Source of the DNA: a virus | Lineage: Duplodnaviria > Caudoviricetes | IMG/VR virus record: IMGVR_UViG_3300020045_007716 | Location: 1 to 32,630 of that record | Length of the DNA: 32,630 nt | Direction: 5' to 3' (one strand) | Part shown: one piece after another, positions 1 through 32,630 of the stretch | Layout of the letters: every line of letters starts with the position of its first letter | Position numbering within the stretch: position 1 is the stretch's first letter | The notes under the pieces: generated by a model | Told to the model about the DNA's origin: nothing | Seen by the model: the letters and a program-made list of their open reading frames with translations, nothing else | Databases searched by the model: none | Program-made: the position numbers and the translations under genes

Positions 1-1
1 T

Positions 2-1060
2 ACTTTAACAGAAAGCAATACTTACCTGGATGCCAAAGGAGAGGAGTACCAAGACGATTATGCGCGCCCTATTCAATTACAACCCATTATTCAACCACCA
101 GAGGTAACGCAAAATGAAACCATACAAGGAAATGCCAACAAAGAAACCAGGCAAGAGCAAGAAGAAGGGCTGCAGATAGATCAACCAAAACAAGTCTTTC
201 CAGTTCAATCTATAGGCGAACAAAATTCCAGAAAAATCGAAGAGACAGTACGGCCTACTACAGGCACACAACCAGGAATTATCACAGAAAATCGTGATGA
301 GCCAAGAGCAGGCGAAGGAATTCTGAAGCAAGAACAAAGACAATCAGGATTGCAGCCGCCTGAGGCTCAAGAATTAATTGCGCCAAAAGCAGAAGACTTT
401 GAAACGGCCGGCGAGTATCATGCGGCAAGGCTTGCTTACAAGCAAAGTTTACCCGATCAGGGATTTGCCGATAAGCAAAGCGAGATAAATGATCTTAATA
501 AAAAAATAGCCAATGCGAAAAAGATACGTGACAACCTGTTAAAAAAACCGGATGGAGCAGTGCCGTCACCCATTGGCGCTGAAGCCTTTAAGAATGCGGA
601 TAACAGATATTTGGAATTAGTTGCGAAACGTGAAGAATTAGTAGGTAAAGAGCGCGGACAAGCAAGGCCTCGTGCGCAACAAAAACCACGGCTTAACATC
701 GTTAATGATTCTGACGACTTATTGTTAGCCATAGCCAAGCTAGGCGGCCTTAGCGCCTCGGAAGCAAAAGAGCAGGGCATCGACCCTGCCATGATGAAAA
801 AACGCGGCCACGGCATCAAGCGGGTGTTTCATAATAGTCCAGCGGCGCAATTTTACGACGGCATGGCGGAGACATTGCGGCAATATGGTTTTGATGTATC
901 ATCAGCTAATGACTTGGTGGATAAGGTATCGCGGGCGATTAACCAAGGTGAAAAAATATATAACCCGAAAGGAAGCGAACGCCATGCCGAATTAATGGCG
1001 CAAGAGCGCTTTGATGATGAACAAGCTCAGTTTGCGTTCACTGGCTTTGTTTTCTGGTAA
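2..1060 (+). CDS. Partial large virion protein fragment, 5'-truncated; inverted paralog of the 992-3499 gene
   Basis: Frame 2 is open from the window edge (TLTESNTYLDAKGEEYQDDYARP...) into the listed 350..1060 ORF. It shares TYLDAKGEEYQDDYA with the minus-strand large ORF. Confidence 0.7.
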   Translation, partial: TLTESNTYLDAKGEEYQDDYARPIQLQPIIQPPEVTQNETIQGNANKETRQEQEEGLQIDQPKQVFPVQSIGEQNSRKIEETVRPTTGTQPGIITENRDEPRAGEGILKQEQRQSGLQPPEAQELIAPKAEDFETAGEYHAARLAYKQSLPDQGFADKQSEINDLNKKIANAKKIRDNLLKKPDGAVPSPIGAEAFKNADNRYLELVAKREELVGKERGQARPRAQQKPRLNIVNDSDDLLLAIAKLGGLSASEAKEQGIDPAMMKKRGHGIKRVFHNSPAAQFYDGMAETLRQYGFDVSSANDLVDKVSRAINQGEKIYNPKGSERHAELMAQERFDDEQAQFAFTGFVFW

Positions 1061-3499
1061 GGCGATTTCCTGTTCTTGTGGCTTAATTTCACTTTGTAAG
1101 ACGCCATCAAGCACGGACTTGCCTGCTGCAATGCCATTAACAGTATTTTGGCGTTGCCACGCATTGTTATTGGGCGACCACTTGAAAGCCTGCGCCTTTA
1201 ATGCACTACGGACTTGTTCTGACGGCTTTTCGTCAAACAAAATTTGCACACGTCCAGCATCAAAGTTATTGACAACTTTTGCGCCTTGATATGTTTTTAA
1301 TGTTTCTGTGCCCGATTGCTTTTCAACCGATTGCTTTTCAACTCCGCGCAATGCCCAAATACTATTTTGAGGCGTGATAAGCGGTTTCTTTAAGTCCTTC
1401 TGATAATCCTGAATAGTATCCAATACCTTATTAACCAGATCGGCATTCTCATTTTTGGCTAATGTCTTTATCCGCCCAGTCAAATTATTGACAAACAATG
1501 CCCTTGATGATCCCTTTACAGTCCCTTCATCAATGCCATTAATAGTGGCTAGTGAGCTTTCAATGCCTTTCTTGATGGCAATAAATTTTTCTTCTGCAAT
1601 TTCCGCTTCTGGTCGGCTTCCTAATGCAATGGATTTTAATTTTTCACGCGCCTTATTGTCCCATTCAACCAATTCATCCAGTCGCTTGCGCTCTACTTGG
1701 TTAGCCTTTTCATTGCGCCTTACCGGAAAATTTGCAGGCCCCGTTATCATGGGCGAAAGAACTCTGGACTTTGCCTGCAAATGTGCTTGTTTCCTTTTGA
1801 TAAAGCCTTGCCGGTAATCCTCAAACGCATTATCAATGATAGTGCGCTGCTCATCAGTCTTTGCAACCTTTATGGCATCATCATAAGCTGACTGCATATG
1901 CCCAACATAATCATCCTGCTCTTGTTGGGCACGTTTTTCCGGAACATGGCTTATCCCTGAATAAGCCCTATAGGCAGAATCATAAGGAATGTCATCCTTT
2001 GAAATAGTAACGGCTTTTATTTTTTCAGGGGTGGCGCTTAATAACCCGGCATCTTCTTCCCCGGTTTTTTCATCGGCATTTTTTTCATTGGTTTCATTTC
2101 TAGTTACCTCAGTTGGTTGTTTAATGGGTACTGCATAATCATCCTGATATTCTTCTCCTTTTGCATCCAGGTAGGTATTGCCTTCAGTCAATGCTACCGG
2201 TGTGCCATCACTCAATTCATGCGTTGGCGTGAATGTTGGTTCTTCTTTAGTGGGCTCTTCAATAGGGCTTGGTAAAGAAGGCGGTCCTTCTTGAGGCTGT
2301 CCCTGGATTAATCTTGGCTTTTCTTCCAGGGGTTTTTCGGCTTCAGGGGCTTCTTCTTCCTCATTGACAATATCCTCATCGTAGCCAATATAATCAGCAA
2401 TGTCAGTATTCGGCTGTGCTGGTTGTACTGGTCTTAATTGTTGTCCTGGTGGTTGATCTTGCGACTGATCAACAGTCGGTTCACTGGGCTGTATCCTTTG
2501 TGTTCTAATTGGCCCCGCAAATCCTCCGGCCAAGCCCATCACACCACCGGTGACACCACCCATCAATCCTGCATTCAGGACGCCCTCATTCTCTTGTTGC
2601 GTTGGATCGGTATAAGCTTGTTTTGCCCGGTTAAGCGTTTGCTGCTCAAGCGCTGATTGAGGGGCTTCCTGACCTGCTTCCACAACAGCGCCCTTAGCCA
2701 TTCTTGGCAATAGGCCAGGAATCACTTCGCCCGCCGTTTTCTTGGCGATATTGCCCTTGATAGCGCCAAACACGCCGCCACCGGTCAATGCAGAAATGGC
2801 GCCTGTCTTAATTAACGTATCGGCAAAGACCGCATCACTGGCTTTCTTGGCAATCGCTTCCCTGGCTAATGAAAGCCGTTCGCCATTGGATAACGAATCA
2901 TCGGTTTTGTAAAATTCTTCCGCAAAGGACGGGTGTTTTGAAAGGGAAGAAAAGTCGGAATTCCTGATTTCTGTTTGTAGCTGCCCTGCACTGCTAGCCG
3001 CAGACACTGCGCCTTCAGCCGCGCCAAAGCCTAACCCTGAACCAATAAACGGCGCTAACTTACCCGCAACCGGAGCAATGGCTTTTGTTAACAATCCTGC
3101 GACAGGCGTTCCTGCCGCGCCCATAGCTACGGTACTAGGGATTGATTGAAATAATGACTGGCTGATAGTACCTAAATTAGCACCGCCATAATTGCCTTCT
3201 TCATCGATAAATGATTTTTGTGCGTCTTGCTGCGCTTGTTCGGATTGCCGTGCGGTTAATGTTCTTTGCAATTCAGCATTGGACTCCTGCAAAGACCGGC
3301 CAATATCTACGCCTGGCGCTCCAGGTTCGCTTATCTTTTCTAAAGCATACCCCACTTGGCCGCCCACATCGCCAATCCCTTTAAGTAAAGGGATGGTCAC
3401 ATGGCTACGTAATCCGCCAGCTTCTTCTCTAACAGGGGCTATGTCTTGTTGTAGAACTTCATATCGTGAAGGATTGTAAAGATCGGAATAGCGTGCCAT
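992..3499 (-). CDS. Large internal virion/ejection (polyvalent-type) protein, probably C-terminally truncated
   Basis: Likely start is MARYSD at 3499. Gly/Ala-rich N-terminus, acidic Pro-rich linker, then SPMITGPANFP and RVQILFDEKP..LK..FKWSP..AWQR segments seen in phage/plasmid polyvalent proteins. Follows the ejection-type genes and runs into the antisense of the plus-strand ORF. Confidence 0.65.
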   Translation of the reverse strand: MARYSDLYNPSRYEVLQQDIAPVREEAGGLRSHVTIPLLKGIGDVGGQVGYALEKISEPGAPGVDIGRSLQESNAELQRTLTARQSEQAQQDAQKSFIDEEGNYGGANLGTISQSLFQSIPSTVAMGAAGTPVAGLLTKAIAPVAGKLAPFIGSGLGFGAAEGAVSAASSAGQLQTEIRNSDFSSLSKHPSFAEEFYKTDDSLSNGERLSLAREAIAKKASDAVFADTLIKTGAISALTGGGVFGAIKGNIAKKTAGEVIPGLLPRMAKGAVVEAGQEAPQSALEQQTLNRAKQAYTDPTQQENEGVLNAGLMGGVTGGVMGLAGGFAGPIRTQRIQPSEPTVDQSQDQPPGQQLRPVQPAQPNTDIADYIGYDEDIVNEEEEAPEAEKPLEEKPRLIQGQPQEGPPSLPSPIEEPTKEEPTFTPTHELSDGTPVALTEGNTYLDAKGEEYQDDYAVPIKQPTEVTRNETNEKNADEKTGEEDAGLLSATPEKIKAVTISKDDIPYDSAYRAYSGISHVPEKRAQQEQDDYVGHMQSAYDDAIKVAKTDEQRTIIDNAFEDYRQGFIKRKQAHLQAKSRVLSPMITGPANFPVRRNEKANQVERKRLDELVEWDNKAREKLKSIALGSRPEAEIAEEKFIAIKKGIESSLATINGIDEGTVKGSSRALFVNNLTGRIKTLAKNENADLVNKVLDTIQDYQKDLKKPLITPQNSIWALRGVEKQSVEKQSGTETLKTYQGAKVVNNFDAGRVQILFDEKPSEQVRSALKAQAFKWSPNNNAWQRQNTVNGIAAGKSVLDGVLQSEIKPQEQEIALPENKASERKLSLFIIKALLRH

Positions 3500-3503
3500 A
3501 GAC

Positions 3504-4631
3504 TTATAACCGTGGGATGAAGTTACGAAGTCCAACGGATTCGGTGTAACTTTTTACTTTTCTTGGTGTATTTTTTGATAGCCCTTCATTTCTTGCCGCT
3601 TCCACATTTTTCATAGCCACTTCTTCATCAGAAAGCGCTACGGGTTGTGGCTTGGCCACCGGTTTTGGGCTTTGCTCTTGCTGCACCCGTCCAAGTGACG
3701 CATTAATCCTATCCGTCAACGCATCAGCCTGTTGCGCCCTTTCAGTTTGCCGTTGCACTAATGCGGAATGTTGTTGCGTCAATAATGCCTTTTTATCAGG
3801 ATCGACTTCACCTTGCATTGATATGGCAAGATCCCTGATCTCTTTGTCAGTCGCTTCAAGCTGCCTGCGTGTTGCATTAAGCTCGTCTTTGTCGATTGAC
3901 AGTATCTCTTTATCCGATTTTGATTCCTTTGCGAATGGGATGGCCGCCTTGAACGCCTGATTGTTGATTCTAACCGGTGTATCATTAGCCATAATAGCGC
4001 TATATTCACCTTTATCATTCACGCCGAACAGCTCAGAAACGCCGTTATTGTTGCGCATTTTAATAACCGGGTTTTCCCCGGAATCAATGCCCATTTCCTT
4101 TAAGGCATCCCTTTGAGAAGAAATATCCACTTCACCCTTATCATCTGGTGCGACAGTTTGTAGGTAAAGCCCTAAATCACCTAATAGTTTTGTCTTTCTA
4201 GCCAACTCCTGTTTTTCTTTTCGGTCTTCCATTGCCTGTGCATCAACTTGTTCTTCCCTATTCCTTTTGTAGCCAGCTTGTTCGAGTTCACGCGCTTCCT
4301 TTACGCCATAGCGCTGATTTTCCAATGCCTGTTGCGCCAGATTGGCTTCCAAAGTTTGCTGCTGAAGACCTGTTTGCATAGCTTGGTTATTGACTTGTTG
4401 TTGATTAATATCAGCATCAACTGTTAATTTTTTTTGATCAAACCCGAGCTGAGCGGCCTTGCGGCTTTGTTCATTAGCCTCGCGCATACTGGCAATGCGT
4501 TCTTGAGAAGCGTTGTTTTGGTCATTGATCGCCATTTGCCGGCGCGCCGCTTCGTCCAGTTCACTTTGTGTGGTGGCAAGCTGGTAATGCTTCGCTTGTA
4601 ATGGGGCGAAGTCTTGTAATTGAAATGCCAT
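3504..4631 (-). CDS. Putative internal virion/DNA ejection protein (Gln-rich coiled coil)
   Basis: Likely start MAFQLQ at 4631; helical Q/E/A-rich composition; podovirus gene order. Confidence 0.55.
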   Translation of the reverse strand: MAFQLQDFAPLQAKHYQLATTQSELDEAARRQMAINDQNNASQERIASMREANEQSRKAAQLGFDQKKLTVDADINQQQVNNQAMQTGLQQQTLEANLAQQALENQRYGVKEARELEQAGYKRNREEQVDAQAMEDRKEKQELARKTKLLGDLGLYLQTVAPDDKGEVDISSQRDALKEMGIDSGENPVIKMRNNNGVSELFGVNDKGEYSAIMANDTPVRINNQAFKAAIPFAKESKSDKEILSIDKDELNATRRQLEATDKEIRDLAISMQGEVDPDKKALLTQQHSALVQRQTERAQQADALTDRINASLGRVQQEQSPKPVAKPQPVALSDEEVAMKNVEAARNEGLSKNTPRKVKSYTESVGLRNFIPRL

Positions 4632-4641
4632 GGTAATCCCC

Positions 4642-5586
4642 TTAATAAACGGCGGAGGCCGTGCCGGACGCAACAGCCCTATCGTATGGAGTCAACTTAG
4701 CGGTTAATTGCTGCCGAATATCCGCCTGTTGCCGTAGATTTTCTTGCTGCTGCTGGCCCAGTTTCAATTGCTCAGAGCGTCTTGACTCATTTAGACTAGT
4801 CAGGTCTTGGTAACCTTGTGCCCTTAATTGGTCTGCCCCTATCTTAGCTTCCATAATATCTTTATTAACGCCAATCAACCCGCCACGTGCCGATATGACT
4901 TGTCCTTGTAATGCACCTTTTTGACCTACTAATCCCGCATATTGTCCAGTAGCTTGCTGTTTTGCTTGAATATCCTGATTATATTGGTTGCGCCAATCTT
5001 TGTATGCCGTATTAGCCGCATTGGTTAATCCAGCAGCGGTGGCCAGATTCAATTGTCGATCAGCGCCCTTGTTGGCGTAAGGGTTTAGCCCCTGACTCGC
5101 CATGTCACGAATCTGTTTTTCGCGGGCTTGTCCATATTGAGCGGCAGCGTTACCCATATATTCTTCACGGGTGCGAGTGGCATTAGGATCAATATTGATT
5201 CCATCGGTGAACAGGCTTTTAGATTCGTCCAATAGCGACCCGTACTCACCAATATACTTTTCCATATTGCCAATGTCACCGGTCAGCGCCTTCAATATCG
5301 GCTCTGCCTTGTCGCCAAAGTCCTTGGCATATTTACCATAACCGTCATAAATGCTTTTTAACGTGCTGACATACCCAGCCGTGGTAGCGTCATGACCCGC
5401 CATAAGGGCATCGAAAGCTTGAGCAGCCTTTCTTGCTGGAGACCTTTCTCCTGTGTCCGCTTCTTTTACATACTGATACGGCCTTTTGAAATCAGCGCCG
5501 CCAAAATAACTTATGTTCTTTACAGTACCTACGCCTGTTGCCAATTCAGGGCCATTGCTAAAATCGAAGTAATTTGAATAAGCCAT
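4642..5586 (-). CDS. Putative internal virion/DNA ejection (pilot-like) protein
   Basis: 314 aa, A/Q/G-rich and helical; lies downstream of the tail genes. Confidence 0.55.
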   Translation of the reverse strand: MAYSNYFDFSNGPELATGVGTVKNISYFGGADFKRPYQYVKEADTGERSPARKAAQAFDALMAGHDATTAGYVSTLKSIYDGYGKYAKDFGDKAEPILKALTGDIGNMEKYIGEYGSLLDESKSLFTDGINIDPNATRTREEYMGNAAAQYGQAREKQIRDMASQGLNPYANKGADRQLNLATAAGLTNAANTAYKDWRNQYNQDIQAKQQATGQYAGLVGQKGALQGQVISARGGLIGVNKDIMEAKIGADQLRAQGYQDLTSLNESRRSEQLKLGQQQQENLRQQADIRQQLTAKLTPYDRAVASGTASAVY

Positions 5587-5799
5587 TTATTTTTCCTCGC
5601 AATCTTGTTCAATCGGTGGCGTCTTACACCGGATAAGCCTTAATTCCTCAAGGATGAGCTTCTCAGTGCGCGCTATATTTGCCAATAACAATACCACATT
5701 ATTACGGTAATTAGCGGACTCTTCATAAATTAATTGTTCTTGCGGAGGCGGTTCCGCATGTACACTTCCGATCATCAATAGCAGTAAAATAATTCTCAT
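5587..5799 (-). CDS. Small hypothetical protein with signal peptide-like N-terminus
   Basis: MRIILLLLMIGSVHA; tightly coupled to neighbouring genes. Confidence 0.55.
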   Translation of the reverse strand: MRIILLLLMIGSVHAEPPPQEQLIYEESANYRNNVVLLLANIARTEKLILEELRLIRCKTPPIEQDCEEK

Positions 5800-8495
5800 A
5801 AAATAGCCGTATAGTTAAGTGATCCGTTGGCTAAAACAGTGACGCCAGACAAGGCCGTAAAATAAGATGCTAATGTACAGGCGTTGGCAGGTGTTGTTGA
5901 GTTAGCCTGTGGCTTCCTGGTATAGATAATGGCTGTTGAAGATGTTAACAATCTTGTAGTGACGTTTGCTGATGCGCTGGAAATCGCTGAACTACTAGCT
6001 GAAGCAGCTAATCTGACTAATGATGTAGTTTGTGTGTACGTTGTAGTTGACCACGTTATATTAGGCAAAGAACCGGATGAATTGCCACTTGCTAAAATCG
6101 AACCATCGGAAATACGAATAACTAACCCTGAAGCGCTCCCACCGGTGGGAAACGAAAGACTTATACTATATGTTCCTTTCGCCGTATAGCCTACGCTGTA
6201 AACAGAATATCCAGAAGCAGGAGTAAAAGATGGAAATGTTATACCAAGATTAACACTAACATTATTGTTATACGGCCCAGCCCCAGTCCCATCAAATGCA
6301 CTCGCTGTTGCTGAAGATTCGGCCGCCGGTGAAACCGTATTTTGCAAGTAATCATAAGTGACAGCGCCTGTCGAAAAAGTCGTGCCGTCCTTGTTGCTAC
6401 AAGTGTACTCGACCAGGAATTGCCAAGTATTTGCGGCTAATGTAGGCGTCACTAGCTGCATATTGTTAGCTGTCAACGTATCGGCAAGATTCAAGACAGA
6501 TGCCGCTGTGTAGGTATAGGCTCCTGTACTTCCATTGATCCGGTAACCTATCCTTGCGCTCACTTTACGCCGGTAATAATTCGATACCGTGCCCGTTCCC
6601 TTAACTGATGTAATGGACAAATTAACCGTAATCGCTGTTGAATTAGCTGCCGTCACCACCGGTGCGCTGGTAATGGCAACATCAGCCGTATTGCTTACCG
6701 TCCCGTTAACATTCGTCACCGGTGAAGTATTATCAGCCAATAATAACGAAGCAGTTGCCGTAAAACGCCAGGTTCCGCTTCCCACCGCTGTTTCCTGGAT
6801 GTTATTGGCGACAATGCTCAAGGTCTGGTCTTGCCCGCTGTTGGCGGCCTTGTAAACTTGTAAATTTCGTGGGCTTAGCGTGATGAAGGGCTGGGTAGGG
6901 TAAGACTTGGTTAAAGTAACAATATCGCCATTATTCGCCACGCCTGTTTCAATCGTGGTCAATGACTTCGCAAGCACATGAATGGCACCATTCCATGTCC
7001 AGGCTTCAATAGAGCCGTTTTTGATCAAAATATAATTGCCGCCAGCCCATCCTGCCTGCGGATCGGCAGAATCGCTACCTATTTCAATTTCCTTGTTGAC
7101 CAAATCAATTACAAAGCGTCCATCGCCGGATTTCAATGTTCCAGCCGTCACATCTCCTAAATTGGCGCTTAAGGCCGATAAGGTCAGCGCAAATATCTTG
7201 TTTGCGCTCAATTGGGTTACTTGGCTGTCACCAATACCTTGCGTAGCCGCCACGGTTCCGGATGAACTAACCGAACCATTAACCAAATTGAATGCGCTTT
7301 CAATGCCAGTTCGGCTAATAGCTTTGATCCAGTAATATTGCTGATTGCTGACGCCTTCAGGAACATAGTCATCAAAAATTGTGTATTGCGTCGTGCCTAT
7401 GATCGATGCCGTTGTCCGGTCGTCTACGCTGTTACGGTAAATATTGAAATGATCGACATTGCCGGAGCTGGATGTCCAGGTCAGGACGTTATGGAGGATT
7501 AAGGCGGCAACCGTGATATTATCCACGGCATTAGGCACGGAATTATCGACAGTAGCAGCGGCCGCATTCTTGACCACGACAACGGGTTGAACCGCCTTAA
7601 CCGTTTGTCCTGCATACGTACAAGTAACAAGGACGCGGTCATTGCCGGTATTGGTGTAAGCAGGCGCTACGGTAGGCGTAAATGTTGGCGTTGAAACTGA
7701 TCCACTCAGGACGCCTTCTGCTGTCCATGCATACGTAACCGGAGTAACTAATACGCCATCCTCGTAAAGTTCGACACTGAAAGCCGTAGGGGCTGGAAGT
7801 GGATTATTGCCTGACGAGTCATAGGTGACATTCGTTTTGCCACCAGTAATGAAAAGAAGATAGGTTTTCCCATTGGTTCCATTGGTTCCATTGGTTCCAT
7901 TCGTGCCGTTAGTCCCTGGCGCTCCGGTTTCCCCATTTTGTGCCAGCTTGCTGATGGCAATGGGTTCGTTTGCCCGGATGGTTTGTCCGGCATAGCTGAC
8001 AATCAAAGAAACGGCATTATCCGCCTTGGAGCCATCAAATGTTGCGGCTACGGTGGGCGTAAACGTGGAACTGGAACTGGTGCCTGACAGAAGGCTGGAA
8101 GCGCCGCCCGGTATGAACCAGTTGTAACTGATGCCAACGGTAATCAATGTGCCGTTTTTGTACAGCTCTGCCGAGAATGGCGTCATGGCAGGAAGAGGAT
8201 TCAGGCCATTTGCGTCATAAATAATGGTAGTCCTGCCGCCTAAAATATCCAGGATGTACGTGTCGCCATCGACCCCATTGGAGCCGGATGCACCGGATGG
8301 CCCAGGCGGTCCCGTGGTGACACCAACCAATGCTGTCGATACTGCTTGCTGAAGTTGCGCCTGATCAACGGCATTTTCCGTCCCGGTCGGCAAACTGCGC
8401 AAGAACTCGATGTTCGTCTTGATCGTGTTCAGCAATTGATAAAGCTGCGGGTCAAGTGCACCGGGGATACTGGGGATGGACGGGATATTAGCCAT
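5796..8495 (-). CDS. Tail fibre / receptor-binding protein
   Basis: 899 aa, T/S/G-rich. Short collagen-like GXX runs, two copies of an Ig-like module (TYILDILGGRTTIIYD / TYLLFITGGKTNVTYD), an FN3-like segment (LTW...FNIYR...YYWIKAISRTG.ES) and LSALSANLG.VTAG. Confidence 0.8.
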   Translation of the reverse strand: MANIPSIPSIPGALDPQLYQLLNTIKTNIEFLRSLPTGTENAVDQAQLQQAVSTALVGVTTGPPGPSGASGSNGVDGDTYILDILGGRTTIIYDANGLNPLPAMTPFSAELYKNGTLITVGISYNWFIPGGASSLLSGTSSSSTFTPTVAATFDGSKADNAVSLIVSYAGQTIRANEPIAISKLAQNGETGAPGTNGTNGTNGTNGTNGKTYLLFITGGKTNVTYDSSGNNPLPAPTAFSVELYEDGVLVTPVTYAWTAEGVLSGSVSTPTFTPTVAPAYTNTGNDRVLVTCTYAGQTVKAVQPVVVVKNAAAATVDNSVPNAVDNITVAALILHNVLTWTSSSGNVDHFNIYRNSVDDRTTASIIGTTQYTIFDDYVPEGVSNQQYYWIKAISRTGIESAFNLVNGSVSSSGTVAATQGIGDSQVTQLSANKIFALTLSALSANLGDVTAGTLKSGDGRFVIDLVNKEIEIGSDSADPQAGWAGGNYILIKNGSIEAWTWNGAIHVLAKSLTTIETGVANNGDIVTLTKSYPTQPFITLSPRNLQVYKAANSGQDQTLSIVANNIQETAVGSGTWRFTATASLLLADNTSPVTNVNGTVSNTADVAITSAPVVTAANSTAITVNLSITSVKGTGTVSNYYRRKVSARIGYRINGSTGAYTYTAASVLNLADTLTANNMQLVTPTLAANTWQFLVEYTCSNKDGTTFSTGAVTYDYLQNTVSPAAESSATASAFDGTGAGPYNNNVSVNLGITFPSFTPASGYSVYSVGYTAKGTYSISLSFPTGGSASGLVIRISDGSILASGNSSGSLPNITWSTTTYTQTTSLVRLAASASSSAISSASANVTTRLLTSSTAIIYTRKPQANSTTPANACTLASYFTALSGVTVLANGSLNYTAIL
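7870..7901. repeat. 9-bp tandem repeat CCATTGGTT x3.5 encoding collagen-like GTN
   Basis: Directly visible in the sequence. Confidence 0.85.
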
Positions 8496-8562
8496 TTTTT
8501 ATCAATTCATTCTATTTTTTAAAGTCTACTCTTTTTACTGGGAAATGCTATTTTTTTATCCT

Positions 8563-8590
8563 ACTTCGCATAATATGTATTATGTTAAAT
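8563..8590 (+). other. dif: dif-like XerC/XerD recombination site 1
   Basis: ACTTCGCATAA-TATGTA-TTATGTTAAAT. The XerD arm is identical to E. coli dif, with 11-6-11 geometry. Confidence 0.9.
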
Positions 8591-8640
8591 AGCTCTAGCC
8601 ATCATGTCATAAGGTTTTGACGTGGTATTTACCGTTAAAA

Positions 8641-8668
8641 CTTCGGAATAATATGCATTATGTTAAAT
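8641..8668 (+). other. dif: dif-like XerC/XerD recombination site 2
   Basis: CTTCGGAATAA-TATGCA-TTATGTTAAAT. Perfect XerD arm, degenerate XerC arm. Confidence 0.8.
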
Positions 8669-8989
8669 AGACATAACAAACCTATCATTAGACTGTAACT
8701 GGTAGGGATAATATAAAGAGTGTTTTTCTTCCTCTTTTTCTATTTTTGCCAGCCCTTAATGCATCAGCTTATTTGCACTTGACATTTTCGGTGTAACTAT
8801 CCCCGATTCGAGAAAATGCCCAATCTCTATCACATCCCTGTGAAATCCCAGTATAAACGAGTGTTTGTACCCCAGTTGGAGTCGGTTAGCCTAAGCCCTT
8901 GCTGATGTATGCCATTACGATGGCCGATTCACTTTTTTGGGGATCAGGCATGAAATGACCTAACCTATCGTGCCCCAGACTGTTTAAAT

Positions 8990-9250
8990 TTATCTTCTCA
9001 TTTGGTACGTCGAGTAATCATGGGTTTTCAAATCATACACTTCAATATTGACAGTGCCGTTGCCATTGTCTCGGATATTCTGAACTTCCACGTCGTGATA
9101 ATCCCGGTCGCCGTAATCATAGGCGCTGATGCTTCGGCCTTGTTGGACTTGCTCGTTGGGGTGTATCTCGATCGCGTCTGATGACTCGTCGTAACCGCTT
9201 AGGGCGAAGGCTTGGGTTGATAATAGGAGTAATGCAATTAGTGTTTTCAT
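8990..9250 (-). CDS. Small exported moron protein (DUF5334-like)
   Basis: Likely start MKTLIALLLLSTQAFA (signal peptide) with GAGG RBS; motif YDY....YHDVEVQ.I......V.IEVYD. Confidence 0.6.
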   Translation of the reverse strand: MKTLIALLLLSTQAFALSGYDESSDAIEIHPNEQVQQGRSISAYDYGDRDYHDVEVQNIRDNGNGTVNIEVYDLKTHDYSTYQMRR

Positions 9251-9356
9251 TTCAAAATCCTCAAAAATGTTCAATCCTAAAAAGGGTTGTGGCAGAGGGT
9301 AGGATTAATTCCCTCGTTCGGCCGCTAAACCTAGCCACAAAACTATTATACGCTTT

Positions 9357-11051
9357 TTACTTTAACTCTTCCGGATCATTCGCCAAAAATACCCCATTGA
9401 CATACGCATCCCCACTGATCCTGATTTGCCATTCCCTGCCCAAGAACCCTGACGGCAACCGGAAGATAGCCGTGTCAGAAATGGTGGCTGTCATTTTTGT
9501 TAGGCCATCGACAATCAATTGGAAATTGACCGGGTAGCGCTTCGACCAGATACGCGCCACTGAGAAGGATGTGGGGGCGGTTTGGATGGGCTTGCTGGTC
9601 CAGGCTTGCAAAAGATTGGTCGTGCCTTCATTCCATTCATAGAGCGTGCTGGTTCCAGTAAACCCTGCCGTTTCATTTCGCGCCAAGAAAAGCTTTCCTG
9701 TTACCTTGTCACTGAAGGCAGTATCACACTTTACATCAGTATACGTAACCGTTCTGCGTTTGGGATCAAGAATAAAAGCACCTACACCGGGTATTTTTTC
9801 ACCAGTTTCAGCCGTTACGGTTCCCGATTGGCCGCTGTCATAAAACCCTATGTATTTATCACGATAAAAATAGGCATGAATTGAACTGGGCGCCATGAGC
9901 TGATAAACGCGCTCTGAAATAATCCCGTCTGAAATCATGGTTGCTTCGCCACCCATCAATAACACGATGCCATCTTTTGAAGCGTACATGGCGCCAGTGC
10001 CCATATCGACCATCGACCGATCGGAAACATTCGCCTGGATAGCGCCCAGCTTATTGAAGGTCATAAAGGCCGGATCATTACCAATGGCAATCACCGGATA
10101 GCCTTCTGTCGAGATAAACAGCATATTGCCAATGGCCGCCAATCCCTTGATCGGGTAGTCCATCGGCTTGATGTAGTCTTCCGGCCAGGCGTGGGACTGG
10201 TACGGCTGTGAGAAATACAGGTTATTGTCCAGATACCCGGCAAGAATACCGTTAGCCATTGCCACAATCCCCAGCATCCCATCAGGGGGCGCAGAATACA
10301 ACGTTGTCTCTATCGGCGTACTGAATACGTTGCTGGTAATGTCGATAGACGTATCTGGGATGTTGTTTTCAAGAAGAAAATTGTACGTACCGCCTGTGCT
10401 TGCCACATAAACACGCACTTTGTTGATGTCAGCGGCTGGAACAGTAAGATTGGCGGTTAGTGTTACAAATTCATCATCGTTAGAATAAACAATATTAGAT
10501 GGGTTTGATGGGGGCCCTTCACGGCCTTGATCATTGACATAGGTATAGACATAGGAGCGAGCAATCCGATTACCTACCGCGTCACCCACTGTCCCGGCTA
10601 TTTGCCATTTGACCCGCAGGCTATTGGCAGGTGAAGCTTTTGCAGAGACGGTTGCCACAAACGCAATGGCTGGTTTTGGGATGCCTAGTGCATAGCTGGT
10701 TGCCGGGTAACCTGTCCCGCCTGCGGCAGCCAAGTTGTAATTGCTGTATTTTGGCTTGACACCATCCGTATAGACGATATTCCAATCAACATTTGATTCA
10801 AGCTGCATGAGCGCTACATCGACGTTCTGTTCACCAAAGGCCAACCATCTGGAGTTTTTAAGTAGGAACAGCGTTTTCAAAACACCTGTTTTTGTATTGA
10901 ACGTACCCGGTACTAGCTTGAGGGAGCGCCATGTATTTAATGCGTTCTGATCCGTGAAACAATTGGTAGCTTCCACCGCGTAATTTTCAGGCAACAGCTC
11001 TGCTGATATGTCGGGATTCATGCCAATGAAGTTTGTGAAGGCCAATCTCAT
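9357..11051 (-). CDS. Tail nozzle / packaged DNA stabilisation protein
   Basis: 564 aa, beta-rich, with R.YVYTYV...G.EGPPS and L.FS.PY..HAWP..Y motifs typical of podoviral tail proteins; gene order fits. Confidence 0.7.
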   Translation of the reverse strand: MRLAFTNFIGMNPDISAELLPENYAVEATNCFTDQNALNTWRSLKLVPGTFNTKTGVLKTLFLLKNSRWLAFGEQNVDVALMQLESNVDWNIVYTDGVKPKYSNYNLAAAGGTGYPATSYALGIPKPAIAFVATVSAKASPANSLRVKWQIAGTVGDAVGNRIARSYVYTYVNDQGREGPPSNPSNIVYSNDDEFVTLTANLTVPAADINKVRVYVASTGGTYNFLLENNIPDTSIDITSNVFSTPIETTLYSAPPDGMLGIVAMANGILAGYLDNNLYFSQPYQSHAWPEDYIKPMDYPIKGLAAIGNMLFISTEGYPVIAIGNDPAFMTFNKLGAIQANVSDRSMVDMGTGAMYASKDGIVLLMGGEATMISDGIISERVYQLMAPSSIHAYFYRDKYIGFYDSGQSGTVTAETGEKIPGVGAFILDPKRRTVTYTDVKCDTAFSDKVTGKLFLARNETAGFTGTSTLYEWNEGTTNLLQAWTSKPIQTAPTSFSVARIWSKRYPVNFQLIVDGLTKMTATISDTAIFRLPSGFLGREWQIRISGDAYVNGVFLANDPEELK

Positions 11052-11060
11052 TATGAATAC

Positions 11061-11534
11061 CTAACCCTCATTGCCTGTCAATATAACGTAATCATTATTG
11101 CTTCCAGGCGCGTTGGCGGCAACAGTCCTGCGAATCCATAAATGGAAAAACTCGCCAGGGGCAAGCGAAACACCTAATAAAAGAGGGGAATAACTAAAAG
11201 CGGGCTTGGTGTAAACCAATGAACCCGTCGGCGCGGTCGTATTATTGGCTATCACCTGTTCGGTGGTGGAATTCTTCCCGGTCAATCCCTTGGCAATATG
11301 GACATTCTGCGCCGTGACCGTGCTGAAAAAATAAACACCTGGGTTGTTGATGGTCGAGCCGCCAGTGTTCTTGATACAAATGCAAGCGTAATGGATGATG
11401 CCTGAAATAGCTTCCGCCGTGGTTACATTCGGGAAAACAACGCCTTCTGTTTCTGTAACCGCCGTAGAGCTGATCAAGCCACCTAAAACACTGGTGCTGG
11501 CCCCGCCTCCAGTAAAAAAGAAGGATAAGGCCAT
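11061..11534 (-). CDS. Hypothetical virion protein
   Basis: 157 aa with LAPGE...LWIRRTV motif; in the structural operon. Confidence 0.6.
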   Translation of the reverse strand: MALSFFFTGGGASTSVLGGLISSTAVTETEGVVFPNVTTAEAISGIIHYACICIKNTGGSTINNPGVYFFSTVTAQNVHIAKGLTGKNSTTEQVIANNTTAPTGSLVYTKPAFSYSPLLLGVSLAPGEFFHLWIRRTVAANAPGSNNDYVILTGNEG

Positions 11535-11536
11535 GA

Positions 11537-11662
11537 TTATTCCGGTTGAAGTTGATCAGAACTGCAATCGCCATTGCTCCAAGCCGAACAAGGCGCGTTC
11601 TTTAGCTCATGGAAAACGGAAAGCAGGGCAATAATGAGTAATGCGGCGTAAAAATGGGTCAT
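11537..11662 (-). CDS. Small hypothetical membrane protein (41 aa)
   Basis: MTHFYAALLIIALLSVF...; fills the gap with an ATGA overlap; absent from the ORF track. Confidence 0.4.
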   Translation of the reverse strand: MTHFYAALLIIALLSVFHELKNAPCSAWSNGDCSSDQLQPE

Positions 11663-12324
11663 GATGCCCCCTTTGATTGCGTATCCATAGTAAATTTAAT
11701 CCCAACCGCTGAAGCGAATGACTGATAAAACCCCATCGCTTTAGGTGTATTAGCGTAATCAGAATCCTTTTTCAGAGCCTTAAAAACGACATAATCCAAT
11801 AACGCATTGGCGTAATGATCGGCAATAGTGATCTTTGTTCCGGCTGTGGCGTTGGCAATAGTCGTTGGAATAACCGACCGGCACAGTTCAATGATGCCAA
11901 ATCCACTACTTGGCTGAGGCGGCCACACATAAAACACTTGGGCATTGTCATCAGCGTCATACATCGTATGGACTACGGTTGCGCTCGTGGGGTTTAGTGT
12001 TGACACCACGCCCCAGTTCGGCATGAAGTTGTCCAGCGTCTTGCGCTTGATGTCACGGATCGCATTGCCGTCCGCTGTACCGGACGTGCCACGGTTGCGG
12101 ATAAACTCGATAACCCTAACTGTGGAAACGGGAACTGTTTGCTTGATTCCCGCCACACAAGTGAAATTTTCAGTCACGGCATTGGCATTGGGAGCGGCTA
12201 TGACGATCTCAAGTTGACCATCATTAAGCCAGCCAAGTAGCTCATCCGTCGTCCATCGCGTTACGCCAATGTCATTCAGTAATATGGATGCCTTATCCAA
12301 TATGGTTTTAGCGTCAGTCAACAT
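11659..12324 (-). CDS. Head-tail adaptor (DUF6682-like)
   Basis: A.ILL.D....RWT..ELL.WLNDGQ and ALLDYV..KA..KD..YA motifs. Confidence 0.7.
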   Translation of the reverse strand: MLTDAKTILDKASILLNDIGVTRWTTDELLGWLNDGQLEIVIAAPNANAVTENFTCVAGIKQTVPVSTVRVIEFIRNRGTSGTADGNAIRDIKRKTLDNFMPNWGVVSTLNPTSATVVHTMYDADDNAQVFYVWPPQPSSGFGIIELCRSVIPTTIANATAGTKITIADHYANALLDYVVFKALKKDSDYANTPKAMGFYQSFASAVGIKFTMDTQSKGAS

Positions 12325-12980
12325 TAAAAATAACTCCCCTTGACGCGGTTATTGCGATTTGACAGGCCGCTCATATAGCCAGAAACCACCTTAGATAGTG
12401 CTTCAGTCATGGCCATATCGCCCAATGCCTGATAATGGGCCGACAATTGTGGATTAAACCATTCTACGTTCGGCATAGACATTAATTGTGACTTGGCAAT
12501 ATTGGCAATATGCTCACCCCAGTCATTGAACACGTAATCATCCAGTGTCGTGCCGGATAACGTTGGCTTTAATACGAGGTAAACACGGATGTTATTAACG
12601 CCCACTGTGGTTGGAAATGGCGTTAACCGAATCACAGACGAAGAAACTAGGTAAAAATAATCAGGCCGCCCAGAACGAGTACGCCAATTATTTGACTCTT
12701 CGTTTAATGTTTTTAACGGCCGATAACAAACGTCAAGCCCATCGACTTGAAGTGTCGGCAATACTGATACAAGCATTGATCCTGACGGCGGAGTGATAGC
12801 ATATTCGCCATCATTAACGCCTTCACTGGTTACGGTGGATAGTAATAATTCAGAACGCCAAGCTGTCGATTTATCGCAAAATAACCGCGTAGCATTGCGA
12901 ATGGCATTAATAGCGACAGGCTCAGGAACACCAGCGCATTCTGGAATAACATTGGGTAATAAATCAGTGAAAAGCGCCAT
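12324..12980 (-). CDS. Head-tail adaptor/connector protein
   Basis: P.....AIR.A...FC..S..WR and LM.MP...W.NP motifs; gene order fits. Confidence 0.65.
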   Translation of the reverse strand: MALFTDLLPNVIPECAGVPEPVAINAIRNATRLFCDKSTAWRSELLLSTVTSEGVNDGEYAITPPSGSMLVSVLPTLQVDGLDVCYRPLKTLNEESNNWRTRSGRPDYFYLVSSSVIRLTPFPTTVGVNNIRVYLVLKPTLSGTTLDDYVFNDWGEHIANIAKSQLMSMPNVEWFNPQLSAHYQALGDMAMTEALSKVVSGYMSGLSNRNNRVKGSYF

Positions 12981-12981
12981 A

Positions 12982-13224
12982 TTATTCGGTTAATTTTGGG
13001 CGGCCACGGCGCTTTACTGAGTTAGCTAACAAAGACATGGTGTCTTCTGGCTCGTCTTTAATTTCTTTCGCAAACAATTCAGTGTGGCTCAACAAAGACG
13101 CGGCATCTTCTTCGTTATCCACCTCGCATAACCCAGACTCATCGAAATGATAATCCGTGCCGTTGATCGATTTTACACAAGGATACTTTCGTTCGTTTAA
13201 ATATTTAATCAGCATAACGCGCAA
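12982..13224 (-). CDS. Hypothetical protein with KRRGRPK tail
   Basis: 80 aa ORF after the capsid genes. Confidence 0.6.
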   Translation of the reverse strand: MRVMLIKYLNERKYPCVKSINGTDYHFDESGLCEVDNEEDAASLLSHTELFAKEIKDEPEDTMSLLANSVKRRGRPKLTE

Positions 13225-13230
13225 CCTTAT

Positions 13231-13254
13231 AAAAAAGGCGGGGTTTCCCCCGCC
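13231..13254 (-). terminator. Rho-independent terminator after the capsid/decoration genes
   Basis: Minus strand reads GGCGGGG-GAAA-CCCCGCC-TTTTTT. Confidence 0.85.
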
Positions 13255-13262
13255 AGAACTAC

Positions 13263-13754
13263 TTAAGCAGGACGATAACTAAACCAGCCCTTAATTGCCG
13301 TTGCCGATGTGCCAGTTGTTGGCGCAGTCGTTACGGTTATGGACAAAACACGCGAATTGAGTTTATCCACGGTCATATCCAAAAAATCTCTGGACGTGGC
13401 CCGAGTAATAACCGCTGCACCGGCTGGCGTTAAGGCCGATACCATTGCATTGGAATCAACCGCTGTTAAATTTGCCGTATCGGTGATATTGGCAATTAGC
13501 TCAACGGCTGACGTGGCTCTATAAAAACCAATATCGTAAACGCCGGTTGAGGCCGTATCAACATCAGGCAGAGCCAAGAAAACATCCACCGGCATACAAT
13601 CCGGTGGAAGGATAGCCAAGCCCAAAACTTCGTTGACGAGAAGTGCCGAACTGGGAACAAATGAAAAAGGAACGACAACCACCGTGCCCGCGTCATCACT
13701 GGTGATGGGCGGCTTATTCGCAGCCACCGCATCCGATTTTTTAAAAACAGCCAT
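13263..13754 (-). CDS. Putative capsid decoration/minor head protein
   Basis: 163 aa, beta-rich, directly after the major capsid gene and before the terminator. Confidence 0.6.
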   Translation of the reverse strand: MAVFKKSDAVAANKPPITSDDAGTVVVVPFSFVPSSALLVNEVLGLAILPPDCMPVDVFLALPDVDTASTGVYDIGFYRATSAVELIANITDTANLTAVDSNAMVSALTPAGAAVITRATSRDFLDMTVDKLNSRVLSITVTTAPTTGTSATAIKGWFSYRPA

Positions 13755-13766
13755 GGTAAATACCTC

Positions 13767-14873
13767 TTAGTTAGGATCAGCAGCGGCAGTGTCTAAAGCA
13801 ATAACGCCATAGTCCTTGCCGTTGTAAGTAGTCTTCTTCACACCAAAAATGGATGATGTGCTGATGACCAATTGATTGCCGTTATCACGAGTTTCTTCGT
13901 TCCAATCGAAACGCAGGTTATTCCCTGGTGAGCCGAACGCACAGACAGCCGCTTGTTCACCCAAGAATAACGCACGAGCCGCTGCAACGTTAGCGCCAGC
14001 ACCATAATCACTGAACCGAACCACGTTTTTGTGCTTATGCAATACAACATTATTGTGCATACCCAATGAGCCCTTAAAGATCGGGTTATTGCGCCCTTCT
14101 GCACCTGCTGCGGCCTTTTGGATTTCCAACCAATCGGATGTTCCGGTTGAGCTACGTAAATCATACGCCTGGAATGGGTGCATGACGATACAGTAATGCT
14201 CTTCCCCGTCGATCATGACCGGCTGGATTTGCGGAACCTCTTGTGTGCCGCCGCCCATTACTTCAGCCCGTGCAACAGCCCGCTCAATAAGATTGACAGA
14301 CATTTTATCCGCCGAATCCAAATCAGCTTTAGACGTGGCATTATTACCGTACATAAGGTGCTGTGTGTCGGGCGCCGTTAATGCGTTACCGGCAAACCCC
14401 GCATAACCTGCCGGAAACGTCCAGCCGACCGCTGTTCCAGTGCTGCCTGAGAGATAACAAAAAAATAACTCGTCGAATACGCGAGACCACCATTCAGACT
14501 GTCGGCGCCTTGCCACATTGCGCAAATCATGGATCGTCCGCTTGCGAGTCATGCGGCCGCCAGTATTGACACCGCAGCGCATTTGGTCAATCAATAGTGA
14601 ATCAGTCAAGAAGCGTAAATCTTCTTCTTGCCCTTCCAACACGGAATCGCCTTCAATGCCCTGCATCTTGAGCTGGATGGACAAATCATACGTGATGGAG
14701 TCCCCGGCATCTGATTCCAGGCTTGAAAGCATTTGAATGGGCGTAGACGACATGTCACCATAGCCCATAAACTTTTTAGAAAAATAACCGATCTTAGCGA
14801 CATCAACCGCTAAGAACGCCGAATAGCGCTTGACTGCTTTCGCATCGCCAGCACCGATTATGGTTTTTGCCAT
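13767..14873 (-). CDS. Major capsid protein (N4-gp56/DUF4043 family)
   Basis: LE..AGD.I.YDL, LEG.EE.L.F..D...IDQ.R, MTRKRT.HDLR and NPIFKG.LGM motifs. Confidence 0.9.
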   Translation of the reverse strand: MAKTIIGAGDAKAVKRYSAFLAVDVAKIGYFSKKFMGYGDMSSTPIQMLSSLESDAGDSITYDLSIQLKMQGIEGDSVLEGQEEDLRFLTDSLLIDQMRCGVNTGGRMTRKRTIHDLRNVARRRQSEWWSRVFDELFFCYLSGSTGTAVGWTFPAGYAGFAGNALTAPDTQHLMYGNNATSKADLDSADKMSVNLIERAVARAEVMGGGTQEVPQIQPVMIDGEEHYCIVMHPFQAYDLRSSTGTSDWLEIQKAAAGAEGRNNPIFKGSLGMHNNVVLHKHKNVVRFSDYGAGANVAAARALFLGEQAAVCAFGSPGNNLRFDWNEETRDNGNQLVISTSSIFGVKKTTYNGKDYGVIALDTAAADPN

Positions 14874-14876
14874 TTT

Positions 14877-14949
14877 AGTACCTATATCAATTACTTAGGT
14901 ACTCTTGCACCTACTTTACTTTAAATGTTATAACCTCTTGGATATAACA
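14877..14949 (-). promoter_or_regulatory. Structured capsid-gene leader: two CAAGAG-loop hairpins plus an alternative RBS-occluding hairpin
   Basis: Inverted repeats at 14926-14949, 14896-14913 and 14877-14903. Confidence 0.55.
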
Positions 14950-14958
14950 GAAATAAAT

Positions 14959-15150
14959 CTATCGCTGATTCAAATACCGCTTAGGTGCCTGAATCGTATC
15001 CTTTGCTTTTTTTATTTTAATTGAAACATCTTTGGTTGCTTCAACGCCAAACTTAAACTTGTTCTGCCCTTTGTTTTTGTCAAGCGATACGACAATGCGA
15101 CCATCATCAAATTCAATCGAATCACCAGTTTCTAGGTCGGTAAAAAACAT
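14959..15150 (-). CDS. CsrA/RsmA-fold small protein (divergent)
   Basis: GDSIEFDDGRIVVSL..KG.NKFKFGVEATKDVSI aligns by eye with CsrA GETLMIGDEVTVTVL..KGNQVRIGVNAPKEVSV. Confidence 0.65.
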   Translation of the reverse strand: MFFTDLETGDSIEFDDGRIVVSLDKNKGQNKFKFGVEATKDVSIKIKKAKDTIQAPKRYLNQR

Positions 15151-15151
15151 T

Positions 15152-16000
15152 TTAGCCTTGTAAATACCGCTCTTGTTGTTCGATTGTCAATTTTGACAAT
15201 GCCCGTTCATAAGCATGTTGATCACCTTTATCCAATAACTTATCAATACTCGCAAACTCATCTTGCGTAACATTGGCTTCCGCTGCCGGCATATTGCCTA
15301 ATGTGATCGGCACCACCTTGTCCTTTTTGCTTACGATGTGTTTATTTTCTGATTTTACCTCTGGCTTTGCTTCTTTCTTAAACAGTTCAAGCACCTGCCG
15401 TTTTGCCTCATTCAAAATCCATGAACCGGTACGGTTAGCATTAGCCGCATCATTGGCCAAATCTTTAACAGCCGTATCAAGTGCACCATACAGTATTTTA
15501 TTGGTATTAAATACGGCATTTTCTGTTTGCTCGAAAAACACCTTTTGATCGTGTGCCCATAACTGAGCCTGAGTTTCTGCGTTATGCCGCAAATCACGTT
15601 CAGCAATGGCTTGCGATACCTTCAGGTCTGACCGCTTTTCCAGAAGCGCATCTTTTTGCTCTTCATATGCATTAAAATCAATTTCCCCTTCATCCAGTTG
15701 CTTTCTGATTGCAACCAAATCGGATGCTACTTTCTGTAGATCGGCAGTGACTGCGTCGATGGACACCTTATCTACGGTAGCCATCGGCACGAATACGCTT
15801 TCTTCTTTTGGCGGAATAGCGGCCTCAGGCAATTCTTCATCTTCCTGATCTTCTTCCTCATCTTCTGGATCAGCGTCGATCATATCGACTACTTCATCTT
15901 CTTTTTCAGACTCTTCTTGTTCAGCGTCAAATTCATCCATCATCGCCTGTTCTTCTTCGGTCAGCCCATTTTCGGTAAATGTATCTAAATTGCTTGCCAT
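15152..16000 (-). CDS. Scaffolding protein
   Basis: Acidic N-terminus and coiled coil; lies between portal and capsid. Confidence 0.7.
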   Translation of the reverse strand: MASNLDTFTENGLTEEEQAMMDEFDAEQEESEKEDEVVDMIDADPEDEEEDQEDEELPEAAIPPKEESVFVPMATVDKVSIDAVTADLQKVASDLVAIRKQLDEGEIDFNAYEEQKDALLEKRSDLKVSQAIAERDLRHNAETQAQLWAHDQKVFFEQTENAVFNTNKILYGALDTAVKDLANDAANANRTGSWILNEAKRQVLELFKKEAKPEVKSENKHIVSKKDKVVPITLGNMPAAEANVTQDEFASIDKLLDKGDQHAYERALSKLTIEQQERYLQG

Positions 16001-16002
16001 AA

Positions 16003-18081
16003 TTAAATAACCTCTTGTTTTGATAATTCTATAATAGAATCAGTAACCTGTGCTGTCATGGGGCTTATGACGGCCTGTTGTGCGGCGGACATGGCAATGG
16101 GCAATGTTTCCACCTGCCTGGCTACGGTATCCACCTTCAATTTCGTCACCTTAGCTTCCAATTCGGCCAGTTGCGCTTGCGCCATGGCCTTAGCTATTCC
16201 AGCTTGATCGGAGGCTTCCTGATCCTGCATTTGTTTTTGCTGTACTTGTTCCGGTGTCAATTCGGCGTCTGGGTCTTCCTGGTTATTCAACTTCCGAATT
16301 CTCGTTACCCATTCTTCTTTATTCGGTATATCCGCCATATCGAACACTAAATCCAGCAATTGCAAGCCCAGTTCAGGCGGCAACTTACTCGCCATGTCCA
16401 AGGTTTGCTCAAACATGGCCGCCCGCATGGATTGTTTATAAACGGAGCTGTCCACCACATAATCGGCTTTGGTGAGTGTGATGTTGGTGTTTTTGTCCTG
16501 GTTTATCTTGGCGTATTTAGCAGCGCCACGTGGCCCTATGATTCGGATGGTTTTAGGTTCGTCATAATATTGCTCTATAAGGGATAGCCGTTTTTCACCG
16601 CGCAATTGATCCGCCAGCCTTAAGTTATCAAACAGCTCCATGGTTGAAGTCGCACCTTCATTTTGCCGTGCCGTGATCGCAATACCGGATGTTGCATTGG
16701 TTTGGGAGCCCAAGTTTTCCCCGGTAACGCCCGCCACTTCACGAATATAAACCTTGTCTGATTCCTCCATCAGCAGATGCTCATTTGCCAGCGCAACGTT
16801 GGTATTACGCCGTATTTGGTAGCCTCGCTTATATTCCAGGATGCCGTCTGACCGTGCCGCCTCTTCCCTCGCCTCTTCCTTGTCGATGAATGCGCCTGCC
16901 TCGGCTTCTATTTGATTGGTGGATAGAATGTGAATGGCTTTAGAGCGCCTTTTATTGAGGTCAGATTGTGGATCGCGTTGATTTCTTATCACGCCATACG
17001 TCAATCCATCACGCTTAGATCGATACCCTACAATCTTGGTAAACGGGAATCGATTATGCGCATAAGGGCTTGGCATCTTAAAGAGAATGGCGCCATCAAT
17101 AAAGATGCACACATGCACTTTTTGCCGGACGCCATGATAGAGGGTGATCGCGCCTGAATCCAGCAATGCTTTATGCAGCTTGGGCTGGTATTCTACGCCT
17201 TCAAGCGTAGGATGCTCCTGGCTGCGCTGTATCCAGTCCGAGTTAATCGGCATCCGATACCAGCACTCAATCAGCCTGACGCGCTTGCGCCTATTGTTAA
17301 TCGTCTCGTTTGAGTAGGAATGATAGAGGCTGCTGATCGATGTCAGGCCGTTTTTGTCTTGCGAGCGATTAACGGACGAATAAAATAACTCGTCTTCATC
17401 CATGCCGATATATAAGTCATGTGCCTCGGCTGCGGCCCTGATCTTGTCTGCCCGCTCCGGAAAATAAGCCAGCGCAATATCTTCGTCAACTCGCTTAGAC
17501 CGAAACAGATACCGGCTATCACTACCATCTATGGCAACTGACAAATGATCATCCCAAATATTGCGCCATGATTCGTAGCGTGAATAGATCATTTCTTCAA
17601 ACGGATCCAGGGTGATCCCGTCCTCGATCCAGCCCTCACCCACGCGAATCGCATCACCGAACGCCATTGAACGTACAAACTGATCTTTATTAACGTCGCT
17701 GACGTATTTCATCAGCTCGTTCTTAATTTCCGCACTTGCCCTATCTTCATCGCCGCGTGGATACACTTTAAAATCCATCCGCATACGCCGCTCACTACCG
17801 ATTATCCAGTCGATGGAGCGCTTGATCTCATTGAAAACTAGAGGCGCTTGTTGCCTGTCCGTCAGCTCTGCTATCTCTTCATCTGACCATTGCAGGCCAT
17901 CATAAAAATCATCGTCCAGTGATTTTTGCAAGCGTGAATCGGAATGGGCTATCCTGGCCTGTGTCCACCAATCTTCCAGGCGGTTGAGCAGCGCCATATT
18001 TTCAGCACTATCCAGCTCATGGTCTGGCTTTACTTCCGGCTCTTCACCATAATTGCCGTCATCGCGCCTAATCGCTTTCAC
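16003..18081 (-). CDS. Portal protein (P22-like podoviral)
   Basis: 692 aa; DFYDG.QW, R.Q.P.V.N.I, YG.IR..RDPQ..LNKR.SK and SG.AI.ARQ.EG motifs. Confidence 0.9.
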   Translation of the reverse strand: MKAIRRDDGNYGEEPEVKPDHELDSAENMALLNRLEDWWTQARIAHSDSRLQKSLDDDFYDGLQWSDEEIAELTDRQQAPLVFNEIKRSIDWIIGSERRMRMDFKVYPRGDEDRASAEIKNELMKYVSDVNKDQFVRSMAFGDAIRVGEGWIEDGITLDPFEEMIYSRYESWRNIWDDHLSVAIDGSDSRYLFRSKRVDEDIALAYFPERADKIRAAAEAHDLYIGMDEDELFYSSVNRSQDKNGLTSISSLYHSYSNETINNRRKRVRLIECWYRMPINSDWIQRSQEHPTLEGVEYQPKLHKALLDSGAITLYHGVRQKVHVCIFIDGAILFKMPSPYAHNRFPFTKIVGYRSKRDGLTYGVIRNQRDPQSDLNKRRSKAIHILSTNQIEAEAGAFIDKEEAREEAARSDGILEYKRGYQIRRNTNVALANEHLLMEESDKVYIREVAGVTGENLGSQTNATSGIAITARQNEGATSTMELFDNLRLADQLRGEKRLSLIEQYYDEPKTIRIIGPRGAAKYAKINQDKNTNITLTKADYVVDSSVYKQSMRAAMFEQTLDMASKLPPELGLQLLDLVFDMADIPNKEEWVTRIRKLNNQEDPDAELTPEQVQQKQMQDQEASDQAGIAKAMAQAQLAELEAKVTKLKVDTVARQVETLPIAMSAAQQAVISPMTAQVTDSIIELSKQEVI

Positions 18082-18446
18082 ATCAATGTCTCGGATACCA
18101 CTTGCCCATTAACGATCAGCTCAACAGAGCCGTTATTCTTTCGTTTCTCTGCCCTTTCCATTAGCCGATCTGTCATCTGGTATTCAACCGCCATCACCAA
18201 ATTATCCAGGCCATTAATGATCACATCACAGACGTTGCGAGTCTCAAACCAGGTATCGCCTAGTCCTAGATGGATTGCAAATTCTTTAGCCATCTTAATC
18301 AAGTAGGTATCCGACGTATATGCCCAAGCTTTGGATAATCCAATGGCACAGCCTGTTTTATGTCCCTTTGCGGTAATAATTAACGCCGGTTCCTTGTCGC
18401 CGTCTTCGTCATCAATGTACGATATGTAAGTTTTAATATGACTCAT
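18078..18446 (-). CDS. Hypothetical protein
   Basis: 122 aa, overlaps its neighbours in the operon. Confidence 0.65.
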   Translation of the reverse strand: MSHIKTYISYIDDEDGDKEPALIITAKGHKTGCAIGLSKAWAYTSDTYLIKMAKEFAIHLGLGDTWFETRNVCDVIINGLDNLVMAVEYQMTDRLMERAEKRKNNGSVELIVNGQVVSETLM

Positions 18447-18675
18447 AATTCAATGCGTTAGTGAGTAATTGTTTCGCATGTTCGGCATGGTGGTTAATGT
18501 CATCCAGCACTTCAAACGGCGTGGCGCATGATTCATTATTTAAGCAGTCCGATATGTCTTGTATATTTGATAAAGCAGCCATAAGTTCATCTTCAGAAAA
18601 CGCTAACCTTATCATGCGTTTAATTTTGGTAATGATACCATCATTTTTTAATGTCAATGTCAAATTGTTTTCCAA
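18433..18675 (-). CDS. Hypothetical protein
   Basis: 80 aa, overlaps its neighbours in the operon. Confidence 0.55.
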   Translation of the reverse strand: MENNLTLTLKNDGIITKIKRMIRLAFSEDELMAALSNIQDISDCLNNESCATPFEVLDDINHHAEHAKQLLTNALNYESY

Positions 18676-19970
18676 TTTCGCACCCTTGCTTTTGTTTGTT
18701 GTTTTTGAATATGCGGCTCCTCGTACACAATAGCCATCATGCCAATGGCATCACAGCTATGAGACGAAAAGTCATGGTCAACGCCAAGGCCGATATTCCT
18801 TACTTCGTCCCGTTTTTCGTGATAGCAATCCAGCGCCGAAACTAGCCCTATAGTCGTAGCTTCATTAATCCATAGCGACCCAAATAAATTACGTAACGCC
18901 TCAATACGTGCGATAGCTGCGCCTTTGCCCTGATTTTTTACGACAGTAACATCATACCCGGCATGAGATAACGCTGACTCATAGCTTACATCGTAAACCT
19001 TATCATGAGTTACACCGTCGTGAGGCAACCATATTTGAGCGCGATCAGGTGTATAGCCACGCGATCTTAGCCAATTTAAATGTACGCCAATTGGCTGGCC
19101 TTGCGCCTCGTAATGATCGATAACACGTATTTCGCGTCCAATGAATTGAGCCGCAACAAATACAAAATTATCTGATTTGGCACCTGTGCCGCCAATATCG
19201 GCAAATAATCGTATTTCCATCAACGGATCTGACGAAACATTGCCTAGCCGCCCCTGCTTTCGAAGTTCAGCCATTTCATTAGCGTAATAAGCACCCTCAA
19301 CAACACGCTTATAATCACCTTCCCATATATGATTATAGCTCTCTGGCCGTTTGGACATATCCTCAAGCCGAGCCTCATTGAGCACTGACGGAAATTTTGG
19401 GTTATCTCGCCAGTTTATTTCAACTATTTTGCAATTTTCCGGCGTATGCTCTCTAAACCGTTGATTGGTTGCTGATGTTTGCTGGCATGGATTCCAGGTA
19501 ATCCATAGCTCTGAACTTTCCTCACGCACCGTTGGAATGATCACCGACCACGCGGATTCCGTGACCTGCTCTGCTTCATCGATCCACAATATGTGGATTT
19601 TCGATTTTGATTTGACCGATTCTAAATTATGCCGTAAACCAATGAAAACGAAATTGATATTGCCATTTTTTGTGCGAATGTAGTTATTTCCAATTTCATA
19701 CCGATCATTGAGCCATTTTTCTGACTGTATTGCGTTTTTAATTTCTATAAATGAAGAATCTGACAATGAATTCATAAACTCGCGCCCGCTTACAATAATT
19801 CCCTTCTCATTAGCCTGGGCCAGTATCGCGCCTTGTACTGCGATCATGATGGCGAATGATCTGGTTTTGCCGCTACCGCGCCCCCCATACGCGCATCGAT
19901 ACCTGGCTGGGCCAGTAAAAACCGGTATCAATTTAGCTGGGATAGCTATTTGCGGGACTAATTCGGCCAT
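18660..19970 (-). CDS. terL: Terminase large subunit (PBSX-like)
   Basis: Walker A GGRGSGKT, Walker B WIDEAE, IIPTVR..WITWNP; nuclease motifs DIG, LPHD and HD..SH.CD. Confidence 0.95.
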   Translation of the reverse strand: MAELVPQIAIPAKLIPVFTGPARYRCAYGGRGSGKTRSFAIMIAVQGAILAQANEKGIIVSGREFMNSLSDSSFIEIKNAIQSEKWLNDRYEIGNNYIRTKNGNINFVFIGLRHNLESVKSKSKIHILWIDEAEQVTESAWSVIIPTVREESSELWITWNPCQQTSATNQRFREHTPENCKIVEINWRDNPKFPSVLNEARLEDMSKRPESYNHIWEGDYKRVVEGAYYANEMAELRKQGRLGNVSSDPLMEIRLFADIGGTGAKSDNFVFVAAQFIGREIRVIDHYEAQGQPIGVHLNWLRSRGYTPDRAQIWLPHDGVTHDKVYDVSYESALSHAGYDVTVVKNQGKGAAIARIEALRNLFGSLWINEATTIGLVSALDCYHEKRDEVRNIGLGVDHDFSSHSCDAIGMMAIVYEEPHIQKQQTKARVRNWKTI

Positions 19971-19973
19971 ATA

Positions 19974-20477
19974 TCAAGCTAATGGAATTATTTCTATACG
20001 GGTCAGTTTTTGGCTATCCTGGTCTGCTGCGCCATTGGCATTGTCATTGATTCCAAGATTACGGCGACGCAGGTTAATGATTTTTTCCGATATATCAACT
20101 ATGTTTTTAACGATCCTTGCTTTCTCACCCGTTGATTCCTCGCACATTAAAAACTCTTTGTTAAGCATATCCCTCATACCAACAAGGACTTGTATTTCCT
20201 TTGATTCTTGCTCTAAACATTCAGACTGTTTCTGCGCTATGGTAAGTATTAGTTCCGCTTCGTTAAGTTTGGTAAGTAATGTTAAGTTCTTGGCATTATA
20301 TAATTCCGTCGTTTTCTGCTTGATCTTTTCCGACAAATCCCTTGTCCATTCAAACTTATCCGCCCTTTGCTTTATAGCAACATGCGATATGCCATAAATA
20401 TCCGCCATTTCCCTAAGGGTTTTTGCCCCTATCCTGTAATCCCTTTCAACTGCCTCCCAATCAACTTTCTTAGCCAT
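19974..20477 (-). CDS. terS: Terminase small subunit
   Basis: HTH DWEAVERDYR.G..TLREMA..YGISH.AI..RA....W, immediately upstream of terL. Confidence 0.85.
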   Translation of the reverse strand: MAKKVDWEAVERDYRIGAKTLREMADIYGISHVAIKQRADKFEWTRDLSEKIKQKTTELYNAKNLTLLTKLNEAELILTIAQKQSECLEQESKEIQVLVGMRDMLNKEFLMCEESTGEKARIVKNIVDISEKIINLRRRNLGINDNANGAADQDSQKLTRIEIIPLA

Positions 20478-20640
20478 ACTTGTATTCCTTCTTTAATTCC
20501 CGATCCTGAAATAATGCGATAAAATCCAAATCTACATCATCCACAATAATATAAAAATGTTTAATTAAACAAACATCATTATACACAAAAATCAATATAT
20601 TTTCTTATCACCCGCAATCATTGCACCGTTATTCCAATGC

Positions 20641-20856
20641 TGTCAATATTTTTTACAAACGTAACTTACTGATTATATTGATAACTAACTATCTCATGCA
20701 ACATATAGTATACATGCGCTTAATATAACACAAGAATACTGTCAGGATTTTTTACAACTATAAGTTATTGATATTTCGTTTGTTTGTTTTTTACCTACTA
20801 CATATAGTATCCATGTAGCCGATCACATACTAGCGAGGTGTCAGGATTCTTTACAA
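20641..20856. repeat. Degenerate 99-bp-period tandem repeat (about 2.2 units)
   Basis: TGTCAR(T/G)ATTYTTTACAA at 20641, 20740 and 20839; ACATATAGTAT(A/C)CATG at 20701 and 20800. Confidence 0.85.
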
Positions 20857-20929
20857 TTTATGGCATTTAACCTGCCACGAAATGACAGATATTTTTTATC
20901 TTATTGATTTATATATTTTTATAATTAGT

Positions 20930-20945
20930 TGGCATTAGTAATGCA
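20930..20945 (+). promoter_or_regulatory. Sigma54-type -24/-12 promoter candidate
   Basis: TGGCATTAGTAATGCA has GG-N10-GC spacing; IHF-like TATCTTATTGATT about 30 bp upstream. Confidence 0.6.
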
Positions 20946-20987
20946 ATATACTAAGTGAAAGCAACTTTTAACTACACGGAGACGAAA

Positions 20988-21197
20988 ATGAACGACTATT
21001 CGGGATTAGAAACTTCTAACGAAATAATTTTAGCACTTGAGGAGCGGTATTCAGGCAAAGCATGCGATGAAGGCTCTGAATCCAATTGCGAATGGGCTGA
21101 TCCTAGCGACATGTCTGGAATTATTGCGCGGGCATGGGATCTTGCCGAACCTGAAACAAATAAACTGTTTTGGGGGGTGGAGTCATTCGAGAAATGA
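20988..21197 (+). CDS. Hypothetical acidic early protein
   Basis: GGAG RBS before MNDYSG. Confidence 0.6.
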   Translation: MNDYSGLETSNEIILALEERYSGKACDEGSESNCEWADPSDMSGIIARAWDLAEPETNKLFWGVESFEK

Positions 21198-21406
21198 AAC
21201 CAAAACTGTACGAAACAAAAATCAATGACGTCGGCCTAGTCATTCAATACAGCATGGATGCGGATGAATACGGGCCATTTTGTAACCTGATTAAAATTAC
21301 TGCAAATGATTCTGAAATCGACATTATGGATATATTAGACGATTTCGTTAAAATTGAAATCGAGGGGGCAATCGAGAAACAAGAAAAAACATGGAGGATA
21401 AAATGA
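21194..21406 (+). CDS. Hypothetical protein
   Basis: MKPKLYET..., ATGA-coupled. Confidence 0.6.
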   Translation: MKPKLYETKINDVGLVIQYSMDADEYGPFCNLIKITANDSEIDIMDILDDFVKIEIEGAIEKQEKTWRIK

Positions 21407-21549
21407 GATATTCAATAATCGCATATAAAGCTGTCAACGGATTAATTATAAAAGTCTGGTCAGCGGCCAATCTGACAGAAAAAGATATGCTCGAACTGAC
21501 TACCGGATCACCCTATATGATAGTAGTTGAGACAATGCTACACATATAG
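21403..21549 (+). CDS. Hypothetical protein (48 aa)
   Basis: GGAGG RBS, ATGA overlap; absent from the ORF track. Confidence 0.5.
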   Translation: MRYSIIAYKAVNGLIIKVWSAANLTEKDMLELTTGSPYMIVVETMLHI

Positions 21550-21578
21550 ATATTATAACACATTTGGAGTTAATAAAA

Positions 21579-21748
21579 TGAACCAAATCTATTTTTCAGC
21601 GCACCAGGTCGAAAAAGCCCGCCGTGCTACATTGGCCGCTCAAGAGTCTGAAATCGCCGCGTATGAACGCCGTGGCGCGTGGTATTTAGTCGGGATGGTT
21701 TTTGTTTCGGCTGTTATAACGATTACATTGATTGGATTTTTTAGTTAA
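21579..21748 (+). CDS. Small membrane protein
   Basis: GGAG RBS, MNQIYF..., C-terminal transmembrane helix; start coordinate approximate. Confidence 0.55.
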
Positions 21749-21760
21749 ACACCGTTGCCG

Positions 21761-21896
21761 GCGCGGTCATGTGTGCCGGATGCAGCCCAGCGGATTATGG
21801 CGGCATCATAGTAAAAATAACCGCGCACCATTGGCCGGGACATCCTGGATTAGTGCTCCAGGCATTCATAAATGAGCCTCCGACCCGGCGCAATGG
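21761..21896 (+). ncRNA. Candidate structured RNA
   Basis: GC-rich intergenic stretch with nested stems GCGCGGT/ACCGCGC, CCATTG-GCCGGG/CCCGGC-CAATGG and CCTGGA/TCCAGG. Confidence 0.35.
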
Positions 21897-21927
21897 AACC
21901 TATTTTACTATTTATCGAGGTAACAAA

Positions 21928-22062
21928 ATGAACGATGAAACAGAATGCTGCCTATGCGGCGAAACAATTGAAAATGGCAGTTATTGCGAGGATTGCCGGG
22001 ATTCTGGAGACCTGGAAGATATTTTGGAGGAATTATTCGGCACGGAATGCTTAGCCAATTAA
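21928..22062 (+). CDS. Small Zn-finger protein
   Basis: GAGG RBS, MNDETECCLCG..YCEDC. Confidence 0.55.
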   Translation: MNDETECCLCGETIENGSYCEDCRDSGDLEDILEELFGTECLAN

Positions 22063-22072
22063 GGGGGATTAA

Positions 22073-22504
22073 ATGCTAATATCAATGCGACAATTTGCAC
22101 GCATGGCCGGTATTAACCGGTACAGATTAGAGGTGATCTATGATATGCGACTGGTAGAGGGATTGCCGGATAGATTCAAAGGGGACTGGCGAGGATACAA
22201 AGTTTTTGATGACCTCGCCCAAGAATTTCTTGCAAAAAATGATCTCAAAACAGTTCGAACCACTTTTTACAAAAAACGCAATCCGAAGCCGAAAAAATCC
22301 AAATATACACCCAGTATGCTATTTTTGGCGTCTATGGTAGATCGAACATATCAACCAAAACCACACGAGCCAGTAACACCCTATCGAGAAACGCTCGAGG
22401 AGCTACACACAGAATATAATTCCGTGGTCAACACGGTAGATGGGTTTTCAACGTATAGCGGCGAATTTAAGGCTCCACCAACGCAAACTTTTAATTACTC
22501 ATGA
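22073..22504 (+). CDS. Hypothetical protein, possible N-terminal HTH
   Basis: LISMRQFARMAGINR. Confidence 0.6.
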   Translation: MLISMRQFARMAGINRYRLEVIYDMRLVEGLPDRFKGDWRGYKVFDDLAQEFLAKNDLKTVRTTFYKKRNPKPKKSKYTPSMLFLASMVDRTYQPKPHEPVTPYRETLEELHTEYNSVVNTVDGFSTYSGEFKAPPTQTFNYS

Positions 22505-22662
22505 AATCGGCATTAGTACGTGACGCGGAATGGTTGATAGAAAATGGCCTGAATAATATTGATCCGGCTAGGTTTTGCGACTGGGTGACCAGGCTGTGGC
22601 ATGACGGAATGTCGGAAAATGAGGCAAGGCTTTTTGTTTTGGAGGAAATGGTCAATGAGTAA
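22501..22662 (+). CDS. Hypothetical protein (53 aa)
   Basis: MKSALVRDAEW...; ATGA-coupled; absent from the ORF track. Confidence 0.55.
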   Translation: MKSALVRDAEWLIENGLNNIDPARFCDWVTRLWHDGMSENEARLFVLEEMVNE

Positions 22663-23068
22663 GAATTTAACAATGTGTAATAACAGTACATTAGACGCGA
22701 TGGTGACGGCATTATCTGTTTTGAGTAAAATATATTCGTCATCATCAGTCGATGATTATGGCAATGTAGTCATTGGTGTGAATTCGTATCCGGATTTTTT
22801 AAAAAAAATTGTGGTGGAGATGGAGAAGCTAAAGAGAATCATTGCGTCTTCGTTGCTAACCGGGCGCGGCCCTGCGAATGAACAAAACTCTCCCGCTGTT
22901 GCGGGTCCGGTTGAGCGCCGGGTTAGGCGTGAATTAACCGCAGAGCAGATATTAAAAGCCATCTACGCTTATGGATATACTGCCGACGACATAGTAAATA
23001 TTGGGATGGATGTCATCGTCGATATAACAACAGCAGTAGAACAAGCGCATGGAATATCAGGCGCCTAA
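22655..23068 (+). CDS. Hypothetical fusion protein that reads through an eroded attC-like site
   Basis: GGAGG RBS before MSKNLT; internal LTGRG...GPVERRVRR is encoded by site A; stop codon lies in site B. Confidence 0.6.
   Translation: MSKNLTMCNNSTLDAMVTALSVLSKIYSSSSVDDYGNVVIGVNSYPDFLKKIVVEMEKLKRIIASSLLTGRGPANEQNSPAVAGPVERRVRRELTAEQILKAIYAYGYTADDIVNIGMDVIVDITTAVEQAHGISGA
22855..22928 (-). repeat. attC-like site A (left core box lost)
   Basis: GCT-AACCGG...T-CCGGTT-G-AGC-GCCGG-GTTAGGC. Confidence 0.75.
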
Positions 23069-23149
23069 CGCAAAGCTAACCGGGCGCACTAATGACGACA
23101 ATTAAACAATACGCCGCTTCCAGCGCTCCGGTTGAGCGACAGGTTGTGC
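23063..23149 (-). repeat. attC-like site B
   Basis: GCCTAAC-N5-GCT-AACCGG-GCGC...GCGC-T-CCGGTT-G-AGC-N5-GTTGTGC. Confidence 0.85.
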
Positions 23150-23313
23150 GTGAACTTAAGCCATGCCCTTTTTGCGGCGGGCAAGCAAGGCTTTTTACTG
23201 ATGGTCTAACCACAATTATTTGTAAGGATTGCAATATGACAGTTAGCAACTTTGAGCGGTCAATAATAAAACTTACTGACCAGTGGAATAGACGAATTAG
23301 CCATGACGCATAA
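23092..23313 (+). CDS. Lar-family restriction alleviation protein (cassette B-C)
   Basis: ELKPCPFCGG...C.DC...WNRR signature. Confidence 0.8.
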   Translation: MTTIKQYAASSAPVERQVVRELKPCPFCGGQARLFTDGLTTIICKDCNMTVSNFERSIIKLTDQWNRRISHDA

Positions 23314-23393
23314 CGCAAAATTAACGCGCGCCCAGTTGGACGTTGAACGAAACCGCGATGCTGAAGGGCGTCGCGTTGAATGACGGGTTAGCC
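23308..23393 (-). repeat. attC-like site C
   Basis: GCATAAC-N5-ATT-AACGCG-CGCCC...GGGCG-T-CGCGTT-G-AAT-N5-GTTAGCC. Confidence 0.88.
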
Positions 23394-23425
23394 GTTTTAG
23401 CACTAAAAATATTTTGATTTAAGTA

Positions 23426-23453
23426 TTGACTTTAATCTAATTAGGTATATACT
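23426..23453 (+). promoter_or_regulatory. Sigma70 promoter inside cassette C-D
   Basis: TTGACT-N16-TATACT with CTAATTAG palindrome in the spacer. Confidence 0.6.
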
Positions 23454-23502
23454 ATATTCAGCGTTAAGGGATTGGCTCTTAACAATAATTGAGGATAGTA
23501 AA

Positions 23503-23820
23503 ATGAAAGCAATAAAAGTAACTTTAATACAAGATGCTTACTTAGATGATGATGGAGATTACACTGCATTAGCAATATTAAGTAAAAATGAAATTGATAA
23601 TACTGATGACGAAGAGTCAGGTTATCCGGTTAATTATGCAAAAGTGCGGTGGAATACAGTTGATGGATTTGATGGTGAAGACGAAAGCAACGCTTGTGAT
23701 TGGTCAAATCCAGAAGGCGTTAAATTTAACGGGCAATGGATAGCTGATAAATTTGAAGGTGTTAATAATTTTAAAAATATGAAATTTGAATACTTTAACA
23801 CTGACGGAAGTCGGCTTTAA
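23503..23820 (+). CDS. Acidic hypothetical protein (cassette C-D)
   Basis: GAGG RBS, 105 aa, DESNACDW motif. Confidence 0.7.
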   Translation: MKAIKVTLIQDAYLDDDGDYTALAILSKNEIDNTDDEESGYPVNYAKVRWNTVDGFDGEDESNACDWSNPEGVKFNGQWIADKFEGVNNFKNMKFEYFNTDGSRL

Positions 23821-24011
23821 TGTCAGGAGGAAAAAGGGAAGGAGCTGGCAGGAAGCCAGCTCACCCGCTTTTAAAAAAGGAAATGATAAGCCTGAAATTA
23901 CCGCGATGGTTAATTGATAGGCTTGACGAAGAACCGGAAAGCAGAGCAGTGATAATTGAAGCGGCTTTGGGCGAAAAACATGGCTGGACACCTCCGGATG
24001 TAGGCGGCTAA
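23820..24011 (+). CDS. Ribbon-helix-helix/CopG-like DNA-binding protein (cassette C-D)
   Basis: GGKREGAGRKP followed by ISLKLPRWLIDRL..SRAVIIEAAL; stop codon in site D. Confidence 0.7.
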   Translation: MSGGKREGAGRKPAHPLLKKEMISLKLPRWLIDRLDEEPESRAVIIEAALGEKHGWTPPDVGG

Positions 24012-24089
24012 CGCCTAATTAAGGCGGCGCACTTTGATTTTTAACAACACGGTGAGCTTGAAGCGCTCGCCTTGAATTAACTGTTAGGC
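24006..24089 (-). repeat. attC-like site D
   Basis: GGCTAAC-N5-ATT-AAGGCG-GCGC...GCGC-T-CGCCTT-G-AAT-N5-GTTAGGC. Confidence 0.88.
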
Positions 24090-24101
24090 ATTGGAGATAA
24101 C

Positions 24102-24404
24102 ATGAGCGGAAGAATACTAACATGCGTTTATTGCGGCCACGAATATCCGCAGGACACCCCGGCGCACGGCAGCGAAGTGCTGACCGAGCACATAAAGATT
24201 TGCGAGCGTCACCCAATGCGCAAAGCCGATGCCGATATTACTCTGCTGCGCTCTGCGCTGTCCGGATTGATCGGTGCGGACACCGAAGCCGAATTGAGGC
24301 AAATGGAAGCCGCGATGCGCCTGCTGCCAGCGCCGGATGCAGACAAGGCGGTTTCCATCAACGCGATTCATGCGCTGCTGGCGACTATGCCGCCTAACGC
24401 TTAG
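24102..24404 (+). CDS. Zn-binding hypothetical protein (cassette D-E)
   Basis: GGAG RBS; CVYC...H...C..HP; visibly GC-richer than its neighbours; ends PPNA* across site E. Confidence 0.75.
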   Translation: MSGRILTCVYCGHEYPQDTPAHGSEVLTEHIKICERHPMRKADADITLLRSALSGLIGADTEAELRQMEAAMRLLPAPDADKAVSINAIHALLATMPPNA

Positions 24405-24428
24405 ATATACACCCAATAGGTGTATAAC
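24392..24428 (-). other. Terminal site E of array 1 (attI-like or degenerate attC)
   Basis: GCCTAAC-N5 followed by short palindrome TATACACC-CAATA-GGTGTATA; no right GTT box. Confidence 0.5.
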
Positions 24429-24458
24429 AAATTATTATGTTTTTTGTACTGGATCAAA

Positions 24459-24683
24459 ATGAATGAAATAGTCACTTGCGGCCAATGCCGTCATTTTATC
24501 CGGCCTGAACCCAGATTCGAACCGAACAGCATGGGCGCTTGTAGTCTTTATGACGACTGGAAAGCCAAATGGGGCGGTAAAACTATCCCCATTCAGGCCG
24601 ATAATCGGGTTAATGCTGAGCTGGGGAACAAGATGTTTTTTACGGATATTGAGCGGTATTGTAAAAAATTTGTTGCAAAATAA
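24459..24683 (+). CDS. Cys-containing hypothetical protein
   Basis: MNEIVTCGQCRHF...GAC...RYC..F. Confidence 0.65.
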   Translation: MNEIVTCGQCRHFIRPEPRFEPNSMGACSLYDDWKAKWGGKTIPIQADNRVNAELGNKMFFTDIERYCKKFVAK

Positions 24684-24708
24684 AAAAATGCTATATAATA
24701 AAATCATT

Positions 24709-24799
24709 CCGGGCTGGTAACCTGGAGTGCCTGTGGGAGTTGATAGAGAGTATCAACAGTTTTTTAGGTCTCACGGGCCCCTAAAAGACTACCAAGCCC
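24709..24799 (+). ncRNA. Candidate small structured RNA
   Basis: Nested stems GGGCTGGTA/TACCAAGCCC, GCCTGTGGGA/TCTCACGGGC and GTTGATA/TATCAAC; TATAAT upstream and terminator downstream. Confidence 0.4.
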
Positions 24800-24820
24800 A
24801 TAGTACACAATCAAATTACT

Positions 24821-24859
24821 AAAAAGGCTTGGTTATCGAAAGATTCCAGGCCTTTTTTT
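24821..24859 (+). terminator. Intrinsic terminator, possibly bidirectional
   Basis: AAAAAGGCTTGG...CCAGGCCTTTTTTT. Confidence 0.7.
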
Positions 24860-25301
24860 ATGCCTTAAATTCTTCAATTCAGACTTGGAAATTTTAAAAT
24901 AAAAAACTCAGCAAACTTCAGGGGTAACCGGGTTCGGTGCTGGGTGATAGCCGGGAAGAATGAGCAAGCCCGGGGCGTTGGGGAAAAGGGTGAAAATATT
25001 TTACTGAGTATCATGAAAATTCTGGCCGCCCCCTTAATTGTAGGGTCGGAACACACAGAAAAGATGTTTGTAGTGGATAGTAAAAAAGATTACACCTAGG
25101 CTAGAACGCGCTTGGACTCCGAACATGGGGGGTTTAAGTCTGGCCAGTATGAGCGTAACCATTATCAGCGACTCATGCCTTGTGATATGACGACTAAAGT
25201 CCTATTGCCTGTATTTCCGAGGTGGAAAGCTACAATAATATTGTGCTTCCGCCTTGGGATAAATTTGCTTGCTCAAATCTAACACAGAACCTTTGCCTAT
25301 C

Positions 25302-25499
25302 ATGAAAAGAAGCTATCAAGTCATAGAAAAACCAAGAACATTCAAGAAAAAAAACAGGGTTTGGTTGACAGTCCCATACGAAGAAAAAGACATTGTCAAA
25401 AGTTTAGGTGCAAAATGGGACTCAAAAAAGAAAAAATGGTATGCAGGCGACATGCAAACAGAGAAACAAGTTCAGAAATGGATCCCATATCAACCATAA
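25302..25499 (+). CDS. DUF5710-like domain protein
   Basis: WLTVPYEEKD.VK.LGAKWD..KKKWY. Confidence 0.75.
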   Translation: MKRSYQVIEKPRTFKKKNRVWLTVPYEEKDIVKSLGAKWDSKKKKWYAGDMQTEKQVQKWIPYQP

Positions 25500-25504
25500 A
25501 TTAT

Positions 25505-25657
25505 ATGATCCCACAACCAAACACACCCGCCCACAAAGCTTATCAGAAAGGGATTGAGGCTAAAAAACAAGGACTGCCAGAAAAAGCAAACCCATACATA
25601 CTCGGAAAAGTAGCTGCGTTGTCTTGTTGGTGGCTATTAGGATATAAATCATGCTAA
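25505..25657 (+). CDS. Rmf/CrpP-fold small protein
   Basis: AYQKG.EA...G......NPY........W.LGY pattern, as in the ribosome modulation factor fold. Confidence 0.6.
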   Translation: MIPQPNTPAHKAYQKGIEAKKQGLPEKANPYILGKVAALSCWWLLGYKSC

Positions 25658-27126
25658 CACTTAGGCCCTATCAAACTGAATCAATCCAGGCACTACGCGA
25701 AGGGATCAAAGCCGGCCACCGCTGCCAGATTCTATGCGCCGCTACCGGATCAGGAAAATCGGTAGTCGCTACGGAACTTTTACGGTGCGCTGGACAGAAA
25801 GACAAGAAATGCCTTTTCATAGTTGACCGCCGAGTTTTAGTCAGTCAATTTTCCGGACACCTGCAAAACTACCGTATCCCGCACGGCATAATCATGAAAG
25901 GCCATGGCAGGACAAAAGACAATATTCAGGTTGCTTCAGCTCAGACCATGGAAAAAATGGACTCCTGGCCGGCCTTTGACCTGATTATAATTGACGAAAT
26001 CCACGCTTGTTTTCGTAAAAGCATAAAAAAACTGATAGAAATGAATTCGGAATCTTCAGTGCTTGGACTCACCGCAACCCCACTGACTAAAGGGTTGGGC
26101 AATGTCTTTTCTAACGTAGTCAACGTCATAACAATGCGTGAGCTGGTCGATCAAGGATTTCTGGTTCCATTCAAGGTTTTTGTAGCGCATGAGATTGACA
26201 CGGCAGGCCTTGAGACGGCCACCACTGGAGAATACAAACCGGATCAACTGGAAGAGAGGGCAAAATTGATCGTTGGGGACGTGGTTCGTGATTACCTTAA
26301 ACTTTCACAGGAGCAAAACACCGGCAAAACCATTTGTTTTAGTTCTGGAGTTGAGCATGGCGTTGAGTTGGCAATGGAGTTTGCTAACCACGGCAAAAAC
26401 TTTGTATCCATATCGTACCGGGATGACGAAGATTACAAAAAAGAAGTTCTGGACGAATTTGCAAAACCGGATTCGAGTCTGCACGGCGTCATATCGACCG
26501 ACATTTTAACCCGTGGTTTTGATCAAACCGACATTGATCATGTCATTTTAGCCCGGCCACTGAAAAAAAGCCTTGCACTTCATATCCAAATGATCGGAAG
26601 GGGCGCACGTTCCCACACAGGGAAAACCCACTGTATCATTCAAGACCATAGCGGAAATTACCTGTTATTCAAGTACAGATTCGACGAAATCTACAACAAC
26701 GGCATTCACAAACTGCATGACGGCATGGAAAAGCCGCCTTCTATACCAAGTGAAAAAGAGAAAAAAGAGTCTTCATGCCCGTCTTGCGGCTTGATTTGGT
26801 CGAAAGGCTCGACGCTTTGTCCTAATTGCGGCTTTGTCTTTGTCAAAAAATCAAACGTAGTGCAGTTACATGGCGTTATGACCGAGTTAAATGGGACGGT
26901 TGAAAAAGCGGCGGTAGAAAAATATTCATCCCAGTACAAAGAGAAATTTTATCAACAGTTACTTGGTTACGCGCGGCAACACCGATATGCGGATGGCTGG
27001 GCCTACCACCAGTACATAAAGAAATTTTCAATCGCTCCCCCCTGGAAAAAACTTCCTTTAGAACCTGGAATTAACGTAATTAACTACGTTAAAAGCCGCC
27101 AAATAGCTTACGCAAAAAGAAAATGA
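25651..27126 (+). CDS. SF2 DEAH helicase (RadD/YejH-like) with C-terminal Zn finger
   Basis: LRPYQ, ATGSGKS, DEIH, GLTATP, LTRGFD, QMIGRG.R, CPSC..CPNC. Confidence 0.92.
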   Translation: MLTLRPYQTESIQALREGIKAGHRCQILCAATGSGKSVVATELLRCAGQKDKKCLFIVDRRVLVSQFSGHLQNYRIPHGIIMKGHGRTKDNIQVASAQTMEKMDSWPAFDLIIIDEIHACFRKSIKKLIEMNSESSVLGLTATPLTKGLGNVFSNVVNVITMRELVDQGFLVPFKVFVAHEIDTAGLETATTGEYKPDQLEERAKLIVGDVVRDYLKLSQEQNTGKTICFSSGVEHGVELAMEFANHGKNFVSISYRDDEDYKKEVLDEFAKPDSSLHGVISTDILTRGFDQTDIDHVILARPLKKSLALHIQMIGRGARSHTGKTHCIIQDHSGNYLLFKYRFDEIYNNGIHKLHDGMEKPPSIPSEKEKKESSCPSCGLIWSKGSTLCPNCGFVFVKKSNVVQLHGVMTELNGTVEKAAVEKYSSQYKEKFYQQLLGYARQHRYADGWAYHQYIKKFSIAPPWKKLPLEPGINVINYVKSRQIAYAKRK

Positions 27127-27578
27127 CTACTCTATTCTTAAGAAAAATCCACAACGTTTTTATCCCAGCCGACGCAATAACGCAGGCTGAAATGGAAACT
27201 ATGCACGATTGCGAATATAAAGCGGAAGTGACAAAACCGCGCAATTATTCATTCCTCAAAAAATTCTTTGCTCTAGTGAAAGTGGCGTTCGATGCGTGGG
27301 AAGGGCCGATAACAGAATATAAGGGTATGCCCGTAGAAAAGAATCTGGAGCGATTCAGGAAGGATCTATTGATTATGGCTGGGTATGGGTACCCTGTTGT
27401 AAATATCGCCGGGAAAGTCGAATTTGAGGCCAAATCGATAGCATTCGGAAGCATGGACGAAACAGAATTTGGTGAATTGTACAGTAAAGTGATTGACGTG
27501 ATTTTATCCAATGTGTTGAATCACTACACAAGAGACGATTTAGATTCGATGGTCAACAATATATTGAGGTTTAGCTAA
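27123..27578 (+). CDS. DUF1367-family protein
   Basis: PRNY.F.KKFFAL...AFD.W, FRK.L.I.AG, KSIAF.SMDE.EF..LY. Confidence 0.8.
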   Translation: MTTLFLRKIHNVFIPADAITQAEMETMHDCEYKAEVTKPRNYSFLKKFFALVKVAFDAWEGPITEYKGMPVEKNLERFRKDLLIMAGYGYPVVNIAGKVEFEAKSIAFGSMDETEFGELYSKVIDVILSNVLNHYTRDDLDSMVNNILRFS

Positions 27579-27763
27579 TGAAATATGCAGTGATGGTTAA
27601 AAAGTCCAGGCAAAAACACATATGCACCCCAGGTGAAATATGGGTAAAGGACAAAGATTCAATTTACTACGTCAACATAGACGAGCGCGGCGTATGGGAT
27701 ACCATAGAGGAAGCAGAGCAGGCAAAATTATATGACGATGAAATAGTGTTTGAGGTTAGCTAA
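27578..27763 (+). CDS. Hypothetical protein flanked by direct repeats
   Basis: 61 aa, TAATG-coupled at both ends. Confidence 0.6.
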   Translation: MKYAVMVKKSRQKHICTPGEIWVKDKDSIYYVNIDERGVWDTIEEAEQAKLYDDEIVFEVS

Positions 27764-27936
27764 TGAATATATTACGAAAAAATATGACCCTGATTGAATA
27801 TTTGCGTGCCTACAATCAATGGAGAAGGGGTAAAAATTGTATAAATTTCCACCCTAAAGAAGTTTGCCTTGTTATCGACGAAGTTATAGAAATCTTGGAG
27901 TCTCAAGATGCAAAAAAGAAAACCATATCGGAATAA
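27763..27936 (+). CDS. Hypothetical protein (57 aa)
   Basis: LRAYNQWRRG...PKEV..VID; TAATG-coupled; absent from the ORF track. Confidence 0.55.
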   Translation: MNILRKNMTLIEYLRAYNQWRRGKNCINFHPKEVCLVIDEVIEILESQDAKKKTISE

Positions 27937-28216
27937 AAAAATTCTGGATCATGCCAAAGGGCAGGAATGTCAAATCAGGCTCCCAGGTTGCCTACACAAT
28001 ACCGAAACAACAGTGGCCGCGCATATACATGCCTATGAATTCGGGCATGGTATGGGGCAAAAAGCGGACGATTACGCGATTGCCTATGTTTGCCACAATT
28101 GCCATTTAATATTAGACGGTTGGCATGATTTTGATATTGACTGGGTGGAGGGGATGTTTCACCTGGCCAATACCCGAACAATTGGGATTTTGTTCAGGGA
28201 CGGCATTATAAAATGA
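27908..28216 (+). CDS. DUF1364/YbcO-like putative nuclease
   Basis: AKGQECQIRLPG..H..ETTV.AH...GMGQK.DD.....C..CH..LDG. Confidence 0.85.
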   Translation: MQKRKPYRNKKILDHAKGQECQIRLPGCLHNTETTVAAHIHAYEFGHGMGQKADDYAIAYVCHNCHLILDGWHDFDIDWVEGMFHLANTRTIGILFRDGIIK

Positions 28217-28878
28217 GGTTTGACCAAACCGACGAAATGACACGGCGCATACAGCGCGAATTAAAACAAATAGAACAGGACAAGGAGGGCGAAAAAAAAC
28301 AGGATGACGCAATAAAAAGGGCATGGACGATCATTGCAAACGCCACCAGACAGCATCACGCCTATCTCGAATACAAAGGGTTTCCGGATCAAATCTGGAT
28401 CGTACACGAAAACAAACTTGTTGTGCCCATGTACCGTCCTACCCTTGACGGTAAGGGGAAATATTTAACAGGGCTCCAATTAATAGACGAATGGGGTGGA
28501 AAGAAATTTCTCTATGGCCAGAAAACAACGGGCGCTTATTACCGCATAGGATATGGACCTATCAATATTTTATGCGAAGGGCTGGCAACCGGACTCAGTA
28601 TTCGAAAAACGGCCGCTAGCGCAATCCAAGGGTTGTTTTCGATATGGATATGCTTTTCTGCTGCAAATATAAAAAATGTCGCTAAATATATCCATTCAGG
28701 TTTTGTAATGGCCGACCATGACGGATCAGGCGTAGGCGAAAAAGTAGCGCGGGATATTGGCTGGAATTATTGGTTATCCCCGAATGTAGGTGAAGATTTC
28801 AACGATTTTTGCCGTGGAGTGAGCCTATTTACCGCGTGTCAGGTAATTAAAAAAATGGCGATGAAGCACAAAATATAA
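28213..28878 (+). CDS. TOPRIM-domain primase-like protein
   Basis: H.YL..KG, LQLID..G.KKFL.G, CEG.ATGLSI, FSA.N, ADHD, DFND. Confidence 0.85.
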   Translation: MRFDQTDEMTRRIQRELKQIEQDKEGEKKQDDAIKRAWTIIANATRQHHAYLEYKGFPDQIWIVHENKLVVPMYRPTLDGKGKYLTGLQLIDEWGGKKFLYGQKTTGAYYRIGYGPINILCEGLATGLSIRKTAASAIQGLFSIWICFSAANIKNVAKYIHSGFVMADHDGSGVGEKVARDIGWNYWLSPNVGEDFNDFCRGVSLFTACQVIKKMAMKHKI

Positions 28879-28886
28879 AATACCGC

Positions 28887-28915
28887 TTGACATTGGTATA
28901 AATTTATAATACTAT
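28887..28915 (+). promoter_or_regulatory. Sigma70 promoter with palindromic operator
   Basis: TTGACA-N17-TACTAT; spacer holds the perfect palindrome TATAAATTTATA (28897-28908). Confidence 0.7.
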
Positions 28916-28943
28916 AGACACACGATATTAAACAGGAGGGGAA

Positions 28944-29102
28944 ATGGTTGAGTTCACAGACGAAGAAATGAAGATGCTTAACACCATATTTTGTGAAAAC
29001 TATGTCTATGAAAACGTAGACTACCAAGACGAAAACTGTCCGTGGAGAGCACTTTACACAAAGGTAATGGAATATATACCGGAGTCGAAAGATGAAGAGT
29101 GA
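28944..29102 (+). CDS. Hypothetical protein (52 aa)
   Basis: AGGAGG RBS, MVEFTDEE...; absent from the ORF track. Confidence 0.6.
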   Translation: MVEFTDEEMKMLNTIFCENYVYENVDYQDENCPWRALYTKVMEYIPESKDEE

Positions 29103-29679
29103 AAGCATAGCCGAATTGGCTAAAGCACTAAGTAAGGCGCAAGGCGCTTTTGATCATGCAAAAAAGGACACTGATAATCCTTTTTTTAAAAGCAGGTATG
29201 CCGACCTTGCAAATGTTATTGATGCGGCAAAAAAACCGTTAGCAGATAACGGACTTGCGGTAAGCCAGATTATTGTTGCCGATGAAAATGGAAACGTCAA
29301 TTTGGAAACGCTGTTAATGCACGCGTCAGGGGAATGGATTAGTGGTACTTATCCGATTCGCCCCGTTAAAACTGATCCTCAATCCATGGGTTCAGCGATA
29401 ACTTACGCAAGACGCTATTCTTTTTCTGCCATTACCGGAATAGCGGCTGATGATGATGACGGCAATGAAGCCAGCAAGCCAAAACCTGATAGACAAAGAG
29501 TTGATAAGCCAATTGAGAAATCATATTGGCCACAAGATAAGTTCAACGAAAAAAAGGAAGAATGGAAAGTAAAAGTTCTGTCCGGCGAACGAACAGTTGA
29601 GCAATTATTGACTGTTATGCAAGTTCGCCATTTGTTTACTGAGTCACAAATCTTAGAAATTCAATCATGGGAACGATAA
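29092..29679 (+). CDS. erf: ERF-family single-strand annealing protein
   Basis: NPFFKSRYADL, L.H.SGEW, PQ..GSAITYARRY, G.A.DDDDGN. Confidence 0.92.
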   Translation: MKSESIAELAKALSKAQGAFDHAKKDTDNPFFKSRYADLANVIDAAKKPLADNGLAVSQIIVADENGNVNLETLLMHASGEWISGTYPIRPVKTDPQSMGSAITYARRYSFSAITGIAADDDDGNEASKPKPDRQRVDKPIEKSYWPQDKFNEKKEEWKVKVLSGERTVEQLLTVMQVRHLFTESQILEIQSWER

Positions 29680-30851
29680 CACAAGACCATAAGCTGATGG
29701 TATCGGCGTCGAATTGTCATAGGATAATGACGTGCCTGGATAAAGATTATCTTCCGCAAGGCGCTATATCATATATCAGTGACATGTTTAATCTGTCCGA
29801 TGATGATTTTGAAAATACATATATGTCGGCGGACATGAACAACGGTGTTGAAAAAGAGCCGGAAGCAATAGAAGAATTAGCGGCTCATTTGTGGCTTGAC
29901 ATAAAATTTACTGGACATGCCCAAAAAAGGCTTTACGCCGGGAAAGATTATTATGATTTTTTGTCCGCCCTGACTGATGGGATTATATCCTGTAGTGACG
30001 TAGCTTATACAGTCGAGGTTAAATGTTTAAACAGAGAAAATCATCAATCTGTTTGCGAAAATGTTAGGCGCGCAGACGATCTTAAAAAGTATGATTATCC
30101 AAAATATTGTCAAGTTCAAGCACAAATACTGTGCGCTGAAAATTCATTTAAGAAAAAAACGTTAGGTATCATTGCATTTTACAATGAAAATTGTAAAGAA
30201 CCGCTGCGAATTATATGGATTGACCCCGATCAAGAATGGCGAGATAGACTCCATTCCCGCCTAGGCTTAGCTAAAAAACTCTACCTGGAAATACAGGGCG
30301 AGCCACAAAAACAGGTAATCCCATTAGCGCCCGATAACGAAATTGCAATAACGCCGGATATAGTTAGCTTGCTTCTTGGTGATCCGAAGTTTTTAATGGA
30401 AATGGTTTATGAGCATTTTGGCGTATCGATAGTTGACGGTCATTATACTGGCGGCGATATAATTGATTGCAGTACCAAGAAAGGCCGCGACCAGGCTATC
30501 AAGTTACGATCCAAAATAACCAAGGTCAGGACTGGCGCTGTTTCAATATCAAAGAAGCTTGTAGAAGAGTATAAGCTCAAATGCAAACAGGAGTTGGAAT
30601 TCCGAAAAACGATTGAGGCCGACTGTAAAGCACTCAGTGATTATCTATGCCAAGCCCTGAACACATGGGAAGCTGAGCAAAAGAAAAATGTTGAAGTGAA
30701 AAAGAAAGAAATTGAAAAAGAAGTCAAAGCAGATAAGGATGGCGAAAAAATTATATGGGTACTTGACACCATAAAAAATATGTTCGAGGCCGGTAAAATT
30801 GGCATAGACGAGGCGTTAATGATGGCATATCAAGCAGGATTGGACACATGA
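29667..30851 (+). CDS. YqaJ/lambda-exonuclease-like protein with C-terminal coiled coil
   Basis: SAS...IM, G.E.EP.A, SA.TDG, VEVKC, Y.QVQ.Q; adjacent to erf. Confidence 0.75.
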   Translation: MGTITQDHKLMVSASNCHRIMTCLDKDYLPQGAISYISDMFNLSDDDFENTYMSADMNNGVEKEPEAIEELAAHLWLDIKFTGHAQKRLYAGKDYYDFLSALTDGIISCSDVAYTVEVKCLNRENHQSVCENVRRADDLKKYDYPKYCQVQAQILCAENSFKKKTLGIIAFYNENCKEPLRIIWIDPDQEWRDRLHSRLGLAKKLYLEIQGEPQKQVIPLAPDNEIAITPDIVSLLLGDPKFLMEMVYEHFGVSIVDGHYTGGDIIDCSTKKGRDQAIKLRSKITKVRTGAVSISKKLVEEYKLKCKQELEFRKTIEADCKALSDYLCQALNTWEAEQKKNVEVKKKEIEKEVKADKDGEKIIWVLDTIKNMFEAGKIGIDEALMMAYQAGLDT

Positions 30852-31003
30852 AAACAGACAAATCGAAATCTTTACACATAAACGAAAAAACCCATAATCG
30901 GCTAAAGCTGTACAGTATTCAAGCCGGTAAAACTATCGGTAAGTTGGTGGATGAATTTATCGTTTTTTGCCTTGATCAACTTGAGCTTGATAATAAAAAA
31001 TAA
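30848..31003 (+). CDS. Ribbon-helix-helix/Arc-like regulator (51 aa)
   Basis: KSLHINEKTHNRLKLYSIQAGKTIGKLVDEFI; absent from the ORF track. Confidence 0.6.
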   Translation: MKTDKSKSLHINEKTHNRLKLYSIQAGKTIGKLVDEFIVFCLDQLELDNKK

Positions 31004-31039
31004 AATTACGTCATGAACATTCTATGGATTTTGAAATTT

Positions 31040-31056
31040 AATGACGGGTTATACAA
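31040..31056 (-). repeat. Remnant right end of an attC-like site (F0)
   Basis: AAT-GACGG-GTTATACAA; complementary to TTGTATAAC at 31184-31192. Confidence 0.55.
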
Positions 31057-31191
31057 ATGGCTATTGATTTTAACGATTGGGAATACTACAAAAATACCCT
31101 AAAACCTGTTTTTGGGAACCGAAAAAACTGGTATAGATTTTGTATTATCATGCATAGATTGAGGATGAAAATAATGTTTGGTATTGTATAA
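31057..31191 (+). CDS. Hypothetical protein (44 aa, cassette F0-F)
   Basis: MAIDFNDWEYY...; TAA falls inside the left box of site F. Confidence 0.5.
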   Translation: MAIDFNDWEYYKNTLKPVFGNRKNWYRFCIIMHRLRMKIMFGIV

Positions 31192-31274
31192 CGCAGAGCT
31201 AACCGGGCGCGGCACGGAAAGCTGAGCAATGAATGAAGATTGTGGCCGCGCTCCGGTTGAGCGTAGGGTTATAC
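31186..31274 (-). repeat. attC-like site F
   Basis: GTATAAC-N5-GCT-AACCGG-GCGCGGC...GCCGCGC-T-CCGGTT-G-AGC-N5-GTTATAC. Confidence 0.88.
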
Positions 31275-31510
31275 AATATTTATGGGGAAACATAATGAAA
31301 ATTAAAAAAATTGAGAGTCAAAGCCGCCGCGATTTTTACGCAATTTACACATGTGAGCATTGCGGACATGAAGAACGCGGAAGCGGGTATGACGATGACC
31401 ATTTCCATAGGAATGTTATTCCAGCGATGAAATGTAAAAAGTGCAGCAAGACGGCTGCCGAAGATTACAGGCCGATAGGGACAAAGTATGCTGCGCATGA
31501 AGTTGTATAA
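31229..31510 (+). CDS. Zn-ribbon hypothetical protein (cassette F-G); alternative start at 31295
   Basis: RRDF.A.Y.CEHCG...GYDD..FH..VIP.MKC..C; stop codon in site G. Confidence 0.75.
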   Translation: MNEDCGRAPVERRVIQYLWGNIMKIKKIESQSRRDFYAIYTCEHCGHEERGSGYDDDHFHRNVIPAMKCKKCSKTAAEDYRPIGTKYAAHEVV

Positions 31511-31588
31511 CGCAAAAGTAAAGCGCCCGTGAACGAAGCCAAAAAATGCGCTAACGGTAAGCGGGTCGCGTTGACTGACGGGTTATGC
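31505..31588 (-). repeat. attC-like site G
   Basis: GTATAAC-N5-AGT-AAAGCG-CCCG...CGGG-T-CGCGTT-G-ACT-N5-GTTATGC. Confidence 0.82.
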
Positions 31589-31768
31589 TGCATAGAATTA
31601 ACAAAGCCAATGATCGACGCTTATAACGAGCAATTGGCTGAAATATTGGCTTTCCATGCCGCAAATTTCAACGTAAGAAAGGCAATTGACGAACAAATGA
31701 AAAAACTGGCTTTTGACGCTTACACCCAGGGTGTTTTAGATGGGCAAAAATTAGTGGTTAAAACATGA
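31529..31768 (+). CDS. Hypothetical protein (cassette G-H)
   Basis: GTG start inside site G; ATGA-coupled to the next ORF. Confidence 0.55.
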   Translation: MNEAKKCANGKRVALTDGLCCIELTKPMIDAYNEQLAEILAFHAANFNVRKAIDEQMKKLAFDAYTQGVLDGQKLVVKT

Positions 31769-31917
31769 CCGCGTTTTTTTGGTTTTTAATTGGGGTAAAT
31801 GTCGGTTATTTATTAACAGGCTTTAAATTCGTGCGAAATGCGAATGAAATACAAAGAATTGAGTTTTTCGGCAAACTTTACAAGGTTTTGCACGATAAAG
31901 ATTGGCATGGGACATAA
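31765..31917 (+). CDS. Small membrane protein (50 aa, cassette G-H)
   Basis: MTAFFWFLIGVNVGYLL...; TAA inside the left box of site H. Confidence 0.55.
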   Translation: MTAFFWFLIGVNVGYLLTGFKFVRNANEIQRIEFFGKLYKVLHDKDWHGT

Positions 31918-31980
31918 CGCTGGAGGTGAGGCGACTGGCGCGGCTTTATGCGACAGGTCGCCTCGACCGTAATGTTATGA
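31912..31980 (-). repeat. attC-like site H
   Basis: ACATAAC-N6-GGT-GAGGCG...T-CGCCTC-G-ACC-N5-GTTATGA. Confidence 0.8.
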
Positions 31981-32110
31981 ACGGAGGTTGATATGGAGCG
32001 GGTTTTTTTGGAGAACCCGCATGGCGTGCATGGGTACAGATTTTCCGCACTGGTTGTCGGGCGGCAACCAGTTGTATAGCACCTTACGTTGTTAGATTGT
32101 GGTTATACAG

Positions 32111-32248
32111 ATGATTGACACTCGGTTTTGCATGAGATGCAAGGGTAATTTTATATACGCATACAGCGGTATATTAAAAAAAATGGTTTGCTCTAACTGT
32201 CAGCGCGCCGCGTTGGATGCTGGTCGTAAATTGAGCAAAAACGATTGA
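32111..32248 (+). CDS. Small Zn-finger protein (45 aa)
   Basis: CMRC...CSNC; absent from the ORF track. Confidence 0.55.
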   Translation: MIDTRFCMRCKGNFIYAYSGILKKMVCSNCQRAALDAGRKLSKND

Positions 32249-32273
32249 TGTATAACAGGTAAAATTGTAAACA

Positions 32274-32630
32274 ATGACTATATTATCGATTGACCCAGGA
32301 ATAAAAACAGGAGCTGCCGTATTCGACAATGGGAAATGTATGTTTTTTAAAACATTGCGCGGGCCGATCTCGGCAATACATTTCATTAGATCGAATAACC
32401 CTGTTTTAGTCATATGCGAGGATAGCCGGCTTCAATCACATGTTTTTACGGCTCCAAAACTCAACGCACAGGCGAGACTTAAAGTAGCTCGGAATATAGG
32501 CATGGTTGATATGTGCTGTTACCTGATACAAGTAGAATGTGAGCGAATGCAAATAGATTACATGGCCGTATCACCAAAAGGCAAAGGGATAAAGCTTGAT
32601 GCCAAGGGTTTAACAAAATTAACCGGTATT
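32274..32630 (+). CDS. RuvC-like Holliday junction resolvase/RNase H-fold nuclease, 3'-truncated
   Basis: MTILSIDPGIKTGAAVF...VICED; open to the window end. Confidence 0.75.
   Translation, partial: MTILSIDPGIKTGAAVFDNGKCMFFKTLRGPISAIHFIRSNNPVLVICEDSRLQSHVFTAPKLNAQARLKVARNIGMVDMCCYLIQVECERMQIDYMAVSPKGKGIKLDAKGLTKLTGI

Follow-up and report, generated by a model that had tools for sequence, protein, structure and literature searches.

Integrons are seen as bacterial tools. Lately they have also been viewed as stores of anti-phage defence genes, as set out in the available text of a recent report (10.1101/2024.07.02.601686). The closest systems described in phages are clusters of attC sites lacking intI (CALINs): the available part of Qi et al. 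(2023, PMC9892861) counts 17 of them in 10,705 genomes, proposes that a host integrase acts on them and records that IntI1 recombined five of six attC sites from phages other than ours. The novelty that an earlier note on this DNA attached to attC sites in a phage was thus overstated, since such sites were already published. Like these CALINs, the locus presented here consists of attC clusters without intI, and DNA methylase cargo, found in theirs, also occurs in a relative of our phage. Phage TJE1 (one of three phages tested in that study and the only one that we checked) differs from our locus in having the normal layout, the bottom strand of its three sites being minus while its genes lie on plus. 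The attI sites in the available text belong to temperate phages carrying intI, and in one such prophage an attI heads a CALIN; gene reversal, start codons within sites and exchange between phage relatives are not described there.

The sedentary chromosomal integrons of Gallionellaceae (IntI, TIGR02249) share with our locus the attC family, an attI-like motif, the top-strand order of attI and attC and the complementarity of inner boxes, but they differ in carrying intI beside attI, in having their genes on the top strand and in the centre of the attI motif. IntI also places cassettes outside integrons, at short GWT-type attG sites, according to the accessible text of bioRxiv 10.1101/2022.09.11.507474; an insertion of that kind could explain the end of our second array, whereas the end of array 1 is no bare GWT site but a conserved attI-like element. 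A literature search for a reversed layout or for a phage attI without intI, conducted outside most subscription journals, yielded Qi et al. (2023) only. Phage CALINs are already known, and the new part, as far as the literature searched extends, is the reversed layout together with a phage-borne candidate attI without intI.

The window analyzed here is the whole virus record of 32,630 bases, which is linear and has a CheckV completeness estimate of 47%. Structural genes occupy the minus strand up to ~20.5 kb, and beyond that point the plus strand carries small early genes and replication genes (helicase, NinB, primase, Erf, resolvase). At 20500-21000 there is a divergent AT-rich region where the cumulative GC skew turns, a candidate control region or origin. 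A long plus-strand open frame at 1-1060 converges with the late genes and overlaps the next ORF (weak PHROG match, E 0.004), and an Rfam int-alpA match on the minus strand at 9272-9341 reaches 32.1 bits, below the gathering score of 35.8. A distant blastn search of INPHARED phages gave no match to 22600-24500, and none of the relatives sought via the helicase was confirmed. A complete relative of 39.7 kb (G001) shares stretches that are 80-92% identical to the window. We read array 1 (Table 1), with a probability of roughly 0.75 and from sequence comparison, as an integrase-less, reversed integron that would be shuffled by a host IntI.

attC sites of the two arrays

In each of sites B, C and D nine of nine arm positions pair, and the plus-strand 3' arm has one surplus G and one surplus T; these sites, unlike site A, have R and L boxes with an AAC/GTT core and spacers of 5-6 bases. 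A scan (AAC, spacer, 3+6 paired bases, one extra base) disclosed a fourth 9/9 site at 31186-31274; the site at 31505-31588 has 8/9 arm pairs, and that at 31912-31980 was added once a 6-base spacer was allowed. Thirty dinucleotide shuffles of the window contained no 9/9 site and a mean of 0.4 8/9 sites per shuffle. A covariance model was built from bacterial attC only, taken from 20 Gallionellaceae stretches upstream of intI (51 of 67 sites aligned, duplicates and sites over 100 bases being dropped), and was run on the window, a check of a kind that had been proposed earlier. It detected six sites, all with the attC top strand on minus, at 28.1-43.4 bits in array 1 and 35.9-39.1 bits in array 2, the best background score being 11.8 bits. 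Against that background site A scores 12.2 bits and, with its crossover box lost, is eroded as had been supposed. The extrahelical G and T stand on plus in all six intact sites, the same pattern that bacterial bottom strands show, and are kept while the arm sequences vary between sites. The attC identity of B, C, D and the three sites of array 2 is supported, and the common architecture first noticed in B, C and D stands. With three intact sites each, both arrays are CALINs as defined in PMC4889954.

The observation that each right box is complementary to the left box of the next site also holds. In viral loci, all four variable bases match in 32 of 53 such inner pairs and in 9 of 53 pairs formed by the two boxes of the same site, and the corresponding figures in bacterial arrays are 34/37 and 2/37. 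Predicted folding varied among the sites of array 1. Compared with shuffles, only D stands out in folding energy (z -2.66; A -0.74, B 0.07, C -0.24). The predicted probability of the recombinogenic fold was 0.026 for B, 0.25 for C and 0.65 for D in the array form, and 0.42, 0.40 and 0.70, respectively, in modelled circles; for site B the prediction differs little between plus and minus strand.

Table 1. Features of arrays 1 and 2 in the window (for attC sites and the attI-like element, the strand given is the top strand; crossovers are predicted)
Feature	Positions	Strand	Details
137-aa ORF	22655..23068	+	in-frame fusion of upstream gene and cassette-A gene across site A
attC site A, eroded	22842..22928	-	crossover box (left box on plus) lost; 12.2 bits
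attC site B	23063..23149	-	bottom strand plus; 41.0 bits; crossover 23068^23069
Cassette B gene, Lar-like restriction alleviation protein, 73 aa	23092..23313	+	PF14354; phrog_599
attC site C	23308..23393	-	43.4 bits; crossover 23313^23314
Sigma-70-like promoter match, within cassette C	23426..23453	+	consensus match only, 10/12
Cassette C gene 1, 105 aa	23503..23820	+	acidic, no family
Cassette C gene 2, 63 aa	23820..24011	+	stops on TAA of site D; no library match
attC site D	24006..24089	-	28.1 bits, z -2.66; crossover 24011^24012
Cassette D gene, 100 aa	24102..24404	+	viral family of unknown function
attI-like element closing array 1	24392..24428	-	core box, L box, short inverted repeat; crossover 24397^24398
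attC site, array 2	31186..31274	-	39.1 bits, 9/9
attC site, array 2	31505..31588	-	35.9 bits
attC site, array 2	31912..31980	-	38.5 bits; 6-base left spacer
End box, array 2	32250..32256	-	20 bases before resolvase start codon, also in G001

Two statements of the earlier note on the cassettes apply in part. Upstream ORFs do end at the left-box TAA of sites B (the fused 137-aa ORF), C (the Lar-like gene) and D, but site A is read through and the ORF of cassette D stops 6 bases past the terminal box. A shift in GC content between units is seen for C and D (cargo G+C 0.36 and 0.57), but not for A against B (0.42 and 0.41). The in-loop ATG of site A is out of frame with the cassette-A gene, and the body of the site looks chimeric, its left part resembling that of viral locus L018 and its right part that of L190. 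A 76% identical relative of the cassette-A gene has an intact site in L018/L189; in L018 it is preceded by this site and followed by another kind of site body. The Lar-like protein matches Pfam PF14354 with 45.7 bits (cut-off 28.6), and its start codon lies within site B. For the promoter match in cassette C, 14 sigma-70 matches of the 10/12 level were found in the region and 12.2 were expected. The second gene product of this cassette is one that we take to resemble small ribbon-helix-helix regulators, and the Atlas yielded no function for the cassette C and D proteins. A unit located elsewhere in G001 (L085 2567-3070) resembles window 23401-23460 (promoter, acidic ORF, small regulator-like ORF) and has no evident attC sites.

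Array 2 (31030-32256) is inverted, with eroded half-sites near 31040 and at 32072-32116; eroded sites also occur in G001, where the array has the same flanks and different cassettes. Its end box is not of the attI type found in array 1 and could be a secondary site resembling attG. A third array is present in G001 (L085 12700-15750); it has about ten units, one carrying a DNA methylase (PF01555), and is closed by an attI-like element. The corresponding place lies past the end of our contig, so that the window phage may have such an array too.

Candidate attI and integrase search

The box at 24392 had been taken for the last attC box of array 1; it belongs instead to an attI-like element (24392-24428), which the earlier note missed. 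Reading this stretch as a short attC was rejected, as its arms fail the attC pairing pattern and the covariance model gives it no score. Of 30 Gallionellaceae loci, 16 carry a similar motif ~125 bases upstream of intI, and a matrix built from those 16 scores the element at 29.8 bits on the minus strand (maximum in 20 shuffles 14.7). The plus strand reaches 25.4 bits because of the internal inverted repeat, but without the GTT core. The element recurs at the downstream array end in G001 (twice), G002 and G003, the latter two sharing little with the window apart from site bodies. Among 40 viral loci picked by the attC pattern alone, 7 (6 distinct) score at least 20 bits, all on the expected strand and side, and in 0 of 11 phage cases was an attC found beyond the element within 1 kb. 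Its box matches the inner box of the preceding site at 4/4 bases in five of the 11 phage cases and at 3/4 in another five; the box of the bacterial motif matches the first attC at 4/4 bases in two of eight loci and at 3/4 in five. The centre of the element has 5 bases in most phage copies vs. 6 in all 16 matrix loci, and the base after AACG is mostly T in Gallionellaceae and C in the phage sites. The window copy carries one extra spacer base, as does 1/16 of the bacterial copies. These comparisons make 24392-24428 a likely candidate attI.

Directly after the element of L087/L188 (G002) come a phage integrase of 385 aa, in converging orientation, and an attachment stretch resembling a tRNA; this integrase is not an IntI (23 bits vs. 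a cut-off of 265). In L146 (1748-2540), L147 and L176 the attI-like motif is present and no intI occurs in the sequence examined; neighbouring ORFs in L146 and L176 are normally oriented, and these two are probably bacterial arrays. In L045, L046, L054 and L059 the relative of the D gene ends at AAC, and the short elements next to it are not attC but may represent attI of other kinds. In L114, a locus of the Gallionellaceae family, the stretch upstream of intI presumably resembles a class 1 integron platform; the remaining 29 loci do not look like this.

Bacterial copies of the motif were sought more widely. The exact phage-type motif gave 15 matches in all genome representatives, none with attC alongside, and these look like chance matches. 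One match, in the Gallionellaceae locus L090, was considered as an attI next to intI and rejected, since the motif lies within a hydrogenase gene and intI is on another contig; the motif was then found by accident in a real integron of the same genome, which makes Gallionellaceae a comparison group reached by chance and not a host call. A class-wide pattern search matched 5 of 401 genomes, with no intI in the locus of the four new matches, and the four intI loci of those genomes have upstream sequences of other kinds. A metagenome pattern scan gave seven matches (four chance-like, two within phage-like DNA and one heading normally oriented ORFs), with no intI seen near them. Altogether, the genome representatives, the 401 genomes of the class and the metagenomes provided no bacterial example of the exact phage form adjoining intI.

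The contig, at its 47% completeness, yielded no IntI or other tyrosine recombinase, and the intI gene of a complete integron was thus not found in it. The earlier note had left the choice between a host IntI and a recombinase encoded outside the window. The first is favoured, and a phage recombinase is disfavoured, because a tyrosine recombinase is absent from the complete G001 and none of five additional phage records reached the IntI cut-off; with no integrase found in the contig, a host IntI likely performs excision and insertion. IntI is common in at least one family of possible hosts, being present in 140 of 251 Gallionellaceae genomes.

Gene polarity and cassette exchange

The extra G and T on plus mark this strand as the attC bottom strand. 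The Lar-like gene and the other cargo genes lie on it, reading towards the attI-like element, and the cargo is therefore reversed relative to bacterial cassettes, a reversal that the earlier note had left unstated. In a complete integron the cassette genes occupy the top strand and are transcribed from Pc at attI, unlike in array 1. In 48 gaps of bacterial arrays adjoining intI, the longest ORF between sites lies on the top strand in 38, on the bottom strand in 4 and is tied in 6, while 52 gaps of viral loci L001-040 gave 31 bottom, 10 top and 11 ties. Both scored gaps of array 1 were ties in this crude test, so that polarity there rests on the Lar match and on homologues.

Comparison of relatives, also proposed earlier, supports crossover at AA^C and exchange of cassettes between phages, in line with the covariance model. 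G001 has the genes that flank array 1 on both sides but lacks all cargo of cassettes A-D; the two sequences become homologous again at 24395, which is the AAC of the attI-like element. The window unit 31036-31185, from array 2, is found within array 1 of G001. L043 and L046 carry relatives of cassette D that are identical to each other from AAC to AAC, with unrelated DNA beyond both ends, and the pairs L010/L035, L026/L039 and L016/L027 each have an identical body and 150 bases of cargo behind unrelated upstream DNA. The D gene has 43 relatives in viral contigs, seven of them with an inverted attC just upstream; our own scan found none at the other 36, nor at any of 11 (distant) relatives of the first C gene. 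Since most relatives lack the site, the C and D genes are ordinary phage genes that are packaged as cassettes in some lineages. The D gene also occurs with several site bodies, up to 94% cargo identity being combined with 52% body identity. Together with the chimeric site A, this is unexplained by plain bottom-strand recombination; an occasional top-strand crossover or homologous exchange by the Erf system would explain such swaps.

Homologous recombination could be taken further, the attC-derived repeats being shuffled mainly by the Erf-like annealing protein, NinB and resolvase of the phage through short body homology, with no IntI. In its favour, the window contains Erf and NinB genes, the bodies of sites from different phages agree at 72-89%, and both the hybrid look of site A and the occurrence of genes with more than one body fit it. 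We nevertheless consider this explanation rather unlikely, as identical cassettes end at AAC with only a few shared bases past it, the attI-like core at the window/G001 breakpoint has no homology with attC bodies, and the extra G and T persist in arms of varied sequence.

Erosion of A and of several sites in array 2 and G001, and the poor fold of B in the array form, would suit an inert remnant, in which pieces of a host integron were acquired once and are decaying, their sites no longer recombining. Cargo of phage type in reversed orientation speaks against it, as does the finding that 0 of 137 phage cassette starts matched bacterial integron loci in the small bacterial set compared, a sample that hints at a phage cassette pool separate from the bacterial one. 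The presence of 100% identical cassettes in unrelated contexts implies recent movement, and we hold an inert remnant to be decidedly improbable. That the hairpins are kept mainly as RNA elements coupling translation or processing of small early genes is very improbable: it is the mRNA strand that folds, and the sites contain start as well as stop codons, but sequence and extra-base position match bacterial attC, gene content changes at the core boxes, the attI-like element has no evident RNA role and Rfam gave no relevant family for the array 1 region, with one match at E 0.93.

Proposed mechanism and its meaning

If array 1 is a reversed integron served by a host IntI, each plus-strand unit would open with the C of an AA^C box, continue with a site body followed by its gene, and close with the AA of the box after it; in this layout the body, often with the start codon, precedes its gene. 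Host IntI would fold and cut the plus strand and excise circles of body plus gene during infection. These circles would go mainly into the attI-like element that closes the array downstream, or else into other attC sites. Growth would occur downstream and decay upstream, where A would have lost its crossover box and its gene become fused to its neighbour. Expression would depend on the phage early transcript, perhaps with the promoter of cassette C, and on no integron Pc. Homologous recombination within site bodies probably acts too. Observation covers the anatomy and polarity of the sites, the likeness to attI, the exchanges ending at AAC in relatives and the failure to find an IntI; the enzyme, its present-day activity, the direction of growth and the route of expression are parts that we infer.

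On a wider scale, and with the balance only slightly in its favour, many unrelated phages may share a pool of their own, made of mirror-image integron cassettes of ordinary phage genes, using a copy of a host attI as landing pad and hijacking host IntI to trade counter-defence genes (Lar-like, DNA methylases). A phage attI would escape standard tools, since most integrons have no known attI (PMC4889954). Cassette creation is a process of unknown mechanism (PMC4889954), and as the same phage genes exist both free and in cassettes with different site bodies, the step that creates cassettes may be visible here; such genes offer a handle on how cassettes arise. A bottom strand on the lagging-strand template favours excision, according to the available text of PMC5371416, and the reversed layout would place it there if replication and transcription proceed in the same direction at this locus. 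If the reading of array 1 as a reversed integron is true, phages use a host enzyme for site-specific exchange of accessory genes, which would be a route to mosaicism beside homologous recombination.

Follow-up and report, generated by a model that had tools for sequence, protein, structure and literature searches.

Arrays of attC-type sites in an uncultured phage, with genes in mirror-image polarity to the related arrays of Methylococcales

attC-type sites in the phage genome

The analysed window, that is, the whole stretch of 32,630 nucleotides of Caudoviricetes DNA (IMG/VR record IMGVR_UViG_3300020045_007716), was searched with a covariance model built only from sites of the window and of Methylococcales. 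The search identified seven attC-type sites, all of them on the + strand and located in two accessory regions of the phage (Table 1). Five of the seven scored 62.8-74.9 bits, sites A and H were weaker (24.8 and 36.0 bits), and the structural module at positions 1-20400 gave zero matches at E<0.1. The sites are 69-89 nt long, contain an unpaired spacer and a variable loop, and are arranged in same-strand arrays with a spacing of at most 1.3 kb. At a threshold of at least two sites within 3 kb, the same as in the text passages of PMC9892861, the four sites in 22846-24089 and the three in 31186-31980, all on the + strand, constitute two CALINs, the IntegronFinder term for clusters of attC sites without an integrase (as used in passages of PMC9892861). 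A TIGR02249 search for IntI gave no candidate in the window, a partial genome, and on this basis no complete integron, with intI and attI beside the array, is present in it; IntI above cut-off was found in none of the ten viral records searched with the same profile. A search of Rfam at E<=1 returned no attC-like family and two weak unrelated matches only, Megablast of positions 20400-32630 against 50,697 phage records produced no match, and a tRNA scan detected none.

The span of site B, 23063-23149, is exactly that of its covariance-model match (71.2 bits, E 1e-15 on the + strand; 11.3 bits on the - strand). In its fold the RYYYAAC and GTTRRRY boxes close the stem, and the 3' arm of the + strand carries a bulged T and a bulged G with a spacing of 6 nt. 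The same two bulges, with the same spacing and on the same arm, are found in B, C, D, F, and G. Scores on the + strand exceed those on the - strand by 38.5-59.9 bits for B, C, D, and F, and no - strand match is listed for G. An earlier sequence-only reading had placed the extrahelical G and T on the right arm of the plus, or sense, strand, and this is borne out by the fold and by the + strand model scores.

Both R boxes are present in B, C, D, F, G, and H; site A is without the left box, and half-site E is without its left half. AAC and GTT are invariant in 24/24 aligned sites, and the inner stems of these sites covary, with 81.8% of cells paired compared to 72.4+/-1.2 in shuffled controls (reached by 0/500 shuffles) and 30-53% when the partners were slid. 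Eight of the 12 L-stem pairs are changed on both sides, and the covariation of 0.271 compares with 0.120 in shuffles (0/500); the number of double-change pairs is within the shuffle range (71/500 shuffles). Folding energy relative to shuffled sequences is strong in F and D only (Table 1) and unremarkable in B (z -0.86), C (z -0.80), and G (z -1.55). The repeats of the window are genuine attC-type sites that display every structural hallmark of attC.

Table 1. Features of the two arrays (positions in the window)
Feature	Position	Strand	Remarks
attC site A	22846..22928	+	24.8 bits; stem and right R box, left R box missing
attC site B	23063..23149	+	left box GCCTAAC, L stem CTAACCGGGCGC, bulged T/G on 3' arm, right box GTTGTGC
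Lar-family restriction-alleviation gene	23146..23313	+	predicted start GTG 23146 in right R box of B
attC site C	23308..23393	+	64.3 bits; TAA in left box CATAAC is the stop of the Lar gene
Promoter-like site TTGACT-16 nt-TATACT	23426..23453	+	10/12 consensus positions; inside the unit after site C
Two small ORFs of the C unit, 105 aa and 63 aa	23503..24011	+	63-aa ORF 87% identical to L059 ORF
attC site D	24006..24089	+	62.8 bits; fold z -2.57
100-aa ORF after site D	24102..24404	+	GGAG 6 nt ahead of ATG
Orphan left box GCCTAAC	24392..24398	+	right end of array 1
Half-site E	31037..31055	+	right arm and right box GTTATAC only; left end of array 2
o44, 44-aa ORF	31057..31191	+	stop is TAA in left box of site F
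attC site F	31186..31274	+	74.9 bits on +, 24.3 on -; fold z -6.09
phrog_14808 gene, 71 aa	31295..31510	+	GGGG 7 nt before ATG; stop is TAA in left box of G
attC site G	31505..31588	+	65.5 bits
Two small ORFs after G	31529 or 31611 to 31768; 31765-31917	+	second stops in TAA of left box of H
attC site H	31912..31980	+	shorter divergent type; 36.0 bits, E 6e-7
Orphan left box TGTATAAC	32249..32256	+	right end of array 2; complementary to right box of half-site E

Gene content of the arrays

At the left end of array 1, site A sits inside a 155-aa frame (ORF 22601-23068) that is open through the whole hairpin, and a full version of this site, with the left box CATAAC, is present in the relative L014. 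The gene after site B is assigned by its profile matches to the Lar family, being above the curated cut-offs of both TIGR03655 (40.6 bits, cut-off 39.6; profile positions 1-54 of 55 aligned with residues 22-68 of the long frame) and PF14354 (45.7 bits, cut-off 28.6; profile positions 2-57 aligned with residues 21-68). The longest Lar-like frame begins at ATG 23092, in the loop of site B. The unit after site C is kept together with its promoter-like site in the Methylobacter contig L059; the sole family match of its two ORFs is a weak, BrnA-antitoxin-like one (E 9.7e-4, below cut-off), and the 63-aa ORF stops at the TAA in the left box of site D. No family match was obtained for the 100-aa ORF after site D in the profile searches. 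The backbone shared with the relative G006 picks up, in the alignment, approximately 7 nt past the orphan box at the right end of the array.

In array 2, o44 has a homologue of 84% identity in a different accessory region of G006, and half-site E also precedes this homologue at its other place there. A loop part of site F, GGCACGGAAAGCTGA, is identical to that of some Methylobacter array repeats. The gene after site F matched phrog_14808 (profile positions 1-68 of 71 to residues 23-90 of the long frame), and the ORF after site G, with candidate starts at 31529 and 31611, had no homologue among the compared loci and no family match. The counterpart of the orphan box at the right end of array 2 in the relative L031 is GCGTACAAC, and backbone homology resumes at 32262, past the array.

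Strand assignment and relationship to Methylococcales integron arrays

The attC site of the aadA1 cassette of a class 1 integron (L184), used as a strand control, was found by the model with 46.8 bits on the strand opposite aadA1 and with 8.8 bits on the gene strand. Because the model places the aadA1 attC opposite its gene, the + strand of the window is by this model the canonical bottom, that is, recombined, strand.

The exact stem motif was present at 33 viral loci and at no fewer than 137 genome loci, and 64 of 79 among the matches listed bear Methylococcales names. The Methylococcales loci hold up to 8 motif copies in ~7 kb, in arrays of 7-8 near-identical repeats. Of the five motif-bearing genomes examined, three had an IntI match that exceeded the curated cut-off, and at two loci (L062 and L175) the sites adjoin intI and share its strand, an arrangement also seen in the class 1 control. 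Judged by sequence, the sites of the window and those in the chromosomal integrons of Methylococcales form one family, and the hosts of the phage are likely Methylococcales methanotrophs. The site family yields a host prediction, Methylococcales methanotrophs, for these uncultured phages.

Gene polarity in phage and host arrays

The genes with family matches between the sites of the window, Lar-like and phrog_14808, lie on the + strand, and neither shows the arrangement of a canonical cassette, with the ORF on the top strand and attC downstream. Because the + sense strand is, according to the model, the attC bottom strand, the ORFs of the window are reversed relative to canonical integrons. 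The same polarity was observed for all 14 family-supported genes of the 33 viral loci: 14/49 bottom-strand ORFs, compared to 0/37 on the opposite strand, matched PHROGs at E<=1e-5. These 14 matches were drawn from 8 nucleotide clusters, the other 35 of the 49 sense ORFs were without family support, and the ORF calls were made by a longest-ORF heuristic. Opposite results were obtained for the host arrays (Methylobacter/Methylococcales loci), where 27 of the 28 Pfam-supported ORFs lie opposite the bottom strand and the single exception on it is an IS110 transposase (14/14 versus 1/28, Fisher p = 2.8e-10).

A crude test of the longest ORF between consecutive sites gave 25 same, 3 opposite, and 20 unclear intervals in the viral loci and 4 same, 70 opposite, and 28 unclear in the host loci. 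One of the three 'opposite' viral intervals is B-C of the window, and there the crude call is overruled by the family matches. A cruder and noisy test, based on the coding strand of the flanks, gave 15 same, 5 opposite, and 14 mixed for the viral loci and 11, 42, and 81, respectively, for the host loci. In the complete phage G014 both polarities occur, and each agrees with the gene direction around it: the - sites belong to a - strand module, the + sites to a + strand one. Among the published phages, H101 is mirrored according to this model, with four sites on the coding strand, and TJE1 has the canonical polarity.

The phage genes thus lie on the bottom strand, as a mirror image of the host arrays, and the orientation across homologous arrays is non-random. 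The reversal of the ORFs relative to attC polarity, with the att site upstream of each gene, had been proposed in the sequence-only reading and is supported by both the aadA1 strand control and the 14/14 versus 1/28 comparison. The mirror polarity is a bias rather than a law in phages, as TJE1 counters it. The proposal of a distinct class confined to phages was not upheld, given that a mirrored promoter-bearing unit is common to the window and a Methylobacter array and that TJE1 is canonical.

Unit boundaries and array variability

In the comparisons of the window with L014 and with L059, the homologous stretch comprises the upstream hairpin and the cargo and ends at the next left box, and the downstream hairpins differ in type. 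As far as these two alignments indicate, the cargo travels with its upstream hairpin. For duplicated cargo in host arrays, the upstream site has 0.92-0.93 identity versus 0.73 for the downstream site. The search for shared cargo among 153 units returned only 7 pairs, of which one was phage-phage and three were uninformative host pairs. The arrays vary between relatives that are ~85% identical, the cargo of close relatives differing exactly in the array regions, and viral arrays recur in ~25 unrelated sequence clusters.

Several junctions are irregular: site A has neither left box nor spacer, and in L031 one site has its right arm deleted. Half-site E is kept in L031 with other cargo after it, a pattern for which left-box cleavage alone fails to account. 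No recombination event is visible at nucleotide resolution in the comparisons made.

The upstream ORF stops in the TAA of the box at all six full sites of the window. Such a stop did not emerge as a general rule: across viral sites, the in-box frame was open for 40 codons or more at 16/44 sites versus 12 and 11 for the other frames, which is no enrichment. In host arrays read on the top strand, the in-box frame was open in 59/140 cases versus 22 and 15 in the other frames. Integration of the phage into the host array via attC was also considered and found no support; the capsid gene of this phage was detected in 1/151 host-family genomes, at 30% identity.

Translation starts and alternative readings of the hairpins

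Sites B, F, and G each have an open frame that begins in the loop and continues across the arm, the 155-aa frame reads through site A, an ATGA motif recurs in the loops, and in another locus (L030) a Lar-like frame has AAGGAG and an ATG in the loop. The sequence-only reading had proposed from loop or arm starts a phage cassette class in which each gene obtains its start codon and N-terminal peptide from the recombination hairpin. The ATG or GTG codons at 23092, 31229, and 31529 do exist, but they are only the first starts of the longest open frames. As a general source of initiation and of the N-terminus the hairpin finds no support in the family profiles of the genes after B and F, which begin at or after the right box. 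Position 1 of the phrog_14808 profile corresponds to residue 23 of the long frame, that is, to ATG 31295, which has a GGGG Shine-Dalgarno sequence and lies 21 nt past the site. The Lar profiles begin at residues 21-22, which fits GTG 23146 in the R box GTTGTGC and makes this codon the most likely start of the Lar-like gene as judged from the profiles. At C, D, and H the following gene begins beyond the site, and the one at D, like that at F, has its own Shine-Dalgarno sequence and ATG past the site. The recurring PVER(R/Q)V peptide proved to be the translation of the conserved arm CCGGTTGAGCG; this arm, like the ATGA loop motif, is likewise present in host arrays, whose genes have the opposite strand. 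Three loop starts in seven sites moreover look unremarkable by a rough estimate, as loops of ~40 nt often hold ATG, GTG, or TTG and a stop is present in one of the three right-arm frames. We therefore regard a start-supplying cassette class as very improbable; the attC hairpins probably do not provide the start codons of the genes, and loop starts may occur in single cases such as the read-through frame of site A and L030.

It would also be conceivable that the hairpins act mainly as RNA elements of early transcripts, in processing, attenuation, or translational control, and that their polarity is selected on the mRNA. The sites are indeed located on the sense strand, with small co-transcribed genes on either side, they fold as RNA too (-45.3 kcal/mol for F, z -6.1), and the start of gene B is within the closing helix. 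We nevertheless consider this explanation distinctly unlikely: the site stems are not followed by a T-run, none of six terminator-like matches coincides with a + strand site stem (two on the - strand fall in the loops of A and B), B and the L030 site have RNA folding energies within the shuffle range, the sequences are near-copies of host array sites, loops included, and the polarity is opposite in phage TJE1. Also unlikely, in our estimation, is a reading of the repeats as short homology linkers, in which phage recombination proteins shuffle modules between conserved arms without IntI and the attC shape is baggage of captured host DNA. Profile matches identified an Erf-like annealing protein, NinB/Orf, and a RuvC-like resolvase in the window, IntI was found in no phage record searched, and the irregular junctions (A without the left box, half-site E, the shortened site of L031) would suit such linkers. 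However, they would leave unexplained the intact boxes, bulges, and compensatory stem changes at host-level scores, as well as a polarity that tracks gene direction, and in two comparisons the homology ends at the next left box rather than in the arms, albeit at low resolution, the boxes being conserved. Half-sites and shortened sites, together with the near absence of the capsid gene of this phage from the host-family genomes (1/151) and hence of any sign of a regular integrated state, could instead point to passive relics of host integron DNA that were captured by illegitimate recombination and decay neutrally. Such relics would hardly be expected to include five sites at 62.8-74.9 bits, like those of hosts, or to recur in ~25 unrelated viral sequence clusters with cargo that differs between close relatives exactly in the array regions, and capture in random orientation would not yield 14/14; we thus see little chance that the sites are relics.

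Proposed mechanism and significance

The explanation that we favor, and consider likely, is that the repeats are genuine attC sites in two integrase-less arrays of the phage early-gene region, predicted to be recombined by a host integron integrase. Because IntI was found neither in the window nor in the ten viral records, any integrase would be supplied by the host, which is itself predicted. Cleavage by the host IntI would take place on the folded + strand, within the left box at RYYYAA^C. Because such cleavage would give, in the sense direction, a mobile unit consisting of C, the hairpin, GTTRRRY, the gene or genes, and RYYYAA, the hairpin is expected upstream of the cargo in each unit. Transcription of the cargo would come from phage early promoters, by read-through, or from a promoter within a cassette, and translation would use ordinary starts at or after the right box. 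With the mirror polarity, the recombinogenic strand would be the non-template strand, and, if replication proceeds outward from the divergent AT-rich region at ~20.6-20.9 kb, it would be the lagging-strand template. As an indicator of replication direction, GC skew is confounded with the coding strand. The lagging-strand-template configuration has been reported to raise cassette excision in Vibrio cholerae (passages of PMC13108822 and PMC9892861, which are also the background for cleavage of the bottom strand). Host cassettes that enter a mirrored array would be antisense to phage transcription.

A more tentative extension of this mechanism, which we put forward as a possibility, is that phages keep a mirror-image cassette pool of their own. 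A bottom strand that is also the sense strand and the lagging-strand template might let the host IntI shuffle accessory genes rapidly during infection, often genes with anti-restriction functions (Lar, orphan methylases), and host cassettes that land in the array, those for defence included, might be antisense and silent. Integrons would then be two-sided exchange systems, with polarity as a barrier between the bacterial and viral pools. Should the mirror polarity of phages be consistent relative to the canonical host arrays of the same site family, polarity would appear to be selected or mechanically constrained in phages, which would possess a cassette pool distinct from that of bacteria, in this case with anti-restriction cargo, and the strand rules established in Vibrio (leading versus lagging template) would become testable in a natural "inverted" system.

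Comparison with known integron systems

In the usual view, an integron cassette is a gene that lacks a promoter, has its attC behind it, and depends for transcription on the promoter of the integron. To our knowledge, attC clusters of phages have so far been reported only as a curiosity or as a possible vehicle for bacterial cassettes. The arrays described here resemble attC arrays and CALINs in their R boxes, imperfect L stem, bulged T and G on one strand, spacer, variable loop, and same-strand arrangement, and differ from them in that the phage genes lie on the bottom strand with the site ahead of the gene and in that no intI was found in the phage.

Phage-borne integrons and CALINs, including attC clusters in virulent phages without IntI that carry DNA methyltransferase cargo, were described by Qi et al. 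(2023), and five of the six phage attC sites tested are IntI1 substrates (text passages of PMC9892861). The window is similar to these phages in its IntI-less attC clusters; in contrast, the present sites are assigned to a site family of named hosts, and the polarity of phage and host arrays is compared, gene polarity relative to the bottom strand having no mention in the text passages of PMC9892861. In a literature search that took in text passages of PMC9892861, no paper was found to place the cassette genes of phages on the bottom strand of attC. Clusters of attC sites in phages are thus already published, and the mirror polarity was not found in print in the literature searched.

A further parallel is provided by the reverse-oriented, promoter-bearing cassettes of sedentary chromosomal integrons, such as those encoding toxin-antitoxin systems (passages of PMC13108822), as the C unit likewise combines a promoter-like site with genes on the bottom strand and is also found in the otherwise canonical Methylobacter array of L059. 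Such reverse cassettes are, however, a small minority in the host arrays, where the single supported case among 28 is an insertion sequence, whereas in the phage arrays this orientation is the rule.

Structure of the attC-type sites

The element at 23063-23149 (site B) belongs to a family of imperfect hairpins that present, in order on the plus strand, a left box RYYYAAC, a 6-nt spacer, a GC-rich stem of 12-15 bp, a variable loop, and a 3' arm in which a bulged T, six paired bases, a bulged G, and two paired bases are followed by a 6-nt spacer and a right box GTTRRRY. Pairing was counted in an alignment of five sites from the window and 19 sites of other loci, with the structure specified beforehand. 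Paired cells amounted to 81.8%, compared with 72.4 ± 1.2 in the shuffles (reached in 0 of 500) and 30-53% with the partner slid. Both sides had changed in 8 of 12 inner-stem pairs, and the plain count of double-change pairs was not above the shuffles (71 of 500). Since the folding energy is exceptional in sites F and D only, the case for attC rests on covariation and conserved geometry and not on stability.

A covariance model (R1) built on the 24-site alignment was run over the entire window with filters off. It located seven sites, all on the plus strand (see table), and gave no match with E < 0.1 in the structural module. The five strong sites scored 62.8-74.9 bits, compared with 8.9-24.3 bits for matches on the reverse strand.

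Features of the viral genome and attC-type sites located by the covariance model
Feature	Position	Strand	Content or basis
Structural module	1-20477	-	Small and large terminase, portal, major head protein, virion proteins
AT-rich divergent intergenic region	~20.56-20.93 kb (20560-20930)		GC 0.34; between terminase and early modules
Early/replication module	from ~20950	+	Helicase, NinB/Orf, HNH endonuclease, primase, Erf-like annealing protein, resolvase-like protein
attC site A	22846-22928	+	R1
attC site B	23063-23149	+	R1
attC site C	23308-23393	+	R1
attC site D	24006-24089	+	R1
attC site F	31186-31274	+	R1
attC site G	31505-31588	+	R1
attC site H	31912-31980	+	R1

The 32,630-base IMG/VR record has an estimated CheckV completeness of 47% and found no megablast match among 50,697 phage records. 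A metagenomic relative, G006 (loci L006 and L031; 39.7 kb, direct terminal repeats, completeness rating 100%), is ~85% identical to the window at 27120-31004 and 80% at 32262-32629. The AT-rich region carries three 18-nt repeats at 20641, 20740, and 20839, spaced by exactly 99 nt, and the cumulative GC skew of the window bottoms out within it. The region is a candidate for early control or for the replication origin, and the origin is only tentative because the skew is confounded with the coding strand. Elsewhere, ~580 nt at 24690-25270 are devoid of a convincing ORF and yielded no tRNA or Rfam family; they include a stem with a T-run behind it near 24820-24860, as well as GC-rich sequence at 24915-25050. 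A sub-threshold Rfam match to the int-alpA RNA at 9272-9341 (minus strand; 32.1 bits compared with a gathering score of 35.8, E 0.005) lies in the interval separating the ORF at 8990-9274 and the internal virion protein gene at 9357-11051, both on the minus strand.

Polarity of the cassettes in viral and host loci

The sequence-only reading held that the ORFs are reversed relative to attC polarity. As a strand control, a Methylobacter integron integrase was used as a query that led to an annotated class 1 integron on a plasmid, over which R1 was run. The aadA1 attC was detected at 46.8 bits opposite the aadA1 gene, whereas the gene strand gave just 8.8 bits, so the strand recognized by R1 is the classical bottom strand. 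Integron integrases recombine this strand ~1000-fold better, according to PMC13108822. In the window the bottom strand is the plus strand, the sense strand of the early genes, and the structural claim was therefore correct.

Sites in all compared loci were located by the sequence profile of the R1 alignment, which recovers 6 of the 7 window sites; within 73 of 74 loci, all sites share one strand. By a crude test of the longest ORF between consecutive sites, viral intervals comprised 25 with the ORF on the bottom strand, 3 with it on the other strand, and 20 unclear cases, compared with 4, 70, and 28, respectively, in host loci. The window's own intervals were unclear or opposite in this test, where the Lar antisense frame is 7 codons longer, and are settled by family hits rather than by crude ORF length. 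In the follow-up, the two longest ORFs per interval were examined for membership in a known family. Viral ORFs matched PHROGs at E ≤ 1e-5 in 14 of 49 cases on the bottom strand, including two DNA methyltransferases, two Lar-like proteins, a PAPS reductase, and a DHH phosphoesterase, and in 0 of 37 on the opposite strand, for which Pfam added no match. Among host ORFs (197 in all; 150 of the 166 of at least 60 aa searched against Pfam), 27 of the 28 supported ones lay opposite the bottom strand (viral versus host, Fisher p = 2.8e-10). The single host exception is an IS110-family transposase on the bottom strand (L060, 6513-7841, minus strand) within a Methylobacter cassette array. The site-masked viral loci form 25 nucleotide clusters, and the supported genes are drawn from 8 of them, so a single lineage has not been counted repeatedly. 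Both polarities occur in the complete phage G014: two minus-strand sites flank a PHROG-supported minus-strand gene in its leftward module, which includes an Erf-like gene, and five plus-strand sites lie in its rightward module.

The enzyme acting on these sites would be supplied by the host, because no integron integrase was found in the window or in any of the 10 viral records searched, three of which gave weak generic tyrosine-recombinase matches only. Three readings of the mirrored arrangement fit the data. It may reflect accessibility: the sense strand is the one displaced in transcription, and would also be the lagging-strand template if forks leave the AT-rich region. According to PMC13108822, Vibrio cholerae cassettes in the lagging-template state excise at 3 x 10^-2, compared with below 7 x 10^-5 in the native orientation. 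The arrangement may equally act as insulation, with host cassettes of canonical polarity becoming antisense to phage transcription once inserted in a mirrored array, or it may stem from RNA-level selection on the hairpins.

Translation starts

The start codons that the sequence-only reading placed in loops or arms at 23092, 31229, and 31529 do exist as letters but are artefacts of choosing the longest frame, although for the gene after site G the start may be either 31529 or 31611. For the phrog_14808 gene after site F, profile position 1 aligns to residue 23, that is ATG 31295, which lies 21 nt past the right box with GGGG at the proper distance before it. For the Lar-like gene after site B, position 1 of TIGR03655 (above cut-off) falls at residue 22 and position 2 of PF14354 at residue 21. 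This gene would begin inside the outer box of its site, outside the hairpin, because the sole start codon just ahead of these residues is GTG 23146, which makes up the RRR positions in the right box GTTGTGC. Downstream of C, D, and H, the genes begin at distances of 109, 12, and ~13 nt from the respective sites, the latter two with GGAG or GGAGG motifs. Hence, the view of the hairpin as a general source of translation initiation and the N-terminus was not borne out. The proposed recurring N-terminal peptide PVERRV is likewise the conserved arm read in one of two open frames; the arm coding it and the loop ATGA motif both occur in host arrays with genes on the other strand.

Two frames depart from this pattern. 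A 155-aa frame at 22601-23068 runs through site A and joins an upstream segment, which G006 lacks, to a C-terminal cargo of 46 aa that stands alone in L014, with its own ATG in the right box; it is possibly a cassette fusion or a dead cassette. In L030 (6365-6470), the only ATG of a Lar-like frame lies in the attC loop, 6 nt after AAGGAG, and the conserved PCPxCG motif immediately follows the right box.

The probable mobile unit and the array ends

The window and L014 share an 87% identical cargo with a common upstream hairpin (same stem, loop partly the same), and the homology extends into the next site as far as its left box and spacer, beyond which the hairpins are of different types. Similarly, the window and L059 have in common site C, a promoter-like TTGACT-16-TATACT, and a 63-aa ORF, with conservation ending at the next left box; past this box the hairpins again differ. 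Host duplicates have a site identity of 0.92-0.93 upstream versus 0.73 downstream. Retention of the upstream hairpin with its cargo is as predicted by left-box cleavage of the bottom strand, and on these junctions the mobile unit appears to consist of a hairpin followed by its cargo.

The arrays are also where the genome varies. Flanked by conserved sequence, array 2 spans 1,258 nt in the window (the 44-aa ORF o44, F, phrog_14808, G, and H) versus 840 nt with other genes in G006, where o44 and its preceding half-site are located in a different accessory region. At the position of the window's array 1 (sites A-D), G006 has no R1 match. At the right end of each array, an orphan left box borders the backbone, in agreement with left-box cleavage. 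Agreement is poorer at the left ends, where site A is without left box and spacer and E is a right-arm remnant common to two phages with different cargo behind it. These irregularities mean that some array events were not site-specific but illegitimate or homologous, and homologous recombination driven by the Erf-type system of the phage itself is the main rival explanation.

Directly after the orphan left box of array 1, a short perfect hairpin at 24405-24428 (8-bp stem, TATACACC/GGTGTATA) ends in a second TGTATAAC box and is conserved in G006. The relative's array also holds an internally deleted attC site (L031, 6285-6350), with the left arm intact and the right arm reduced to GGCG joined directly to TTAGGC.

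Link to methanotroph integrons

Sites A, B, and F have a stem motif that recurs exactly in 33 viral loci and in at least 137 bacterial genome loci; among the matches listed, 64 of 79 motif loci bear Methylococcales names (Methylobacter, Methylovulum, Methylomonas, Crenothrix, and others). Arrays in host genomes hold up to 8 nearly identical repeat copies within ~7 kb, part of the site F loop is common to some of these repeats, and 3 of 5 genomes searched encode an integron integrase above the NCBIfam cut-off. In L062, a minus-strand integrase gene is followed by seven minus-strand sites, and in L175 two plus-strand sites of the window's C/G type precede a plus-strand integrase, both arranged like the class 1 control. 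We conclude that the window sites are attC sites of sedentary integrons of methanotrophs, which are the likely hosts of the phage.

The Methylobacter metagenome contig L059 (1-4680) carries RusA-like and UDG-like cassettes in canonical orientation plus one mirrored, promoter-bearing unit. The latter is 82-85% identical to window 23312-24013 and points directly to exchange between host arrays and the phage.

Comparison with published phages

The figures of PMC9892861 aside, the literature searched did not yield a tie of phage attC to a host site family, a phage-versus-host polarity contrast, a polarity switch within one genome, or a hairpin-upstream cassette unit. Integrase-less phage attC clusters with methylase cargo and IntI1 activity are already described in PMC9892861, in which Qi et al. 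experimentally tested attC sites of the phage isolates H101 and TJE1. Pseudoalteromonas phage H101 has four R1 matches of 18.9-25.2 bits (other strand 3.6-11.8) on the annotated coding strand, between genes, one of which corresponds to the published oligonucleotide PH101_attC1. The three R1 matches of Tetrasphaera phage TJE1, at 19.8-31.1 bits (other strand 3.2-13.6), lie opposite the genes and at gene 3' ends, an arrangement that is canonical as judged by the model. Mirror polarity, with genes on the attC bottom strand and the hairpin upstream, is a strong tendency among these loci; one published phage shows it, but it is not universal.

Follow-up and report, generated by a model that had tools for sequence, protein, structure and literature searches.

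The stretch of viral DNA analyzed here (the window; 32,630 nt, which is the entire viral record, 47% complete according to CheckV) carries a row of three attC-type sites, F, G and H, interspersed with small genes, in which the extra G and the extra T of each site are carried by the gene-coding strand, opposite to the arrangement in bacterial cassettes. Spanning less than 800 nt on a contig with no integrase, this row (array 2) is by definition a phage CALIN of the kind described by Qi et al. (2023, PMC9892861) and, with no intI beside it, is not a complete integron. We place the probability at about 0.65 that its cassettes are shuffled mainly by the IntI recombinase of a Methylococcales host. 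The initial annotation had proposed that two loci of this phage draw on one pool of inverted cassettes and that chance or a single host-derived capture is improbable; overall, this interpretation is partly supported.

The minus strand of the window encodes the terminase, portal and major head protein, and the plus strand encodes helicase, NinB, HNH, primase-like, Erf and Holliday junction resolvase genes. Next to array 2 on its upstream side, profile searches (PHROG/Pfam) identified an Erf-like annealing protein and a gene with a YqaJ-like recombinase domain (29092..30851, plus strand), followed by a conserved 51-aa gene (30848..31003, plus strand) that forms the fixed left flank of the array. 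This 51-aa protein is 86% identical in G005, a complete genome and the closest relative found, and DNA likeness between the two phages stops at 31004. At the right end, before the resolvase gene, likeness to G005 restarts at the last TAAC box (32250–32256), which adjoins the conserved leader of the resolvase gene (32250..32273, plus strand) and carries no attI motif. The extent first assigned to array 2, from the half-site F0 to H, falls short at its right end: the array runs past 31980 through a decayed site (H2) and a 49-aa ORF to this box. An Rfam search of 20000–32630 returned a single chance match, scans for promoters (16 versus 11.2 expected by chance, sd 3.5) and terminators were both near chance, and none of the public RNA runs was listed as holding window sequence.

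Sites F (31186..31274), G (31505..31588) and H (31912..31980), all on the plus strand, share one order of elements on the coding strand: an AAC box is separated by 5–6 unpaired nt from a first L box (7 nt), a stem and an extra T come next, and a second L box, whose 8 nt include an extra G, precedes 5 nt and a GTT box. The extra G is found at 31259, 31573 and 31965, respectively, and the extra T, further in, at 31252, 31566 and 31958. The R boxes with their AAC/GTT core pair within the site at 7/7 positions in F and at 6/7 in both G and H, the L boxes are paired in all three sites, with one mismatch in G, and the initially annotated arms GAGGCG/CGCCTC, GGT/ACC and AGT/ACT are all found. The array opens with F0 (31040..31054, plus strand), a right half-site recognized by sequence and consisting of an L-box end, a spacer and GTTATAC, and the same half-site opens array 2 of G005. 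Beyond H lies H2 (32071..32108, plus strand), whose right box GTTATAC is intact and which is probably the remnant of a site, recognized by sequence and outside the set scored by the covariance model. Across 73 aligned sites AAC and GTT are invariant, as follows from how the sites were selected, and compensatory changes are seen in 16/21 pairs, a partly circular test because L-box pairing was used to pick the sites.

These elements correspond to the attC features given in the available portion of Nivina et al. (2016, PMC5027507), namely the AAC triplet, R and L boxes, an extra G in the L box, an extra T, spacers of 5–6 nt and a length of 57–141 nt, within which all three sites fall. Their geometry is that of the recombinogenic bottom strand in the part of that study consulted here, and that of the aadA7 bottom-strand primer in the accessible supplement of PMC9892861. 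A strict rule (TAAC; 5–6 nt; 7-bp L box with extra G; 2 bp; extra T; stem; GTT) found six sites on the plus strand of the window (B, C, D, F, G and H) and none on the minus strand; it had no match in 200 dinucleotide shuffles, a null that is favourable because the rule was drawn up after the sites were seen. A covariance model whose training set includes these sites scored F, G and H at 83, 61 and 50 bits on the plus strand, and on the minus strand listed F at 28 bits and neither G nor H. Predicted DNA folding on the plus strand was pronounced for F (z = −5.3) and H (z = −4.9) and weakest for G (z = −1.7; 8/200 shuffles fold as well), and in each site the strand bearing the extra bases folds better (F −23.0 versus −18.3, G −14.7 versus −9.0, H −18.6 versus −15.3 kcal/mol). 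Taken together, sequence and predicted folding confirm F, G and H as attC-type hairpins, for which recombination by IntI is predicted, and bear out the claims that these sites, with the remnant F0, are attC-like, inverted in polarity and not products of chance.

The genes of array 2 fit closely between these sites, all on the plus strand. The genes of 44 aa (31057..31191) and 71 aa (31295..31510; phrog_14808, two CxxC motifs) stop at the TAA of F and G, respectively, and a 50-aa ORF (31765..31917) stops at the TAA of H, as had been claimed for three ORFs. The earlier account needs correcting for the G–H interval, which contains two ORFs, the other (31529..31768) measuring 52 aa if it starts at an ATG at 31610 and 79 aa if it starts at a GTG within site G. 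After H follow a 28-aa ORF (31993..32079), probably a fusion or truncation, and the ORF of the last cassette (32099..32248; 49 aa, or 45 aa from an ATG at 32111), with a box pairing of 8/8. Pairing of neighbouring boxes across the genes is 9/9 from F0 to F, 9/9 from F to G and 6/7 from G to H, in agreement with the earlier account. The 44-, 52- and 50-aa ORFs had no PHROG or Pfam family match, the 49-aa ORF had a weak FlhC match below the cut-off, and a PDB search with an AlphaFold model of the 71-aa protein (pLDDT 78) gave no fold match at E ≤ 0.001. A DNA search of GenBank phages returned only coding likeness to the 71-aa gene.

An ordinary cassette has its gene on the top strand and upstream of its attC; the array 2 genes lie instead on the strand of the extra bases, and each follows, on its downstream side, the site with which it moves. 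Among the 80 metagenome loci listed as matches to the 71-aa gene, it is a plain phage gene in most and a reversed cassette in several, and 16 of these 80 homologues end in TAAC. In three loci (L177, L179 and L197) it is the gene of a cassette of ordinary polarity, flanked by the very box pair that flanks it in the window. Rare top-strand recombination events are described in the accessible part of PMC5027507, and two such events could interconvert the ordinary and reversed forms.

We examined polarity more widely using patterns derived from the window sites, which matched 34, 8 and 39 stretches in viral contigs (overlapping sets) and at least 126 in bacterial genomes. Of 120 distinct viral site-to-site spacers, a home-made, composition-based gene scorer called 88 reversed, 3 ordinary and 4 unclear, with 25 given no call; for 128 bacterial spacers among the matches listed, the figures were 22, 67, 10 and 29, and both sets consist of cassettes that are not independent and were collected with phage-derived patterns. 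The scorer, which uses an assumed amino-acid background, superseded a length-only rule that was noisy (13 versus 9 of 50). Of the genes in the 88 viral cassettes called reversed, 41 have the TAA of the following box as their stop codon, and the start of 19 lies within their own site. Several of the reversed bacterial cases resemble prophages or mis-binned phage contigs, the one examined being L116. Reversed polarity is, as judged by this census, a phage trait.

Comparison with relatives indicates that the cassettes move. G005, whose Erf is 93% identical, has the two flanks of array 2 in common with the window and three different genes in the slot between them, likeness being lost at 31004 and regained at the last AAC box; the third site of its array 2 is truncated. 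In one run (X1), a 352-nt contig is identical to window 31189–31513 (0 differences) and has 24 other nt before the TAAC, a flank shorter than the 31 nt that our rule for bridging a junction demands. The Erf-region contigs of this run are only ~90% alike to the window, and the source is thus a relative and not the same phage. Two runs of the same study (X3 and X4) hold the 71-aa gene followed by a different site interior, with 4 differences, and a run from another study (X6) holds site G and its downstream sequence behind 57 unlike nt. In three runs of a single study, contigs agree with the window through H and the first 15 nt of the 28-aa ORF and diverge after 32007. The junctions of the F–G and G–H units in these other samples lie at the left TAAC box, so that a gene and one site move as a unit cut at AAC, as seen for array 2 in short contigs; the cassette-precise variation that the earlier account predicted is thereby found.

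Longer units are seen in two viral genomes showing no backbone in common with the window phage (G012 and G022), which carry two units identical between them (exact runs of 413 and 293 nt), arranged in opposite order and bounded by TAAC boxes; the upstream site is kept (identity 1.0) and the downstream site is not (0.42–0.70). Over 50 viral cassettes, box pairing across the gene averaged 5.22 of 7 positions versus 3.96 and 4.20 within sites and 3.70 (sd 0.14) after shuffling, an excess across the gene that is what a circular intermediate would select for. Contigs from public runs, an assembly product that drops rare forms, contained no circle joints.

The second locus, array 1 (22846..24089, plus strand), comprises sites A, B, C and D in the same polarity as array 2. 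Site F had been described as nearly identical in its arms to A and B, and the arm identities hold (against B, left arm 21/22 and right arm 17/20); A is a chimera of two site types joined inside the loop, with its left R box lost. This likeness is weak evidence for a pool internal to the genome, because F-type sites are widespread, occurring in many other phages and in one Methylobacter chromosomal integron. As to a single pool for the two loci, the gene between F0 and F does have a counterpart in array 1 of G005 (84% identical protein; 87.6% over 153 nt), which lends the proposal some substance; the counterpart sits behind a collapsed site and has no clean downstream site, which leaves its boundary unclean and, with the weak argument from the arms, the proposal in part unsupported. 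In array 1, a Lar-like gene (23063–23310) starts inside the loop of site B, so that the right arm of this site is translated, and an AT-rich, promoter-like stretch behind site C (23394–23505), resembling positions 1418–1476 of G005 L036, suggests a cassette with its own promoter.

Array 1 is closed by an attI-like site (about 24392..24446, plus strand; motif match 24395–24426). The attI pattern has this sole match in the window, hence none in array 2, and none in 100 shuffles, and G005 likeness restarts exactly at the TAAC of this site. It aligns with sites preceding intI in a Methylobacter (L094) and a Methylomicrobium (L124) integron. Across 151 genomes of the Methylobacter family, the motif has 17 matches in 12 genomes and none in a backwards control; intI lies 120–132 nt downstream of 7 of the 17 (5 whole, 2 partial), and 15 of the 17 adjoin an ordinary cassette gene. 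We read the motif as the probable attI of this family. Viral contigs hold 9 matches in 8 contigs, and the motif closes arrays in the window, in G005 (twice) and in a further viral genome (G026); the array genes face towards the attI end. One of the closed arrays of G005 (L007 1590–4615) is its third reversed array, longer than the first two and located behind the resolvase gene, a region before which the window stops, and holds a likely DNA methyltransferase cassette, as read from its sequence. Elsewhere the motif was seen directly before a phage integrase gene (L005 3618–3677) and tail to tail with another (L029 4381–4440).

The attI match points to a host among the Methylococcales, methane-oxidising bacteria, which we regard as likely. 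Among the Methylococcales integrons (L094 and L124), site F is matched at 83% over 78 nt; in L094, F-type sites accompany ordinary genes and one reversed cassette (5001–5313). In L124 (920–1868), the first cassettes, next to attI, are reversed, and one has a phage pyrophosphohydrolase match. The neighbours of both integrons look chromosomal, judging by their ORF translations. A search of the 151 family genomes with the capsid protein gave one distant match (30%) and identified no host prophage. These integrons resemble the window in site type, attI motif and the order of site strand, attI and intI; they differ in that most of their genes lie opposite the strand of the extra bases, whereas the phage genes are flipped, no intI was found and array 2 is without attI. 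The earlier contrast with a host-derived origin is misleading: no single capture is involved, but in site type and attI copy the phage resembles host integrons, from which the enzyme likely comes.

No match to PF00589 (tyrosine recombinase) and no resolvase-family recombinase was found in the window, at 47% completeness, or in the complete G005. Tyrosine recombinases occur in 10 of 35 array-bearing viral records, and a single one (G015; TIGR02249, 429 bits) passes the IntI cut-off; the nine others, considered as IntI candidates, fall below it and are read as ordinary phage integrases. In G015, a reversed array is followed directly by intI, which starts ~40 nt past the array's last AAC box. This genome (L018 1550–5617) looks like a temperate phage with a complete integron, all on one strand, in the order reversed array, intI, excisionase-like ORF and phage integrase.

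According to the model we favour, array 2 is an integron-type cassette row within the replication and recombination gene cluster of the phage, and each cassette consists of an attC hairpin and the gene behind it, on the strand of the hairpin's extra bases. Host IntI would cut the folded coding strand at the left AAC, where both excision and insertion would take place, presumably through circular intermediates; it is this position of the cut that makes a site and the gene behind it the cassette. Since the layout of the DNA is the one found in ordinary integrons and the genes alone are flipped, they would be read with the phage operon and not from an attI promoter, transcription probably coming from a promoter of the phage at the array's far end. 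As array 2 has no attI, insertion would occur at an attC or at a secondary AAC; insertion at secondary attG sites (Loot et al. 2024, as cited in the portion of PMC12614218 consulted here) could explain anchoring at a plain AAC box such as that at 32250. Homologous recombination between similar arms may help array 2 gain cassettes, and probably contributes, given the lack of attI and the decay of the array. Other recombination also acts, as chimeric and half sites indicate: the site A chimera, F0, H2 and the truncated site of G005 are not products of recombination at AAC boxes.

How far such other processes could replace host IntI has to be weighed. If the hairpins derived from integron cassettes and array 2 were now shuffled mainly by homologous recombination between arms, through the Erf and YqaJ-like proteins, the adjoining genes for these proteins, the loop chimera at site A and the lack of attI would find an explanation, as would the F-type site that stands second in both the window and G005, with 29 identical nt in the left arm and no flanking gene in common. 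Recombination between arms would break sites apart, however, and the units shared between contexts retain their complete upstream site and stop at TAAC, with box pairing preserved across the genes; we judge this unlikely as the main process. That array 2 is a decaying relic, whose hairpins persist only as spacers or translation signals, is less likely still: it would accommodate the remnants F0 and H2, the probably fused ORF after H, the weak folding of G and the rarity of TAAC ends among the listed homologues of the usually plain 71-aa gene, but F and H are intact, the 9/9 box pairs are kept, and the identity of the F–G unit over 325 nt in another context points to recent movement. Least probable is an IntI-like recombinase of the phage's own, encoded in the missing part of the genome as in G015; the incompleteness of the window leaves room for it and G015 provides the precedent, yet the complete G005 has no tyrosine or resolvase-family recombinase, and G015 is alone among the 35 records. 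Shuffling by the IntI of the host thus remains our preferred explanation.

The available portion of Qi et al. (2023, PMC9892861) describes CALINs in phage genomes as attC clusters between small phage genes with no integrase nearby, features that array 2 shares, and reports that 5/6 of the phage CALIN sites tested were recombined by IntI1. The CALIN of phage TJE1, with site scores on the minus strand and genes on the plus strand, is of ordinary polarity, whereas the window array is reversed; that portion of the report mentions neither arrays with genes on the recombinogenic strand nor an attI copy in its virulent phages. In PMC5027507, as far as its consulted text goes, strand choice is presented as making genes face away from the attI promoter, and the window genes all face the opposite way. 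Our literature search, conducted in openly accessible literature at the level of titles and abstracts, returned no published account of reversed phage arrays. The idea that one published attC clade has its strands inverted finds no support in the consulted part of PMC8352920. New here are the array 2 cassette found unchanged in another context, the attI match of host type and the reversed cassettes in host integrons.

These observations suggest a broader model, which we put forward tentatively and at somewhat less than even odds. Phages of methanotrophs and other proteobacteria would share a pool of cassettes built in reverse, copying the host attI into their early operons and relying, while they infect, on host IntI to exchange small accessory genes with one another; reversed cassettes would be left behind in host integrons, and gene bodies would flip between the two forms by rare top-strand recombination. 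Integrons are known as bacterial gene stores and, judging by titles cited in PMC12614218, have recently come to be seen as anti-phage stores too. If the reversed pool is real, phages would rearrange their own small early genes with an enzyme of the host, phage mosaicism would have a site-specific source with predictable breakpoints, and some of the backwards-facing cassettes in host integrons would be explained. The claim is directly testable in the standard strand-delivery assay with a named host-type attI and IntI.

Two further observations were made in the course of this work. Contig L116, labelled as part of an Ohtaekwangia MAG, is phage-like, with NinB and terminase-region matches to the window as well as reversed arrays, and is possibly mis-binned. 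In the window, positions 5–156 and 2055–2191 contain two long inverted repeats (72–75 nt, 76–78%), which lie within coding DNA on opposite strands and probably represent related protein segments.
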